Positions 1 through 64,000 of a stretch of 64,000 nucleotides of DNA are shown in pieces (position 1 is the first letter of the stretch; each line of letters starts with the position of its first letter). The stretch covers positions 15,055 to 79,054 of the forward strand of contig JAKAOF010000004.1 of assembly GCA_021823345.1 (NCBI GenBank), written 5' to 3'. The DNA is from Thermoplasmata archaeon. Its GTDB lineage: Archaea > Thermoplasmatota > Thermoplasmata > Lutacidiplasmatales > UBA184. Under the pieces are notes generated by a model. That model was given only the letters and a program-made list of their open reading frames with translations, was not told the origin of the DNA and made no database searches. Both the position numbers and the translations under genes were made by a program.

Positions 1-231
1 GGTAAGTTGGGCCGGCGGGAGGTGGGCGGGAGGCGCGGTCGCGGCCGGAGCCGGTCGAGGGGCCGCCCGAGGACGGCTTGCGGCGGTCGCCGGCGCGGGA
101 CGGGAAGGTGCGCGCGGGGCCGTCGGCCGGGGCAGCGCCTTTCCGCAGGTACTGCAGAACGCGCTCTCGTCGGGGTTCGTGCGGCCACAGCTGGCACAGA
201 CGGTTCCCGAGGGAGCGGCGTTAGCGATCAC
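1..231 (-). CDS. 5' fragment of a pilus-assembly ATPase with an N-terminal zinc ribbon and Pro-rich linker (gene runs off the left edge of the window)
   Basis: My own minus-strand translation from GTG 231..229 gives VIANAAPSGTVCASCGRTNPDESAFCSTCGKALPRPTAPRAPSRP... (CxxC...CxxC then Pro/Ala-rich). It is colinear with the N-terminus of the locus-2 ATPase (MMASCYNCGASIPPASRVCPHCNAP...). The GTG overlaps the TAG stop of the upstream gene (TAGTG), matching the coupling seen in locus 2. The ATPase identity is inferred from synteny only. Confidence 0.4.
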   Translation of the reverse strand, partial: MIANAAPSGTVCASCGRTNPDESAFCSTCGKALPRPTAPRAPSRPAPATAASRPRAAPRPAPAATAPPAHLPPAQLT

Positions 232-1040
232 TAGCTGCCTCCCTCGTCGGGCACGGGTTCGGGGGGGCGTTCGATCGCGCTCTGGAAGGACACGCGGAGC
301 AGAGCGTCCATCTGCAGGAGACGCTCGGAGATGACCTCGAAGTCCGAGGCGGTGGCCGAGAGGCAGCGATCGCATCCCGGGTCCCGGTTGCCCTGGGAGA
401 GGGCCTGCGCCTTATGTCGAAGGTCTTGGTCGAACGCGCTGAACCCCGAAACGAGGGTGCGGTTCATGGTGGGGAACATGGCCCGCGGGTTGTACGGGCA
501 GTTCGGGCAATCGAGATGCTTGATCGTACGGAGGATGGCCGCCCGCTCGTTGCGGAGGTGGCGGGCGATCTCGGCGGCGTTCTTGGGCCCGTTCACTCGG
601 ATGCTCGGGTCCGTGGAAAGGAGCGGCCCCGGGAACGCGCCGGGTCCGGAGGACATCGCATCGAGCTCGGCGATGACGCCGTCGACCTCCCCGTCCGGGA
701 AGACCAGTCCGGCGACATGGGGGCGTGGGGCCCGCAGGGAGAACTGTTCGATGAGCTTCGTCAGCGAGACCAGCATCTTGAGGAAGCGGACCGAATCCCC
801 GACGTATTGGCGCTCCATGGCCCCGGTGATCGTGATGCTGTCCACATAGGGTTCGGTCGAAAGGATGTTGGTCACGACGGCCATGCACTGCGAGTTGAGG
901 ACCCCCGAGGGCCCCTCGCACGCGGCGCATTTGAGTACCAAGTTCGTCGACCGTCCCTCGGACTTGAGCTCGTAGGAGAACTGGGGGAGATGGTTCGACC
1001 CCGGCCCTCGGTCTTCCTTAGATGGTTTTCCCTTCGTCAT
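231..1040 (-). CDS. Cys-rich conserved hypothetical protein (4 CxxC-type pairs); paralog of 33692..34702; leading cytoplasmic gene of pilus locus 1
   Basis: 269-aa ORF. The N-terminus FSYELKSEGRSTNLVLKCAACEGPSG aligns with FEYEVRTEGNSVNLIVKCESCEGPDG of 33692..34702. The C-terminal DCPNCPYNPRAMF...GCDRCL aligns with NCPNCAFNPKNMY...ECLRCL. ATGA start/stop overlap with the upstream gene. Normal amino-acid composition, not GC-artefact-like. Confidence 0.7.
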   Translation of the reverse strand: MTKGKPSKEDRGPGSNHLPQFSYELKSEGRSTNLVLKCAACEGPSGVLNSQCMAVVTNILSTEPYVDSITITGAMERQYVGDSVRFLKMLVSLTKLIEQFSLRAPRPHVAGLVFPDGEVDGVIAELDAMSSGPGAFPGPLLSTDPSIRVNGPKNAAEIARHLRNERAAILRTIKHLDCPNCPYNPRAMFPTMNRTLVSGFSAFDQDLRHKAQALSQGNRDPGCDRCLSATASDFEVISERLLQMDALLRVSFQSAIERPPEPVPDEGGS

Positions 1041-2782
1041 GCTGCTTCCCCCCTCCGCTGCTCCACGCTTCTCCAGATCACGAACACCACGACTCCCGCG
1101 ACCACGACCCCGATGGCGCCATACTCCAGGATCTGGAACGGGTCGGAGGCCTCCGGTGGGGAGGCTGTTTGGACGACCACCACCGTGGAGGTCGATGTTC
1201 GGGCCCCCGCGAAGGCGGATATCGTCACGGTGACCGAGTAGTTCGTGGAGAAGGAGAGTCCTCCGATCGACAGCGGACCGGGGCTCGCGGAGGAGAAGGA
1301 TTGCGGAGCGACCGGGTTGCCGCTCCCGGGGGTCAACGGCGCGATGTTGAGGGTGAGGCCCGTGAACCCGGGGATCTCACTGGCCACGGTCCAGTCGACG
1401 GAGATGCCGGCGGTGGAGGCCCCGACGGATGGAGCGATCGACGTGGCGGACACCACGGCCGTGGTCGGGGTAGGGATCCCAGTGTCCGGCGCCATGGTAA
1501 GCTCCACCGGGGAGCTCGAAAGCTGATACGCCTGACCGATGGCGAGCGTCGCCTCGTTGGCCGAGAAGGTGACGGTCTGTATGGTGCTCGAGGTCGACAA
1601 CTGCCGGTAGGCGGCGGAGTAGCTCTGGGGCATTCCCGGGTAAAGGTAGAACCAGCCCACCTGGTCGGTCGACCACGACACCTCGAAGTATCCAGGCGAC
1701 TCCTCGGCCAGGATCGCGCTCGTGGGCGCGGACGGGAACGTTGCGGACCACGTGACCCCGAAGGAGCTGCACCCCGAGCTTCCGGAGGCGTTGAGGTAGT
1801 TCACGCGCGCGCTCGAGAGCGTCAACACCTCGCAGCCGCTCGCCGAGGCGGAGATCGACTCCCCGTCGGAGAAGTAGTTGCTCGTGTTGGAATATTCCTG
1901 CTGGTGGGAGGCGACCGTGGCCGCGTAGAATCCCGAAACGCCGATGGCGAACATGTGAGAGCCGTCCGCGGAGACCACGGCGTCCCTCAGGCTGGTCGCG
2001 GGTCCCGGGTTGGGGGATCCCCCGAGGGGGTCCCAGACACCCGTGTAGCCGGCCGACTGGCCACCGGAACCTTGGTTCCCCGAGTAGACGAAGATCTGCG
2101 AATTGCCGTTCTCATCGTTCGATCCGACGACGAACCAGCTCCCGTCCTGGTCCATGGAGACGCTGACGAGGTTCTCCCCCGTCTCCACGTTGTAGAAGTG
2201 GAGGTTTGCCCCGGAGGCGGTCGTCGTGAAATAGGACACGTTGAACCCCGGAAGGCTCGAGTTGGGGTCCGTGAAGTGACCGATCACCACGAAGGCGTTC
2301 CCATCCTCGGAGAACTGGGCGTTGGTCACGAACGCCTTCACATGGGAGTTGTCCCCCAGGAAACCCTGGGCGGTCCAGAGCGGGGGGGCGTTGGACGGGC
2401 TCGAGATGGTGTAGAGGTAGACCGAGTTGTTGACCGTGATGAGTATCTCAGGGACCCCGGCCGGACCGGTACCGGACATCGAGACGGAACTGGCGTTGCC
2501 CGGCAGGGGCCAGCTCGAGATCAGGTTCCAGGGGGTCGTGGAGAACAGATAGGCATGGTCGAGGCTGGAGGTCGCGGTCACGTACTCGCCGTTCGGGGTC
2601 GTCGCGAGATGGGAGATGCCGGAACCGTCCGGAGTCGTGTAATTGTCGAGGGACGGGGTCGTCACGGCCGGGTGGATGGCCGGAGCGGCGTCCGGGATGG
2701 AGGCGGCCGTCGCGACCGACGAGGTCGAGCTGAGCAGCAGCGGAAGAAGGAGCGTGAGGGCGAGCAGGGGAAGCGCCCTCAT
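1037..2782 (-). CDS. Secreted Ser/Thr/Asn-rich surface protein with N-terminal signal peptide and C-terminal TM anchor; paralog of 34709..36628
   Basis: Start at the internal Met MRALPLLALTLLLPLLLSSTSSVATAAS (signal peptide), sharing ATGA overlap with the stop of the pilin gene. Many NxS/T sequons. C-terminal hydrophobic segment GAIGVVVAGVVVFVIW followed by RSVEQRRGEAA. Block TPNGEYVTATSSLDHAYLFS is homologous to AGYVTAVSSSDILYLFNS in the locus-2 protein. Confidence 0.7.
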   Translation of the reverse strand: MRALPLLALTLLLPLLLSSTSSVATAASIPDAAPAIHPAVTTPSLDNYTTPDGSGISHLATTPNGEYVTATSSLDHAYLFSTTPWNLISSWPLPGNASSVSMSGTGPAGVPEILITVNNSVYLYTISSPSNAPPLWTAQGFLGDNSHVKAFVTNAQFSEDGNAFVVIGHFTDPNSSLPGFNVSYFTTTASGANLHFYNVETGENLVSVSMDQDGSWFVVGSNDENGNSQIFVYSGNQGSGGQSAGYTGVWDPLGGSPNPGPATSLRDAVVSADGSHMFAIGVSGFYAATVASHQQEYSNTSNYFSDGESISASASGCEVLTLSSARVNYLNASGSSGCSSFGVTWSATFPSAPTSAILAEESPGYFEVSWSTDQVGWFYLYPGMPQSYSAAYRQLSTSSTIQTVTFSANEATLAIGQAYQLSSSPVELTMAPDTGIPTPTTAVVSATSIAPSVGASTAGISVDWTVASEIPGFTGLTLNIAPLTPGSGNPVAPQSFSSASPGPLSIGGLSFSTNYSVTVTISAFAGARTSTSTVVVVQTASPPEASDPFQILEYGAIGVVVAGVVVFVIWRSVEQRRGEAA

Positions 2783-3459
2783 GCCCACACCCCGAGCACG
2801 ACGGAGATCGGGCTCGCACCCCCGGCGGGGCCGGGGACGGTCTCGGACGAGGAATAGATGGTGCCCGTGGTCCCGGTCGCATCGAACCCCATGAACACGC
2901 ACGCGGAAGAGATGGTGCAGGGAGACACCGGAGTGGAAGCGTTCTGATATTCGAGGTAATACTCCGCGAAGGTCTGGGGGTTGAGGCTCACCGTCGATCC
3001 CATGGCAACCTGAGACGCGGTATTATTTATCACGTACCCCGCCCACCCCGGAGTGTCGAGGAGGTGCTCGAGGCTGGCCCGTGGGCCGGCCCCGGTCAAC
3101 GATTCGAGAAGGCTCAGGTGCAAGGCGACCAGCTGGGCCATGCTGTAGTCGTATACCGTACCCGTCTCCCAACCGGGGTTCAACGCCTGGCAGGGGTCGT
3201 TCGGGACGGGCGACCCCGAACTCCCCACGCAGAGCGTGGCGTTCGGGGCCGTGGCCGAAAGGAAGCTCTGAAGGGCATCGGCCGCGTAGGTCGTTCCCCC
3301 GAGGTTCCGCTGCTCGACGATCGGGCTCACGGAAACCATGGCGTACAGGAACAGCGTGGCCACGATGAGCAGGGGGATGAAGAGCACGACGTCAAAGGCG
3401 GCCACCTCACCCCGGCGACCCCGGCGGAACATCGACTTCCGACCGCTGATCCGCCGCAT
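2779..3459 (-). CDS. TadE-like type IV pilin (class III signal peptide)
   Basis: N-terminus MRRISGRKSMFRRGRRG|EVAAFDVVLFIPLLIVATLFLYAM: basic leader, Gly, then a TadE-like hydrophobic helix with acidic residues near the cleavage site. Homologous to the N-terminus of 36616..37182 (VHRRFRGRRGQVAIVDGIVF). Start could be the internal Met (3432). Confidence 0.65.
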   Translation of the reverse strand: MRRISGRKSMFRRGRRGEVAAFDVVLFIPLLIVATLFLYAMVSVSPIVEQRNLGGTTYAADALQSFLSATAPNATLCVGSSGSPVPNDPCQALNPGWETGTVYDYSMAQLVALHLSLLESLTGAGPRASLEHLLDTPGWAGYVINNTASQVAMGSTVSLNPQTFAEYYLEYQNASTPVSPCTISSACVFMGFDATGTTGTIYSSSETVPGPAGGASPISVVLGVWA

Positions 3460-3460
3460 G

Positions 3461-3964
3461 TCAGTCCCAGATCTCCACCATGAGCGTGGCTGTGTGATAC
3501 TCCCCGTAGGGAACCCCAGGGAACCAGATGTCCACCGTCGTCTCGGAGGTGACGAGGCCCTGGGTCAATCCGTTGAGGGTCTTGGGCGGCGCCCCGGTCT
3601 CGATGATCCGTGGTTGGTTCAGCCAGGCGTGGGGGTACGAAGAGACGTCGGTGATCACGACCCGGAAGTCGTACGCCGGGTGGAAATCGTAGGTGATGTT
3701 CGACGACGTCAGGTTGACCACCTTGAAGACGTCGAACACCCCGACCTCGCCCTGGTAGGTCAAGTTGGAATATCCCCGGAGGTCCTGGAGGAAGAGGCTC
3801 GCCTGGTCGGCGAAGGTCTCGTTCTGTTGGCGCTTCTCGAAGGTATTGAGGCCGGAGAAGAGGGCGGCGAAGAAAAGGAACAGGGCCGTGATCACGATCC
3901 AGGCCGCTGGTACCTCTTCGAGGAAACCGGCGACCCCCCGGCGTCCCATGCGGTGCGACATCAA
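3461..3964 (-). CDS. TadE-like type IV pilin (class III signal peptide)
   Basis: MMSHRMGRRG|VAGFLEEVPAAWIVITALFLFFAALF, close to the RSHRG|VAGFFEEFPVLIVVLAALLL N-terminus of 37173..37688. 167 aa with a globular C-terminal part. First gene of the locus-1 operon. Confidence 0.7.
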   Translation of the reverse strand: MMSHRMGRRGVAGFLEEVPAAWIVITALFLFFAALFSGLNTFEKRQQNETFADQASLFLQDLRGYSNLTYQGEVGVFDVFKVVNLTSSNITYDFHPAYDFRVVITDVSSYPHAWLNQPRIIETGAPPKTLNGLTQGLVTSETTVDIWFPGVPYGEYHTATLMVEIWD

Positions 3965-4127
3965 TGCTCGCGAAGAGACCGGTCCTCAGATAAGGCCTTC
4001 TTGTGCCCGCGAATTTCTCCTTGAGCGCTCACCGCCGGAGCTTTCGTCGGGAATCGACTCGGAGTCGATGGCGAAAGGCTTTTAGGTGGGCCCAGTGTGT
4101 GTCACAGCACCTCACGGGGTCATCAAC

Positions 4128-4685
4128 ATGCGTACGAGTGTTTGGCGGAACAATCGCCGGGGAGCCTTAGAAGGAGTGCCACTGTATCTGATCATCCTGA
4201 TCATCATCGCGGCCATCGTGGTCGTGATCGTGCTGGGATGGCTGGCTACCGTGCAACACCCGACGATCGGATCGGTCACGACGGTCGTAGCGGGGTCTAG
4301 CACGATGACCGTGAGCGGTAGTTTCACCTGCACCTCTACCTCGTACTGGTGCTTCACCCCGGTCAACTCGACGGGCGGTTGCCACTACATCTACAACCAG
4401 CCCACCACCGCCCCTGCGATCCAAGTGACGGTCCAGGACAATCACGGGAACAACCTGCAGGGCGCCACCGTCACCTTGACGGCGAGCGGCAGTCTCAACT
4501 TCACGGGTTCGAACATCGCCAACACCGGAACGAACGGCGTTGCCTCCTTCAGCCAGTTCTCCGGCTTCGTGGGCCCGAACACCCAGAGCGGGACGATCAC
4601 GGTCTCCGCCAACTACGCCGCGGGAGGAATCCAGAGCTCTCAGAACGGTGGGACGATCATCATCGATCCACCGGCGGGCTGCTGA
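4128..4685 (+). CDS. Prepilin-like secreted protein (class III signal peptide plus Ig-like/adhesin-like domain); paralog of 21970..22551
   Basis: Start at the in-frame ATG: MRTSVWRNNRRG|ALEGVPLYLIILIIIAAIVVVIVLGWL. The paralog has KRAALEGLPLYLIIMVVVAGVVIVILLSWL. Both end ...PP(A/Q)GC / IPPQC. TATA-like CTTTTAGG about 45 nt upstream. Confidence 0.65.
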   Translation: MRTSVWRNNRRGALEGVPLYLIILIIIAAIVVVIVLGWLATVQHPTIGSVTTVVAGSSTMTVSGSFTCTSTSYWCFTPVNSTGGCHYIYNQPTTAPAIQVTVQDNHGNNLQGATVTLTASGSLNFTGSNIANTGTNGVASFSQFSGFVGPNTQSGTITVSANYAAGGIQSSQNGGTIIIDPPAGC

Positions 4686-4714
4686 TTCCGCGCCCCGCCC
4701 CGGGACGGTAGGGA

Positions 4715-7700
4715 GTGAAGCGGAGGCTCTCCCGACAAGACGGAAGGGTCCCGTACTCCCTGGTGGCACTGGTCGTACTGAGCAGTATCTTCACGCTGTC
4801 GGTCTACTTCGAGCAGGTCGCGCTCTCGACGACCTCGCAGTCCACCTATGATGTCCCCGGGATGACCCAGATGGGGATCGACCGGGCCGAGTCCGAGATC
4901 TCCGCAGTGGCCCAGCAGGACCTGATGAACGTCGAGGTCTCGCTGCTGGGTGCCGGTGCCAATCCGCAACTCAACCTGTTGAACCAATCGCTCAACACCG
5001 AGTTCACGGCCTCGATGGCCTCCCTCGGTTTCTCCACGCCCCAGGGCCTCGTGGTGGACAACGTGGTGATCCGGGCGACCTCCTGGGGGATCAATGCGAC
5101 CTTCTCGGAGGGGACGACGGCGGACGTCGTGCCACACGTGGGCCTCCAGACCGGAACGGGCGTACCCTTGCTTCCCCTGGCCTCGCAGGTGAATTCCACG
5201 AATTTGACCTCCTACGCCAGCACGGAGCTCCCGTTGTACCCCATGGCCGTCGGCCACGTCATGCTCACCGCCTTGGACGGCAACAGCGGAGAGCTGCTCT
5301 CCACGCCGTATGACTTCTCCGTGAGCGTGCAGAGCGAGATCGGACTGCTCGAGGCGCAGAGCGCCGAGTTCTCGGACGCCTCCTGGGGGTCGGGGAGCGG
5401 GCTGGCGAAGCTGGTCTCGTACATCCTCACCAGCCTTGCGGAGCTCCGGGCCCTGTCGGGATACGGGTCCGGGGGATATCCCGGGTACCAGGCCGGCACG
5501 GTGATCTCGGGGGCGACGGGGAATTCCATCCTCTCCTCCGCCGATGTCCACGACGCGGAGAGCCTGGCCGTGCTCTTGGAGTCCCTCCGCTATTTCCGTT
5601 CGTTCGACGGAGCGGCGGTGAATTCCCTGTTGAGCAGCCTGCCCCCCGGGCCTTATGAACAATTGCTCGCGCGCTACGTCTTCAACGGCACCATCGATCC
5701 CGCCACGCTCTACCTGCTCTTCCTCGATGCCCAGGGGGGTTGGTCGGACGGTTGGATCTCGAGCGGGGCGGGGCTCGCCAGTGCCATCTACGGGTTTGCC
5801 GACCGGTTCAAGTTCGACCTGCTCCAGCGGTTCTGGGGCAATGCCACGGTGGACCCGACCTTGCTCGAACCCGTGGCGAGTTGGCCCACGGTGCAGATGC
5901 AAGGCATGGGGTTCGCCCAGACCATGCTCCTCACGTGGCTGTGGGACTACGGGAGCTGGCTCGGGGTCACCCAACAGTCCCTGCCGCCCGAAGACTCCAC
6001 GGCCGTGATCCCGCCCATGGTGGGGAGTGCCAGTGACGGGTTCGGGAACGTCTGTACCTACGTGCTCTTCCCCGGGGGTACCATCGAGACCAGCAATCCC
6101 GGGGTGCCCAACCTCGCGGACCTCATCCTCGGTACGCCGCAGGTCGAGCAGATCTCGGTCCCCGGCAACCCGAACTACAACGTCTATCTCGCCCCGAACA
6201 ACTACCAGGTGTGGGAGAACGTTTCCATCGACCAGCCCTCCGCGCCCTACGCCTACCTGAACGATGCCGGGAACGGGCTGCCGAACGACTGGTGGATCGA
6301 CTTCAACGAGAACTCGACCTACATCACGACCCACGACTCCTTGCTGCTCCTGTTCAACCCGATGGACACGAACCCCTACGATCCCGGGGCCTTCGACCGC
6401 ACCCTGCACTCGGTCCTCGTGGACCTCTCGAACTCGATGCAGCACAAGTCCTCGACCGCCTCGCTCGTGTCCGACAAGGGCTATCTCGACTATGTGGGGC
6501 TCACCGGGGACAACGTCGGGGGGAACAGCACGATCACCGGGACGGGGATGCCGGACCTGTCGACCACCACCGGGAGGAACACCGCCCTGAACACGAGCTA
6601 TTCCTACCTGACCCAGGGGACGTCCAGCATGTTCGGGGGACCGTTCTCGCGGGCACTCTCCAACTTCAGCGTAGCTTCCGGGAACCCGGCGAACCGGACA
6701 TCTTGGTGGGTCAACGGAGCGTCGCACCCCGCGCTCGCCGGCTCGGGAAACCCCACCTCGACGGTGAACGGGGGCGTCAACTGGACGATGTCGGCGATCT
6801 CGAGCTACCCCGCCAGCGAGTGGTTCCAGATGCTCTACACCCTGTACTACGGTTCCGGCGGGACGATCCCGGCGGCCCCTCCACCCCTGTCGCAGATCAA
6901 TTACAACAACATGGACCAGTTGGTCTACAATATCCTGAGCCCCGGGGTCGAGCAGACGCCCCCCACGGGGTATCAGCAACCCAATTTCGCCGTCGATGTC
7001 ATGAACGAGACGTTCATCTCCGTCTATTGCTGGATCACCGGTGACCAGAGCAATTACGGGAACAACATCGGGTGCGGATCGGAGAACGGAGGACCCTTCT
7101 GTCCGAATGGGGGCGGTGGCTTCTTTGGAGGCGGTTGCCTGGGGGACACCGCGAACTCTCCCTTCAATCCCCAGGCCAACGGCAATTTCTTCACGGGCGC
7201 CTGCAACGGGAACAACCAGAACCCGGCCTTCCAACGGGCCATCAACAACTGGTACCTCACGGGCACGGGAGGTCTCGCCAACATGTGGACCCTCGTGGGG
7301 AACTCGGTGATGCAGTCCCTCCAGGGAGGAGTGGACCAGATCCACCAGTTGCTGCAGAGCTCCTGGCAGAACGTATACAACAACACCGGGAATGCGGACT
7401 GGTCGGGTCAGAACTTCACGAACTGGATCCTCCGGTACATCGCTCCCCCGATCCTCAACGACACGAGCGCGATGGGCACCCCCGGCGGGTGGCTGAACCA
7501 GATCTACCGCTCCACGGACCAGTGGCTCCAGACGGGCACCAACCTCACGGGTACGGTCACGAAGATGGACCTGAACCGAGGCCGGCCGTACTCCTTCTCC
7601 CTCGGCAATGCGAGCGTGGAAGGGGCGGACGGCCAGATCTTCAACGAGAGCCTCCGGAACATGACGTTCGCCTTCACGGGCGGCACGCTCGACTGGAGCG

Positions 7701-9349
7701 TTCCGCAATTCACGGTGCATCTCGTCGATCCGCAGAACGACTCGTCGAACATGGGCATCGCCCCCTACGAGACGAGCTGGTCAGTGTCCCTCCAGGGTTC
7801 CTTCTCGGTGGTGCTCACGAGCTCCCGGGAGAGTCTAATCTCCGGTGGAGTGCTACAACCGACGGTGCTCAACCTCAGCATTCCCGTCCATAGCCAGTCG
7901 ACCATCACGGTCTACACCCCATGGCCGCTGGGGAGCGGCTGGGACCCGAGCTCGAACCCGCTCCCCGGGGACCCGACGGTGCTCGAATCCCGCGCGCTCC
8001 TGGGGTTGGAAGGCCACGACTACCATTCCGGGTTCGGGGGCACGGGAGATCTCCTGCCAGGGATCTATCCGAGCGTTCCGCTCGACAACCTCCTCCTGCT
8101 GAGCGCGGCCGTGGGCCGCGTGAGCTCGACGGAAGGGCATTCGCTCGCCGAGCTCTTGGCCGGGTTGCCGGAGGTGGCCGCGGGCCGCTCGGCGCCATGG
8201 AGCCAGAACCTCACCGCCCTCGAACTGACCACGAATTCCGACCTTGCCGCCACCGCGGGCCCCTTCCTCTCGTGGGCGGGAGCGAACTTCTCGGTACTTT
8301 CCAATGACCTATCCTCCGCGGCCCAAGGGGGAGTTCCCTCGACCTTCACGGTCGGCGGGAACGGATTCTTCGGATACAACGCGACGGTGAACACCGACAC
8401 GGATGTCGTGAGCTATTTCGTCGGTCAACCGGCCGGGCCCGGGTACAACCCTCCGGAAGAGTACGCGCTCGCGTTCGGGGGCTCCCGGGTCGGAGATGCC
8501 TTCACGGTCGACAACCCGTACGTGGGGGCGAACCCGGGGACCCATGGCTTCTCCGGGACGTGGGGCACCTCGACGGCCGGGGCGTACGCACTTACCGGGA
8601 ACTGGCAGGAGTTTGGCAGCGTCTACTCGCTCTCCCTTTCAGGGCCCGCGCGACCCGGACCCACCGTTGGGAAAGGGGCCACCTATCCCGAGCTCTCGGT
8701 CCCGTATCTTCAAGGGATCACGGGCGGAGGCTACCCGGCCACCGTATCGGTCCAAGGCGTGGGAGGGATCCCTTCGGCGGCGCTCACCGCCTTTGGTCAG
8801 TCGCTCCCGGCGTCGGGGACCTCGGTGACCTTCCCCCGCTACGTCGCCCAAGAGACCTACGCGGGGGGTCGGTTCTACAATGCGCTCGTGGCGGGAAGCG
8901 TGCCCTCGAGCCCGGGCATCACCTCCATCGGGTATTCGACGGACCTCACCTGGGGGGGAGGAGCTTCCTCCAATTACTCCTTGGTCTTGGTCGACCCTAC
9001 CGGGGCGCTCTTCTCGACCCCGTCGGGAACGGCGGCTTCCGAGGCCTTCCTCCTGTGGCTGGACAACAACGCGGAGACCCTGGGCTACTCGCTGGGAGCG
9101 CCCTCGCCATACCTTACGATCCTCGCCTCGATCCCGTCCGGCCTCTTGTCGCCCGCGTATCGCAACGTGACCATGGTCTGGCAGGAGGGGCTGACCCCGG
9201 TGAGCGCCTATGCCTGGAGCGGTCCGAACATGGCGGCTCTCGAGGCGGACCTGGGAGGCTCCGGTGGTGGAATGGGGAACTCGCCCACGCTAAGTATCGG
9301 GGGCGGGGCGGCCGGGGGATGGGGCTTCACCGGTACCCTCACTGGGTGA
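4715..9349 (+). CDS. Giant (1544 aa) N-terminally membrane-anchored, heavily N-glycosylatable cell-surface protein; paralog of 16966..21684
   Basis: N-terminus MKRRLSRQDGRVPYSLVALVVLSSIFTLSVYFEQ (short basic leader plus one TM). More than 60 NxS/T sequons. Long colinear similarity to the 16966..21684 product, for example VDPQNDSSNMGIAPYETSWSV vs VDPQDSSVNMGIAPFETTWDV. The antisense 1026-aa ORF 4640..7720 is an artefact. Confidence 0.85.
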   Translation: MKRRLSRQDGRVPYSLVALVVLSSIFTLSVYFEQVALSTTSQSTYDVPGMTQMGIDRAESEISAVAQQDLMNVEVSLLGAGANPQLNLLNQSLNTEFTASMASLGFSTPQGLVVDNVVIRATSWGINATFSEGTTADVVPHVGLQTGTGVPLLPLASQVNSTNLTSYASTELPLYPMAVGHVMLTALDGNSGELLSTPYDFSVSVQSEIGLLEAQSAEFSDASWGSGSGLAKLVSYILTSLAELRALSGYGSGGYPGYQAGTVISGATGNSILSSADVHDAESLAVLLESLRYFRSFDGAAVNSLLSSLPPGPYEQLLARYVFNGTIDPATLYLLFLDAQGGWSDGWISSGAGLASAIYGFADRFKFDLLQRFWGNATVDPTLLEPVASWPTVQMQGMGFAQTMLLTWLWDYGSWLGVTQQSLPPEDSTAVIPPMVGSASDGFGNVCTYVLFPGGTIETSNPGVPNLADLILGTPQVEQISVPGNPNYNVYLAPNNYQVWENVSIDQPSAPYAYLNDAGNGLPNDWWIDFNENSTYITTHDSLLLLFNPMDTNPYDPGAFDRTLHSVLVDLSNSMQHKSSTASLVSDKGYLDYVGLTGDNVGGNSTITGTGMPDLSTTTGRNTALNTSYSYLTQGTSSMFGGPFSRALSNFSVASGNPANRTSWWVNGASHPALAGSGNPTSTVNGGVNWTMSAISSYPASEWFQMLYTLYYGSGGTIPAAPPPLSQINYNNMDQLVYNILSPGVEQTPPTGYQQPNFAVDVMNETFISVYCWITGDQSNYGNNIGCGSENGGPFCPNGGGGFFGGGCLGDTANSPFNPQANGNFFTGACNGNNQNPAFQRAINNWYLTGTGGLANMWTLVGNSVMQSLQGGVDQIHQLLQSSWQNVYNNTGNADWSGQNFTNWILRYIAPPILNDTSAMGTPGGWLNQIYRSTDQWLQTGTNLTGTVTKMDLNRGRPYSFSLGNASVEGADGQIFNESLRNMTFAFTGGTLDWSVPQFTVHLVDPQNDSSNMGIAPYETSWSVSLQGSFSVVLTSSRESLISGGVLQPTVLNLSIPVHSQSTITVYTPWPLGSGWDPSSNPLPGDPTVLESRALLGLEGHDYHSGFGGTGDLLPGIYPSVPLDNLLLLSAAVGRVSSTEGHSLAELLAGLPEVAAGRSAPWSQNLTALELTTNSDLAATAGPFLSWAGANFSVLSNDLSSAAQGGVPSTFTVGGNGFFGYNATVNTDTDVVSYFVGQPAGPGYNPPEEYALAFGGSRVGDAFTVDNPYVGANPGTHGFSGTWGTSTAGAYALTGNWQEFGSVYSLSLSGPARPGPTVGKGATYPELSVPYLQGITGGGYPATVSVQGVGGIPSAALTAFGQSLPASGTSVTFPRYVAQETYAGGRFYNALVAGSVPSSPGITSIGYSTDLTWGGGASSNYSLVLVDPTGALFSTPSGTAASEAFLLWLDNNAETLGYSLGAPSPYLTILASIPSGLLSPAYRNVTMVWQEGLTPVSAYAWSGPNMAALEADLGGSGGGMGNSPTLSIGGGAAGGWGFTGTLTG

Positions 9350-9676
9350 GGTTCCCTCGGTCGGGGATTCCGTAGCGACCCGTTTCCGGGAAGATCGTGC
9401 GGGGGTGCGCCGCGGCACTGGTTGAGGCTCGGGTTCCTCCTCTGTCGGGGTCACGTACCCCTCGGGAAGCGGGTGGGGGGGTTCTACGAGGAACTTCGGG
9501 TCCTTGAGGAAGAGCTCGGCGAAGCCGCAGGCGCGGCAGACCTTCGCCCGGAAGAGACCGTCGCTGCGGATGGTCCCGGCATAGAGGCAGAGGACCCCGG
9601 GGGAGGTTCCCTTGTAGGTCTTGAGATCGTTCACCCAGACGACGTCGGGCGAACGGCACTTGGGGCACTTCGTCAC
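9290..9676 (-). CDS. Small zinc-ribbon protein (CPKC...CRAC) with a disordered Pro/Glu/Thr-rich tail
   Basis: MTKCPKCRSPDVVWVNDLKTYKGTSPGVLCLYAGTIRSDGLFRAKVCRACGFAELFLKDPKFLVE: Lys-rich, non-GC-artefact composition with two CxxC pairs. The 3' end overlaps the end of the convergent giant gene by about 60 nt, so the exact stop is unsure. Confidence 0.5.
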   Translation of the reverse strand: MTKCPKCRSPDVVWVNDLKTYKGTSPGVLCLYAGTIRSDGLFRAKVCRACGFAELFLKDPKFLVEPPHPLPEGYVTPTEEEPEPQPVPRRTPARSSRKRVATESPTEGTSPSEGTGEAPSPGRPAPDT

Positions 9677-9737
9677 GGCCGCTGCAACGGGAGCGGACTA
9701 AAAGCCCTTCTCCCGAACGTTCCCGGGTCGGCCGGGC

Positions 9738-12713
9738 TCATCTCCACCGCGAGGACCCGGGGGTCCGAGAACGTCCCCCGCTCTTGGGGGCGTTGCCGAG
9801 GGCGCGACGCTTCCGGTAGAAGTAGAGCACGGCGAGCACGACCGCCGCCCCCCCGATCACGGCGACCGTGACGATGATCCCGAGCTCGGCGCCCGAGAGG
9901 CCCGAGCCGCCGCTCGGAGGAGGGGTGGTCTTCTTCGTGGTGTTGTTGCTGGTCGTGTTGTTCTTCGGCGGCGGAGGCGGAGGGGTCGACGGCTTGAGCA
10001 CGCTGATGGAGAGGGTCGCCCGGGCGCTGTACCCGAAGGAATCATTCACCGTGAAGATGGCGGTGTAGTTCCCCGGGTTCGCGTATTCGTGCGTGATCGT
10101 CCCGTTGTCAGGGAGGTTGGTGGCGACCGGGCCATCCCCATAGGTCGCGGTCACCGGGTTGTAGGAAGCGGAACCTCCGGTGGTGGTCCAACTGAAGGAG
10201 ACATTGAGCGGGGCGTACCCGCTCACGGTCGGGGCGTTGAGGGACAAGTTCACGTGGCCGAAGGTGTAGACCCCGCCCTCCAGGACGAGGGACGTGCCGG
10301 AGGCATCCGAGAGCGTGGCGGTGATGTTGTGGACGTTCTGGTAACCGGTGGTGGTGAAGGTGAAGCTCGAGGAGGATCCGTTCTGCGACGCATACCCCGG
10401 CGTGGACCACCGCGGGGCGGCGTAGGGGGTCGCTCCCCCGAAGTAGCTGAGGAGGAACTGGAAGTCGAACGGGATCTCCGCCTCGGGGGCGTTGGCGAAC
10501 ATGCTGGCCCCGAGCGGCGGGGCGGTCGTGAAGAGCGAGAGCGTCCCGTTCACGAGGGTGGACCCGAAGAGGAAGGCGCTCCCCGCGAAGAGCGTGAACG
10601 GGGTTCCCACCCAGCTTGACCCCAGCATCGGGGTGAGATTGGTGAGGGTCGACCCGGGGTATCCGATGAAGACGAGGGGATGGGACAGGTTGACGAGCGT
10701 GGTCCCCGAGAAGCCGCCCAAGAGGAGCGCTTCCCCGTCCACGGCGAGGGAGGTCACGTAGATCGGAGAGGGCGGGATGAGGAGGGGGTTCCCCGGGGTG
10801 GCGCTACCGGGGACCCAGGTCTCGACCCCCTTCCCGTCATAGATCCAGAACGCGCTGCCGTTCCAGGCGGCCTGGCTCTGGGCGACCAGGGGGATCGTGG
10901 ACCCGAAGAACCCGGAGATGTTCTGGAACGGGGAGAACGCGCTGGCGTTGAAGAACCACGCCAGCCCGGAGAGGTTCGAGCTCTCGCCCCAGACGAGCGC
11001 GCTCGTGGGCGAGGAGGGCACGAGGGCGGTGATCGCGTACGCCGGGCTCAGCAATCCCGCGGACTGCGAGGTCCAGCTCGACGTGGCAAAGTCGTAGCTT
11101 TGCAGCAAAGCGGCCGAGCCGCCCTGGGTTCCACCGGCCCACAGCGTGCCATTGACCCAGGCGAGGACGGAGACGGCCGCGTTGGGAATGAGGGCGAGCC
11201 GCGTGACCGATCCCCCCGTGAGCGGGATCTCGAGGATGAGGGACTGGTTGGCGACGAAGAGGTTGCTCCCGTGGATGGTGGAGGCGACCGGATTGTCGAA
11301 GCCCGTGGGGAGGAGCGAGCCCACGGACACCGAGGAATGGGTCGACAAGTTGTACAGGAGGCCCGCGCCTTCCGTCCCGTTGTTCCCGCCGAGCCAGGCC
11401 ACTCCCGAACCGTAGGAAAGGCTCCCGACGGAAGTGATCCCGGAGGGGAGGGAGGAAAGGACGATCGGGCCCGAACCGGACCAGGAACCGAGGAACCCCC
11501 CGTTCTGTACCCGATACCCTCCGACGAGGAGGGTGGTCCCGGACCACGCCAGCGACTCCGGCACGGTCGCGCTGGTCCACGCCGCGGCGGAGAGGGTCTG
11601 AGCGACCGAAGTGGCGGCATCGAGCTCGAGGATCCCGCCGGGAGAGGCCAAGGTGAAATTGGTCGTGGTCCGGGAATCGGCCGAGGCGGCCGTCGGCAGG
11701 CCGAGGGTCGTGGCCGCCGCCGTCACGTTCGCAAAGGCCCCGGTCTGGAGGTTAAGCATCCCGAAGACCGTCACGCTCGTCAGGTTCACGGTGGTGCTGA
11801 GCAGCACCCAGGGGCCGTTGGCGGCCCAGAGGGAGACGGGCGAGGTGAAGCTGGAAGTGGCCGGAAGGTCGGCCGAGAGGTTCCGGAGGACCCAGGTACC
11901 GGCCGAGGGGTACAGGAGACCCAGGGTGTTCCCGGAGGAGTTTGTGGCGAGCAGCACCCCGGAGCGCGTCCCGAGGAGGCCCGAGGGAGTTCCCCAGGTG
12001 GACGGCACGTATCGGCTCACGTTCACAAAGCCGAGGGTGGAGTTGTAGGCGATGTACTCGGGAGCGAGGACGGCATCCGTTCCGAGGAGGAGCGTGAAGT
12101 TGTTGGACGTCGCCCCTCCCGACAGCGAGGCCAGCCCGGAGGGAGGGAGGAGCTTCTGCGCGGTGCCGCTCGAGTTCATCTCGATGACGAGCGGGCTCCC
12201 GGTAAGACCCGAGAAGGCCCCGTTCCACAGGAGGACCGAGGAGGTCGAGCCGGACAGGAGGCTGCCCGAGAAGGCGTGGTAGGCCGCGAGGTTCGCCAGG
12301 TCGGACTTCGAGAGGGGGCCATAGGCGGTGGCGCTCGTGTCCGCCAGCTTCCCGGAGGAGAGCAGGCCGGTCTTGGGAAGGCCCGTCCCGTTGTCCACGC
12401 CGAGGGCGAAGGTCGTTCCCCCCGACAACGGCCATAGGCCGGTCACCTGGGACCAGGAACCTCCCGCGACCGAGGGCACCATCGGCGAGATGTTGGTAAC
12501 GGGCTCCGCCGTGGAGTTGCTCGTGATGTACGTCCAGTTGGTCTGTTGCGGACGGGAAGCGCTTCCGGTGGGGGGGAAAAATTGAGCCGAAGAGGGCGAT
12601 CCATGGGACGAGGCGAACGCGTTGCCCCCTCCCGAGACCACCAGCACGGCGAGGACCGCGAGCGGAGCGAGCAGCGAGAGAAGACCCTGGGGGCGTACGG
12701 GGGTACGTTTCAT
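9738..12713 (-). CDS. Secreted repeat-rich (likely beta-propeller) surface protein with a PKD domain, Thr/Pro-rich stalk and C-terminal TM anchor
   Basis: Signal peptide MKRTPVRPQGLLSLLAPLAVLAVLVVSGGGNAFA. PKD-like segment PLNVSFSWTTTGGSASYNPVTATYGDGPVATNLPDNGTITHEYANPGNYTAIFTVNDSFGYSA. Stalk STPPPPPPKNNTTSNNTTKKTTPPPS, then TM LGIIVTVAVIGGAAVVLAVLYFY and a basic tail. Confidence 0.8.
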   Translation of the reverse strand: MKRTPVRPQGLLSLLAPLAVLAVLVVSGGGNAFASSHGSPSSAQFFPPTGSASRPQQTNWTYITSNSTAEPVTNISPMVPSVAGGSWSQVTGLWPLSGGTTFALGVDNGTGLPKTGLLSSGKLADTSATAYGPLSKSDLANLAAYHAFSGSLLSGSTSSVLLWNGAFSGLTGSPLVIEMNSSGTAQKLLPPSGLASLSGGATSNNFTLLLGTDAVLAPEYIAYNSTLGFVNVSRYVPSTWGTPSGLLGTRSGVLLATNSSGNTLGLLYPSAGTWVLRNLSADLPATSSFTSPVSLWAANGPWVLLSTTVNLTSVTVFGMLNLQTGAFANVTAAATTLGLPTAASADSRTTTNFTLASPGGILELDAATSVAQTLSAAAWTSATVPESLAWSGTTLLVGGYRVQNGGFLGSWSGSGPIVLSSLPSGITSVGSLSYGSGVAWLGGNNGTEGAGLLYNLSTHSSVSVGSLLPTGFDNPVASTIHGSNLFVANQSLILEIPLTGGSVTRLALIPNAAVSVLAWVNGTLWAGGTQGGSAALLQSYDFATSSWTSQSAGLLSPAYAITALVPSSPTSALVWGESSNLSGLAWFFNASAFSPFQNISGFFGSTIPLVAQSQAAWNGSAFWIYDGKGVETWVPGSATPGNPLLIPPSPIYVTSLAVDGEALLLGGFSGTTLVNLSHPLVFIGYPGSTLTNLTPMLGSSWVGTPFTLFAGSAFLFGSTLVNGTLSLFTTAPPLGASMFANAPEAEIPFDFQFLLSYFGGATPYAAPRWSTPGYASQNGSSSSFTFTTTGYQNVHNITATLSDASGTSLVLEGGVYTFGHVNLSLNAPTVSGYAPLNVSFSWTTTGGSASYNPVTATYGDGPVATNLPDNGTITHEYANPGNYTAIFTVNDSFGYSARATLSISVLKPSTPPPPPPKNNTTSNNTTKKTTPPPSGGSGLSGAELGIIVTVAVIGGAAVVLAVLYFYRKRRALGNAPKSGGRSRTPGSSRWR

Positions 12714-12804
12714 GGGGTATCCACTAGAGAGGAAGCAGGGGAACCTATCAAGGAAACCATGGCAGAGTTGCGTGGTGGACTGGGCTCTCCCGGCCAGAAA
12801 AGGG

Positions 12805-15800
12805 CTAGGCGGACCGGGGGGAGTTAACCGCTACCCGGGCCATCCAGCCCAGTGGGGGCAGGACCAAGAGGTGTGGTGGGACAAAGTGAAGGGCAACGAC
12901 CCCGGCCCCCAAGGGCCCTTCACTCTGAGAGGGGGAGTGCGTGATGGATTTTGCGCTGGTCGAGGTGATGTGGATGAGGACCCAGGGACCCATGCCACTC
13001 CCCATGGACCAGGGAGCTCCCTGCTGGGAAGTGGTGTGAGCGTCCACCAGCACGTTGCCTCCGGTGGTGGACACCACCACGGCCACGTGCCCGATGACCG
13101 TACCGCCCTCGTAGTAGCCGACGACGTCCCCCGGGCTCAACTGGGAGGCGCTCGTCACTTGGGTCCCGTCGTGGGCGTGCCCGTTGTACGCTCCCTGGCC
13201 GAGCAGCCAGTTGACGAGGTCCGGGGCGGAGGGGTCCCCCGACACACCGCCGCCGTAGGTGTTCGGCACGGAGAGCCCACCGGCATCCAGCGAATTGCTG
13301 ACGAAGTGGGCGCACTCGAGGCCGTGATAATAGAGGCACCCCGTTCCTCCGGGGGTGTTGATGGAGAGAAGAGGGGTGCCTGGGGAGTAGGATAGGACCT
13401 GTCCGTTTCCGTACCCGCAATCGGAGTCGGCGAAGAACTTGCCGTCGGAGAGGACCTTGTCGTAATAGTTGTTGGCGTAGCTGACCACGGCCGCGGTGTT
13501 GTAGCTGCTCCCGCCCGAGGAACTCTGGGTGAGGCAATTGAGGTTGGGGCACACGCTGCTCCAGGGGAGATTGGCGGCATTCTGACCGCCGCCGGGGCAG
13601 GCGACCGGGCCCGTTCCGGACCAGCCGGTCGGGGCCCACTTGCAATAGGCGCCCGAGAGATAGCTTCCCCAGAAGTTGTACGTGTTCACCTGGTAGTAGG
13701 CATAGGCCCACTGGAACGCGCAGGTGGGGTTGAAGTAGATCCCGCCCCAGTTGCCGCTGTAGGTCGAGCAGCTGGAGGGGTTGTAGTTCCCGATCGGGAA
13801 GGCCCCGCCAGACGGCGGGTTCTGCCCGGAGGTACCCTCCTGGAGGATGCCCTCGGCCCGGGCACCGGAGCCCGGGTTGACTTGGCTGCATGAGCCGCTT
13901 CCGCTCTCGATCGCCCCGCCGCAGAAGCCGCTCTCCTGGTAGGCCATCGAGACGAACGTGATGACGAGGTTGTTGGAGAAGCCCGCGGCGGCAGCGCAGT
14001 CGACGGTCTCCTGCAGGTTGAGCTGGGTGGACTGATCGTAGAAGTTCGAGTTGGGGCAGCCGGCGCCGTAATTGCCGCCTCCGCCGGTGCTATTGCCGCC
14101 GCCCGTGCCGGTGCCGCCGCCGCCCGTAGAGGTTCCGCAAGCCGCCGTGGCGCAAACGCCGTTCTCCAGATCGTAGACGAAGTTCCAGAAGGTGGCCCCG
14201 GGGACCGAGGCGTTCCCGTCGTCCAGGGCGAACCAGCCCTGCTTCGAGAAGCTGTTGTAGGCCGACCAGTTCGCCTCGGCCTCCATGTCCAAGAGGGCAT
14301 TGGGGCTGCCGGAACAGGCCATGGAACTCTGGAGCACGCCCACGTCCGAGGTGCCGAGGAAGTGGGTCGCCTGGGAGAGCGCCGTCTCGTAGCCCGAGAG
14401 CGAGCAGGTGAAGTCCTCCAGGTACCAGGTGACGCCGGTCAGGGTCCCGAGGGCATTGTAGTACCACAGGTCTGACGCGGACGAACCGGCCGAGGGAGAC
14501 CCGGGCGGGGGAAGGAACACGATGAGCGAGTGGAGCCCGCTCGATTTGAGCGCGGAGGCGAACTGCTGGATGAAGGAGGCGTAGTGGGTCCCCAGTGAAC
14601 CCGAGGCCCCCGTGAAGCAGGAATTCGGTGCGAGGTCGAGGATGTACCCGTTGTAGCCCTTGGCCTTGGCCACGTTGATGGCCTCGGTGATAAAGTTCGC
14701 CCAGAGCCCCGAGTTGCCGAGGAAGGTCGTGAGCGAGAGCTGACTGCAGGATCCCCCGGCCGTGATGGCCATGTAGAGCGGTTTGCTGTTGGTGTGCGCC
14801 CAGGTGGCGATGTCATCCTGGGAGTTAGCGAACCACGGGGCCGGGCCGAACCAGTCCTTCGCCGAGGAGCTGACCTGGTAGCCGAACTCCGTCACCGAGT
14901 TCATGTCCGGGGCCAGGCTCGAGTAGGTCGCGGAGAACGCGCTCGAGTTCCCGATCCAGGTGCACGCCTGGCAGACGACCGGCATGTAGGAGATGGGCGG
15001 AGGCGGCGCCAGTCCGCCCGGACCGCTCCCGCCGCCCGTGCCGCCGGGTCCGGTCCCTCCTCCACCGGAGGAGCGCTGGACCACGAGTGAAACCGTGGCC
15101 CGCGCGGAGGAACCGCTCTGGTCCTTGACCGTCACCACGACCGAGTAGGTGCCTCCCGAGGAGGGAGCGCAGGTGAGCGTGCTGAGGTCCGAGGAGCTGC
15201 ATCCCGGTGGGAGCCCCGAGTAGCTGTAGGTGTAGGGGGTCTTGCCGCCCTTCACCGTGACGCTGAGGGTGGTGGGGTTGCCTACCGTGACGGTCGAGGG
15301 ATTGGCGGTGAAGGAACTCACCGTGAGCGGGCCGGTCGCCCCGCCAGAGGAACACCCGTTGGGCCACTGCCACAGCAGCCACTCCTTGCTGAACAGCTGC
15401 CAGTTCCAACCGGGGTTCCAGATGAGGATCTTGTCGACCCCCGCATCGATCTCGAGGCCCGCCGTCAGGCTGAGACAGTAGGTGATCTTGGAGAGGGTCG
15501 CCTCCAATTGGGCCTGGAACTCGAGATAGGGCTCGATGTAGAAGTACGCCTGGAACAGCGTGAACGAGAAGAAGGAGGGACACCAGTTCCCGAAGATGGT
15601 GTCGGCGCAGAAGCCGAGGTCGACATCAAAGTTGATGTTGGGGATCTTCGCGAAGAGCTTGACGGTGAAGTCGGCATCGAGCTTGGGGGGACTATAGGTG
15701 GTGGTCAGGGGACTGACGTCGTGGATCATCTGCAGCCCTTGCCCGGCCTGGTACTCGGCCCCGAGCTTGGCGCTCGAGACGAAGCTCACCGAAGACCCCA

Positions 15801-16833
15801 CGGATCCGCTGACCTCGACATCGATGCCCAGGATGAACTGCGGCTGGAAGACGAAGTTCAACGATGCCCCGAACGAGAGGACCCCGAGGTCGATGCTGAG
15901 GCCGGGGATCCCAAACCCGAAATTGAGCGAGGGGAGGTTGTACGTCCACTGTTTGGACCACTCACATTTCGCCGATATCTGGGCGGAGAGCGTCAGGGTG
16001 TTCGTGAAGGTGAAGTAGGTCGCGATCGACTGGATGTGGATGAAGGGGAAGTTCCAGTCAAGCGTGACATCGATCGAGATGGTGAAGGTGACCTTGACCT
16101 CATCTTGGGCCCCGACGAAGAGATTGGCCGAACAGATCGAGTTATGGGGGGAGAAGGAGAATCCCTGCGAGAAGGTCTGGTCGAAGAGGGTGACGGTGAG
16201 GCTCGCGTCCGGGAGCGGGGACAGCGGCCCGTACATCGCCTGGGCCTGGGCCATGGTGACGGGGTAGGCCGCGTAGAGCTGCCCGTTCACAATGATGTCG
16301 GTGATGTTCCCGGGTAGGGTATAGGCGACCAGGAGACCGTTGCTCTCGGAGGTGGACACCACGAGCCGGAAGATGTCGCCGCCGGACCCCCCGGGGGCGG
16401 CGCCCCCCAGGAGGACGGCCCCGGCGTGGACCTGCTGCACGGTGCTCGAGGTCGCATCAAAGTAATAGAAGCCCCCGGCGGATCCCACGAGCGCAGGAGC
16501 CCCGGAGGTGTTGAGGTAGACGAGGGCCTTGTTGACCATCACGTTCTCCTCGTGGATGAGCAGATGGTCCCCGTAGAAGGTGCCGTTGGGTTGCCGGGCG
16601 AACTGGTCATTGAGCACGATCGACTGGGCCGCCTGCTGGTCCTGGGTGAGGACGGGGGTCGGGGAGCGGGGGACGGAGGAAGCTACGGGGGCCGATGTGG
16701 TGGCGAGGGAGTTGGCGGAGGTGGGCCACGAACTCAGAACAAAGACGAAGGCGAGTGCGACCGGTAGAGCCGCGGTCCAGAAATTATGGCGAGCGATACT
16801 TCGGCCTTTCTGAACTACGGTTTTCCAAAGCAT
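12805..16833 (-). CDS. Secreted multidomain cell-wall hydrolase-like protein: PKD domain, GH18/25-like region, SLT lytic-transglycosylase motif and C-terminal CHAP-like Cys/His peptidase domain
   Basis: N-terminal signal/TM WTAALPVALAFVFVLSSW. PKD: TLSVTVKGGKTPYTYSYSGLPPGCSSSDLSTLTCAPSSGGTYSVVVTVKDQSGSSARATVSLVV. SLT hallmark: SMAYQESGF ... GARAEGILQ (compare xxQESxfNP ... GLMQ). CHAP-like: GLECAHFVSNSL ... GTVIGHVAVVV (Cys ... His). Gly-rich linkers between domains. Confidence 0.8.
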   Translation of the reverse strand: MLWKTVVQKGRSIARHNFWTAALPVALAFVFVLSSWPTSANSLATTSAPVASSVPRSPTPVLTQDQQAAQSIVLNDQFARQPNGTFYGDHLLIHEENVMVNKALVYLNTSGAPALVGSAGGFYYFDATSSTVQQVHAGAVLLGGAAPGGSGGDIFRLVVSTSESNGLLVAYTLPGNITDIIVNGQLYAAYPVTMAQAQAMYGPLSPLPDASLTVTLFDQTFSQGFSFSPHNSICSANLFVGAQDEVKVTFTISIDVTLDWNFPFIHIQSIATYFTFTNTLTLSAQISAKCEWSKQWTYNLPSLNFGFGIPGLSIDLGVLSFGASLNFVFQPQFILGIDVEVSGSVGSSVSFVSSAKLGAEYQAGQGLQMIHDVSPLTTTYSPPKLDADFTVKLFAKIPNINFDVDLGFCADTIFGNWCPSFFSFTLFQAYFYIEPYLEFQAQLEATLSKITYCLSLTAGLEIDAGVDKILIWNPGWNWQLFSKEWLLWQWPNGCSSGGATGPLTVSSFTANPSTVTVGNPTTLSVTVKGGKTPYTYSYSGLPPGCSSSDLSTLTCAPSSGGTYSVVVTVKDQSGSSARATVSLVVQRSSGGGGTGPGGTGGGSGPGGLAPPPPISYMPVVCQACTWIGNSSAFSATYSSLAPDMNSVTEFGYQVSSSAKDWFGPAPWFANSQDDIATWAHTNSKPLYMAITAGGSCSQLSLTTFLGNSGLWANFITEAINVAKAKGYNGYILDLAPNSCFTGASGSLGTHYASFIQQFASALKSSGLHSLIVFLPPPGSPSAGSSASDLWYYNALGTLTGVTWYLEDFTCSLSGYETALSQATHFLGTSDVGVLQSSMACSGSPNALLDMEAEANWSAYNSFSKQGWFALDDGNASVPGATFWNFVYDLENGVCATAACGTSTGGGGTGTGGGNSTGGGGNYGAGCPNSNFYDQSTQLNLQETVDCAAAAGFSNNLVITFVSMAYQESGFCGGAIESGSGSCSQVNPGSGARAEGILQEGTSGQNPPSGGAFPIGNYNPSSCSTYSGNWGGIYFNPTCAFQWAYAYYQVNTYNFWGSYLSGAYCKWAPTGWSGTGPVACPGGGQNAANLPWSSVCPNLNCLTQSSSGGSSYNTAAVVSYANNYYDKVLSDGKFFADSDCGYGNGQVLSYSPGTPLLSINTPGGTGCLYYHGLECAHFVSNSLDAGGLSVPNTYGGGVSGDPSAPDLVNWLLGQGAYNGHAHDGTQVTSASQLSPGDVVGYYEGGTVIGHVAVVVSTTGGNVLVDAHTTSQQGAPWSMGSGMGPWVLIHITSTSAKSITHSPSQSEGPLGAGVVALHFVPPHLLVLPPLGWMARVAVNSPRSA

Positions 16834-16839
16834 GAAGGC

Positions 16840-16965
16840 TACCCCCCCGTCCCCTGCTTACCATGTTATATTGTCGCAGGGCCATATTAAGGTGTCTGTT
16901 ACGTGTAACGGACGGAGGCAGAAGACCCTCCATTTTTCTTCCGTGAAGTTGGAAAAAACAGGGGC
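16840..16965 (-). promoter_or_regulatory. AT-rich intergenic region with TATA-like elements, putative promoter of the SLT-CHAP hydrolase gene
   Basis: Only AT-rich stretch in the neighbourhood (ccatgttatattgtcgcagggccatattaaggtg ... ggaaaaaaca). Sits immediately upstream (minus strand) of the Met at 16833. Confidence 0.3.
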
Positions 16966-19900
16966 TCACTGTTCGCTCAGGCTGCCTTGGTAGGTGTATG
17001 TGCTGCTCGACGCCCCGCCCAGGTCCACCACGGCGCTCGAACTCCCCCCATCGAGCAATCCTCCCATGTCGGCCTCCATGGAGGCGAAGTTGGGATCGTT
17101 GAACGCGGCCGCGGGGTCCGTGAGGGCGACCGGAGTGGGTTGGAAGGCGCCGATGCCATAGGTGGAATTCCATCCGACGCTGGGAAGCAGCGAGCTCGAC
17201 ATCCATCCGGCCTGAGGAGCGCCCACCTGAGGCTGGGCCATGAGGGCGAGCGCCATGTAATCGGGGGCCGACTCATTGAGCGAGTACCCCATCACGCGGT
17301 TCGCCGACACGTCCCACAGGAGGAACGCATCCATGTTCGCGGCGGTGATCCCGCCCGCCGGGGTGAATATCACGCTGGTCGAGGACCACAATTGCCCACC
17401 GGGCATCTGGAGGGCCGTTCCCCAGCGCCACTGCTGGCTCGGGAGAGTACACCCGGTCGACTGCTGGAGGCAGTCGAAGAGGTAGCCGGCCAGGTACTGC
17501 TCGGTCGTGACGTAGGTGTCGAAGGTGGGGGAGGTGGTCTTCATCCAGTTCTGGTAGGCCTTGGTCAACTCGGTCTGGGTGGTCCCGAGCCCGGACGGAG
17601 CCCCTCCGACGTAGAGCGAGGCGGTGCTCGCGGTATACCCGTCATGGGGTACCAAGAGCGAGCTCAGCCCCGGTGAGTACGCCCAGAGCTGCTGCGAGAT
17701 GGGGTGGCCGGGACCGGTGAGGTCGAGCCGCGAGGTCACGCCGCTCTGGTTCCAGAATCCCAGGAGGGACCAGGAGGAACCGGGGGCCTTCCACATCGAC
17801 CGCAAGGTCATGTTGGCATTCCCGGGATCGTACTCCACGGTACCGGTGATCGAATTGGTGGTGAGGGACTCGGTCGCCTCGAACACGTCGGAGCGGGAGT
17901 TCACCGAGGTGCCGCCCTCGCCCGACTGGAAGTTGGCATAGTGGGATTGCAGGTTGAGGCTCGTCATGTTGTCGCCGAAGAACGTGTGATAGTTGAGCGC
18001 CAGGACGGGAGTGAGCATCGAGCCCGAGGCAAGGTGCAGCTTTCCTTGGATCTGCCCCATGAGGGATAAGAACACCGAGGAGCTGTACTTCGCCACGGAG
18101 TTGTACGCCAGGCCGTCCCACTGGACATCCTGCGATAGCGCCAGGGAGAGCGCCGGTCCCCCGTCGGGACCCGCGTCGGGGAGGTTCGAGAGCATCGCGG
18201 CCTCGTCGGCGGTCTCGTTCTTGGCGATGATGGACGCCCCGTGCAGGGCCACGAGGAGCTTGTTGAGGAGGGGCGAGACGTAATCTCCGGGGAGGAACAC
18301 CCAGTTCGCCGGACTGCTCCCGAGCGGTTTGTAGTCGTAGCTGAAGGTGGCCGGATGACCGACCACCAGTCCCAGGAGCCCCCGCGTCTCCAGGGGGATG
18401 GGATCCGTCTTCTGGAGGATGTTGCTTTGGAGCGGCCAGGGGGTCTCGATCGTGACCGGGAAGTTCGCGCGTAACGGAACCTCGATGGTCAAGGTGGTGT
18501 TGTGGAGCTTCCCTCCCTCGAGCAGCTCCTTCTGCGGGTCCGATATCGTCAGGCGGACCGTACCTCCCATGAACACGTCCCACGTGGTCTCGAAGGGAGC
18601 GATCCCCATGTTGACCGAGCTGTCCTGCGGGTCGACGGTATGTACGCAGACCTGGGGCTGGGTGAGGGAGTAGGTCAGGGTACCGGGCGTTCCGCTCTCG
18701 CTGTAGTACGAAACGGAGTCCAGGTTGAGCCCCGGGACCGATTCCACACTCCCGTCCGTTAGCGCTGCCGAGCGGGTCCCCTGCCAATACTCGTACGGCA
18801 TGTTCCGCTGCAGGTACGGGGAGTAGGGCAGGGACTGCTCGCTCGCCATGTTCTCTGTCCATTGCTGGGACGATTCGTAGATCCCCGGGATCCATTGCTC
18901 GGCGAGCGACCCCGTGTTCTGGTAGATCGAGGTGGGGTCCGGGTTGCCCGAGGCCAGACTGGGGATGTCCACGTAGGTTTCGATGAACCCTCCCGCGCCC
19001 GAGAACGAGTTTCCCTTCCAATCCGCCTTGCCGGTGTAATGCTGGATATTGTTCCAGGAGGTCGTGATGAGGGAGAACTGGGAGTTTCCGCTGCCGATGG
19101 TCGGGGTGCCGGCCTGTTCCACCAGCCCGAGCACCTGGGACCAGAGGTTCTGCTGGTCGTTGTAGTACATCGCGGAAGCCTGGAGGAAGGGCTCGCAGGT
19201 GTACGGCTGGTCGCAGTCGTCCTGGCCGGTGAAGGTCGATGCGGCGGCGTTGGCGTAGAGGGCGCACTCCTGGTCCACCTGGGCAGGTCCGGCCCCGGAT
19301 CCTTGGAAGCCGGGGGCGAAGAGGAACCAGTCGAGGTTTCCCTGGCCGCCGTTCCAGCTTCCCTCAGAACTGCCCATCCAGGCATAGATGTCGTCGAAGG
19401 TCGCGGACTGGACATCTTCCCGGAAGTTCGGTTCGTAAAGGTACTGGGCCGGAGGGACCGGAAGCTTGCCCGCAGCGGGACTGACCCAGAGCCCATCCTC
19501 CGCGGAGGAGGTCTGTACCGGGGCCCCGCTGGGGAGCGTGGGATCGATGTCCCCGTTCATGCCGTAGTAGAGGTTGTAGTAGGTCATGTACCACAACCGG
19601 GCGCCCAACCGGGCGGTGTCGGAGAGGGAGTAGGTGGTATGTACCGAGGGGCCGGTTCCGACCCCGGAGACGTGTTCGGCCCCGGTCACCCACCAGTTGT
19701 CGAGGTTGGACGGCGTGTTCTGGGAGCTGATGTAGCCGGTCGCGGCCCACAGCGTGGAGTATTCGGCGGCGCTCCCCTGGGTGAGGTAAGAGTAGCTCGA
19801 ATTCAACACGTCCGAGCCCGTGAGGGTGGGTAGCCCGTTGGCCGAGGGCCCCATCTTCGCCATGGCACGTGCGATGGTGTCCACGTAGCCCGACACCTTG

Positions 19901-21684
19901 GTCTGGGCGTACTGCTCGGACATCGACTGGTTCAGGTTCTGGATGATCTTGGTGACCGTGTAGTTCGCCGGATAGTTTCCATTGTAGGAGCTCCCGGTGT
20001 ACTCCCCGAGCAGGGACTTGTCCACCAACTGGTAGGAGAACTTGTGGGACAACTGGTAGTTGGGCGAGCCTTGGAAGGAGCTGATGTCGAGGCGGGTGTG
20101 GAACACGAAGGGGTCCGGAGAGTATCCCCCGCTCGCCTCGTTGCCCACCAGGAGGTTGTCCATGGTGGGGACCTTCGGGACGTTGATCGCGAGCGTGGTG
20201 CTCGGGAGCATCACGTAGGTCGCGGGCACGTAGATGATGAAGGGAGGACCCCCACTGTCGGGGACCACGTAGCAGCCGACCTCGGCGGTCGATTCGAGGG
20301 GCCCGAGGTTCCCGGTGGCGCTTTGCGCGTTCAGCGAGTGGGTCGCGCAGGCCCAAGAATTCTCGACCGGGGGATCGCCGCCGTTCGTGACCGGCGGGTT
20401 ACAGATCGCGACCCCGAGCCAATTGGCATAGTCATTGGCGTACTCCGTGACCCGAGCGTACGCCCATTGGTCCACGATGGAGGCACCTTGCTGCCAGATG
20501 TCTTCCCAGGTGGCCACCGGTTCGAGCAGCGTGGGGTCGACCACGTAGTTGCCGAAGTAGGTGTAAAGGATGTCGTAGGTGAAACGGTCGACGAAGCTGT
20601 ACACCGACTGGGCCAGCGTGGCTCCCACCTGGCTCGTGGCGGTGGTCGGGCTCTTGCCCATCGACTGCATGAGGAACAGGAAGAGCGCGGCGCTGTCCAC
20701 CGTTCCATTGCTGACATACTTCTGGACCAGGGAGTCCAGGGGAGAATGGCCCGCGCCGAAGGCATCGGTCGCGTGCGTGTCGTACGTTCGGAAGGATTGG
20801 AGGGTGGTCAGCAGGAGCGCCAAGTTGCCGGCGAGAGATATGTCCGAGGAAGGGAGCACGCTCGCCACGGAAGTACTGGGTCCGTACGGTCCGCCGCCTA
20901 CCCCCTCGAGGGCATTGAGTTCGCCGACGGTGGTGAGGATGTACTGGGCGAGCCGGGTGAACTCGGCCTCGGGACCCTCGACCGAGTTCGTGAAGGACTC
21001 GGCGGAGGACTCGAGGAGGCCCAAGGCGGACTGGGGGCTTTCCACGAACGGGAAGGTGGCTTCGGAAAAGGCGCCGGAGGTGTTCTGGTAGGCAAACAGT
21101 TGGATCGACCCCACGACGGCCGGATACGGGGTCACGGACGCGGGCGTGGTGGCAAGGTAGGTGTTCTGGGCGGATGGCCCCACGGGCGCGGAGGAGGAGG
21201 GGTCCGCCTCGGACACCGTGGGATAGAGTCCTTCGGAGTGCAGGGAGGGGAAGGTGACGTGCACCCACCAAGAGCTGATGCAGACGACGAACGGGTCCTC
21301 GATCACCGCGTTCTTGCAGGCGGGCATCGAGCCGGACGCGGCGAAATGCATGGGGAAGTTCGTGCCCACGTAGGACCCCACATCGGAATCCACCTCCTGG
21401 TCGACCAAGGTGAGGTTGGGGTTCACGACGGTCCCATCCTGGAGCCCGGTCGCCACCCGGCTCAGCAGGGCGAGGGTGGCGTTCTTCTCGATCGCCTGGG
21501 AGGCGGTCCCCAGGATCGTGGAGGAGGATTGCGAGGCGGTCGTCCCCCCGTTGAGCAGCAGGTTCTGTTCGCTCACGAGAAGGGAGCTGCCGATGATCAA
21601 CACGGCCGACAGGAGCACGATCGCCACGAATGAATATGGTATCCGGCCCGAACGAGACCGGGAGAAGCCTCGGCGATTTCTCAC
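16966..21684 (-). CDS. Giant (about 1570 aa) N-terminally membrane-anchored surface protein; paralog of 4715..9349
   Basis: Start set at the in-frame GTG giving VRNRRGFSRSRSGRIPYSFVAIVLLSAVLIIGSSLLVSEQ, colinear with MKRRLSRQDGRVPYSLVALVVLSSIFTLSVYFEQ. The 76 ORF residues upstream of it look non-coding. Sequon-rich, with multiple conserved blocks shared with 4715..9349. Confidence 0.8.
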   Translation of the reverse strand: MRNRRGFSRSRSGRIPYSFVAIVLLSAVLIIGSSLLVSEQNLLLNGGTTASQSSSTILGTASQAIEKNATLALLSRVATGLQDGTVVNPNLTLVDQEVDSDVGSYVGTNFPMHFAASGSMPACKNAVIEDPFVVCISSWWVHVTFPSLHSEGLYPTVSEADPSSSAPVGPSAQNTYLATTPASVTPYPAVVGSIQLFAYQNTSGAFSEATFPFVESPQSALGLLESSAESFTNSVEGPEAEFTRLAQYILTTVGELNALEGVGGGPYGPSTSVASVLPSSDISLAGNLALLLTTLQSFRTYDTHATDAFGAGHSPLDSLVQKYVSNGTVDSAALFLFLMQSMGKSPTTATSQVGATLAQSVYSFVDRFTYDILYTYFGNYVVDPTLLEPVATWEDIWQQGASIVDQWAYARVTEYANDYANWLGVAICNPPVTNGGDPPVENSWACATHSLNAQSATGNLGPLESTAEVGCYVVPDSGGPPFIIYVPATYVMLPSTTLAINVPKVPTMDNLLVGNEASGGYSPDPFVFHTRLDISSFQGSPNYQLSHKFSYQLVDKSLLGEYTGSSYNGNYPANYTVTKIIQNLNQSMSEQYAQTKVSGYVDTIARAMAKMGPSANGLPTLTGSDVLNSSYSYLTQGSAAEYSTLWAATGYISSQNTPSNLDNWWVTGAEHVSGVGTGPSVHTTYSLSDTARLGARLWYMTYYNLYYGMNGDIDPTLPSGAPVQTSSAEDGLWVSPAAGKLPVPPAQYLYEPNFREDVQSATFDDIYAWMGSSEGSWNGGQGNLDWFLFAPGFQGSGAGPAQVDQECALYANAAASTFTGQDDCDQPYTCEPFLQASAMYYNDQQNLWSQVLGLVEQAGTPTIGSGNSQFSLITTSWNNIQHYTGKADWKGNSFSGAGGFIETYVDIPSLASGNPDPTSIYQNTGSLAEQWIPGIYESSQQWTENMASEQSLPYSPYLQRNMPYEYWQGTRSAALTDGSVESVPGLNLDSVSYYSESGTPGTLTYSLTQPQVCVHTVDPQDSSVNMGIAPFETTWDVFMGGTVRLTISDPQKELLEGGKLHNTTLTIEVPLRANFPVTIETPWPLQSNILQKTDPIPLETRGLLGLVVGHPATFSYDYKPLGSSPANWVFLPGDYVSPLLNKLLVALHGASIIAKNETADEAAMLSNLPDAGPDGGPALSLALSQDVQWDGLAYNSVAKYSSSVFLSLMGQIQGKLHLASGSMLTPVLALNYHTFFGDNMTSLNLQSHYANFQSGEGGTSVNSRSDVFEATESLTTNSITGTVEYDPGNANMTLRSMWKAPGSSWSLLGFWNQSGVTSRLDLTGPGHPISQQLWAYSPGLSSLLVPHDGYTASTASLYVGGAPSGLGTTQTELTKAYQNWMKTTSPTFDTYVTTEQYLAGYLFDCLQQSTGCTLPSQQWRWGTALQMPGGQLWSSTSVIFTPAGGITAANMDAFLLWDVSANRVMGYSLNESAPDYMALALMAQPQVGAPQAGWMSSSLLPSVGWNSTYGIGAFQPTPVALTDPAAAFNDPNFASMEADMGGLLDGGSSSAVVDLGGASSSTYTYQGSLSEQ

Positions 21685-21935
21685 GATACGTTTACCCTGG
21701 TCTGTATAAGTGGCGAGCGGTAGAAAAGCCCTTCGACACGAAAGAACCCGTAAGGACCCGTTTGGACGGGATCCGTCCGAGCCGGGCAGGGTCCCTGTGA
21801 AGACCCGTGCGGTGCCACAAACAATTGCTTGGCCCAACCCTAGGCGCGTCGTGTTGGCAGATGCGTGGGCCGACCGCCCACGACGTGTCGAAAAGCCGGT
21901 ATAGAAACACATTTCTCACCGGTGTCTGTCGCAAC

Positions 21936-21943
21936 CATTTTAT
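21936..21943 (+). promoter_or_regulatory. TATA box (TTTTATAG) about 27 nt upstream of the 21970 start codon, implying a leaderless transcript
   Basis: aaccaTTTTATAGcatgccgggcatatacatacggggttgATG. The spacing matches the archaeal TATA-to-TSS distance, so the mRNA would be leaderless or nearly so. Confidence 0.4.
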
Positions 21944-21969
21944 AGCATGCCGGGCATATACATACGGGG

Positions 21970-22551
21970 TTGATGCAACACATGCACCGGCGTTTCAATG
22001 TGGACAAGAGAGCCGCGCTCGAGGGCCTTCCGCTCTATCTGATCATCATGGTAGTGGTGGCAGGCGTCGTCATTGTGATTCTGCTTTCGTGGCTCTCGTC
22101 GGTGAACCATGCCGGGATCGGTTCCATTTCCGCGAGCTTCTACGGAAAGGGGAACATCGCGGTCGACATCGGCGGCCCATCCTGCAAGACCGCCAGCACG
22201 GCCTACAACCTCTGCTACAATTCGGGATCCGCCGGCACGTGCGACTTCACGAACAATCCCTCGGCCACCGCCAATGGCGAGGCGTTGGTCGTTTCCGTCT
22301 ATGATACGAAAGGCAATGCTCTCAGCGGGGTTTCCGTCCAGCTGTCGTTGAGCGCCGGTTTCGACTGGGGAGCGATCCCCACTTCGGCCACGACCCTCGC
22401 TAACGGAAGCGCCCTGTTCGCGAGCCTCACCGGCCACATCTCGGCGAACACGAACTCGGGCACCCTCACCATCACCGCGACGGACTCCTCCGGTACGAGC
22501 ACCACGCAGTCGACCCAGCTCGTTATCAACGTAATCCCGCCTCAGTGCTGA
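21970..22551 (+). CDS. Prepilin-like secreted protein (class III signal peptide); paralog of 4128..4685
   Basis: MMQHMHRRFNVDKRAALEGLPLYLIIMVVVAGVVIVILLSWL, then a Ser/Thr/Gly-rich domain ending IPPQC. Divergent from the giant paralog gene and immediately upstream of the 969-aa surface protein. Confidence 0.65.
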   Translation: MMQHMHRRFNVDKRAALEGLPLYLIIMVVVAGVVIVILLSWLSSVNHAGIGSISASFYGKGNIAVDIGGPSCKTASTAYNLCYNSGSAGTCDFTNNPSATANGEALVVSVYDTKGNALSGVSVQLSLSAGFDWGAIPTSATTLANGSALFASLTGHISANTNSGTLTITATDSSGTSTTQSTQLVINVIPPQC

Positions 22552-25454
22552 TCGAGGAGGGGAGGGCGCTGGATTCCACCCTCTCTTCCAGGTTGGCAGG
22601 TGCCAGTGCGCTTGCCCTGTCACTACTGGTGCTGCTGAGCGGACTTTCGCTGGTCTTCGATGCGGGCTCGGCCCAGGCCGCTCCTCCCGCTTCGCCTTCG
22701 TCGGGGAGCACGATTTCGATCCAAACGAGCGATGTGCGGGCCGTGAACAACACGGTCTTTGGCACCGAAGTGTTCGTCCCCTCCGCGCCCTATCCCGCCG
22801 GATCGACCACCATCCTCATTGAGGAACCCCTGAGCGCCACGATCGTGATCGGGGTGGGCATCAAGATCGTCAGTTCCGGTACCTCCCCGGTGGGCTACCC
22901 CCTGTGGCGAGTGTGGAGCTCCGGAACCTTGGTGGCCAATGTGACGAACGTGACGGGACCCCTGGCCGCCGGGTCCGCGGTGCTGCTCGAGGCGACCGGA
23001 GGCTCGGGCAGTGGATGGTGGAACTTCACCGCGAACGGCGGGCTCATCCGCAACGGTTCGTTCTCGGGAACGTTCACGGGAGGGGGCGTGCTCGCCGCCG
23101 CGGCGTTCTCGGCCAGTGCCTCTCCCGTTAGCAAACCCACCCTCTCGGTCAGCGTGTCGGGAACCTCTCCCGGTGTCCAGGTCCCCACCGCTTGGAGCTT
23201 GGGGTTCTATCACAGCTCCATTACACTCGCCCCCGGCAGCGCGTACGTCACCGCCGCTTCGGGGATGCAGGCGACCGGTCAAGACCAGAACCTTTCGTTC
23301 TACCAGGACTCGTTGCTCGTCGCCACGAACGCCACGGGCCAACCCATGGGCACCTACCTCTGGGGATTGGGGGGACCGGCGTTTGGTGCGATCGTCCCGT
23401 GGACCTCCTCCAGCCCTTCCGCCCTTAGCAATTCGGGCGTGGGACTCAACCTCACCATTCCCGCGAACGCCACCTTAGGCGGGGACTTTTGCCTCACGGT
23501 GACCGAGCCCTTCAGCGGCGGGAAGAACCTCTCGGGAGCCCTGTGTGCCCTGGGGACCGCGCAAACGCTCGTGTCGTACGTCATGTATTCCGATCCCAAC
23601 GGTTCGTACCAGGGAGAAGCCCCCGTCTCGGGGATCGCGGGGTTGGGATCCCTGAACCTCGAAGTGACATCGGTGGGAACTGGTTTCTGGCAAGTCCTCT
23701 TGGGCGGAAGCCCGATATCCATCCCCTTCACGGGTGCGAACATCGCGGTGGGCCGTGCCGCGAGCTCGGCGACCTTAGCCCCGAGCGTCTCCCTGCTCAC
23801 GGGCGACGGGAACGGCCTTTCCTCCGACCTCAATCTGTCCGAAGGGGTCACCCTCCAGTCGGGCACCACGTGGACCCCGGCACCGGAAGGCATCACGCTA
23901 GCTCCACCGGTGGGAGCCAATGTGTGTGCCCAGGGCAATTCCCAGAACTGGCTGATCCCGCCCGGGGCGATCGATCTCGCTCCCTGTGCGGGAGCGCTCC
24001 CGGGGGGTGTGCGCCTCTGGAACCTTACCACGACGGCGCCGGTGCTGAGCCTCTCCGTCACCGGAAGACCCGGCGCGATGACCTCCCTCGAGGTGCAGAA
24101 CGTGACGCTGTACGTGAATTCGAGCACCGGGGCAGGGACGACCCCCCAGAGCCCGGCCCTCTTTTCGCTCGAACCGGCGTCCCTGTTCGGTTCGCCGGTG
24201 GAGGTCCAGACGGGAGTGTATCGGGTGACCTTGACCGCACCGCCGGAGATCGCGGCGTCCTCGATCACCCCCCAGTTGACCGCCGCCGCTCCCAACGCGG
24301 TCCCCGCCACCAGCTCCTTCTCCCTCCTGCTCGGTCCCGGCAATCTCACCCTCGGGTACGCCCCCCGCCCCCCTACGGTGCTCTGGGACTCGCAAAACGC
24401 GTCCTTGTCCCTCTGGGTCAACACCTCGTCGAGCCCGGGAGTGCCGGTCTCGGACGCGAACCTTTCGATCTCCGCGACGGCGGGTGGGGCCTTCTCGTCC
24501 ATCAACCTTGTGGCTCCAGGAGAGTACTCCACGGTCTACTCGCCGCCGCAGATCACCCGGCAGGTGAATGACACCCTGATCGTCCAAGCCACGGCGAACG
24601 GGTTCTTCCTCCTGCAGGAATCGCTGACGGTGCTCCTCGCTCCCGGGCCGATGTCGGTCGCCATCACGGGGGTGGGCCCGAACGTTACGTCCGGCTCCTC
24701 GATACCGGTCACGCTCTGGGCCAATTCGACATTCGGGGGGGCGCTCACCGCGTCCTGGTCGGCGGTCCTCTCGCTCCCCGGCCTCAATGGGACGGACCTT
24801 CTGTCCAACCTCACACCCGGGCCCTCGGGCTCCGAGCGCGCCGTGCTCACGGTCCCGGTCCTCGGACAGACCAACACGACGACCCTGGTGGTCACGGCGA
24901 CGGCCTACGGGTACGCCCCCGGGGTCTTGCACGTCCCCTTGACGGTGATCGTGGAACCGCTCCACGTGACGGTCACCCCAGCGGGTGCGGCCGTCGGAGG
25001 ATCGACGGTTCCCCTTATCGTGACCGCCACGGATCCGAGCGGCTCCCCCGTGGCCAACGTGTCGGTGGCCTTCAACCTACCCTACGGGGCCGGAACGCTC
25101 TCGGCCGGGAGCGTCATCACCGGTGGGAACGGGACCGCGACGGTCGACTGGGTGCCCCCGAGCGCAGGAGGTACCTGGTCCGTCCTGGTCACCGTGCAGG
25201 GGCCTGCAGGCTACGCTTCGTTCTCCGAGAACGTGAGCCTGAGCGCGACCGCCGCGCGGGGTACGTCCCCGTCCCCCACGGGGCGGTACACCCCGGTGGT
25301 GATCTTCGCCATCGCGGTGGTGGTTGTGGTCGGCGCCCTTCTGCTCTGGGGTTACCTCCGGTACCGCCAGCGCACGGAGTCCGAGCATCCGAAGGCTCCC
25401 AAGGGAAAACGGACCAAGCGGAAGACGCCAGAAGCTCCACCGCCGGGGGCCTGA
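22545..25454 (+). CDS. Secreted 969-aa surface protein with signal peptide, Ig-like repeats and C-terminal TM anchor plus basic tail
   Basis: Signal peptide AGASALALSLLVLLSGLSLVFDAGSAQA. Repeated NxT/S. C-terminal YTPVVIFAIAVVVVVGALLLWGYL followed by a Lys-rich tail. Overlaps the upstream gene by 7 nt. Confidence 0.75.
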   Translation: MLIEEGRALDSTLSSRLAGASALALSLLVLLSGLSLVFDAGSAQAAPPASPSSGSTISIQTSDVRAVNNTVFGTEVFVPSAPYPAGSTTILIEEPLSATIVIGVGIKIVSSGTSPVGYPLWRVWSSGTLVANVTNVTGPLAAGSAVLLEATGGSGSGWWNFTANGGLIRNGSFSGTFTGGGVLAAAAFSASASPVSKPTLSVSVSGTSPGVQVPTAWSLGFYHSSITLAPGSAYVTAASGMQATGQDQNLSFYQDSLLVATNATGQPMGTYLWGLGGPAFGAIVPWTSSSPSALSNSGVGLNLTIPANATLGGDFCLTVTEPFSGGKNLSGALCALGTAQTLVSYVMYSDPNGSYQGEAPVSGIAGLGSLNLEVTSVGTGFWQVLLGGSPISIPFTGANIAVGRAASSATLAPSVSLLTGDGNGLSSDLNLSEGVTLQSGTTWTPAPEGITLAPPVGANVCAQGNSQNWLIPPGAIDLAPCAGALPGGVRLWNLTTTAPVLSLSVTGRPGAMTSLEVQNVTLYVNSSTGAGTTPQSPALFSLEPASLFGSPVEVQTGVYRVTLTAPPEIAASSITPQLTAAAPNAVPATSSFSLLLGPGNLTLGYAPRPPTVLWDSQNASLSLWVNTSSSPGVPVSDANLSISATAGGAFSSINLVAPGEYSTVYSPPQITRQVNDTLIVQATANGFFLLQESLTVLLAPGPMSVAITGVGPNVTSGSSIPVTLWANSTFGGALTASWSAVLSLPGLNGTDLLSNLTPGPSGSERAVLTVPVLGQTNTTTLVVTATAYGYAPGVLHVPLTVIVEPLHVTVTPAGAAVGGSTVPLIVTATDPSGSPVANVSVAFNLPYGAGTLSAGSVITGGNGTATVDWVPPSAGGTWSVLVTVQGPAGYASFSENVSLSATAARGTSPSPTGRYTPVVIFAIAVVVVVGALLLWGYLRYRQRTESEHPKAPKGKRTKRKTPEAPPPGA

Positions 25455-25488
25455 GCAAGCCGGGACGGGCGCGTCGACGGACCGGCCC

Positions 25489-26769
25489 TCAGTCGCGTTG
25501 CAGCAGGGCGACCGTTCCTTGGCCGCCCGCCGCGCAGACCGAAACCACGGCGAGGGACCCGGAGGGGTGGGCCGACAGCTCGACACACGCCTGGCTCAGG
25601 ATCCGCGCGCCGGTCGCCGCAAAGGGATGCCCGAGGGCCAGGGAGCCCCCATGGGGGTTCACCCGGTCCCAGGGGAACGGGCCGAGGTCGAAATCAACCC
25701 CCGCTTTCTCCCGCCGATACACCGGGTCCGACAATGCCTGGATGTTCGCGAGAACCTGGGCCGAGAACGCCTCGTGGATCTCCCACAGGGCGACCTCCTC
25801 CGACCGAAGTCCGTGTCGTGCGAGCAATCGCGGGATCGCCCGGGCGGGGGCCATGAGCATCCCGTCCCGGTGAAAGTCGACCGCGGCCATCTCCCAATCG
25901 AGGATCCGCACGACCGGATCGACCCCGAGGCGACGCATTCCCTCCGGGTCGCCGAGCCAGACCGAGCCCGCCCCGTCGCTCAGCGGGGAGGCGTTCCCGG
26001 GGGTGATGGTGCCGCGCCCGCTCGAACGGTCAAAGACCGGGGAGAGCTTCCCCAGTTTCTCCATCGAGGAGTCCTTCCGCGGGAAGGAGTCCCGCTCCAC
26101 CCCAGCCAAGGGCTGGACGAGGCTTGAAAAGAACCCGGACTCTTGTCCGGCCACGGCGGCGGAGTGGCTCCGCAGGGCCCAGCGGTCCTGCGCCTCCCGC
26201 GAGATACCGAGCTCCTTCGCGGTGACCTCCATGTAATCGCCCATGGATTGCCCGGGGGCCCGGCCCGACCATCCCCGGGTCGGGAGATCGAAGTCCTCGC
26301 GGGTCAATCGCGAGAAGGATGCGTAGCCCTGGTCCGGGTCGACGGCGAACTCCCCGAGCAGGCGCTCGGTCACGCGGTACTTCACGGAGAAGGCCACGTG
26401 GCTCATGCTCTCGACCCCGCCCACCAGGGCGAGGTGGGTGCCGCCCCGCCCCAGCATCCCCGATGCCTGGAGGGCCATCACGAAGCTCGAGGAGCAGGCC
26501 ATGACGGAGGCGTACGCCGGGATCGTGCGGTCGAGTTCCGCGGCGAAGAGCAGGTCCCGGGCGATGTTGGAGATGGTGGGGTCGGGGATCACCTGCCCCC
26601 AAAGGAGGAAGTCCGGACGGGCCCGGTCCAACATGGACCTTACGACCGGAATGGAGAGCTCGATGGACGACTGCCGCGCGTAGGGTCCCCCCGCCCGGAC
26701 GAAGGGGGTCCGCACCCCGGGAGAGAGATAGATCGGGGAGGTGGACGATCCGTGCTCGGGGGACCTCAT
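25489..26769 (-). CDS. Acetyl-CoA C-acyltransferase (thiolase II family)
   Basis: Start at the internal Met MRSPEHG. N-terminus SPGVRTPFVRAGGPYARQSSIELS. Active-site region ASVMACSSSFVMALQASGMLGRG. C-terminus GHPFAATGARILSQACVEL ... VVSVCAAGGQGTVALLQR. Confidence 0.85.
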   Translation of the reverse strand: MRSPEHGSSTSPIYLSPGVRTPFVRAGGPYARQSSIELSIPVVRSMLDRARPDFLLWGQVIPDPTISNIARDLLFAAELDRTIPAYASVMACSSSFVMALQASGMLGRGGTHLALVGGVESMSHVAFSVKYRVTERLLGEFAVDPDQGYASFSRLTREDFDLPTRGWSGRAPGQSMGDYMEVTAKELGISREAQDRWALRSHSAAVAGQESGFFSSLVQPLAGVERDSFPRKDSSMEKLGKLSPVFDRSSGRGTITPGNASPLSDGAGSVWLGDPEGMRRLGVDPVVRILDWEMAAVDFHRDGMLMAPARAIPRLLARHGLRSEEVALWEIHEAFSAQVLANIQALSDPVYRREKAGVDFDLGPFPWDRVNPHGGSLALGHPFAATGARILSQACVELSAHPSGSLAVVSVCAAGGQGTVALLQRD

Positions 26770-26904
26770 GCCGTTTCCTTCCCGTCGACATCCCCGAAGC
26801 ACGTAATCCTTCCGGGCGGACGGAGCGCGCGCCGGCCGGCGAGCTTCACGGGAATGCACGGCGAAGGTCGGCAGGAAACTCTCGGGGGAGGAACGGGGTG
26901 CGGC

Positions 26905-27792
26905 TCAGAGGAGCGACCGGCCGCACGCGAGACAGACCCGCTGCTGGGCATCCACGGGGTTCCCGCAGCTCGGACAGATGCGGCGAGGCGGGGCAAAGCC
27001 CGACCGGTCCATCGGAGGGTTGTTCTGGGACGCGGGCGGAAGGGACGGAGGGGCCTGGGGCGGCTGCACCACGGGCGAGCCGAAGGAGGCGGGAGGAGGG
27101 GAGGGCGAGGGGGCGTATTGGGGTTGAGCGGCATACTGTTGAGGAGGGGGGCTCGCCGACGCCGTGGGGGGGAGCATCGTCTGGGGCGGCGGATAGGAAC
27201 CCACCGGGGCGGGCGCAGCATCCCCGGGGGGGGCGGCGCTGTGTGCGATCGGGGCCGGTTGTGGTTGGGTTCCCGGGTACTGGGGTCCCGAGGTGGGGGA
27301 CCAGGTTCCCATCGGGGCTCCGGTCGGTGCGCCGAGGGGCGGAGGCCCGTCGGTGCCGGTCGCGGAGGGTTCGGCGGGCTTCGCTCCCGCCACCTGGCGC
27401 CAGATGAGGAAGAGGAGGAATCCCGGCAGCACTCCCCCGAGCAGGATCGCGATCAGGGACTGCTGGTGCATGTGGTGGAGGAACAGCGTGGAGGGGCCGG
27501 AGTCATCCGACATCATCCGGCGGGTGAATCCGGGGATGACGGAGAGCACGAGGAAGAGGTTGATCACGATCCCGAGGCACCAGACCACGAGCTCCATCCA
27601 GACGATGACGCTCCAGGAGGGGAAGGAACTCGACCCGGCGTTGACGAGGAGGGCAAGCAGCACCACGAACAGTGCCATGAACGCGAGGGCGATCCACCGC
27701 ACAAGGCGGGCCTTGCGCATGAACTCCTCCTTTTCCTCCCCGGCAGAGGGGGCGCGGGAGAACTCCTCAGGATATCCGGCCGGCGGCATCAT
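26905..27792 (-). CDS. Polytopic membrane protein with Pro-rich linker and C-terminal zinc ribbon; last gene of pilus locus 2
   Basis: Three hydrophobic helices (LVRWIALAFMALFVVLLALLV; WSVIVWMELVVWCLGIVINLFLVLSVIPGF; LIAILLGGVLPGFLLFLIW). Long P/Q/A-rich segment. C-terminus ICPSCGNPVDAQQRVCLACG. Start chosen at MMPPAGYPEE. Confidence 0.55.
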   Translation of the reverse strand: MMPPAGYPEEFSRAPSAGEEKEEFMRKARLVRWIALAFMALFVVLLALLVNAGSSSFPSWSVIVWMELVVWCLGIVINLFLVLSVIPGFTRRMMSDDSGPSTLFLHHMHQQSLIAILLGGVLPGFLLFLIWRQVAGAKPAEPSATGTDGPPPLGAPTGAPMGTWSPTSGPQYPGTQPQPAPIAHSAAPPGDAAPAPVGSYPPPQTMLPPTASASPPPQQYAAQPQYAPSPSPPPASFGSPVVQPPQAPPSLPPASQNNPPMDRSGFAPPRRICPSCGNPVDAQQRVCLACGRSLL

Positions 27793-27805
27793 AGCTGAGC
27801 CAGCC

Positions 27806-28381
27806 TCACGGGCAACTGGGCCACGCATACGTATATCCGGGCAAATAGATAAGGGGTAGGTACTCCGCCGCCCCATCGACCCACACTTCCTTCAGCGTGA
27901 GCGAGAACGGCATTCCGGCCGTGATGTAAAGGCAGCTCTGATCGATCGTCTGGAGCTGTTTGTAATCGAGGTAGGGAACCTTCGTCACGTTCTGGAAATC
28001 CGACCACTTGAGGAGATAGACGGGGTTCGAGAAGGAGCTCCAGCTGCTCACGTACCCGGCGGAGACGTTCGCCGCCACCAGGATGACGTCCCGGGTGAAC
28101 GCGAGGCTGTAGGGGATCGTGCGGTACGGGAACGGCGTGGCGCCGGCGTTCGCCGGGAGCGAGACGGAACCGGTCCCGTTGAACGAGAAGCTCTCCGTCA
28201 CGTTCCCGGAGAGTCCCTCGACCCGGTTGATGTGGCTCGAGATCGTGGTCACGACCGACTCCATCGCCAGGTTCACGCTGTAGCTCGAGGCATCGACGTC
28301 CATGACCGCCGTGACGGTGCTCACCATCGCGACCGCTGCGATGCTCGCCACAAAGATGGACATCACCCAGTCGAGCAGCAT
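27806..28381 (-). CDS. Membrane-anchored pilus-associated protein (N-terminal TM plus extracellular beta-rich domain; minor pilin or FlaF/G-like)
   Basis: Start at the internal Met MLLDWVMSIFVASIAAVAMVSTVTAV. Its ATG overlaps the upstream TAA (TAATG). NxS/T sequons. Sits in the pilin block of locus 2. Confidence 0.55.
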   Translation of the reverse strand: MLLDWVMSIFVASIAAVAMVSTVTAVMDVDASSYSVNLAMESVVTTISSHINRVEGLSGNVTESFSFNGTGSVSLPANAGATPFPYRTIPYSLAFTRDVILVAANVSAGYVSSWSSFSNPVYLLKWSDFQNVTKVPYLDYKQLQTIDQSCLYITAGMPFSLTLKEVWVDGAAEYLPLIYLPGYTYAWPSCP

Positions 28382-28989
28382 TAGAACGACGCCACCTCGA
28401 TGAAGTAGACCAGGGAGTCCCCCGAGGGGATCGGGGAGGGCGGGAGGGACGCGCAGCTGTACTCCCCCGCGGCCGAACCGGTGCCCGAGACCGTCCAGCA
28501 CTTGGTGAAGGAGAGGGTGCTCGAGCTCGTGAGGGTGTACCCGATCCACTGGCCCCGCCAGTGGGTGCCGCAGGAACCTCCGCTGGTGAGGTTCGTCATG
28601 GGGATGGGTCCGGTGCCACTGTCGACGGTCGCGTTGTAGGTGACCCCGCCGGCGAGGGCGTTCACGAAGTACGCGTTCCCGTCCACGTTCTGCGTCGAGG
28701 AGCAACCCCCGTAGAGCGGGCCCCCGATGAGGATGTACCCCGTGGCCTGCCCCGGGACCTGGAGCACGATGCGGGTCCCCGTGGCCCCGGAGAAGGCCTG
28801 GGTGACACTGCTCGAGATCTTGTCGATGGTGGTGCGGGCCTGGACCTGCTGCTGCTCGGAGTCGTAGTAGAGCGCGGCCGCGTAGATGATCGGAAGCATG
28901 ATCGCGAGGATGAGGACGATGATCGTGAGCTCGAGCGGCATCTCGATGACGCCGCGCCGGGACCGCGAAACCGTCGGCCGCCGTTTCAT
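28381..28989 (-). CDS. TadE-like type IV pilin (class III signal peptide)
   Basis: MKRRPTVSRSRRG|VIEMPLELTIIVLILAIMLPIIYAAALYY followed by a globular Ser/Thr/Gly-rich domain with Cys pairs. Confidence 0.65.
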   Translation of the reverse strand: MKRRPTVSRSRRGVIEMPLELTIIVLILAIMLPIIYAAALYYDSEQQQVQARTTIDKISSSVTQAFSGATGTRIVLQVPGQATGYILIGGPLYGGCSSTQNVDGNAYFVNALAGGVTYNATVDSGTGPIPMTNLTSGGSCGTHWRGQWIGYTLTSSSTLSFTKCWTVSGTGSAAGEYSCASLPPSPIPSGDSLVYFIEVASF

Positions 28990-29450
28990 CGGATCACCGT
29001 GCAGGCGGTGGACGCCTGTTCTGCGGACGGCGATCCCCCGAGGGAGGTCGCGGTGTACTGGGCGAGGACGCTCAGGGTCCCGGAGCTCGCATCCGGGGGG
29101 AGGACCGGGGCGATCGGCCCGAAACGGGCCGTCCCGTTCGCCACGGTCGAGCCCGAGAGCGAGAGCCCGAGGCCCGAGACGAGCACGGAGACCCCGGACA
29201 GGGGATGCCCCCGCTGGTCCATCGTGAAGGCGGTCAGCGCCTGGGACTTTCCGAGGAAGAAGAAGCAGGGACTGCTGGCGCCCGTCTGGTCGACGTACGC
29301 GTCGACGCTTCCCAGGTTCGAGCCCTGCGAGTAGGAGAGGTAGGTGTACATCCCCGCGGCGAATCCGCCCACGATGACGAGCGAGACGATGATCTCGAGG
29401 CCCATCCCCTCGAGCGCCCCCCGCCGATGGCCCGCGAACTTCCGTCGCAT
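28986..29450 (-). CDS. TadE-like type IV pilin (class III signal peptide)
   Basis: Only the C-terminal 154 codons of ORF 28986..30818 are coding: MRRKFAGHRRG|ALEGMGLEIIVSLVIVGGFAAGMYTYLSY. The rest of that ORF is an alternative frame of the FlaJ-like gene. Confidence 0.65.
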   Translation of the reverse strand: MRRKFAGHRRGALEGMGLEIIVSLVIVGGFAAGMYTYLSYSQGSNLGSVDAYVDQTGASSPCFFFLGKSQALTAFTMDQRGHPLSGVSVLVSGLGLSLSGSTVANGTARFGPIAPVLPPDASSGTLSVLAQYTATSLGGSPSAEQASTACTVIR

Positions 29451-29455
29451 CGGTT

Positions 29456-31576
29456 TCACGCCCCGTTCGAAGCCAGGAGGGCCACCCCGAATATGGCGGC
29501 CACCACGTAGATGAGACTGGAGATCCACAGGGTGGTCCAGAGCGCTCCGAGGTACCGGACCCGGTCCCCGCTCCATTCGACCCCGGTGGCGAAGTAAAGG
29601 ACGATGAACGTGATCTCGATGAGGTAGACGCCCATCACCAGGAAGAACACCGGAGAGGGCACGATGAGGGCGCCGTTCGCGAGCACGCTCGACAGGAGGA
29701 GGTAGAGCGCTCCCGTGATCCCGATGACCACGGGGGTGAAGAACATGACCGAGCCGCGCATCATGCCGGTCGTCCCCTTGAGCGAGGTCCGGATGTTCTG
29801 GTCGGTGTTCCGGAGCTCCTTGAGGAACTCGGCCATCGGAAGGACGGTCTCGGCGATGGCCTCGGGACCCTTCTTCGAGGCCTCGAGGAGGGCCCGCATG
29901 GCGACCTTCATCGGCCGGGAGGGGTACTGGTCCATGACGCCCGGGCCGCGGGTCGATCCGAAGAGGACCTGCTCGGGGGTCTGGCCCGAGAGCTGCATGA
30001 CGTAGAGGATGTGGTTGAAGAACTTCCCCGACTCGGTGCCCTTCGCCCCTTCGGCCGCCTGGCGGATGGCGTTGTTGAGCGCCACGCCCTCCCCCATCTG
30101 GCTGGCGACCTGGAAGAAGGTGTCGGGGAACTCCTGCTCGAGGTGATAGAGCGCGCGGTGACGCTTCTCGAGGAAGTGGATCCGCAGGAACGCCACCACC
30201 GAAAGCGCAACGCTGACGCCCAGCACGAGGAAGGCGGTCCACGTCTCCTGGAGCACCGCCCCCGCGTACGCGTTGAAGTACCCGAGCCCCGCAAAGATCC
30301 CGATGGAGGCGATCCCGCCCCCGATCAACGCGCCGACCAAGGCGGCCTTGGGGAGCGCCCATTCCTCCCGCCGGTTGCCCTGGAGCACGCGGGCGGGGTC
30401 GAGGGTACCGGGCCGCTTGTTCAGGATCTGTACCGCATAGATGTAGGCGATGAGGGGAAAGACCACGGTCATGATCGTGATGAATCCCACGTTCGTGGCC
30501 AGGAACTCGCTCGAGGAGACCGGGCTCGCCGAGCTGCTCCCGCCCCCGGAGAGGGAGATCGTCCCCCCCAGGTTGGCCAGGAAGATCATCGGCATCATCG
30601 CTCCGATGACCATCGGGAGGAGCACCCCGAGCCCGAAGAAGATCGTGGTGGGGCCAGAGAGCGAGGCGGCGAACTCGTCGATCTTCCGGCGCGTGCCGGA
30701 CAGGATGATATCGTGGGCCTTCTCCAAGTGCCGGGCGCGCCCCTCGGGGGACTTCTCCGACACCCCCATCTTGAGCGCCTGGAGCGAGCGCATGAAGTCC
30801 TCGTTCCAGTTCCCCCATTCGTTGGCGAAGGCCATGTAGGAACGCTCGAGGGTCGGCTGCTTGCGCGTCACGGTGTCCCAGTGGATCTTCCCGAGCGCCT
30901 CCCCGAGGTTGCCTCCGACGTTCTCCGCGGAGAACTGGACGGCCTGGTGAAGACTGGGGTTGAGCCGCAGCGACATGGCCATGTAATGGATGGCCTCGGG
31001 GGCGCGCCCCAGCGTCTGGATGCGCAGGCGGCGCGCCAGCATGCCGGGGTAGTTGTAGATGTACAGGTAGAGCATGAGCGGAACGAAGAGGACCGACAGC
31101 AGCAAGAGGACGACGAAGGCCGACATGAGCACCGGCGTGGCCAGGAGGAGCCCGATGACGACGGCGGCCATGGCGATCATGACGAGCACGAGCGTGCCCA
31201 CGGCGGCGTAGTGGATCTCCGTGGGGGTGACCTCGAGGCCGGCGAAGTAGATCTCCCGCTGGAAGCGGCGGCGGGTGATGAGCTCCTCGAGCGAGTCGAG
31301 TCGCTTCTGGAGCCGTTCGAGCTTGCGTTCCTCGCGGTCGCGCACGGCGGCCGAGGGCATTTCGATGAGCACGCGGCGGTTGAACTCTTCCTCCTGCTGA
31401 CGGAGGTTCAGCCGTACCTTCTCCCGCTGCTCCTCGAGCTTCTCCTGGCGACGGGAGGGATTGCCGAGCGAGATGAAGATCCCGCCGAGGAACCGGGAGT
31501 AGTTCTCGAACCAGGCCCCCGACTTCCCCTCGTGGACCGCCTTGAACTCTGCGGCGTGGTCGGGATCAGCCGCCAT
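29456..31576 (-). CDS. FlaJ/TadC-like polytopic membrane platform protein of the type IV pilus/archaellum family
   Basis: 706 aa. Cytoplasmic N-terminal coiled/charged domain, then multiple TM helix bundles. Position directly downstream of and overlapping (11 nt) the FlaI-like ATPase is diagnostic of the platform protein. Confidence 0.8.
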   Translation of the reverse strand: MAADPDHAAEFKAVHEGKSGAWFENYSRFLGGIFISLGNPSRRQEKLEEQREKVRLNLRQQEEEFNRRVLIEMPSAAVRDREERKLERLQKRLDSLEELITRRRFQREIYFAGLEVTPTEIHYAAVGTLVLVMIAMAAVVIGLLLATPVLMSAFVVLLLLSVLFVPLMLYLYIYNYPGMLARRLRIQTLGRAPEAIHYMAMSLRLNPSLHQAVQFSAENVGGNLGEALGKIHWDTVTRKQPTLERSYMAFANEWGNWNEDFMRSLQALKMGVSEKSPEGRARHLEKAHDIILSGTRRKIDEFAASLSGPTTIFFGLGVLLPMVIGAMMPMIFLANLGGTISLSGGGSSSASPVSSSEFLATNVGFITIMTVVFPLIAYIYAVQILNKRPGTLDPARVLQGNRREEWALPKAALVGALIGGGIASIGIFAGLGYFNAYAGAVLQETWTAFLVLGVSVALSVVAFLRIHFLEKRHRALYHLEQEFPDTFFQVASQMGEGVALNNAIRQAAEGAKGTESGKFFNHILYVMQLSGQTPEQVLFGSTRGPGVMDQYPSRPMKVAMRALLEASKKGPEAIAETVLPMAEFLKELRNTDQNIRTSLKGTTGMMRGSVMFFTPVVIGITGALYLLLSSVLANGALIVPSPVFFLVMGVYLIEITFIVLYFATGVEWSGDRVRYLGALWTTLWISSLIYVVAAIFGVALLASNGA

Positions 31577-33695
31577 GGCCCGTGGCCCACCCCTTGAGGG
31601 ACTCCTTCAACCAAGCCTCCCACTGAGAAAGGACCGAGGCGTACACCCCGCGCTTGGTCCCGCCCTCGGTGGCGCGCTCCATGATGTCCCAGAAGGCGGC
31701 GTTCGACTTGCCGACCCACTCGGCGCTCACGAGCTCGGGGCGCTTGGCACGTCGCGAAAGCTCGACGAGACGCTCCCGGTAGGTCGCGCGGAGCTGGATC
31801 TGCTCGAGGGCCTCCTCGTATCGGATCCCCCAGGAGTCGGCGATGTGCTTGATGCGTTCAGAACCCTCGAGATAGGCCGCCGTTGCCTTGAGGGTGTCCG
31901 TCGCCTCGTCATAGACGAGCAGTTGACGGAAGGTGCCCGGCTCGCGGGCCGTCTTCGAGAGCTCGCTCACCTCCATGATCCGGCGCTGCTGGTTCCGCAC
32001 GGAGCCCCCGGGCGAGGTCAGCCCCGCCACCACGACGATGTCCGTGGCCTGGAAGCTCACGGCCGGGATGCCGATGTCGTGGACCACCCGCTCGAAGACG
32101 GCCTTGGCCGTGTTGCCGTGGATGGTCCCGAGCACGGAGCTCCCCGCGGTACCTGCCCGCATGGCCTCGTAGAGCGTCCGCGCCTCCTCGCCGCGCACCT
32201 CCCCGAGCACGATGGCACTTTCCCCCAGCCGGAGGGAGACCTTGAGCGCCTCGTTGGCGGTCATCTCGACCCCCTGGCCCCCGACCGCCGACCGGGTGAA
32301 CAGCGTCTGGACCTTGTAGCCGAGCTCCCGCATCTCGGCGCTGGGGAGCTCCAGCGTGTCCTCGATGGTGAGGATGCGCTGGTTCTTCGGGAACTCGAGC
32401 ATGAGGGCGCCCGTGAGGGAGGTCTTCCCGGCGCCTCGAGGACCGGCCACGAGGATCGTGGAGCGTCCATCGATGAGGAAGTTGAGGAGCCCGGCCGTGA
32501 GCGGGTTGATGGAGTTCGAGCTCATGAGCTTGAGGAGCGTCCACGGGTCGGTCGCGTGACGGCGCAGGGCCATGGCGATCCCGTGGGGGGACAGCGGCTT
32601 GCCGATGGCGGTGACCCGGATGTTGTATTCGCGGAGGTCCGTCTCGAGCACCGGCATCGCCTCCGAGAACGGCTTTCCGCTGTCGAGCAAGAGCCGGGAG
32701 AGGAGCGCCTCCGCCTCCTCGTCGGTGACCGTCACATTGGTGATGCACTTGTCCCCGACCGCGCCCGAGGCGAATCCGCCGATCCGGAGGTGGATGGGGT
32801 TCTCCGAGGCGGGAGCGTCGATGTACAGGTCTTGCAGGTGGGGATCGGAAAGGAGGATCTCCAGGGCCCCGAGCCCGACGAGGTGCCGGGTGAGGATCTC
32901 GGCAAGTTCGCCGAACCGCTGGACCCGTGATGCCGCGGACCCGGAGAGCTGGATCCCCGTCTCGCGGGCGACGCGCTGCATGAGCCGCTGGGCCATCTCC
33001 CGGACCACCTGCTTCGTGTGCGAGAGGTTCTGCAGGGCGAGGCGCTTCGGGTAGTATTCCATCAGCTCATCCCTCGTGAGGTGGAGCAGCTCGACCTCGT
33101 CCTTGCTGAGCTTGTAGTCCGCGATCTCGAGATGATAGAGGGTATCGATCTCGTTGGGGATGTGGTAGATCGTGACCTTGCTCGCCCCGAGGTTGTAGGT
33201 GGTGAGCTTGTCCCCTTTCTCGGGGGGATGCGGGTCGACCCAGCATCCGGAGAACCCAGGGCGTGTGAGGGTGCTCCGCCGTAGCGTGTTGGTCAGGTCG
33301 AGATTGAATGCCCGGGGGACCGCATCGAGGTTCTTCAGGATCCCGGCGAGGACCCCGGGACGCTCCTCCACCGGGAGCGCCATCGGCGAGGCCAGGACGA
33401 GCATCTTCGTCGCATTGGCGCTGGTCCAGGGAAGGGGAGCGTACGGACCGATACCGCCCGCCCCCGGTGCCTGGGGGTTCGGGACGGGGAGGGCCCAGGG
33501 ATTGCCGCCAATCCCGGCGGTGGCGGGGAAGAGGGGGCGGGTCGGAGGCGGAGGAAAGGGAAACGCCGACTCGGTCGGGGAGGACTCGAAGGCGTTCGAG
33601 GTGGCCAGGGGGAAGGCGATGGGGGCATTGCAGTGGGGGCAGACCCGGCTCGCCGGCGGGATCGAGGCACCGCAGTTGTAGCAGGAGGCCATCAT
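31566..33695 (-). CDS. FlaI/TadA/VirB11-family secretion ATPase with N-terminal zinc ribbon and Pro-rich linker
   Basis: Start at MMASCYNCGASIPPASRVCPHCNAP (ATGA overlap with the upstream stop). Walker A VAGPRGAGKTSLTGALMLEF. Walker B/His-box AIVLGEVRGEEARTLYEAMRAGTAGSSVLGTIHGN. 710 aa, larger than typical FlaI because of the N-terminal extension. Confidence 0.85.
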   Translation of the reverse strand: MMASCYNCGASIPPASRVCPHCNAPIAFPLATSNAFESSPTESAFPFPPPPTRPLFPATAGIGGNPWALPVPNPQAPGAGGIGPYAPLPWTSANATKMLVLASPMALPVEERPGVLAGILKNLDAVPRAFNLDLTNTLRRSTLTRPGFSGCWVDPHPPEKGDKLTTYNLGASKVTIYHIPNEIDTLYHLEIADYKLSKDEVELLHLTRDELMEYYPKRLALQNLSHTKQVVREMAQRLMQRVARETGIQLSGSAASRVQRFGELAEILTRHLVGLGALEILLSDPHLQDLYIDAPASENPIHLRIGGFASGAVGDKCITNVTVTDEEAEALLSRLLLDSGKPFSEAMPVLETDLREYNIRVTAIGKPLSPHGIAMALRRHATDPWTLLKLMSSNSINPLTAGLLNFLIDGRSTILVAGPRGAGKTSLTGALMLEFPKNQRILTIEDTLELPSAEMRELGYKVQTLFTRSAVGGQGVEMTANEALKVSLRLGESAIVLGEVRGEEARTLYEAMRAGTAGSSVLGTIHGNTAKAVFERVVHDIGIPAVSFQATDIVVVAGLTSPGGSVRNQQRRIMEVSELSKTAREPGTFRQLLVYDEATDTLKATAAYLEGSERIKHIADSWGIRYEEALEQIQLRATYRERLVELSRRAKRPELVSAEWVGKSNAAFWDIMERATEGGTKRGVYASVLSQWEAWLKESLKGWATGHGG

Positions 33696-34702
33696 GGCGC
33701 AGGTGTCCCTCCCGCGGTGGCGGCGGCCCGGCGTCCCGCGGACTTGGACACGGTGGAAACGATCTCCCCCACGTGCTGGTTCAACAGCTCGAACTCGCTC
33801 GTGGACATCCCGAGGCACCGCAGGCACTCCTTCTCGGGTCGGCCCTGCTGAAGCTGGGCCACCTTGCCCCGGAAACTGGGCAGGAAATGATCGAGACCGA
33901 CCTTGAGCAGGTCATTGAGCTCGAGGTACATGTTCTTGGGGTTGAAGGCGCAGTTCGGACAATTGAGATACCGGAGCTTTCGGACGAAGGCCTGCGGATT
34001 GGACCGGATGCGCTTCGCCCGCTCCTCCAAGGGTTCTTCCGGGGAAACGGCGGGCGCCGGGGCCGGGCCGGATGGAGCATTCGGGGACGGACGGAACGCC
34101 GGGTTCGCTCCGGGGGGAGCATAGTAGCCCGGGGGGTTCGGCATGCCCGGTTGCGGGACGGCGTTTGCCGGGGGAGGGAACTGCCCGTAGGGGCGCTGCG
34201 GGGGAGGGGTCGGCGGAGCCGGGGCGGGCTGGGGCGGCGGTTGGTTCTCCCGTTCGGCCTCCTCCTCCGCCTGGCGCGTGCGTTCCTCTTCCGCTTGCCG
34301 CTCGAGCACCTGGACGGTGTCCTCGAGGTTCCCATCGGGAATGGCGACCCCGTCCACGAAAGGCACCGGGGGTCGGGCCGCCATCTGTTCGAGCAGCTTG
34401 TCGAGCTGGAAGAGCTGCCGGAGCGCCTCCACCGTCGAGCCCGTGTACTGTCGCATCACCTTGCCGGTGATGGTGATGAGGTCGACGTAGTACTCGTTGG
34501 TCATCGCCTGCATGATGGCGGCCCGGCAGTAGGGATCTGCGATGCCGTCCGGGCCCTCGCAGGACTCGCACTTCACGATGAGGTTGACCGAATTGCCTTC
34601 GGTCCTCACCTCGTACTCGAAGGGGGGTGGAGTGATCGGCTCGGCCGGAAGTTCCGGAGGCGCCTGAGGGTTCGTTCGGGGAGCCGGATTGGAGGACTTC
34701 AT
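33692..34702 (-). CDS. Cys-rich conserved hypothetical protein; paralog of 231..1040; first cytoplasmic gene before the pilus ATPase in locus 2
   Basis: 336 aa with the same Cys blocks as 231..1040 (KCESCEG, PYC, NCPNC, ECLRC). Carries an extra Glu/Ala/Pro-rich insertion (RQAEEERTRQAEEEAERENQPPPQPAPAPP). Confidence 0.7.
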   Translation of the reverse strand: MKSSNPAPRTNPQAPPELPAEPITPPPFEYEVRTEGNSVNLIVKCESCEGPDGIADPYCRAAIMQAMTNEYYVDLITITGKVMRQYTGSTVEALRQLFQLDKLLEQMAARPPVPFVDGVAIPDGNLEDTVQVLERQAEEERTRQAEEEAERENQPPPQPAPAPPTPPPQRPYGQFPPPANAVPQPGMPNPPGYYAPPGANPAFRPSPNAPSGPAPAPAVSPEEPLEERAKRIRSNPQAFVRKLRYLNCPNCAFNPKNMYLELNDLLKVGLDHFLPSFRGKVAQLQQGRPEKECLRCLGMSTSEFELLNQHVGEIVSTVSKSAGRRAAATAGGTPAP

Positions 34703-34708
34703 CGAACG

Positions 34709-36628
34709 CTAAGCCCCGCCGAAGCCGGGCGGTAGCTTGGTGGAGGTGGACCGGCGGCTCTTGGTCTTCTTCGAGGTTCCCCGGGCCCGCTTGCCGAAGA
34801 GGCTCCCCGTTCCGCCCCGGCCGGAGCCTTCCTCGGTGGCTGCCCGCTTCTCGGGGAGGGTCATCACCATGGCGAGCCCGGTGAAGAGGAACCCCGCGGA
34901 GAGCACGCCTGCGAACACCGGATAGCTCCAGGCGAAGGGGTCCGGAGAGGGAGGCGGGGGGAAGGTCGTCACGTTGAGCTCCGCGAACGAGGAGAACAGC
35001 CCCCACCAGGTCTCCACGGTCACCTGCACGAGGTAGGTCTGGTCGGCATGGAGGCCGGTCATGTTGAGGTAGCTCTGCGAAGCGGGAAGGGCCCCGTTGG
35101 CCTGGGGTCCGTCGGCCGGAGAGAGCGTGAGATAGGCGACCGGGGAACCGGGGAGCGCAAGGAGGTCGGTCGGACTCCAGGTCAACAGGAAGCTGTTCGA
35201 GGTGACCTTGGAGGCCGAGAGCATCACGGTGGGCGGCGGGGAGGGGCCGTAGTCGAAGATGACGTCCAGGTAGCCTTCCGCACTACCGCCCCGGGCACTC
35301 ATCCCGACCGCGGTGACGACCAGGTTCGAGGAGCTCGAGGCCGAGAGCGCCGTGGACGTGAGCTGGACTGTCCGGTACGGGACCGGGTTACCCACGGGGT
35401 AGCCAGGGACGTAGAAGTACGCCACCGTGCTTCCCGAGGAACTGGCGCTCACGTACTCCCCGTACGAGGCATTGGACGGGTTGAGGGAGAGGTAGAGCAT
35501 CGGGTAGGTGCCGGTGGTCATGCTCCATATCGGCTGCTCGTATCCGTCGGGAGCCGGGGCGGAAGAGTAGTTGAACCCATAGATGGTGTTCCCCCCGCCG
35601 TCGACGGCGAGGCGAGAGGCATTGTAGCTAAAGGACGCCAACTGGCTCCCGGCAAAGGGAGACCCCGGGTTCACGTTGGTGTCGTTCTCCGCGACCGTCG
35701 CGCGGACGTTCGCGGCCTCGTCGATCCAATAGCCGTCCGAACCCACCTGGATGACGGTGCTCCCGTCCGGGGACACCAGGGCCTGGGTCAGGGTCCCCGA
35801 CGGAGGGCTCGTCTCTTGCTTGAGCGGCGGCGGGGACCCGGAGTACTTCTCCGCGACCACGTAGGTGTTGATCCCGTCTTGGAAGGCGAAGAGGAGGTAG
35901 CTCCCGTCGTTGGTCATGCTGAGATCGATCGTGCTCATCGAAGACCCGGAGCCGGAGGATTGCGAGTAGTTCCAAAGTTCCACGCCGGAGATGCCATCAA
36001 GATAGCTGAGCCACACTCCGTAGTCGGAGGTGGAGGTGCCGCTCACCTCGTACGTGCAGGCCACCGCGACCACCTGGGCGGAGCCCGAGATGGCGATCGA
36101 ACCCACCTGGAGGCTCGTGATGTTGTAGCCCGCGGCGTGCCCCCCGTACTTGGCCAGGATCTCGTTGGCGGGGCTGTACGACCAGAGGGGGGTCGCGTTC
36201 GGATAGGCATAGGCGTAGGCGGTGCCGCCGACACCGATCATCACGTAGCTCGAGGTGCCGACCTTCCCGTTGATGACGGGGGAGGCCGCCGAGATGGCCA
36301 GCGTGCCCCAGTCGACGTTGGTCCCCAGCTGCCACATGGCCTGCGGGTTGTTGGAGGAGCTGTTGAAGAGGTAGAGGATGTCCGAGGAGGAGACCGCGGT
36401 CACATATCCTGCGTTCCCCGAGACCTCCACATCCTTGACATCCGAGGTCCCCACGGCGTAGGTCCATCCAGAGGGAAGCGCGGGGCTCGATGCCGGATGG
36501 CGATGGGGGACCGAGGCGGTCGGAGCGTGGGCCCCGCTCGCTCGAGCGTCCACCGTAGCGATGCCGCTAATCACGAGGGAGATCAATACCGCGACGGCGA
36601 CGACTGGGACGTTCCTCAGGTGTTCCAT
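34709..36628 (-). CDS. Secreted Ser/Thr-rich surface protein with signal peptide, FN3/Ig-like C-terminal region and C-terminal TM anchor; paralog of 1037..2782
   Basis: Start at MEHLRNVPVVAVAVLISLVISGIATVDARA. C-terminal TM SYPVFAGVLSAGFLFTGLAMVM plus a basic tail. Same position relative to the pilins and the Cys-rich gene as its locus-1 paralog. Confidence 0.7.
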   Translation of the reverse strand: MEHLRNVPVVAVAVLISLVISGIATVDARASGAHAPTASVPHRHPASSPALPSGWTYAVGTSDVKDVEVSGNAGYVTAVSSSDILYLFNSSSNNPQAMWQLGTNVDWGTLAISAASPVINGKVGTSSYVMIGVGGTAYAYAYPNATPLWSYSPANEILAKYGGHAAGYNITSLQVGSIAISGSAQVVAVACTYEVSGTSTSDYGVWLSYLDGISGVELWNYSQSSGSGSSMSTIDLSMTNDGSYLLFAFQDGINTYVVAEKYSGSPPPLKQETSPPSGTLTQALVSPDGSTVIQVGSDGYWIDEAANVRATVAENDTNVNPGSPFAGSQLASFSYNASRLAVDGGGNTIYGFNYSSAPAPDGYEQPIWSMTTGTYPMLYLSLNPSNASYGEYVSASSSGSTVAYFYVPGYPVGNPVPYRTVQLTSTALSASSSSNLVVTAVGMSARGGSAEGYLDVIFDYGPSPPPTVMLSASKVTSNSFLLTWSPTDLLALPGSPVAYLTLSPADGPQANGALPASQSYLNMTGLHADQTYLVQVTVETWWGLFSSFAELNVTTFPPPPSPDPFAWSYPVFAGVLSAGFLFTGLAMVMTLPEKRAATEEGSGRGGTGSLFGKRARGTSKKTKSRRSTSTKLPPGFGGA

Positions 36629-37182
36629 AGTGCGAGTGTGACCCCGATCGGACCGTTCCATCCCGGAGGAGAAGGTAGGCCGATCTGCTGCACATACAAG
36701 TCTTGGGGGGAATATGTAGATTGCGCCCCCATTTCGAGGTTTGCACCGGCGTGGGAGGCCGGCGAAATGACCGTGAGGTTGAAGTACGCGAACGTGCCGC
36801 GGGTCAAGTTCTCGAGCTCCCAGTACAGTGCCCACCCCATGGCACCGGTCCCCATGAGGAGCTTGGGGGTGGTCTGGCCCCCGGCGATGAGGTAGACCGC
36901 CTCCGTGAGAAGGCGGGCCCCGGCCTGGTCCTGCTCGGTGACCGTACCCGAGTGCGTCGGGAACTTCGACAGCGGGAAGGTGGACTCGAGCATCACGTTC
37001 AGGGTCGAGGACGAGTAGGCTTGGCCGGTCGAGTTCTGGCCCGGGGTGGAGACCGGGGCCAGGAAGACGTCCATGAGGAAGAAGAAGGCGAGGAGCAAGA
37101 GCGAGAGGAAGACGATCCCGTCGACGATCGCGACCTGGCCCCGCCGGCCCCGGAACCGGCGGTGGACGGAATTCAGCTCCAC
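36616..37182 (-). CDS. TadE-like type IV pilin (class III signal peptide)
   Basis: In-frame GTG start giving VELNSVHRRFRGRRG|QVAIVDGIVFLSLLLLAFFFLMDVFL, homologous to the locus-1 pilin 2779..3459. Overlaps the upstream stop (CTGA). Confidence 0.6.
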   Translation of the reverse strand: MELNSVHRRFRGRRGQVAIVDGIVFLSLLLLAFFFLMDVFLAPVSTPGQNSTGQAYSSSTLNVMLESTFPLSKFPTHSGTVTEQDQAGARLLTEAVYLIAGGQTTPKLLMGTGAMGWALYWELENLTRGTFAYFNLTVISPASHAGANLEMGAQSTYSPQDLYVQQIGLPSPPGWNGPIGVTLALWNT

Positions 37183-37688
37183 ACGCTCACCACCACGAGG
37201 GCGTCGTGGTATTCCTGGTCCGTCACGAAGATCGTGACGGGGCTCTGCGCCACGAAGATCCCGTTGGATAGCCGATATCCCGGCGGGGGGATGCAGGGGG
37301 TCGGCGTGCCCGTCGAGTAGCTCTGTTGGCAACTGTCCACCGTGCGGTTGTAATGGATATGGAACGGGGAGAGGTCGATGATCTGCACCTCGTACCCGCT
37401 CGGGGGATGCAGATCGTACGACACATTGGCGTACGTCAGGTTCGCGATCTTGGAGGACTGGAAGAGCCCCTTCTGGTTCTCGTAGGTGAGGTTCTGATAT
37501 CCCAGCACCGCCCCCAGCAGGGTCTCGGCCTGCTGGGAGAACGCCGCGCTCTGCTGCTTCTGGGAGAGCGTCTCGAAGGCGCCGACCGCAGTGGCCAAGA
37601 ACAGCAACAGCGCTGCGAGGACCACGATGAGCACGGGGAACTCTTCGAAGAACCCCGCGACCCCCCGGTGGGACCGTCTGAATCTCAC
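37173..37688 (-). CDS. TadE-like type IV pilin (class III signal peptide)
   Basis: In-frame GTG start giving VRFRRSHRG|VAGFFEEFPVLIVVLAALLLFLATAVGAFETL, nearly identical in its N-terminus to locus-1 pilin 3461..3964. The ORF's first Met (37793) would give an implausibly long leader. Confidence 0.6.
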   Translation of the reverse strand: MRFRRSHRGVAGFFEEFPVLIVVLAALLLFLATAVGAFETLSQKQQSAAFSQQAETLLGAVLGYQNLTYENQKGLFQSSKIANLTYANVSYDLHPPSGYEVQIIDLSPFHIHYNRTVDSCQQSYSTGTPTPCIPPPGYRLSNGIFVAQSPVTIFVTDQEYHDALVVVSVWS

Positions 37689-37799
37689 GTCAGAAGTATG
37701 GGCGGCCCCGTCCTTAAGGTTTGCCAGAATTCCGCGGCGAACGACCTCGACGGGAGTTCTCCTACCCACCCCGGTCCTGCCTTCCGGGAGCACGGGTCG

Positions 37800-38456
37800 T
37801 CACGAGAACCCGAAGGCCGGCAGCACGTCGCGGAGGTCCTTTCCCCGCACGATCTTGCTTGCTCCCGCCAGCACTAGATCGTCGTGGGCATTGAACGCGA
37901 CCCCGATGCGGGAGGCGCGAAAAAGACCCACGTCGATCTCGGAGTTCCCCACCGAGGCCGTCTCCGCGGGGGAGATCCCGAGCTGGGCCTGGAGCTTGCG
38001 GAGGATCTGTTCCTTCTGTTTGACCGGGACCCGGATGATCCCCCGGCGGAGGACCCCGTCCGCATCGGTCTCAAACCCATTGGCGAGGGAGTAGTCCATG
38101 ACGAGCTCGCTCCGGACCCGTTCCGCGAGGACATCGAGCCCCCCGCTGACGATCGCGGTGGTGACCCCCGCTTCCCGAAGCCGGGCCATGAGCTCCTGGG
38201 CGCCGGGCATGAGCGGCACCTTGGCGAGGATCTCCCGGAGGTCCTTCAGCGAGATGCGCGGGGCGTGCTGGTGCCACAAACTGAGGTCACGACGGACGAA
38301 TTCCTCATCCGTGATCTCGTCGGCCATGAAGGCGCGGACCGCCTCATCGTTGTTCTCCCCGAAATGCGCATGGACGTGGGCCCACGAGCTGACGATGTCG
38401 ACGAGGGTCCCGTCCATGTCGAACGCGACCAACCGGAGGCGACCCGGGGCCGTCAC
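37800..38456 (-). CDS. HAD-superfamily phosphatase, phosphoserine phosphatase (SerB)-like
   Basis: GTG start overlapping the valS stop (GTGA). Motif I LVAFDMDGTL. Motif III/IV region VSGGLDV ... GNSEIDVGLFRASRIGVAFNA. The 135-aa N-terminal extension in the ORF track is the alternate frame of valS. Confidence 0.7.
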   Translation of the reverse strand: MTAPGRLRLVAFDMDGTLVDIVSSWAHVHAHFGENNDEAVRAFMADEITDEEFVRRDLSLWHQHAPRISLKDLREILAKVPLMPGAQELMARLREAGVTTAIVSGGLDVLAERVRSELVMDYSLANGFETDADGVLRRGIIRVPVKQKEQILRKLQAQLGISPAETASVGNSEIDVGLFRASRIGVAFNAHDDLVLAGASKIVRGKDLRDVLPAFGFS

Positions 38457-41119
38457 GGCCCTGCGTCCCCGTGCCGGGCCATCCGCTCCAGTCGCTCCCG
38501 GAGCTCGGCCACCTTGGCCTCGAGTTCGGTGCGCACGTTCGGGGGGGCCCGTGCCCGGAAAGTCGGATCGTCCAGCCGGGCCAAGGAGCGCTCGAGCAGT
38601 TGCTCGAGCATCTTGCGTTCCTTCTCCATCGCGACCGCCTCGGTGGACCCTCCCGCCTTCCGTGCGAGGTGGACCTCGGCGGGGGCCAGCACGAGGGAGG
38701 CCATGCCCGGGTGGGGAGTTCCCGCCTCCTCCGAGACCTGGATCTCCCCGACTTTGGAGAGGGTGGCGATGAGACGACGGGAATCCTCCGCGGCGAGGAT
38801 GGACCGGGAGGTCGCGAGGGTGGGGATGACGATCGCGGGAGGGCGGTCGGCGGGTGCCCAACCGGCCTCCCGGCTCAAGGTCCGCAGCCCGCGGGCGATC
38901 TCCTGGAACACGGCCACTTCGGCCTCGGCCCCGGTGTCGGGCGTTGGCCCCGAAGCCGGCCAGCGGGAGTGGGCCAGATAGTCCCCTTCATGCGGGATGG
39001 CGTGCCAAAGCTCCTCGGTGACGTGCGGGATGAACGGATGGAGGAGATGCAAAGCGCGGTCGACCACGAAGAGCGCCACGGCCCGTGTCTCCTGCTGAGC
39101 GACGGGACCTTGCAACCCCTTGAGCCGGTCCTTCTGGGCCTCGAGGTACCAGTCCGCGAGCTCGTGCCAGAGGAATTGGTAGAGCGTGGATGCGGCCCGG
39201 GTGAAATCATATTGATCCAGCAGCTCGGACACCGTGCGCTCGGCGTACGCGAGACGGGAGAGCGCCCATCGGTCGAAAAGATCGGTAGCGGGAGGAACGG
39301 TCGCGCCCGAGGGCTTCTGGTCGGGCGTGAGCGAGCCTTGGATGAGCCGTACCATGTTCCAGAGCTTCGTGATGAAGTTCCGGGCCCCCTCGAGGTGATG
39401 GGCATAGTCCCACCAGCCGCTCTGCTCGACCGGGTTGGGGAACATGAGGGCGAAGCGGAACGCGTCCGCGCCCCACTCCTCGATCATCTCGAGCGGGTCC
39501 GGTGAGTTCCCGAGGCTCTTCGAGAGCTTCCGCCCCTCGCGGTCCGTGAGGATCCCCGTCAGGTAGACGTCGCGGAAGGGCGGGGAATCCATGAAGGTCA
39601 GGGAGGCCATGATCATCCGGGCCACCCAGAAGAACACGATGTCCGAGCCCGTGACGAGCACCGCGGCCGGGAAGTATGCCGCGAGGTCCGGGGTCCGCTC
39701 CGGCCACCCCAGGGTGGCGAAGGGCCACAGCCACGAGGAGAACCAGGTATCGAGCACGTCGGGGTCGGGGTGGAGACGGGTTCCTCCGCACTTCGGGCAG
39801 GCGGTCGGTGCGGTTTCGAAGGCATCGTAGGCTCCGCACGCATCGCAGTACCACACCGGGATCTCGTGGCCCCAGATGATCTGACGGGAAATGCACCAGT
39901 CCTGGAGGTGTTCCATGAAATGATAGTAGGTCTTGGTCCACGCCTCCGGGTGGATCCGGACGTCACCCTTCTCCACGGCCTCGAGGGCGCGGCGACCCAT
40001 CTCCTTCACGTCCACGAACCACTGGGTGGAGAGTCGGGGCTCGATCGGCACGTTGGAGCGTTCGGAGTGGCCGACGTGCTGGAGATGGGGCTCCTCTTTC
40101 ACGAGGAGCCCACGCGACTGGAGCTGCTCCACGACGCGTTCCCGTGCCTCCCTCCAGAAGATCCCGCGGAGGTCCTCCGGTACGAACTCTCCCGACAGAT
40201 GCGCGCTCTCGTCGAGGATGTCCCTCCGCTGGGTGATCTCGGGATGGCGCCGGGCGATGGCGAAGTCCGCCGGGTCATGGGAGGGGGTGATCTTGAGGGC
40301 TCCGTTCCCGAAGGTCCGGTCGACCGCGGTATCCGCGATGATCGGGATGTTCCGGTCGGTGAGGGGCAGACGCACCTTGCGACCCACGAGGTCCCGGTAG
40401 CGCTCGTCCTCGGGGTGGACGGCCACGGCCACGTCGCCGAAGAGCGTTTCCGGCCGGGTCGTGGCGACCGTGATCCCTGGCCCTTCCCCCTCCGAAAAGG
40501 GGTAGCGGATGTACCAAAGCTTTCCGTGGACCTCCACCGGGACCACTTCGAGGTCCGAGATGGCCGTCCGGACCTTGGGGTCCCAGTTGACCATGCGCTC
40601 GGCCCGGTAGATCAGCCCCCGACGGTAAAGGTCGAGGAACGACGTGCGCACCGCGGTGCGGTACCGGGGGTCCATCGTGTAGACGTACCGCGTCCAGTCC
40701 AGGGACAGGCCGTGCGAGGTGAGCTGGCGTCGGATGTACGACTCCTTCTCCGTCTTCCAATCCTCGATGTGGGACGCGAGCTCCGACCGGGTGAGGGTGG
40801 TCGGGTTGACCCCCTTCTTCTCGAGCGACTTTCGCACGGCCATCTGGGTGGCGAGCCCGGCATGGTCGACCCCGGGGAGCCAGAGCGTCGGGATGCCCTC
40901 CATGCGCTTTCGGCGCACCAGCACGTCCATGCAGGTGTCCCCGAGACTGTGCCCGAGGGTGAGCGTGCCCGTCACGTTGGGGGGTGGAAGCAGGACGGTG
41001 TAGTGGGGAGCGGCCCCCCCGAGGGGGGGCGCCTGGAAGAGATGGTGAGCCTCCCACTCTCCTTGCCAACGGGCCTCGAAGGCCTTGGGCAGGTAGCGGG
41101 GCGGAAGCGGGGTTGCCAT
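38453..41119 (-). CDS. valS: Valine--tRNA ligase
   Basis: 888 aa. HIGH-type motif PPPNVTGTLTLGHSL. KMSKS region GRKLSKSLGNSPDP. Editing-domain and anticodon-binding blocks colinear with class I ValRS. Confidence 0.9.
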   Translation of the reverse strand: MATPLPPRYLPKAFEARWQGEWEAHHLFQAPPLGGAAPHYTVLLPPPNVTGTLTLGHSLGDTCMDVLVRRKRMEGIPTLWLPGVDHAGLATQMAVRKSLEKKGVNPTTLTRSELASHIEDWKTEKESYIRRQLTSHGLSLDWTRYVYTMDPRYRTAVRTSFLDLYRRGLIYRAERMVNWDPKVRTAISDLEVVPVEVHGKLWYIRYPFSEGEGPGITVATTRPETLFGDVAVAVHPEDERYRDLVGRKVRLPLTDRNIPIIADTAVDRTFGNGALKITPSHDPADFAIARRHPEITQRRDILDESAHLSGEFVPEDLRGIFWREARERVVEQLQSRGLLVKEEPHLQHVGHSERSNVPIEPRLSTQWFVDVKEMGRRALEAVEKGDVRIHPEAWTKTYYHFMEHLQDWCISRQIIWGHEIPVWYCDACGAYDAFETAPTACPKCGGTRLHPDPDVLDTWFSSWLWPFATLGWPERTPDLAAYFPAAVLVTGSDIVFFWVARMIMASLTFMDSPPFRDVYLTGILTDREGRKLSKSLGNSPDPLEMIEEWGADAFRFALMFPNPVEQSGWWDYAHHLEGARNFITKLWNMVRLIQGSLTPDQKPSGATVPPATDLFDRWALSRLAYAERTVSELLDQYDFTRAASTLYQFLWHELADWYLEAQKDRLKGLQGPVAQQETRAVALFVVDRALHLLHPFIPHVTEELWHAIPHEGDYLAHSRWPASGPTPDTGAEAEVAVFQEIARGLRTLSREAGWAPADRPPAIVIPTLATSRSILAAEDSRRLIATLSKVGEIQVSEEAGTPHPGMASLVLAPAEVHLARKAGGSTEAVAMEKERKMLEQLLERSLARLDDPTFRARAPPNVRTELEAKVAELRERLERMARHGDAGP

Positions 41120-41150
41120 GGTTCGCGCGGAGGGCAGGCGGGCTCACCCA

Positions 41151-41774
41151 TTAAGTTGTGCGCACGGGCCGCAAGCTCGGGGAGGGAGCGCTCAATAGCC
41201 GCTCGAGCCGGCCCCGCACTTCGGTCCATTCTGGGAGGAGGATGCTGTAGTAGACGGAGTCCCGGTACGTGCCGTCGGGGAGGCGCATATGGTGCCGTAA
41301 CACCCCTTCCCGTACGGCGCCGATCTTCTCCATCGCCTTCTGGGACCGGAGGTTCCGGACGTCGGTCTTGAGCTCCACCCGCTCGACCCCCTCCTGCTCG
41401 AAGGCGTGACGGAGCAGCAGGTACTTGGCCTCGACGTTCACGCCGGTTCCCCAGAGCCGCGCCGGAAGCCACGACCCGCCGATCTCGACCCGGCGGTGTT
41501 CGCGGCGGATCTCCATGAAACGTGTCATCCCCACCAGGCGGTGGCCTTCGGGAACGTACTCGATGGTGAAGGGGAGCGCGGTGCCTCGGTTCCGCTCGGC
41601 CAAGAGATCGTCGATGGACCGACGCAGCGTGCGCTCATCGGTGGGCGGGGTCTTGCTCCACCACTCCCAGATGTGCGGGTCCTGGGCTTCTTGGAGCAGC
41701 GGCAGGGTGTGGTCCTGGGAGAGCGGAACGAGTCGGACCCGCTTCCCTTCCAATTCGACCGGGGTCGCCAACAT
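41151..41774 (-). CDS. GNAT family N-acetyltransferase (RimJ/RimL-like)
   Basis: Start at the internal Met MLATPVELEGKRVRLVPLSQDH. Core HRLVGMTRFMEIRREHRRVEIGGSWLPARLWGTGVNVEAKYLLLRHAFEQEGVERVELKT. Confidence 0.7.
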   Translation of the reverse strand: MLATPVELEGKRVRLVPLSQDHTLPLLQEAQDPHIWEWWSKTPPTDERTLRRSIDDLLAERNRGTALPFTIEYVPEGHRLVGMTRFMEIRREHRRVEIGGSWLPARLWGTGVNVEAKYLLLRHAFEQEGVERVELKTDVRNLRSQKAMEKIGAVREGVLRHHMRLPDGTYRDSVYYSILLPEWTEVRGRLERLLSAPSPSLRPVRTT

Positions 41775-41896
41775 CGGAATTCCCCCGGGAGAGCTCGCGG
41801 CCCTTCTTGAGGGTTCGGTCACGGGGCCACGACCGACCCCGCCCCGGGCGGTACGACCGTAAAGGTTAAGACCGACCCGGGAGGTGGGAAGGTCCC

Positions 41897-42031
41897 ATGT
41901 TTCGCTGCGTGCGCTGCGGGGAGCCTCTCCCGGCAGATTACAACAGCTACGGAGTCCGGTGTGACTACTGTCACTCCAAGATCTTCCGAAAGGAGCACCC
42001 GAACGTCAAGAAAGTGCTCAAGGCTCGGTAA
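41897..42031 (+). CDS. rpoP: DNA-directed RNA polymerase subunit P (Rpo12/RPC10-like zinc ribbon), 44 aa
   Basis: Below the ORF-track size cutoff. ATG 41897 to TAA 42029..42031 gives MFRCVRCGEPLPADYNSYGVRCDYCHSKIFRKEHPNVKKVLKAR (CxxC-x15-CxxC). Confidence 0.7.
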   Translation: MFRCVRCGEPLPADYNSYGVRCDYCHSKIFRKEHPNVKKVLKAR

Positions 42032-42084
42032 GAACCCCTCCTAGCGACGGACCGTCTCCCAGGATCCCAGAGGGGGGAAGGCAA

Positions 42085-43017
42085 CTACCGGTAGTCCGCG
42101 GATACGCCCCGGTAGGTGAAGCTGAGCAGGATGAGCACGGCGAGTCCGAACAAGCTGGCTAGGGTCGCCACGATGACGGCGACCGGAAGTACCTCGACGT
42201 AGACGTTCTCGATCCCCAAGAAGAACGGAAGGAGCGGGGTGATCACGGCCGACATCCCTCCCACCACGAGCCGCGGGATGCTGCGGCGGTGGTAGTAGGA
42301 GTAGGCTCCCCAGAGGACCACTAATCCCCCCAGGGCCGCCAGGACCGAGGCGGAATACATGAGCGCGAGGAACGTCTCGAGGTCGGGGAACTCCGAGTAA
42401 CCCGGACTCCAGGAGATGTTCGAGTTCCCCGGGATCATCCCGACGTTGAGGTCCGTCAGGTTCCCGCTGGGGTCCAGGTAGAAGCTGGACAGGAAGAGCG
42501 TGAGGTTGGTGGTCTCGTACCCGGAGAGGGAGAACTCGAGCAGGTGGTATCCACCGGAAAGTCCCGAGATCTGGAAGTCCCCGGCCGAGTTGGTAAAGAT
42601 CACTCGCGGTTGGGTCATGGGGTCGACCACGATCATCACTCCCGAGAGGGAGCCCGAGGAGGAGGTCACCACGCCCCCGGCACGGTAGGAGGGGTGCCCG
42701 ATGGATCCTCCGATCCCGAGGACCCCGAAGACCCCCGCAAGGAGGAGGATCCCCGCGACGGCCACGATGAGCATGTTGACCAAGAACCGGGATTGGCCAG
42801 GGGTCGGGCGTCGCGGCCACGCCGGAGCGGGATAGACTCCCGGAAAGATCTCCCAGGAGTAGAGCGGGGGAGTGGACGGAGATGGGAGGCTGGGACAGAG
42901 ACTCCGGCACCGCGGGCACGACGCCCAGGTGAGCTGGCTCGGATGGAGGGGGTGCCCCCAACTGAAGCGGAAGCCGCAGGTGGGGCAACGGAGGTCCGCG
43001 GGAGGTGGGGGAATCAC
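42085..43017 (-). CDS. Membrane protein with N-terminal zinc ribbon, TM segment, carboxypeptidase-regulatory-like beta-sandwich domain and C-terminal multi-TM region
   Basis: CPTCGFRFSWGHPLHPSQLTWASCPRCR. TM MLIVAVAGILLLAGVFGVLGI. GVMIVVDPMTQPRVIFTNSAGDFQISGLSGGYHLLEFSLSGYET. Four C-terminal hydrophobic helices. Confidence 0.55.
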   Translation of the reverse strand: MIPPPPADLRCPTCGFRFSWGHPLHPSQLTWASCPRCRSLCPSLPSPSTPPLYSWEIFPGVYPAPAWPRRPTPGQSRFLVNMLIVAVAGILLLAGVFGVLGIGGSIGHPSYRAGGVVTSSSGSLSGVMIVVDPMTQPRVIFTNSAGDFQISGLSGGYHLLEFSLSGYETTNLTLFLSSFYLDPSGNLTDLNVGMIPGNSNISWSPGYSEFPDLETFLALMYSASVLAALGGLVVLWGAYSYYHRRSIPRLVVGGMSAVITPLLPFFLGIENVYVEVLPVAVIVATLASLFGLAVLILLSFTYRGVSADYR

Positions 43018-43075
43018 GCAGGGTCGAAGGTTCGGTGTGTCTTAATGATGGCGTCCCCGCCCCCCCGGGTCCTGG

Positions 43076-45976
43076 CTATTCCTCCGGGGTGGGGGCGGGG
43101 CTTTCGCCCGCCGCACTCTCGGTGGAGCCGGAGGGTTCCTTGGGCTCCTCCGACGGGGAGCCCTCCTGGGGTTCCGGCGGGGGGGAGCTCTCTTCGGGTC
43201 CCTTCGACTCCTTCTCGGCATCGTCCGCAGGGGTCTCCTTGGAGGTCGAGGTCTCCTTCTCTTCTGACGGGGGCGAGGTCTTCTCTGCCGCCGCGGACGG
43301 GGGCTCCCGGCGGCGAGTGAGCGCCAGGGCGAGCGCGATCACTAGCAGGACGACCAGTCCGATGAGGAGGATCTCCTCAGGGGAGATCGAACTGCTGGAG
43401 GTGGTCGTGGCGTTCCCCTTCGGCGCGGGGCTCGAGGAGGGTTTGGCGATCACCGAGAGCGAGGCGAAGGCGCTCGTGGCGGTGTAGTTGGTGGCACGCA
43501 CCACGGCCGTGATCAGTACCGCACCCGGGACGGAACCCGCGGTGAGCGAGAAGTTCGCCACGCCGGCCGAGTTCGTGCTGGCGGTCGCCGGGGACACCGT
43601 GCTGCCCGTCCCGGAGGAGAGCGTCAGGTTGACCGAGGCCCCGGCGATCGGCTTGCTCGAGGTGGCATTGACCACCGTCACGCTGAAGGAGGAGACGTTC
43701 CCCTCCCACACCGCAAGCGTTCCCGGAGTGATACGGGCCGACAACGGGGAGGCGCCCGGCGGTGAGATGACCGGAGATACGCTCACCTCGATCACGGCCG
43801 CGGCCGAGGCATGGGCGAACTGGGGTGCCGTGATGTCGGCGCTCACCAGGATGGCCTGGGAGGTCGCAAGGTTCGCGGAGGCCGTGACCACAAAGGTCGT
43901 CTTTCCGTTCGAACCGGTGATCGCCGGGGGAGTGGTCAGGGTGCCCGGACCGCTGAGGGTGATCGTCGTGCTCGCCCCGGGGACGGCAACCCCCGTCGCG
44001 TTGGTCACGGCGAGGGTGAAGCTGACCGTTTGCCCTGGGGAGATGGACGAGTTGACCGGGGTCAGGACGCCGGACATGGCACTCAACCCCGACCCGGTCG
44101 AGCCTCCGGCAAGGACTCCGACGGTCGCGCTGCCCGTGGTCGAGCCCGCCCCCGTCAGGTTGGCGGAGAGGTTCACGCGGACCGTGTAGTTCACGGGGCT
44201 GTACGGCGGAGCTTTCCAGGAGAACGTCGCAGTGCCGCTCGCATTGCTCACCGCGGACTGCGTGAGCGGGGTGCCGAGGGGGAACGTGGCATCGACGGTC
44301 GCCCCCACCGCCGGGGTCTGCGTCCCCAGCGCGGGTCCCGTGGTCACGTTCACCGTCATCGTGGTGGTCATCCCGGAACCCACGGGGTCCGGGGAAAAGC
44401 GGGTCGCACCCAGCTTGATGACCGGGGGAGCGGCGGCGCCGTAGGCGCTCAGCTCGGCACCGGTGCCAAACAGGGGGTCAGAGAACACGTAGAGCCGGTC
44501 GTAGGCAAGGGCGAAGGAAGAGCGGATGTCGGAGGTCGTGTTGGCGTGCCAGGACGGCGCACCCGTGGAGACGTTCAAGGCGAAAACCGTCCCGGTGCTG
44601 TTCGCCACGTAGACCGTGTCGCCCGCGATCGCGGGCGATCCGGCGCTCGTCTGGGCCGCCCCAAGGGATTCCTCCCATGCGAGCGAGAATGACGGGGTCC
44701 CTCCCGCTGGGGCGGAGTAGTTCCACCGGCTCACGGACCCATTGAGGTCATTGATGATGAGACCAACCGAAGTGCTGTTGATCGGCACGACCGCCGGGGC
44801 CGAGAGGGTCCCGTCGTTCGTCGCGCCGGTGGCACTCAGGGGGGTGACCGCGAGCAGCGGCGTGGCCACGTTCGACAGGTTGACGGCCACGAGGTGGCTC
44901 GTCCCCGCCCCACCGTCATTGTCCCCGAAGAAGGCCACGGGATAGTTGCCACCCGGGGTGCTGATATTGACCACGGCGACGGAACTCGACTCGGTTCCGC
45001 CGGCGAAGTGGATATTGGTGGGACCGCCCAGATGCACTGTGAGGGGGTAGCCCGTGAGGTACGGAAGGGCCGAGGCATTGCTCAAGTTCAACGCGTCCAC
45101 CACGTTGTTGGCCGCGTCCAAGGAGATGGCGGCCCACCCGGCACCGGGCACGTAGGCGACCGCGGGGGTCGAGGTGGTGCGCTCGTTCACGCCGTAGCCC
45201 GCCACGGCCGCGACGCTGCTGCCCACGGGGATGATGGCGGTGCCGTTCCATTCGAAGGTGTAGGCGTACCCGGCGTCATCCAAGAGGAGGAAGCCGGAAT
45301 GTCCGCTGAACTGGTCAGGCCCGAGCGGGATGGGAGAGCTCGGGACCAGGTTGCCGCTCCAGAGCGCTCCCGCGGCGTCGGGGGCAAAGCTCCCGAGGTT
45401 GAGTCCGGTGCGGGCATCCATGATGTACACGTAGCTGCAATGGTTCCGTGCGCCGCAGGCGGGGTGGTTCGGACCCTGGGGCGTCTGGTAGTCCTGGGAA
45501 ACGATCAGCCAGCCGTTCCAGAGGAGCGGGGTCTCATCGACCACGAACTGGCCCCCGCCCGCATTGGGAGTGAGCGTCCGGTTCCAGACCGGGGTTCCCT
45601 CGGAGGCGTTGTAGGCGAAGATCGCGTTCCCTTCAGGGATGTAGACATTCCCGTATCCGGAGACCGGAGAACCTACACTGGGGGTCAGTGCGCCCGATGG
45701 GACCGTTGGTAGCGAGAAGTTCCAGGCCAATGTGCTCGCGACGGGAGGGTTCGAGGACCGGCCCGAATTGTTCGTATCATGCTGGAACTCGAGCCATACA
45801 TCGTTCGCGGCGCCGGGAGAGGGGGCAACGAGGGTGGAGGCGAAAGACACCGAGCGGCCGTTCTGCGCGTGAGCGGCGACGGGCACCGCCACGATCCCGG
45901 TCGGGGAGAGCAGTCCAAGGACCACCAGGATGAGTCCGACGGAGACGTACAGAGCTGTCGCTGAGTTTTTCGCCAT
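43076..45976 (-). CDS. Secreted PQQ-like beta-propeller repeat surface protein with Ig-like domains, C-terminal TM anchor and acidic cytoplasmic tail
   Basis: Signal MAKNSATALYVSVGLILVVLGLLSPTGIVAVPVAAHA. Repeat units such as GTVFALNVSTGAPSWHANTTSDIRSSFALAYDRLYV. TM LLIGLVVLLVIALALAL. Tail rich in E/S/P/K. Confidence 0.75.
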   Translation of the reverse strand: MAKNSATALYVSVGLILVVLGLLSPTGIVAVPVAAHAQNGRSVSFASTLVAPSPGAANDVWLEFQHDTNNSGRSSNPPVASTLAWNFSLPTVPSGALTPSVGSPVSGYGNVYIPEGNAIFAYNASEGTPVWNRTLTPNAGGGQFVVDETPLLWNGWLIVSQDYQTPQGPNHPACGARNHCSYVYIMDARTGLNLGSFAPDAAGALWSGNLVPSSPIPLGPDQFSGHSGFLLLDDAGYAYTFEWNGTAIIPVGSSVAAVAGYGVNERTTSTPAVAYVPGAGWAAISLDAANNVVDALNLSNASALPYLTGYPLTVHLGGPTNIHFAGGTESSSVAVVNISTPGGNYPVAFFGDNDGGAGTSHLVAVNLSNVATPLLAVTPLSATGATNDGTLSAPAVVPINSTSVGLIINDLNGSVSRWNYSAPAGGTPSFSLAWEESLGAAQTSAGSPAIAGDTVYVANSTGTVFALNVSTGAPSWHANTTSDIRSSFALAYDRLYVFSDPLFGTGAELSAYGAAAPPVIKLGATRFSPDPVGSGMTTTMTVNVTTGPALGTQTPAVGATVDATFPLGTPLTQSAVSNASGTATFSWKAPPYSPVNYTVRVNLSANLTGAGSTTGSATVGVLAGGSTGSGLSAMSGVLTPVNSSISPGQTVSFTLAVTNATGVAVPGASTTITLSGPGTLTTPPAITGSNGKTTFVVTASANLATSQAILVSADITAPQFAHASAAAVIEVSVSPVISPPGASPLSARITPGTLAVWEGNVSSFSVTVVNATSSKPIAGASVNLTLSSGTGSTVSPATASTNSAGVANFSLTAGSVPGAVLITAVVRATNYTATSAFASLSVIAKPSSSPAPKGNATTTSSSSISPEEILLIGLVVLLVIALALALTRRREPPSAAAEKTSPPSEEKETSTSKETPADDAEKESKGPEESSPPPEPQEGSPSEEPKEPSGSTESAAGESPAPTPEE

Positions 45977-46172
45977 GAACGTACAAGATTCCGATGGAAT
46001 ATAATGTAGTTATCCGAAGTGACATTCGGCACTTGTCGATGGACGGGGCGCTGGTCCGCCGCACCGTCCCGTCCAGGGGTCCCGCACAGGCAATATGGCC
46101 AGCAGCCCCTATTGTGTACCCATGGTACGTCCGAATACGCGCCCCGGGGTCTCGAAACCACACCCCCGGGTC

Positions 46173-46727
46173 ATGGCCTTCGACGACGCGCCCTTCACGT
46201 TCGAGAGCGAGACCACCCCGATCGTCGGAGTGGTGGTGACGCTGCCGTCGTACGTGGAAGGGGTCCTCCGCGGGGAGGTCCACGTCGACGGTGAGGATGC
46301 GACCTCGGAACTCATCCGACTGATCTCGGCCTCGACGACCCGGGAGGCGACGCAGTCGATCCTCCTAGATGGCATCGCCCTCGGCGGTTTCAACGTCGTC
46401 GACCTGGACCGGCTCCATGCGGAGACCGGCCTTCCCGTCATCACGGTCACCCGGACGGAACCGGACATCCCGTCCATGGAGCGGGCGATCCGCGAGCACC
46501 TTCCCGGCCGAGAGGATGCCGTGCGCCACCTCCGGTCCCACCCGTTGTTTCCCCTAGGGGTACGTCCACGCCCCTTGTGGGTGTCCGCCGTCGGAGTGGA
46601 CCCGGAAGCGGCCAAGATGCTCCTTCGAAAGTGCCTGGTACGCGGGTCGTTCCCGGAACCGCTCCGGCTCGCCCACCTGTTCGCATCCGTGACCTCCCCG
46701 GGCCCTCTTTCGCGTTCCCGGGCCTGA
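46173..46727 (+). CDS. DUF99/UPF0215-family protein
   Basis: Start at the internal Met MAFDDAPFTFESETTPIVGVVVTL ... VHVDGEDATSELIRLI ... LDGIALGGFNVVDLDRLHAETGLPVITV. The call rests on recalled family resemblance and the start is uncertain. Confidence 0.5.
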   Translation: MAFDDAPFTFESETTPIVGVVVTLPSYVEGVLRGEVHVDGEDATSELIRLISASTTREATQSILLDGIALGGFNVVDLDRLHAETGLPVITVTRTEPDIPSMERAIREHLPGREDAVRHLRSHPLFPLGVRPRPLWVSAVGVDPEAAKMLLRKCLVRGSFPEPLRLAHLFASVTSPGPLSRSRA

Positions 46728-46811
46728 GCCGGTTCCCGGGACCCCACCCCTCGCAGGTGCGTCCTTCTCCGGCAAGGGGCTTATATGTTGCCCGGACCGT
46801 TCTACCTGTAG

Positions 46812-48059
46812 ATGATGGGCACGGGCCTGAGCGATGAGGGGGGCCGGGTCGAGGACTTCCGTTTCCTCCTGCCCCGCCAGTACGGGTATGAGCTCTCCCA
46901 CGAGCAGCATGCCCTCTACATCCGGGTCCCCGCTTCGACGGTGACGGAGATCACCCCGGAAGGGCTCCACATCTTGGAACGCAACCTCGAGCGCTGGGCG
47001 CACGACATCCGGGAAAGCATGCTCACGACCTTTGTCATCTCCGACAAGGATTTTGTCGAGCTCGAGACGGGAAATTTCCTGACGCTGCTCAAGAACCGCA
47101 ACGTCGGCCCCATCCGGGAGGCCGTGAGCGACCTCCTGCGAAGGATCGAGACCGGGAGGGACGTCAAGCTGCGCCGGATCCTCAACGAGCTCTCCGCGGA
47201 CCGGGAAGGAGAACTGCTCTCCTCGATCCGACACGGGGGGAAGGCTTCGCGGCGGCTCGTCACCGGCCGCCGGGGACGGGTGGTGGCCTATCGGTCGGCC
47301 CCCCCGGAGGGGCCGCAGGACATCGCGGTCATCCCTACCGTCCGGGCGGCCATTCGTCGCGGAGCCAAGGTCACGAACCGTCTCCAGATCCAGAAACAGG
47401 ACATCCAGGAGAACATCCGGTACGCCCGGATCGGCTCGTATCTCGGGCTCGTCGTCGACACGAGCACCTACGACGAGGAGGCGCGGCAGCAGATGGAAGG
47501 GATCGTCCGTTCCCTCCTGCTCGATGCCTACGAACGGCGGGACCGGGTCGCCCTCATCCTCTCCCGCGGGGACCGGGCCCAGATCGTCTCGGACTTCACC
47601 TCCGACCTCGAGATCATCCGGGCCACGTTCGAGCGGACCGAGTGGGGGGGCCTAAGTCCGTTCTCCTCCGGGGTCATGGAAGGGGCGAAGCTCTTCCTCC
47701 TCCGGCTGGCCGACACGATCGATGCGGTCAAGGTCCTCATCCTCGTGACGACGGGCAAGGCGAACGTGCCCATGGTCCAAGGCGGGAACGTCCGACGGGA
47801 ACTCGATATGCTCCCCCACAGTTTTGCCGGCATCGACCTGAGCTCGATCGTGATCGACGTCACCACCCACGGCTCCCCGTACCTCCGGGAATTCGCCACG
47901 ATCGCTCGGGCCCGGTATTATCACCCCAGCACGGTGCGCTACCACAAGGTGACGCTCGCCAACGAGATGTTGACCGCCTTCGAGACCGGGGAACGAGAGC
48001 GCTCGACCCATGTGGGAAAGGCATTCCTCGACCGGCTTCGGGACAGCCCCGGCACGTGA
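46812..48059 (+). CDS. vWA-domain protein, ChlD/BchD C-terminal-like
   Basis: GLVVDTSTYDEEARQQMEGIVRSLLLDAYERRDRVALILSRGDRAQIV matches the ChlD vWA block (VVDASGSM ... DAYQRRDRVALVAFRG). No cognate AAA+ ATPase nearby. Confidence 0.7.
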   Translation: MMGTGLSDEGGRVEDFRFLLPRQYGYELSHEQHALYIRVPASTVTEITPEGLHILERNLERWAHDIRESMLTTFVISDKDFVELETGNFLTLLKNRNVGPIREAVSDLLRRIETGRDVKLRRILNELSADREGELLSSIRHGGKASRRLVTGRRGRVVAYRSAPPEGPQDIAVIPTVRAAIRRGAKVTNRLQIQKQDIQENIRYARIGSYLGLVVDTSTYDEEARQQMEGIVRSLLLDAYERRDRVALILSRGDRAQIVSDFTSDLEIIRATFERTEWGGLSPFSSGVMEGAKLFLLRLADTIDAVKVLILVTTGKANVPMVQGGNVRRELDMLPHSFAGIDLSSIVIDVTTHGSPYLREFATIARARYYHPSTVRYHKVTLANEMLTAFETGERERSTHVGKAFLDRLRDSPGT

Positions 48060-49177
48060 GCGGACCGGACGTGAAGCGGTCCCAGCCTCCCCGGGGACCG
48101 GGGAGCCCGGCGAGTCCGTCCCCTGCCCTCCCGGAGCTGGACCTCTCCCTGCTCGAGGGGATAAGGTTCGGGTGCCTCCCGAACTGTGGCCTGTGCTGTT
48201 TTGCGACCCCGGCGGTCTCCCAAGAGGAACAGGTCGAGCTCCTCCGAACGATCCCGAAGCTCGAGCTCCTTCCCGGCTCGAACGGGTACTCCCAGGTGGC
48301 GAGCCGAGCGGAAGGCGGCGCCTGCCAACTGTTGAAGGGAAGCCGTTGCCAGGCGTACACCTGCCGTCCTTTCCCGTGCACCGAGTACCCGATCATGGTC
48401 CACATCGGGTCACGTGCCCAAGCGAGTGTCTGCCTGAGCTGCCCGGGGATCAGCCTGGATCACCTCGAGGACTTTGCCACGTCCAACGCGCGTCGAGCGG
48501 AGCCGAAAGGATTGGAACAGGAGCTCGACCGGGTAGCTCGGGAGTTCGCCCGTTTCCCGGTCCAGAACTGGCTCCGGGTCCACCAACGACAAGAGGAGGC
48601 CCTTCGTCGTCGGCTCGAACGGGAGGACCGTTGGGAGTCCCCGGAGGACCTCCGATCCCGTCTCCAAGAGGAACTTCCGTTCCCCGAGGCCGACGACTTC
48701 CCGGCGAACCCACCCCCGCCCAAGGAGGAGGGGCTCGAATCCCTTCCCCTCTTCTACGAAGAGGGTACGGGGATCGTCGCGCTTTCCGACCATCCGAGAG
48801 GCTGGGAAGTGCTCTCCATACGGGAGTCGGGAGGCATCGGGTCCAGTCTGAGCGTGCTTGTTCCCCCGGATCGCCCTCCTCGGCTGGACGCATCGGGCGA
48901 ACGGTTGCTGCGAGGGTACCTGGGACTGATCGTCCAGCGGGACCAGCTGCTCTGGTCGGCGTACGCCGAGGTCGGGAACCACGAAGAGGCGACCCTGGGC
49001 GAGGTGGCCGAGGAGATCGTCCGGGAGGCGGCGACCCAGGTCCTTACCCGGGCCGTGATCCGGGCCCAGTTGCGGGGGACCTCCGCGGGGGTGCTCTCCC
49101 GCGAGGACGTCGCGCGCGGGATCCGGGCGACGGACTCCGATCTTCTGGATCTGCCCACCCTCGGACGAGTGCTCTGA
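48056..49177 (+). CDS. Cys-cluster protein, YkgJ/CxxCxxCC (putative Fe-S or zinc-chelating)-like with a C-terminal alpha-helical domain
   Basis: GTG start overlapping the upstream TGA (GTGA). FGCLPNCGLCCFATP ... CQLLKGSRCQAYTCRPFPCTEYP. Only the 3' 373 codons of ORF 47642..49177 are used. Confidence 0.5.
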   Translation: MSGPDVKRSQPPRGPGSPASPSPALPELDLSLLEGIRFGCLPNCGLCCFATPAVSQEEQVELLRTIPKLELLPGSNGYSQVASRAEGGACQLLKGSRCQAYTCRPFPCTEYPIMVHIGSRAQASVCLSCPGISLDHLEDFATSNARRAEPKGLEQELDRVAREFARFPVQNWLRVHQRQEEALRRRLEREDRWESPEDLRSRLQEELPFPEADDFPANPPPPKEEGLESLPLFYEEGTGIVALSDHPRGWEVLSIRESGGIGSSLSVLVPPDRPPRLDASGERLLRGYLGLIVQRDQLLWSAYAEVGNHEEATLGEVAEEIVREAATQVLTRAVIRAQLRGTSAGVLSREDVARGIRATDSDLLDLPTLGRVL

Positions 49178-49256
49178 GGAACCGCGTTCCTGGGCCCAAA
49201 CTACGGACCTTTTGCGGACCAGCATCTTCATAGCTCAGTCCCGTATGGGGCGGGCC

Positions 49257-49547
49257 ATGGCGACCATTGCCAGTCTGAGGGCCAACAGCAGCGCGACCAT
49301 CGAAGGGACCATCACAGTCATCTCCCCGCCCCGCCGGGTCAACACCCAGCGCGGTGAGACCGAGGTTGCGGACGCCACGTTGCAGGACGAGTCGGGGACC
49401 ATCCAGTGGACCCTTTGGGGAGAAGAGATCAAACAATACCACGTGGGCCAGAAGATCAAGATCGCCGACGGCTGGGTCAAGGAATTCCGGGGCAAGCTCC
49501 AGGTCTCCAAGGGCCGGGGCGGCACGGTCACCGTTCAGTCCAAGTAA
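49257..49547 (+). CDS. Single OB-fold nucleic-acid-binding protein (SSB/RPA-like)
   Basis: MATIASLRANSSATIEGTITVISPPRRVNTQRGETEVADATLQDESGTIQWTLWGEEIKQYHVGQKIKIADGWVKEFRGKLQVSKGRGGTVTV, a typical anticodon-binding/RPA-type OB-fold pattern. Confidence 0.6.
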   Translation: MATIASLRANSSATIEGTITVISPPRRVNTQRGETEVADATLQDESGTIQWTLWGEEIKQYHVGQKIKIADGWVKEFRGKLQVSKGRGGTVTVQSK

Positions 49548-49807
49548 GATCGAGGATTTCCCTACGGGGCTAATCCCCGAGGGGTCGGGACGCGCGGGCG
49601 AGACCTTTCCCTACCGAAGTTCCCCACACGTCTTCGCTCTACCAGGAAACCGGAGCATCCGAGACAGCGAGCACGGGCTCACTGCCCGTGAGGGCGGCTG
49701 AACCCGGCACTCTTCGGAGCCTCAAGGTCCATCTGCCCCCAGGACGACGTCAACGCCCCGCGGTGCGATCTTCGCGAGCGAGGCGGCGGGACCCCCGACC
49801 CGGGCGG

Positions 49808-51637
49808 TCATGTGACCCGGAGTACCACGGCCCCCTCCTCAAGGGCCTTCAACTGTTCGGGAGGGAGCAACGACCAGTTGAGGTACACCAGCACGGCGCC
49901 CCGGGAGGTCTCGGCCACTTCTCGAAGGACCTGGATGAGCCGACGTACTGTTTTTGGTGAGGTACTGTCGGTCACCACGTCGATCCCTTGGAAGACCACT
50001 GCCCGGGCACTGCCTCCCTGGAGGTGGAGTTCCATCAGATTCCCCAACCGGTCGATATCGGCGGGAAAGATGTTTCCCTCCCCCTCCGTGCGCGCAATGC
50101 GAAGGAAGTGCGCCCCGGCAAGACCGTAGACGGATGAGAGGTGGGCAGGCGCCTCCGTAGAGACGACGAGGATGTGATCCCGCGGGAATCCCGAGCGCGC
50201 GACCATGGCCCACATTCGCTCCGCCTTCTGGGATTCGACGATGGTCATGGGGACCATGGGCCAGGGGGGTTCTCGAGCAACGGCGGGCGCTGTCGGGACC
50301 GGAGAACTTGCCGGGGACACCACCTTCGGCGGCGGTGGGGAAGGCGCGAGGGGGCGTGGGGTCAAGGCGGGGGCCGCATCGGCAGAGCGGCGGTTGCGGG
50401 AGCGCAGGTAGAGGAAGAACACCAAGGCGATCACGATGACGGCCAGCACCGCAATGATCCCCAGGAACACCGCCGAAGTCAAGAAGGACGATCCCCCCGG
50501 TGGCGAATTCTGGGAAGGAGGAGGGCTCCCGGACGTTACGTACGTGAGTTCCAGCGTCCCGTTCCCCTTCACCGACACGTTCGTGTTTGCGGAGGCAGGG
50601 GCTTGGATCACGAGTGGACCTATCGCCGTCCACGACGAGAAGGTGTAGCCAGAACACGCGGGGGCAGCGGCCACGTACGTCCCCGCGGTCACGCCGGTGA
50701 TCTGCGTACCGGAGGTGAAGGTCGTGCCGTTGAAGACGAGGGGTCCGCAGAGTCCTGGACTGACCTGGAAAGTGACCTGATAATGGGCGAGGGTCGATGG
50801 GGGGGGTCCCCCTGAACTCGAGGAGGTATAGTTCCCCCAGAGGTCTCCGCCCCCGGGACTCACTTGCACGGTGGTCGAAGGGGAAGTGGGATTCCCCACC
50901 ACGAGGTTGCCCTTCGTCGTCCAACCCTGAAAGGCGAATCCGGGACATATCGAGACGATGGAGTAGGTTCCCGGGAGGGTGAGGAACTGGGAGTTGTTGG
51001 CCTGCGGGGTGCCGTTGAAGGACGGGTACGGGCAGGAACTGGGGGAGAATCCCATCTGGACGGGGATTCCGTAGTGGATGGCTATGGTTCCATTCCCGGT
51101 CACGTAGACGTTGGCGGTGTAGTCCGGAGAGGGTAGGAGGGACCCTGACGTGAGCGAGATATTGGAGGCGGGGGACACCGAAACGTTGGAAACCTCGTAC
51201 CCAAGACAGGATGAGCCTGGAGCGGGAACTATGAGCGGGACAGGAAAGGAGGAGGAAGGGGACACCTGAGCGGTCTGGCCGCTGGAGTAGGCCTGACTGT
51301 TGAAACTCACCGGAGAGCTTCCGGAACAGGGGTTGGCCGGCGTTACCGTGAGGAGAACGGATGCCATCCCAGGAGTCGAGGGTAGGGCTACCTTGGAGTC
51401 GAAGTGCGCGGAGGAAGAGTCATAGGGGTGAGATCCCGCGGCGGAAACGTTCCACGACGAGAAAACGAGAATCAAGAGCGCGACTCCTATCGCCGTGGCG
51501 GCAAATGGAAGGGTGTTACGGCCGAAACCACGCCACCGTCGGATCCCATTCTGTCTTGGAGACGCACCCGCACCCCTCAACGGTTCCGAAGAGAGATTGG
51601 CTCCGAACAATGTACCAGCGGCCCTCCTCCCTTGCAT
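49808..51637 (-). CDS. Membrane protein with extracellular Ser/Thr-rich Ig-like N-terminal domain, one TM, Pro-rich linker and cytoplasmic DUF835-like (RecA-fold without P-loop) C-terminal domain
   Basis: Signal/TM FAATAIGVALLILVFSSW. TM FLGIIAVLAVIVIALVFFLYL. C-terminal HILVVSTEAPAHLSSVYGLAGAHFLRIARTEGEGNIFPADIDRLGNLMELHLQGGSARAVVFQGIDVV ... VLVYLNW. The true start may be internal. Confidence 0.55.
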   Translation of the reverse strand: MQGRRAAGTLFGANLSSEPLRGAGASPRQNGIRRWRGFGRNTLPFAATAIGVALLILVFSSWNVSAAGSHPYDSSSAHFDSKVALPSTPGMASVLLTVTPANPCSGSSPVSFNSQAYSSGQTAQVSPSSSFPVPLIVPAPGSSCLGYEVSNVSVSPASNISLTSGSLLPSPDYTANVYVTGNGTIAIHYGIPVQMGFSPSSCPYPSFNGTPQANNSQFLTLPGTYSIVSICPGFAFQGWTTKGNLVVGNPTSPSTTVQVSPGGGDLWGNYTSSSSGGPPPSTLAHYQVTFQVSPGLCGPLVFNGTTFTSGTQITGVTAGTYVAAAPACSGYTFSSWTAIGPLVIQAPASANTNVSVKGNGTLELTYVTSGSPPPSQNSPPGGSSFLTSAVFLGIIAVLAVIVIALVFFLYLRSRNRRSADAAPALTPRPLAPSPPPPKVVSPASSPVPTAPAVAREPPWPMVPMTIVESQKAERMWAMVARSGFPRDHILVVSTEAPAHLSSVYGLAGAHFLRIARTEGEGNIFPADIDRLGNLMELHLQGGSARAVVFQGIDVVTDSTSPKTVRRLIQVLREVAETSRGAVLVYLNWSLLPPEQLKALEEGAVVLRVT

Positions 51638-51845
51638 CCCGGCCGGAGTATATAAGACTCGGACCCACCCCCAAGCGTACCTTTTTCATTCACCCAGGGA
51701 ATGGGGGCGTGCCCCCGGGGGAGCACGTGGGTGGTCACTAGTGAAGTTGCACCCGAGTGGGCCGCGGATCCCAAGCGGGTATAGGTCCACGGCCCGCAGG
51801 CTCGGCCTTATAGCTTCAGTATAGTATCTAAACCGTCCCCCGTCG

Positions 51846-52460
51846 ATGACACTCCATTCCAAAACGCTCTCCTCAGATACCTGGCCCGCCTTCGCTCGTC
51901 TTGTGGAGAAGCACAACGGAATCTTCGGAGGATGTTGGTGTATCTCCTTCCATCTCGAACCCGGAGAGAACAAACAATATGCGGGGAGATATCGCGAACT
52001 GAAGGAGGCGCGAGTCCGGAGCGGACGAGCCCACGCGGCCTTGGTGTTCGACGGGCCCGAGGCCGTGGGCTGGTGCCAGTTTGGACCCACGGCGGAACTC
52101 CCCAATATCCGGAGCCGGAAGGAATATGACAAAGGGCTCCAGAAATTGCCCGACTGGCGAATCACGTGTTTCTTCATCGACCGCGAACGTCGAGGTCAAG
52201 GGATCGCAACTCTCGCACTGCGCGAAGCGCTTCGACAAATTGCCAGAGCCGGAGGCGGTACGGTCGAGGCCTACCCGGAGGACTACACTGACGAGAAGAC
52301 CTCAAACTCCTTCCTTTGCAGCGGGACCTTGGGGATGTTCGAGAAGACCGGGTTCCAGAAGACGCGCAAGATCGCGATGCGTCGGTGGGTCGTCACTCGC
52401 AAGGTCTCCCCTGAGCGATCGTTGCGACCTCGGAAACGATCTCCGACTCGGTCATACTGA
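51846..52460 (+). CDS. GNAT family N-acetyltransferase
   Basis: ITCFFIDRERRGQGIATLALREALRQIARAGGGTVEAYPED (R-x-x-G-x-G acetyl-CoA binding motif). TATA-like TTATAGC about 35 nt upstream. Confidence 0.7.
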   Translation: MTLHSKTLSSDTWPAFARLVEKHNGIFGGCWCISFHLEPGENKQYAGRYRELKEARVRSGRAHAALVFDGPEAVGWCQFGPTAELPNIRSRKEYDKGLQKLPDWRITCFFIDRERRGQGIATLALREALRQIARAGGGTVEAYPEDYTDEKTSNSFLCSGTLGMFEKTGFQKTRKIAMRRWVVTRKVSPERSLRPRKRSPTRSY

Positions 52461-52722
52461 GTCCGGAAGGGCCGGAGGTGCCGACTTGAGGTTAGCGCAC
52501 GTTCTAACTGTGAACTGCCCTGACGGGGATCGGCCAATAGCGCCTGCCGCTCGTATTCGGTGGGAGTGAGCGTCGGCAGGCTCCCTGCGTGGAGTCTCGC
52601 GGATCACCTTCCTTGGCACCGCCCCTGGGTAAGACCGGGAGGGATTGAACGGTGGTCTCTCGTCGGCGTGAAGGGAGAAAATGACCCGGCCCAGCTTCTC
52701 CTCCGCTCATTTCACGCACGGG

Positions 52723-54054
52723 CTAGATTCCTACCAGGAGCGCAGTGAAGGTGACCGCGAACGTGATCAGGGTCAGCGGGACCCCGTAGCGGGAGAACTG
52801 GAAGAAGGAGATCTTCACGCCGACCCGTTCGGCCTGGTTCACGACGATCAGGTTGCTTGCGGCGCCGAGGAGCGTCAGGTTCCCGGCGAGGGTGGTGCCG
52901 GCCGCGAGCGTCACCCAGATGCGGGGATTCGATGCTCCGTACCCGAGATTGTGGAGAAAGGGGACCGACAGGGCCGCCCACGGTACGTTGGAGAGGATCT
53001 GGCTCCCGCCAAGGCTGGAAAGCATCAGGATCCCAAGGGTCTGAGGAGAGGATCGAGGGCCCGTGGAGGCGGGAATGGCGAGGAACTGATCGAGATGGGT
53101 GAAGATGCCCGCCGCGGAGACCGCGCCCATCACGACGAACAGCCCCGCGAAGAGCAGCAACGTGTTCCAATCCACCCCTTCGATCAGGGAGCGGCTGGTG
53201 GGATGGAGGAGTAGCAAGAGCAGGGCTCCTCCCAGTGCGATCGCCCAGATCGGTAAGGCGACCATGTGGAAGAATTCCGACCCGATGTCGTTCGCGAGGA
53301 AGAAGGCGATCATGCCCGGGAAGATCATCACCGAGGGCCGGGCGCGGAGCCAGGACACCCAGCCCCCCTCGGGGCTCTTCGGAAAGAACGAAATGACCGA
53401 GTCCGACACCGAAAGCGGAGCGTCCCCCGCGGCCTTCTGCAGGTCCGGTCCGAACCAGCGCTGGAGCAGCCAGCCCCCGATTAGCAGGTTGAGGAAGGTG
53501 GGGATCGCGAGGTACACCGCGAAGGTGGTGAAGGGGGTCGGGATCCCGCTCGAGAGCGAGATGAGCGCGTTCTGGGGGTTCCCGAGGGGCGTCATGACGC
53601 TCCCCACCGTGACGGCGTAGGCGACGGTAAGGAGGAGGGGGACCGGAGAAACGCGCATCTTGCGGGACAGGCCAAGGAGGAGCGGGACCGAGAGCAGCAC
53701 GATGGCATCGTTCACGAGGAACGCGGAGAGCAACCCGAACCCGAGGAAAAGGTAGAAGGGAACGTTCTCCGCGCGTCGCGACACCGAGAGCAGCCAACTG
53801 GCGATGTGCGTCAGGACGCCCGCCTTCTCCAGGGCAACGGCGAAGACGAACATCGAGAACAGGAAGATCAGCACGGAAAAGTTGAGCGAAGCGAGCGCGG
53901 CCGACGGGGTCAGCACCCCCAGGGCCACCATCGCCCCGCCGGCGATCAGGAAAAGGACGGAGAGCGGCGGACCTCGGACCAGGATCTGGCGGACGATGAC
54001 CGCGGCGTAGAGGATCAGTAGGACGGCCAGCGCGGTATCGAACTCGTTCGTCAC
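52723..54054 (-). CDS. ArsB/NhaD-superfamily anion permease (CitMHS/DASS-like)
   Basis: 443 aa with about 12 TM helices. Conserved C-terminal block LAAGTTLAGNLTLLGAASNLIVVNQAERVGVKISFFQF. Confidence 0.8.
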   Translation of the reverse strand: MTNEFDTALAVLLILYAAVIVRQILVRGPPLSVLFLIAGGAMVALGVLTPSAALASLNFSVLIFLFSMFVFAVALEKAGVLTHIASWLLSVSRRAENVPFYLFLGFGLLSAFLVNDAIVLLSVPLLLGLSRKMRVSPVPLLLTVAYAVTVGSVMTPLGNPQNALISLSSGIPTPFTTFAVYLAIPTFLNLLIGGWLLQRWFGPDLQKAAGDAPLSVSDSVISFFPKSPEGGWVSWLRARPSVMIFPGMIAFFLANDIGSEFFHMVALPIWAIALGGALLLLLLHPTSRSLIEGVDWNTLLLFAGLFVVMGAVSAAGIFTHLDQFLAIPASTGPRSSPQTLGILMLSSLGGSQILSNVPWAALSVPFLHNLGYGASNPRIWVTLAAGTTLAGNLTLLGAASNLIVVNQAERVGVKISFFQFSRYGVPLTLITFAVTFTALLVGI

Positions 54055-54106
54055 ACTCGAGGCCGGCTCCCGGGGGCGTTCGATCCCGGCCGGAGAACGG
54101 GGTCTC

Positions 54107-55129
54107 TCACTTTGCCCCGATGTGGAGGGACTCGTTGGTGAGCTTCATCGAGCGCTCAGCATCGGTCTCCAGGGAGAACATCGCGCGGATCGCGTCCACG
54201 TTCTCCGGGACCACGATGGACTCCTGGTGGATCGCCTGGAAGAAGTAGAGGTCTTGTCCCTTCATCTTGGTCCCCTCTTCCCAGAGGACGTTCTCCATGA
54301 CGTCCCCCCGACCCGCGCCGCGGTCCTTCGCCCATTCCATGACCTGCGGGGTTCCCTCCACCCCGGAGGAACCGGGGAAGAGCACGAAGCGGGGCTCGCG
54401 GGAGAACCGAGCAAGGATTTCGGAGACATCGGCCGGAGGATGCTCGAGGCGCACGTGATTGAAGTGGACGTGCATCAGGGTCGTCGGCACCACGACGGCG
54501 GCCGTGGTGATGGGGAGACCTGGGAGGACCGTCTGGACGTCCGGCCCGTGATGCGAGGGAAGCTTCATCGTCGGAAGGATCCCGTTGATGGGACCTTTGC
54601 CGGATTCTCGGGGATCCGCGGCACGGCGGACCAGCGTGGCCTCCCACTCGCGGACCCCGAAGTTCCGTTGTAGGAGCGAGGCGGCACGGGAGAGCCCGGT
54701 CGTGTTACAGGAGACGACCCGGACCCTCTTGGCCCCGAGGCACTCCGAGTAGTTCGCCAAGGCATTGAACGAGTGCTCCGCGACCGCGGCCTTCTCCCCG
54801 CCCTGCCAGATCGCACGAACGCCGAGGCGATCGTAAAGCTCCTTGTTCGCCGTTCCCACCTTCTCCGGGCTGCAGTCGACCACCACGTCCGCGCCCTGGA
54901 TCATCTCCTCGACGGTCCCGGCGACCGGGATCCCGGCCGCTTCGAACTCCGAGCGCGCGCCCTTGCCGGCCACATAGACGGCGTACCCCCGTTCCACGGC
55001 CTGTCGGGCCTCGAAGGTCGGTCGGGTCTTCGATACCCCGACGATCTTCATGTCCTTCTGCCGGGCAACTGCATCAGCGACGCGCTTTCCAATCGTGCCG
55101 TACCCGTTGACGGCCACTTTTACCACCAT
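54107..55129 (-). CDS. gap: Glyceraldehyde-3-phosphate dehydrogenase, archaeal type II
   Basis: MVVKVAVNGYGTIGKRVADAVARQKDMKIVGVSKTRP ... VVSCNTTGLSR ... SHHGPDVQTV ... AIHQESIVVPENVDAIRAM, colinear with characterised archaeal GAPDH. Confidence 0.9.
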   Translation of the reverse strand: MVVKVAVNGYGTIGKRVADAVARQKDMKIVGVSKTRPTFEARQAVERGYAVYVAGKGARSEFEAAGIPVAGTVEEMIQGADVVVDCSPEKVGTANKELYDRLGVRAIWQGGEKAAVAEHSFNALANYSECLGAKRVRVVSCNTTGLSRAASLLQRNFGVREWEATLVRRAADPRESGKGPINGILPTMKLPSHHGPDVQTVLPGLPITTAAVVVPTTLMHVHFNHVRLEHPPADVSEILARFSREPRFVLFPGSSGVEGTPQVMEWAKDRGAGRGDVMENVLWEEGTKMKGQDLYFFQAIHQESIVVPENVDAIRAMFSLETDAERSMKLTNESLHIGAK

Positions 55130-55251
55130 GGACTTCGCCCGTCGCGATGAGTGCGGGAGGTGGATAAAGCGTTCTGGCTAGTTGTCCGGCGTAGCCGGTT
55201 TTGGACGGACCTCCGGCAAGGTTCAAGCCTCGCCGTCGTGTGGGGTGCCTC

Positions 55252-55989
55252 ATGACGACGGCGTTGTACCTGAACGACGCGTACCTCCAGCGGTTCGAAT
55301 CGAAGGTGACCTCGGCCCAGGAGGGCGGAGTGTTCCTCGAAAGCACCGCGTTCTATCCCGCGGGCGGTGGACAACCGTGTGACCGGGGCGAACTCCGTTC
55401 CGCCGGGGGGGCGCGTTGGGCGATCACGGCGGTCGAAAAGTCGAATGGGGAGATCCTCCACCGCATCGCGGGGGACCTGCCGGGAGCAGGGACCTCCGTC
55501 CAGGGGTTCCTCGATTGGGACCTTCGGTACGCCCACATGCGCTACCATACCTGCCTCCACATCCTCAGCGGGGTGGTGTTCCATCGCTTCGGGAGCGTCA
55601 TCACAGGTAACCAAATCTATGCGGACCGGGCCCGGATGGACCTCACCCTGGCCGAGTTCTCGCCTACCTTTGCCCAGGACATCATCGGCGAGGTCAATGC
55701 CGTGGTGGCCCGGAAGCTCCCGGTCTCCGTTCGGTTCCTACCGCGAGAGGAAGCGGATCGGGATCCCAACCTGGTCCGGGTCTCCCGGGACCTGATGCCG
55801 GATGTCCGCGAAGTGCGCTTGATCGACATCGAGGGTTTCGATGTCCAGGCGGATGGCGGGACCCATGTGGCCAATACTCAGGAGGTCGGGGAGGTCCGCT
55901 TGCTCAAGACCGAGAACAAGGGGTCGAAGAACAAGCGGCTCTACGTCACGGTCGCCCCCGCCGTGAGCGCTTCCCCCGTCCGAGAGTAA
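55252..55989 (+). CDS. alaX: Alanyl-tRNA editing protein AlaX (AlaRS editing-domain homolog)
   Basis: Start at MTTALYLNDAYLQRF. Zinc-binding HxxxH ... CGGTH pattern: HTCLHILSGVV ... ADGGTHVANTQEVGEVRLLKTENKG. Confidence 0.8.
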   Translation: MTTALYLNDAYLQRFESKVTSAQEGGVFLESTAFYPAGGGQPCDRGELRSAGGARWAITAVEKSNGEILHRIAGDLPGAGTSVQGFLDWDLRYAHMRYHTCLHILSGVVFHRFGSVITGNQIYADRARMDLTLAEFSPTFAQDIIGEVNAVVARKLPVSVRFLPREEADRDPNLVRVSRDLMPDVREVRLIDIEGFDVQADGGTHVANTQEVGEVRLLKTENKGSKNKRLYVTVAPAVSASPVRE

Positions 55990-56103
55990 AACCCTTAACC
56001 TCCCCCCTCTCGCAACGAGCATGCACGAACGGCAGGATTCGCACGCTCTCCGGACGATCGACTACGGGCCCTCCATGAAGTCGACAGGCCGGCCCTACGG
56101 GGG

Positions 56104-57306
56104 TTGAACATGGATTTTAGTTTCTCCGAGGACGAGGCGAGCATCCAGGCGACGGTCCGGCGCTTTGGGGATGAGTTCCTGCGCCCCCGGGAGCGGAAGA
56201 TCGACGAAGGCGACCAGGTCCCTCGGGAAGTCGCCGTAGAGATGGGCCGGATCGGGGTCCTCGCGATGCCCGTCCCTGAGAAGTACGGGGGGATGGGAGC
56301 GTCGGCCTCCCAGACGGAGCTCGTGGCCGAAGAGATCGGGCGGGCGGACACTTCCATGGCGACCGCCGTGTTCTTCCTGCTCGAGGCCGGGTGGGGATAC
56401 TTGCTCTCGAAGTACGGGACCGAGGAGGCGAAGCAGGAAGTGCTTCCTCCCGTCACCCGGGGGGATCACTTCCTCGGTATCGCGAGCACCGAGCCCAGTG
56501 GTGGAAGCGACATCGCCAACATCCACACCCAGTCCTGGCGGGAGGGGAACGAGTTCGTCATCCGCGGCGAGAAGGCCTTCATCTCCGGCGCCATCGAAGC
56601 TCGGGAGTGGGGCGGTGGCCATCTCACGATCACCCGGCAGAAGGACGGGCCGGGGTACAATCTCCTCTATGTGCCCACCCGAACGGCCGGGGTCGAGGTC
56701 ACCCGGTTCAAGAACATGGGTAGGACGGGGATCTCGACCGGGGGGATCCACTACGACGACGTCCGTGTTCCCGCAAAGTATCTCCTTGGAAAGGAAGGCG
56801 GAGGATTCCCTCTGTGCCTTCAGGGATTCACGGTGGCCAGGGATTTCGTCGCCGCGGCGTGTGTCGGAGCGGCGGACCGCGCGCTCGAGATCGGGAAGGA
56901 ATACATCAAGGTGCGATCCGTCTTCGGCAAGCCGCTCGGCCAGTACGAGGGGATCCAGTTCGAATTGGCCGACCTTCATGCCCTGCTGGAGGCGGTCCGC
57001 TGGCAGTGCCGACGCGCAGCCTGGCTCATCGACCAGCGGATCTTCTCCGGGAAGACCTCTCACGACTCCGAGGTCGACCTGGCGGTCGCGGCGGTGAAGC
57101 TCAAGGCGCCGGAGCTCGCCTTCGACGCGTTCAAGAAGGTGATGATGTGGCACGGCGCTTCGGGCTACACGAAGGAAGTGGGGCTCGAGATGGGGCTCCG
57201 CGGCGTGACGAGCTACCTCGTCGGGGCCGAGGGGGGCCTCAACGTCATGCGGATCATCATGGGACGCGAGCTCCTCGGGAAGGAGTTCCTTCCTTATCGC
57301 TCCTAG
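56104..57306 (+). CDS. Acyl-CoA dehydrogenase
   Basis: 400 aa. MNMDFSFSEDEASIQATVRRFGDEFLRP ... GIASTEPSGGSDIANI ... EGIQFELADL ... ACAD-family colinearity. Confidence 0.85.
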   Translation: MNMDFSFSEDEASIQATVRRFGDEFLRPRERKIDEGDQVPREVAVEMGRIGVLAMPVPEKYGGMGASASQTELVAEEIGRADTSMATAVFFLLEAGWGYLLSKYGTEEAKQEVLPPVTRGDHFLGIASTEPSGGSDIANIHTQSWREGNEFVIRGEKAFISGAIEAREWGGGHLTITRQKDGPGYNLLYVPTRTAGVEVTRFKNMGRTGISTGGIHYDDVRVPAKYLLGKEGGGFPLCLQGFTVARDFVAAACVGAADRALEIGKEYIKVRSVFGKPLGQYEGIQFELADLHALLEAVRWQCRRAAWLIDQRIFSGKTSHDSEVDLAVAAVKLKAPELAFDAFKKVMMWHGASGYTKEVGLEMGLRGVTSYLVGAEGGLNVMRIIMGRELLGKEFLPYRS

Positions 57307-57464
57307 ACGCGTTCCGCCGGGGGAGAGCGACTTTTGACCTCGCCGGGAGGTGCCTTCCTCGGCCCCTTCGGTGGGAAGATCGGGGAACGGTGCATCGTCG
57401 CCTCCGACGACGGACCGCAAGCCACTTTACCTCGAGTGGTCTCCGCCCCCTAAGAGGTGCTGGG

Positions 57465-57710
57465 ATGGCGATCGCGTTCGTGCTCATCAACACGAAGCCA
57501 CTGGAGGAGCACAAGGTCTACCGGGCACTCCTGGCGATCCCCGGCATCGAGTACGCGGAGAACCTCATCGGAGATTACGACATCATCCTCAAGGTCGAGC
57601 TCGGGGACTTTCAGGCGATCGAACGGGTCGTGGCGGAACAGGTGAAGACCACCCCGGGAGTGCTGGAGGCAAAGACGCTCCAGTGTTTCGATCACTTGGC
57701 GGTGGGCTGA
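57465..57710 (+). CDS. Stand-alone Lrp/AsnC-type ligand-binding (RAM) domain protein, 81 aa
   Basis: MAIAFVLINTKPLEEHKVYRALLAIPGIEYAENLIGDYDIILKVELGDFQAIERVVAEQVKTTPGVLEAKT. The 298-aa ORF 56814..57710 is rejected because its upstream part is the alternate frame of the ACAD gene. Confidence 0.6.
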   Translation: MAIAFVLINTKPLEEHKVYRALLAIPGIEYAENLIGDYDIILKVELGDFQAIERVVAEQVKTTPGVLEAKTLQCFDHLAVG

Positions 57711-57866
57711 CGGCCTTCCCGCGCAATTCCTCCGGGAGGATCCCGGGGAAGTGATCGAGGGTGCGGACCGGTCATCGTCCTACCTATCGCCCGTCGCGGC
57801 TCGCGCGGCCCCAGTTTGGCGCGAGCAAAATGTTATAGCCATCTCAGGAAACAGGTTGAACCTTGA

Positions 57867-59033
57867 GTGTCCCGAAAAGGCCGCGCGCCCCCCGCATCCG
57901 CAGACGGTGCTAAGCGGGGAATCCTTTTTCTGGAGGACGGCTCGATCTTCGAGGGCCAGGGGATCGGGGCCTCCACGACCACGGCCGGAGAAGTGGTCTT
58001 CACCACCGGGATGGCGGGGTATCCCGAATCCATCACGGACCCTTCGTATCGCGGGCAGATCCTGCTGTTCACCTACCCCCTGATCGGGAACTATGGGGTT
58101 CCCGCCATCGATGGGAAGGACGCCTGGGGATTGCCCATCGGGCTGGAGTCCCGAGAGGTACAGCCCCGGGCCGTACTGATCCGTTCGGAGACCTCCCCGC
58201 ACCACTGGCAGTCCGCCCTCTCCCTCGGCGATTGGCTCCGCAAGGCGGGGGTCCCGGGGATCTCCGGGATCGATACCCGTCGACTGACCGGGGTCCTCCG
58301 GAGCGGCGGGGTCCAACGGGGCCTCGTGGCCGTCGGACGGTCGTTGCCCTCCAAGGAAGAACTTCGGAAGGCGCTGGGCCGGGCCCCGAGTTACACGGAG
58401 GAGGAACTCGTGCGCGAGGTGGCCCCGCCGCGTCCCATCTGGATCAAGAGTGGAAAGAGCCACGCCCCGGCCGTGGCGGTGCTCGACTGCGGGTGCAAGG
58501 CGAGCATCTTCCGTTCGATCCTCCAGCGAGGGGTCGATGTGCTGCGGCTGCCGCCGGGAGTAGAGTTCCCCGAACGGTACGATGGCCGCCCGATCCGCGG
58601 GTATCTCTTGGGCAACGGCCCCGGGGACCCCACCCTCCTCCACGACGCGATCGAGTCGATCCGTTCCCGCCCGAAGCAACGGCCGCTGCTCGGGATCTGC
58701 CTCGGGCACCAGCTCCTGGCCTTGTCCGAGGGAGCCACCACGTACAAGATGAAGTTCGGCCACCGGGGCCAGAACAAGCCCGTCCTCTTCAACGAGCCGA
58801 AGGACCGCGGGTACATCCTTTCCGAGAACCACGGCTTCGCCGTGGACCCGGCCTCGCTCAAGGGGACCGGGCTCGTCCCCTGGGCCCTCGATCCCGATGA
58901 CGGGACCCTGGAGGGACTGCGTCGGACGGACGGCCGGGTGATGTGCGTGCAAGGGCACCCCGAAGGTTCCCCAGGCCCCAAGGAGGCCGGGTTCGTCTTT
59001 GACGAGTTCCTGCGGAGGGTGAAGTCCGCATGA
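57867..59033 (+). CDS. carA: Carbamoyl-phosphate synthase small (glutaminase) subunit
   Basis: ILFLEDGSIFEGQGIGA ... class-I GATase triad region GICLGHQLL ... HGF. Start may be an alternative codon nearer KRGILFLEDG. Stop overlaps the carB ATG. Confidence 0.9.
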   Translation: MSRKGRAPPASADGAKRGILFLEDGSIFEGQGIGASTTTAGEVVFTTGMAGYPESITDPSYRGQILLFTYPLIGNYGVPAIDGKDAWGLPIGLESREVQPRAVLIRSETSPHHWQSALSLGDWLRKAGVPGISGIDTRRLTGVLRSGGVQRGLVAVGRSLPSKEELRKALGRAPSYTEEELVREVAPPRPIWIKSGKSHAPAVAVLDCGCKASIFRSILQRGVDVLRLPPGVEFPERYDGRPIRGYLLGNGPGDPTLLHDAIESIRSRPKQRPLLGICLGHQLLALSEGATTYKMKFGHRGQNKPVLFNEPKDRGYILSENHGFAVDPASLKGTGLVPWALDPDDGTLEGLRRTDGRVMCVQGHPEGSPGPKEAGFVFDEFLRRVKSA

Positions 59034-62000
59034 GGACCGAGAATCCCCGGAAGGTCGCGGTGCTGGGAAGCGGCGCCCTTAAGATCGGGGAGGCCGGAGA
59101 GTTCGACTACTCGGGCAGCCAGTCGCTGAACGCGCTGACCGAGGAACACATCCCCTTCCTGGTGGTGAACCCGAACATCGCCACCCTGCAGACCGACACG
59201 CACGATGGGCGCAAGGTCTTCTTTGTCCCGGTGACCCCCGAGTTCGTCGAACCGATCCTCGAAAGCGAGGGGGTGGACGGGCTCTTCCTTTCCTTCGGCG
59301 GACAGAGTGCGCTCAACTGCGGCGTGGCGCTCGACGATCGCGGCATCCTCAAGCGGTTGGGGATCCAGGTGCTGGGGACCCCGGTCGATGCCATCCGCCA
59401 CACCGAGGACCGGAAGCTGTTTGCGGAGCTCATGGAGCGGTGCGGCGTCCCGGTCCTCAAGAGCCACGCGGTGTATTCCGTGGAGGAAGCGAGGGCCACC
59501 GCGAAGGAACTGGGATATCCCCTGATCTCCCGGGTCGCCTACACGCTGGGAGGCAAGGGAGGAGGGATCGTACGGACCCCCGATGACCTCGAAAGCGTCT
59601 GCGGGCGAGGACTGCGGATCAGCCCGGTGCACCAGATCCTGCTCGAGCGGTACGTGGGCCAGTTCAAGCAGATCGAGTACGAGGTGATCCGGGACCGGGG
59701 AGGCGATTCCCTCACCGTGTGCAACATGGAGAACGTGCTCAGCATGCGGGTCCACACGGGGGACAACATCGTGGTGGCCCCGTCCCAGACCCTCACCGAC
59801 ACGGAGTACCAGATGCTCCGCGCGGCGGCGCTCCGGGCGGTGGCCGGGGCGGGCATTGTCGGTGAGTGCAACATCCAGTTCGCCCTCGACCCCGAGAGCG
59901 AGGAGTACTTCGCCATCGAGATCAACGCGCGGCTCTCCCGGTCGAGCGCGCTCGCCAGCAAGGCGACCGGCTATCCAATTGCGTACGTGGCGGCAAAGCT
60001 CGCGCTGGGTTACCGCCTTTCGGAGCTCAAGAACCGGGTGACGGGGAAGACCACGGCCTTCTTCGAACCCGCGCTCGACTACGTGGTGGTCAAGCACCCG
60101 CGATGGGACCTCGAGAAGTTCCCCCGCGCAGATCGCCAGCTGGGACCCACGATGAAGTCCGTCGGCGAATCGATGGGCGTGGGAGGCTCCTTCCGCGAGG
60201 CGCTCCTCAAGGCCCAGCGGATGGTGAACCCGACGACGGACGTGGTGGCCCCGGAGACGATCCGCCCCCGGGAGGAGATCCTGAACGATCTCCGGGCCCC
60301 CAAGCCCGACATCTTGCGGACCGTGATGGAGGCGTTCGCCGCCGGATTTTCCGAGGAGGCGGTCGCCCGGGAGACGTGGATCGACCCCTGGTTCGTCCGA
60401 GAGCTCGGCGACCTCCACCGGATCTCCGAACAGCTCGGACGGCGTCCGCTTTCGACCCTCTCGAAAGAGCGGATGTTGGAGGCCAAGCGGAGCGGACTCT
60501 CCGATGCCGGCATCGCCGGGATCATGGGCGAGAGCGAGGAGAAGGTCCGGCGCCGGAGAAAGGCCCTCGGTGTGGCCCCGGTGACCCGGATGATCGACAC
60601 CTTGGCGAACGAATGGCCCGCCCGGACCAACTACCTTTACCTGACGTACTGGGGGGATACCGACGACGTCCCGCCCATGGCCCACGGGAGCATCCTGGTC
60701 CTCGGGGCAGGACCGTACCGCATCGGCAGCTCGGTCGAGTTCGACTGGTCCACCATGAACCTGGTGGAGGCGTTGCGGGAGGAGGGGGTGTCGAGCGTGG
60801 CCGTGCTCAATTCCAACCCGGAGACCGTCTCGACGGACTATGACCGGTCGGACCGGCTGTACTTCGACGAGATCTCGCTCGAGCGGGTCCGGGACATCAT
60901 CGAGAAGGAGCGGTTCAAGGGACTGGTGACCTCGGTCGGGAGCCAGCTCGCCCAGAACCTGACCCCGCACCTGGCCCGCCACGGGGTCCGCATCCTCGGC
61001 ACGTCGAGCGCCTCGATCGAGGCGGCGGAGGACCGCACCGCCTTCTCCACCATCGTCGAGAAGGAGGGGATCCCGCAGCCGCCGTGGAGGACGTTCTCCC
61101 GGCTCGAGGACGCCCGGGCCTTCGCCCAAGAGGTGGGCTACCCCGTACTGGTCCGCCCCTCCTTTGTCCTGAGCGGTCGGGCGATGCGGGTCATTCCGGG
61201 GGAAGCGGACCTCGAGCGTTTCCTGCGGGAGGCGGCCGAGGTCTCTCGAGAGCACCCCGTCGTGCTGAGCAAGTTCATCGAAGGGGCCATGGAGATCGAT
61301 CTCGACGCCGTCTCCGACGGGCACCGGACGCTCGTGGCCGGGATCCTCGAGCATGTGGAGAACGCGGGAGTGCATTCGGGGGATGCCATCATGGTCCTAC
61401 CGCCCCGTCTCACCCCGCATCATGTCCAGGAGAAGCTCATCGAGATCGCACGGCGGCTCGGACGCAAGCTCCGGGTCCGGGGGCCGTTCAACCTCCAGTT
61501 CCTGGTCCGCGGGGAGGAGGCCTTCGTGATCGAGATGAACCTGCGGGCCTCCCGTTCCCTCCCCTTTGCGACCAAGGCGAGCGGCTATCCCCTCCACCGA
61601 GAGGTGGCGCGGGCCATCCTGGGGAAGCCGTTGAGCCGGGACGGGATGGTGCTCCCCCCGTTCGGGCGTTGGGGGGTCAAGGCTCCCCAGTTCTCCTTCT
61701 TCCAGGTCGACCGGGCCGACCCGCTGCTCGGGGTCGAGATGCAATCCACCGGAGAGGTGGCCTGCTTTGGACCGACCTTCGCCGACGCCTTCGTCAAGGC
61801 CATGGTGGCCACCGGGGTCAAGGTGGTGCGCGAGGGAGGGGAAGTGTTCCTCTCCGTCGGTGGACCGGAGCTCAAGGAGCGGATCTTACCGGGAGCCATC
61901 GCCATGGAACGGCTCGGTTTCCGGATCTCGGCGACGGAGGACACGGCGGAGTTCCTGCGCGCGCGGGGGGTTCGGGCGGTCCGCACCCTCTACAAGCTCA

Positions 62001-62464
62001 TGGAACCCGAGCGCCAGCCGAACCTCAAGGATGCGCTGGCGGCGGGAGAGATCGACCTCGTGGTCAATGTCGCTTCCTCCTTCACCCAAGAGAAGCTCGA
62101 GCGCATGCTCGAGGACGATTACACGCTCCGGAGGATGTCCGTGGAGCTCGCTCTCCCCCTGTTCACGAGCGTGGAGACCTTCCTCGCCTACGTCGAGGGG
62201 CTCTCCTGGTTGCGAGAGCACCCCGTGAGCACGGAAGCGCTCGGACTCGCCTCGCGGACCCGTTCACTGAACCAACCAAGGAGCGTGGCCCTGAGGACCA
62301 CCGCCTCGACGGTGCGGGAAAGAACCGCGGCCCGTCCGGGGAGTCCCGGGGCGGATTCGGAGAAGGGAACGTCGCAGGCCACGTCCATGAGCACGAGCCC
62401 TTCCGGAGGGGCGAGCGGGACGGAGAGCGCCCGCGCACCGTCCAACGCCTCCCGCACGGATTGA
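59030..62464 (+). CDS. carB: Carbamoyl-phosphate synthase large subunit (with an unusual roughly 90-aa low-complexity C-terminal extension)
   Basis: Two ATP-grasp halves (KVAVLGSGALKIGEAGEFDYSG ... ; ILVLGAGPYRIGSSVEFD ...) and an MGS-like domain (VFLSVGGPELKER ...). The frame stays open to 62464 and overlaps convergent truA by 277 nt. Confidence 0.9.
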   Translation: MRTENPRKVAVLGSGALKIGEAGEFDYSGSQSLNALTEEHIPFLVVNPNIATLQTDTHDGRKVFFVPVTPEFVEPILESEGVDGLFLSFGGQSALNCGVALDDRGILKRLGIQVLGTPVDAIRHTEDRKLFAELMERCGVPVLKSHAVYSVEEARATAKELGYPLISRVAYTLGGKGGGIVRTPDDLESVCGRGLRISPVHQILLERYVGQFKQIEYEVIRDRGGDSLTVCNMENVLSMRVHTGDNIVVAPSQTLTDTEYQMLRAAALRAVAGAGIVGECNIQFALDPESEEYFAIEINARLSRSSALASKATGYPIAYVAAKLALGYRLSELKNRVTGKTTAFFEPALDYVVVKHPRWDLEKFPRADRQLGPTMKSVGESMGVGGSFREALLKAQRMVNPTTDVVAPETIRPREEILNDLRAPKPDILRTVMEAFAAGFSEEAVARETWIDPWFVRELGDLHRISEQLGRRPLSTLSKERMLEAKRSGLSDAGIAGIMGESEEKVRRRRKALGVAPVTRMIDTLANEWPARTNYLYLTYWGDTDDVPPMAHGSILVLGAGPYRIGSSVEFDWSTMNLVEALREEGVSSVAVLNSNPETVSTDYDRSDRLYFDEISLERVRDIIEKERFKGLVTSVGSQLAQNLTPHLARHGVRILGTSSASIEAAEDRTAFSTIVEKEGIPQPPWRTFSRLEDARAFAQEVGYPVLVRPSFVLSGRAMRVIPGEADLERFLREAAEVSREHPVVLSKFIEGAMEIDLDAVSDGHRTLVAGILEHVENAGVHSGDAIMVLPPRLTPHHVQEKLIEIARRLGRKLRVRGPFNLQFLVRGEEAFVIEMNLRASRSLPFATKASGYPLHREVARAILGKPLSRDGMVLPPFGRWGVKAPQFSFFQVDRADPLLGVEMQSTGEVACFGPTFADAFVKAMVATGVKVVREGGEVFLSVGGPELKERILPGAIAMERLGFRISATEDTAEFLRARGVRAVRTLYKLMEPERQPNLKDALAAGEIDLVVNVASSFTQEKLERMLEDDYTLRRMSVELALPLFTSVETFLAYVEGLSWLREHPVSTEALGLASRTRSLNQPRSVALRTTASTVRERTAARPGSPGADSEKGTSQATSMSTSPSGGASGTESARAPSNASRTD

Positions 62465-63108
62465 CGGGAGAGCCGGCCCTTCGAAACGAGTTCGGCCGCG
62501 GCGACCATCTTGCGTACCTGTCCCCACAGGAAGGAGGGGGCCACGATGTCGATCTGGACGAAGCCGGCGAGGGCCCGGGTGCGGATCCGGGTGACCGTAC
62601 GACGAGTCTCCCGCGGAGGGGAGTCTCGTCGGGAGAACGAGGTGAAGTCGTGCCGCCCCACGAACTCCTGGAGGGTCTCCCCCAAGGCGGCGACGTCCTC
62701 CGTTCCCTCCGTCCGGGGAAGCAAGTAGCGATACCAGCGCTCCCGCGTCACGATCGGGTTGAAGTCCGGGGGAACGGCAGCCCAACCGAAGCAGAATATC
62801 CGCGGGTCGAGCGAGTTGAGTATTCGCGCAAGCCGGGCGCCGTCGACGTGGGGTTCCTCCAAGGTGATGACATTGCCGAGGGCGTGCACTCCGCGGTCCG
62901 TCCGGCTGGCCACGGGGATCCGGTGCCCGCGGGTGAAGACCCGGCGACGATGGAGCTCGTCCAGGATCACCCCCTCCACCGTGGGCTTTCCCGGCTGTCG
63001 AGCGAACCCGTAGAGCCCCTCGCTCAGGTAACCGATCTTGAATGCCCAGGTGCGATGCGAGCGGTCCTCGATAGGATCCCCGGAGTTCCGAGGCCGAGCG
63101 TCCCCCAT
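62188..63108 (-). CDS. truA: tRNA pseudouridine(38-40) synthase TruA
   Basis: WAFKIGYLSEGLYGFARQPGKPTVEG ... ASRTDRGVHALGNVITL (catalytic Asp motif) ... RYLLP. Confidence 0.8.
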   Translation of the reverse strand: MGDARPRNSGDPIEDRSHRTWAFKIGYLSEGLYGFARQPGKPTVEGVILDELHRRRVFTRGHRIPVASRTDRGVHALGNVITLEEPHVDGARLARILNSLDPRIFCFGWAAVPPDFNPIVTRERWYRYLLPRTEGTEDVAALGETLQEFVGRHDFTSFSRRDSPPRETRRTVTRIRTRALAGFVQIDIVAPSFLWGQVRKMVAAAELVSKGRLSRQSVREALDGARALSVPLAPPEGLVLMDVACDVPFSESAPGLPGRAAVLSRTVEAVVLRATLLGWFSERVREASPSASVLTGCSRNQESPST

Positions 63109-63119
63109 GCGGGAGCGAC

Positions 63120-63791
63120 CTAGATCGGGAGCTTGGTGATCGTGTACTCGGGGACCATGGTCGAGGTGTCCTCGACACCGCCCACCTTGGCCACCTTGTC
63201 GATGATGAAATCGAGCACGCTGCGCTTGCTGGCGCCTTCCCGCGGCGGGAACTCCATCATCACCAAGAGGTCCCAGTCGCCGGTGATGACGTGGACCTCC
63301 TTGACCTCGGGGAAGGCGAGGAGGGCACGTCGTACCCGGTCGATGTCGTTCGTCCGCACCTTGAGGTAACTGAAGGAGCGTTGGAAGGTCGGCTCGGCCG
63401 GCATGGCGTCGGCGAGCTTCTCGTGCGTGAAGGCTTCCGATCCCTCGAGGCGGGCGGGAGTACCGGGCACCATGAGGACCGGGAAGCGCTCCACTCCCCG
63501 CACGTGCTGCTCGAGCATCTGCGTGAGCGGATTCGACTTTCCGAGGTCCGTGAGCTTGATGGCGTAGCCGCGCTTTGCGGCGACTTCCTCCGCAAGGGCG
63601 ACCGCGCGGGCCTGCTCGTCGGAGAGCATGAACTCCACTTGGGCGTCCCCGGAGTTGGGGGAAGAGGTTGCAACCCCCGCCGTGTCGGCGGGGGCTGCCA
63701 TCTGGTTGCCTTGCGGGCGATAGAACGAGGTCACGACCTTACGGCTCTTGACGTAGAGGTGAGCCTCGGGGGGGGACTTGTTCTCGTGCAT
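63120..63791 (-). CDS. Protein with a C-terminal Lrp/AsnC-type RAM domain (atypical N-terminal domain, no obvious HTH)
   Basis: C-terminal LLAFPEVKEVHVITGDWDLLVMMEF matches the RAM fold. N-terminal half FMLSDEQARAVALAEEVAAKRGYAIKLTDLGKS is not a canonical Lrp HTH. Start uncertain. Confidence 0.5.
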   Translation of the reverse strand: MHENKSPPEAHLYVKSRKVVTSFYRPQGNQMAAPADTAGVATSSPNSGDAQVEFMLSDEQARAVALAEEVAAKRGYAIKLTDLGKSNPLTQMLEQHVRGVERFPVLMVPGTPARLEGSEAFTHEKLADAMPAEPTFQRSFSYLKVRTNDIDRVRRALLAFPEVKEVHVITGDWDLLVMMEFPPREGASKRSVLDFIIDKVAKVGGVEDTSTMVPEYTITKLPI

Positions 63792-63837
63792 CGTCCGTTA
63801 CGCTCCCAGTTCGGTCGGTTCGTTCCGAAGATCGGAC

Positions 63838-63999
63838 CTAGAACCGGCGTGGGCGGTCGCGGCCGCGGTCGTCGCCGCCTCGGCCATATCCACCACCGCC
63901 GCCGCCGCCACCGAAGTTGCGGCGCTCGGACATGAATTCCTGCTGGCTCATGTCGACACTCGAGTTCACGGTGTCGATCGGAGTGGGCGAGGGGTTCAT
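63838..63999 (-). CDS. Possible small Arg/Gly-rich (RGG-box-like) protein at the window edge, 53 aa or longer
   Basis: My own translation gives MNPSPTPIDTVNSSVDMSQQEFMSERRNFGGGGGGGGYGRGGDDRGRDRPRRF*. The ATG is at 63999..63997 and the gene may start beyond the window. Confidence 0.25.
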   Translation of the reverse strand: MNPSPTPIDTVNSSVDMSQQEFMSERRNFGGGGGGGGYGRGGDDRGRDRPRRF

Positions 64000-64000
64000 G

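Follow-up and report, generated by a model that had tools for sequence, protein, structure and literature searches.

What would a secreted enzyme with wall-degrading motifs do for an archaeon that has no wall of its own to degrade? The question is raised by one gene in the window (a stretch of 64,000 nucleotides from a Thermoplasmata archaeon). The producer is regarded as wall-less, and Thermoplasmata have no murein. The gene occupies positions 12805..16833 on the minus strand and encodes a multidomain protein of 1342 amino acids that is predicted to be secreted. The reading frame, reported in an earlier note made from the letters of the DNA, was found there in full and is of coding type (GC3 0.88); the same gene is called in the public contigs, and full-length orthologs share about 60-62% identity with the product. 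An archaeal-type GAPDH, an FlaI/GspE-type ATPase and a Thermoplasmata MAG that carries an ortholog confirmed the archaeal host proposed at the same time. We consider it moderately probable, from the sequence, that the product is exported and hydrolyses bacterial peptidoglycan as a modular enzyme. Because the producer is without murein, the substrate would have to come from other organisms.

The N-terminus (aa 1-44; 16702..16833, minus strand) was examined by inspection and by hydropathy. It has the layout of a putative Sec-type signal peptide or signal anchor, with a basic n-region (K4, K9, R11 and R15), a hydrophobic core of 18 residues (aa 18-35) and candidate cleavage sites of the AxS/SxA kind (A40-N-S42 or S42-L-A44). 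Using windows of 19 residues, a single stretch of the whole protein (aa 17-36) exceeded 1.6. These features agree with the signal peptide claimed earlier or with an uncleaved signal anchor; the N-terminus appears to be of the secretion type, and export would proceed via Sec. The C-terminal tail (aa 1291-1342; 12808..12963, minus strand) is borderline hydrophobic and poorly conserved, and since it is not conserved in the orthologs it is probably no anchor.

Profile searches of Pfam and the PDB identified aa 1108-1290 (12964..13512, minus strand) as an Amidase_6 module, a cysteine amidase/peptidase related to NlpC/P60 and CHAP. Pfam Amidase_6 (PF12671) scored 49.6 bits with the whole protein and 54.2 bits with the module alone (cut-off 23.2), and the match contains both the ECAHFV (C1174) and GHVAVVV (H1249) motifs. 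On the same stretch CHAP (PF05257) remained marginally below its cut-off (25.8 versus 26.0 bits, E = 1.5e-5), as did NLPC_P60 by a larger interval (15.1 versus 23 bits). Amidase_6 is the better assignment than CHAP; the Cys/His pair that had been called CHAP/NlpC-P60-like stands as an invariant pair within a related family, without either of those two families reaching its threshold. In the PDB profile search 16 of the 17 weak matches to the module were NlpC/P60- or CHAP-type cell-wall peptidases. The predicted nucleophile Cys1174 (codon 13312..13314), the predicted catalytic His1249 (13087..13089) and His1266 (13036-13038), the likely third residue of the triad, all on the minus strand, are invariant in this protein, its orthologs and the proteins P0033 and P0012.

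Cleavage of the glycan strand is predicted for the preceding module, a Cys-rich lysozyme-like domain with SLT-type motifs (aa 925-1100; 13534..14061, minus strand), which contains both AYQESGF (E967) and AEGILQ (Q998). Four residues of these motifs (E, G, Q and G) do not vary in an alignment of 24-25 homologous domains. Glu967 of the 'QES' motif (codon 13933..13935, minus strand), the predicted catalytic acid, is the single invariant acid of the family, as in GH23, and no second invariant Asp or Glu equivalent to Asp52 was found in this alignment. The AF2 model of the domain (pLDDT 85.6) has the lysozyme-like alpha+beta fold and matched lysozyme-superfamily folds only, with weak Foldseek E values of at least 0.035; its closest structural similarity is to c-type lysozyme (GH22). 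In the model, helix 38-51 ends with Glu967 (E50 in domain numbering). Aligned by hhalign with Escherichia coli Slt70, AYQESGF falls opposite ARQES and AEGILQ opposite GLMQ (E = 9.2e-5, probability 59%, 42 columns). Pfam SLT (PF01464) gave no match to the whole protein or to the module on its own, even with E<=10 allowed, and a search of the PDB by sequence with the profile of the module returned nothing. Relatives gave sub-threshold Pfam matches only (SLT 17.9 bits, SLT_3 21 bits, Phage_lysozyme2 19 bits). The SLT-type motif proposed in the earlier note is upheld by residue conservation, modelled fold and the Slt70 alignment and not by the Pfam family; among Amidase_6, SLT, CHAP and NLPC_P60, Amidase_6 was the one to exceed its cut-off. 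The module resembles the Family 1 lytic transglycosylases of Pfam SLT (E. coli Slt70 and MltE; phage phiKZ gp144) and the c-type lysozymes (GH22) in its lysozyme-superfamily fold, in the placing of the catalytic Glu (predicted here), which ends a helix and has Ser next to it, and in the G-(L/I)-(M/L)-Q motif. If active, it would represent a new lineage of the superfamily, with SLT-type motifs on a scaffold like that of c-type lysozyme.

The region upstream (aa 614-897; 14143..14994, minus strand; 70% identity to the orthologs) is related to GH18. No Pfam match was found for it; with its profile, all 30 PDB matches were GH18 proteins and the motif region was aligned (best 4q6t, E = 6.1e-5), the sporulation glycosylase YdhD also being among the best relatives. 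The DxxDxDxE motif of GH18 is not intact. It reads Y-I-L-D733-L-A735-P (LDLAP) here and LDFTP in the orthologs, compared with DIDWE or NIDWE in distant relatives, so that the position of the proton-donor Glu is held by Ala735 (codon 14629..14631, minus strand) and by Thr in the orthologs. Of the GH18/25-like region suggested previously, the GH18 homology remains and the catalytic Glu does not; because this residue is missing, the region is probably a binding module and no third enzyme, a barrel expected to bind glycan without cleaving it. The inactive GH18 'chi-lectins' (e.g. YKL-40/CHI3L1) likewise have a GH18-related barrel with a non-acidic residue in place of the catalytic Glu; here the barrel is deduced from the profile only and glycan binding is predicted. 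Similarity to the GH18 enzymes that act on peptidoglycan (Bacillus subtilis YdhD/YaaH type; PDB entries 3cz8 and 4q6t) is at profile level only (E = 6e-5). If the protein is active, it would add an example of a GH18 barrel reused as a targeting module.

The domain that had been called PKD (aa 499-588; 15070..15339, minus strand) matched PKD (PF00801; 17.7 versus 23.5 bits) and He_PIG (15.9 versus 24 bits) below the Pfam thresholds over aa 507-585; phage decoration proteins in the PDB (E ~1e-3) and Hoc-like proteins in PHROG (E = 1.8e-5) were also matched. 'Ig-like' is the safer label, the Ig-like similarity being retained and the PKD family not. The remaining third of the protein (about 440 residues) is a lineage-specific, apparently beta-rich N-terminal domain (aa 61-498; 15340..16653, minus strand), for which neither a Pfam match nor a homolog outside the orthologs was found; the AF2 single-sequence model has a pLDDT of 34. 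Pfam detected no peptidoglycan-binding domain (LysM, SH3/SH3b or PG_binding) in the protein.

Identity to the orthologs differs along the protein. It is highest in the two predicted catalytic modules (84-85%; Amidase_6 84%) and lowest in the N-terminal domain, which evolves fastest (43-44%). This distribution bears on the proposal that the product is a catalytically inert surface adhesin made from decayed enzyme folds. The GH18-like module demonstrably lacks its catalytic residue and the neighbouring genes encode large surface proteins with Ig domains, as such an adhesin would have it; however, neither the Glu of the lysozyme-like module nor the Cys/His/His of the amidase varies, and both sets of residues lie in the two most constrained modules; we regard this explanation as highly improbable.

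A lysozyme/SLT-type module and a Cys-His module of the CHAP/NlpC-P60 clan behind a secretion-type N-terminus, the combination claimed for this archaeon, was recovered. Peptidoglycan hydrolases are recognised by just such a pairing of a glycan-cleaving with a peptide- or amide-cleaving domain. The hydrophobic signal at the N-terminus and the ten conserved Cys residues of the lysozyme-like module look like hallmarks of an extracellular protein. After export by Sec, the two modules would attack both kinds of murein bond: aa 925-1100 would cut the glycan strand through Glu967, as a lytic transglycosylase or muramidase, and aa 1108-1290 would cut either within the stem peptide or at the MurNAc-L-Ala amide bond through Cys1174-His1249-His1266. 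The barrel with Ala735 and the Ig-like domain most likely serve to keep the enzyme bound to glycan that contains GlcNAc, and the orphan N-terminal domain may give specificity for a target or surface. Neighbouring bacteria would be lysed, as antagonism, and/or their cell-wall material harvested as food; an antibacterial role is what we infer. The same parts could serve nutrition on chitin, fungal wall or another GlcNAc polymer, with the lysozyme-like module acting as a GH23/GH19-style chitinase, the barrel binding chitin and the Cys peptidase trimming associated glycoprotein. This is unlikely, since the Pfam and PDB relatives of the Amidase_6/NlpC-P60/CHAP module are cell-wall amidases and endopeptidases, this module is conserved as strongly as its lysozyme-like partner, and loss of the GH18 catalytic Glu would be odd in a dedicated chitinase. 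Further archaeal proteins also have the lysozyme-like module fused to a Cys peptidase (Amidase_6 in P0012, NlpC/P60 in P0017), again the mark of a peptidoglycan hydrolase.

The earlier note had suggested horizontal acquisition of the gene; as a recent event this was not supported. The gene and the neighbouring archaeal genes have the same GC3 (0.86-0.93 along the gene), no close bacterial homologs were found among the 1.8-5.8 billion proteins searched, and wherever the genomic context of a relative was informative, it was archaeal. The gene also sits in an island of about 21 kb, with synteny conserved in two other MAGs. The modular, lysin-like architecture would suit a lysin gene recently transferred from a bacterium or phage, or an autolysin remodelling pseudomurein; one ortholog MAG is labelled 'bacterium', and the GH25 lysin of Aciduliprofundum boonei is reported to have come from Bacillaceae-like bacteria. 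Among 1.8 billion proteins, however, the two middle modules are represented only about 22 and about 5 times, in no case with a bacterial context. The nearest relative of the amidase module is just 38% identical, viral matches were absent, and of the two syntenic MAGs one is a Thermoplasmata genome and the other, the 'bacterium', carries the same archaeal island. To our knowledge pseudomurein is confined to Methanobacteria and Methanopyri, which makes its remodelling here unlikely, and it is not cleaved by lysozyme-type enzymes. We regard recent transfer, or a pseudomurein autolysin, as highly improbable.

The island contains pilin-like proteins and giant surface proteins (1544 and 1648 aa) and adjoins type-IV-filament loci. 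Ig domains occur in the large surface proteins beside the gene. In such surroundings the product might assist the filament machinery by 'hole-punching' or remodelling, acting where the filaments touch the wall of another cell, a bacterial or archaeal partner, or on the envelope glycans of its own cell. Analogues would be flagellar FlgJ and, in bacterial type IV secretion, the SLT+CHAP hydrolases VirB1/PrgK/TraG. The envelope of Thermoplasmata holds no murein to breach, though, and other members of the family are found in unrelated genomic contexts. The gene moreover appears to have its own promoter, a TATA-box-like AATATAA (16866..16872, minus strand) read about 35 nt upstream of the ATG, and an oligo-T run (16953-16958) follows the stop codon of the upstream gene for the 1648-aa protein. 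We give this explanation a small chance. An equally slender one is given to a wider proposal, in which the lysozyme-like module and its recurrent Cys-peptidase partners would be a wall-degrading toolkit of archaeal origin that has long been present in Thermoplasmata instead of being borrowed recently from bacteria, and that in this lineage might be joined with the pilin-like and giant surface proteins in a contact-dependent apparatus gripping and opening bacterial cells for predation or parasitism.

For a secreted peptidoglycan hydrolase, the reading preferred here, the stable position in a conserved surface-filament island provides a concrete locus for asking whether Thermoplasmata contact bacteria. 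Were it active, the protein would be a dual-action lysin, possibly acid-adapted, with potential antibacterial use. Archaeal attack on bacteria has been documented only recently. Archaeal enzymes of such a kind are already known; the modules of this one are too divergent for standard domain screens to pick it up.

Bacterial bifunctional hydrolases that pair SLT/lysozyme with CHAP/NlpC-P60 domains include PrgK/TraG of Gram-positive conjugation, the phage tail lysin phi29 gp13 and the T6SS effector TseP; they come from bacteria or phages and act on the wall of the producer or of a bacterial target. Compared by architecture, the present protein differs in that its producer is an archaeon without murein. 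Archaeal modular peptidoglycan hydrolases have been described, e.g. Woldo/Danwoldo of Halogranum salarium (Strock et al. 2025, PLoS Biol, PMC12352652); they are proposed, and in part shown, to kill bacteria, with Thermoplasmatota among the richest phyla (PMC12352652). They were defined there by at least one listed Pfam catalytic domain together with at least one listed Pfam wall-binding domain, the catalytic list (S10) containing Amidase_6, CHAP and SLT (PMC12352652). Current surveys of Pfam catalytic-plus-binding architectures place peptidoglycan hydrolases in about 5% of archaeal genomes. The protein has a catalytic domain of this list in Amidase_6 and no wall-binding domain in Pfam, and so lies outside that screen; Amidase_6 is its sole Pfam match. 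Pfam-based screens can miss multidomain candidates of this sort, with rare, divergent, apparently archaeal glycosidase and binding modules, and the true archaeal repertoire may therefore be larger. Like the Woldo/Danwoldo type, it would be a secreted archaeal protein with peptidoglycan-cleaving domains, two catalytic modules here replacing the one M23 domain there.

The nearest tested precedent for pairing glycan with amide cleavage, by analogy within the same phylum, is the A. boonei lysin (UniProt B5ID12 / WP_008084055.1; SH3_3+Amidase_6+Glyco_hydro_25), the bactericidal activity of which is reported as shown experimentally (Metcalf et al. 2014, as cited in PMC12352652). Both proteins come from Thermoplasmatota and join Amidase_6 to a glycan-cleaving module of the muramidase type. 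The A. boonei glycosidase is a GH25 domain of another fold, whereas here a Cys-rich lysozyme-like (GH22/GH23-like) module undetected by Pfam is found; in place of its SH3_3 wall-binding domain, the present protein has a GH18-like barrel without the Glu, one Ig domain and a 440-residue orphan domain; and in contrast to its reported recent acquisition from Bacillaceae, the present gene bears no sign of recent transfer.

The target gene (12805-16833, minus strand) is an open reading frame of 1342 residues with the codon-position GC profile of a real gene (GC3 0.88, in a window of 65% GC). Gene calls for this protein, identical or 99% identical, exist on public contigs 30-170 kb in length, and all of the sequence strings quoted in the earlier note were located in it. 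The GAPDH of the window matched PDB entries 1cf2, 2czc, 1b7g and 2yyy (E = 1e-93 to 1e-106), which we take to be archaeal-type enzymes. The nearest matches of the secretion ATPase at 31566-33827 were 2oap (presumably archaeal GspE), CpaF and FlaI. Scans of the window for tRNAs and against Rfam were empty, and there were no matches in NCBIfam. Two full-length orthologs (about 60-62% identity) were found in the GTDB genomes, in MAGs titled 'Thermoplasmata archaeon FK3.bin56' and 'bacterium DX1.bin10'. The locus from the latter (L002; JAKBKR010000008.1, 'bacterium isolate DX1.bin10') has the archaeal island found in the window and in FK3.bin56, at 54-77% identity; because the MAG holds this island, its 'bacterium' label is probably wrong.

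The module at residues 925-1100 was not detected by Pfam. It was found in about 22 representative proteins in an exhaustive search (lengths of 194-2100 residues, most with N-terminal hydrophobic signals). In their alignment Glu967 (QES), Gly995, Gln998 and Gly1000 (GILQEG) were invariant, and the serine after Glu967 and several cysteines were nearly so. Relatives of the module gave sub-threshold matches to the lysozyme-type Pfam families SLT, SLT_3 and Phage_lysozyme2. Since the SLT-like profile had no match in the PDB by sequence, a fold comparison was needed. The AF2 model obtained with a 24-sequence alignment was confident (pLDDT 85.6, pTM 0.87); Foldseek returned c-type lysozymes and lactalbumins exclusively, with weak E-values, and the predicted structure is closest to GH22. 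The family profile was also aligned with the catalytic domain of Escherichia coli Slt70 using hhalign (E = 9e-5, probability 59%), which paired VSMAYQES with MAIARQES and AEGILQE with ASGLMQI. With motifs I and II of the SLT type and only one invariant acid, the region is a divergent lysozyme-like module; the SLT motif proposed earlier was thus read correctly in substance, but the module falls outside Pfam SLT.

Residues 1108-1290 matched Pfam Amidase_6 at 54 bits (cut-off 23.2). A CHAP/NlpC-P60-like pair had been suggested here; the HMMER check placed Amidase_6 above its cut-off, whereas CHAP (25.8 against 26) and NlpC/P60, overlapping the same stretch, stayed below threshold. Cys1174, His1249 and His1266 do not vary among the orthologs and two relatives (P0033 and P0012). 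A small profile of this stretch gave weak matches in the PDB, 16 of the 17 being NlpC/P60- or CHAP-type cell-wall peptidases (for example CwlO, MepS/Spr and LytN), and a word-index homolog search with the amidase module gave one match (38% identity). Constraint within the target is strongest on the lysozyme-like and amidase modules, which have 84-85% identity to the orthologs; the N-terminal domain has 44%. Fusion of the lysozyme-like module to a Cys peptidase recurs in P0012, where an Amidase_6 module lies right beside it, and in the relative P0017 (NlpC/P60).

A lysozyme-type module cleaving glycan strands and an NlpC/P60-clan module cleaving stem peptides or amides, joined by flexible linkers and accompanied by accessory binding domains, make up the standard design of peptidoglycan hydrolases. 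Because of this two-module design and a precedent in the same phylum, we favour the reading that the target is secreted and acts against bacteria as a bifunctional murein hydrolase, which on the sequence and model evidence appears rather likely. The benefit to the producer would be the killing of competitors or feeding on wall material. An inert adhesin would suit the GH18-like module described below, with its replaced catalytic residue; with both catalytic modules so strongly constrained, we regard it as highly improbable.

Lysine and arginine are nearly absent from the two catalytic modules (window 12964-14061, residues 925-1290), where they make up 2 residues in 176 and 2 in 183, and the lysozyme-like module of the target contains ten cysteines. 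Both features may be those of an exoenzyme adapted to acidic or otherwise harsh surroundings.

Residues 1-44, with a basic n-region, a hydrophobic core of 18 residues and AxS/SxA sites (assigned by eye and hydropathy), form the sole strong hydropathy peak of the target and are compatible with a Sec signal peptide. The orphan domain at residues 61-498 (43-44% identity to the orthologs) had no match in Pfam; homologs beyond the orthologs were not found, a word-index search returning nothing. Prediction of the N-terminal domain by AF2 as a single sequence, without an alignment, was of low confidence (pLDDT 34, pTM 0.19) and the model was used for no search. Residues 499-588 gave sub-threshold PKD and He_PIG matches and a weak likeness to phage Hoc/decoration proteins. 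They are predicted to be an Ig-like domain, a safer label than the PKD domain named earlier. The modules are separated by Gly-rich linkers. Conservation across the orthologs is lacking in the last 50 residues; for this reason, and because the tail is only borderline hydrophobic, a C-terminal membrane anchor was rejected.

The module at residues 614-897 is carried by five other proteins, as found when 1.8 billion representatives were searched exhaustively with HMMER. Its profile had 30 matches in the PDB, all of them GH18 (best 4q6t, E = 6e-5, with the catalytic-motif region aligned) and including the sporulation glycosylase YdhD (3cz8). At the motif site the target has L-D733-L-A735-P and the orthologs have L-D-F-T-P; (D/N)-I-D-W-E is retained in the distant relatives. 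The whole orthologous group has therefore lost the proton-donor Glu, although the module is 70% conserved among the orthologs. An active GH18 chitinase module was rejected on account of the replaced Glu. Of the GH18/25-like region claimed in the earlier note, the GH18 relationship is thus supported at profile level. By analogy with chi-lectins, we infer that the module would serve as a non-catalytic glycan binder. That the target is an enzyme for chitin or another GlcNAc polymer would fit the GH18 relationship; with the GH18 motif lost, and with an amidase module of cell-wall peptidase type, we consider it unlikely.

The relatives P0024, P0026, P0027 and P0029 (for example L012:10001-13321) form an archaeal GH18-like family undetected by Pfam, with (D/N)-I-D-W-E intact and the module N-terminal in secreted proteins of 790-1100 residues. 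These proteins may be active glycosidases.

The horizontal acquisition proposed earlier finds no support as a recent event because GC3 is even along the gene and the same as in its neighbours, the ortholog loci are collinear, a scan of viral contigs for relatives was negative and the informative contexts of the relatives are all archaeal (Pilin_N beside P0005, LonB and RFC beside P0017, an archaeal helicase domain for the GH18-like P0024). Recent transfer from bacteria or phage was therefore rejected; the folds may still have come from bacteria long ago. A word-index search with the full protein returned only the target itself and Ig-domain matches, and a JGI metagenome scan with full-length alignment found no relatives. 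Among the window ORFs scanned against Pfam there were no murein or pseudomurein synthesis genes. We see very little probability that the target is a pseudomurein autolysin or was imported recently from bacteria or phage.

Genes at 4086-25454 are collinear in both ortholog loci (54-80% identity) and encode a 199-residue pilin-like protein, a 1544-residue giant, a 991-residue anchored protein, the target, a 1648-residue giant, a 193-residue pilin-like protein and a 969-residue Big_1 protein. The giants (4715-9349, plus strand; 16966-21912, minus strand, 1648 residues by mechanical ORF start) are paralogs, 27% identical from end to end. Neither has a Pfam domain; both have an N-terminal hydrophobic segment of pilin-like type, are kept in the ortholog loci and may act at filament tips or as adhesins. 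The true start of the second is probably downstream of 21912, because the public call of the same gene has 1554 residues and the hydrophobic segment starts at about residue 95. Each giant is accompanied by one small Big_1-like protein of 193-199 residues (4086-4685 and 21970-22551; 38% mutual identity). The gene directly downstream of the target (9738-12713, minus strand; syntenic with it in both ortholog loci, L002 and L003) encodes the 991-residue protein. Its signal peptide, single weak PKD domain, Thr/Pro/Asn-rich stalk and basic-tailed C-terminal transmembrane anchor are those of a typical archaeal surface protein of the anchored kind.

A type-IV-filament-like locus lies at 27806-37793 (minus strand), with a FlaI/GspE/CpaF-type ATPase (31566-33827, minus strand), a 706-residue probable membrane platform protein (29456-31576, minus strand) and small proteins with pilin-like N-termini ('RRG + hydrophobic helix'). 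A paralogous locus at 231-3964 (minus strand) extends past the left window edge; its genes at 231-1040, 2779-3459 and 3461-3964 have 26-44% identity to 33692-34702, 36616-37332 and 37173-37793. That the target is a 'hole-puncher' associated with filaments and tied to the island around it would fit this setting; we consider it unlikely and give it slightly less weight than the GlcNAc-polymer enzyme. DUF835-containing proteins occur in the window (49808-51637, minus strand; 609 residues, with a List_Bact_rpt-like stretch) and near P0005 (L005:14334-17417), which may be coincidence.

The precedent for a secreted murein hydrolase is the A. boonei lysin, from the same phylum, listed as SH3_3+Amidase_6+Glyco_hydro_25 and described as killing Bacillaceae (PMC12352652). 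According to the same source, modular peptidoglycan hydrolases occur in about 5% of the genomes of archaea, with Thermoplasmatota prominent among them (Strock et al., 2025; PMC12352652). Their screen required a Pfam wall-binding domain and such a screen would not retrieve the target. As to membership, the target is a bona fide Amidase_6 protein, belongs to the lysozyme superfamily but lies outside Pfam SLT, and is a GH18 relative without the catalytic motif. Its predicted function places it among the archaeal peptidoglycan hydrolases, a class already known; what is surprising is that its lysozyme-like family is rare and apparently archaeal, that a GH18 barrel has been recycled and that the gene has a stable place in a surface-filament island.
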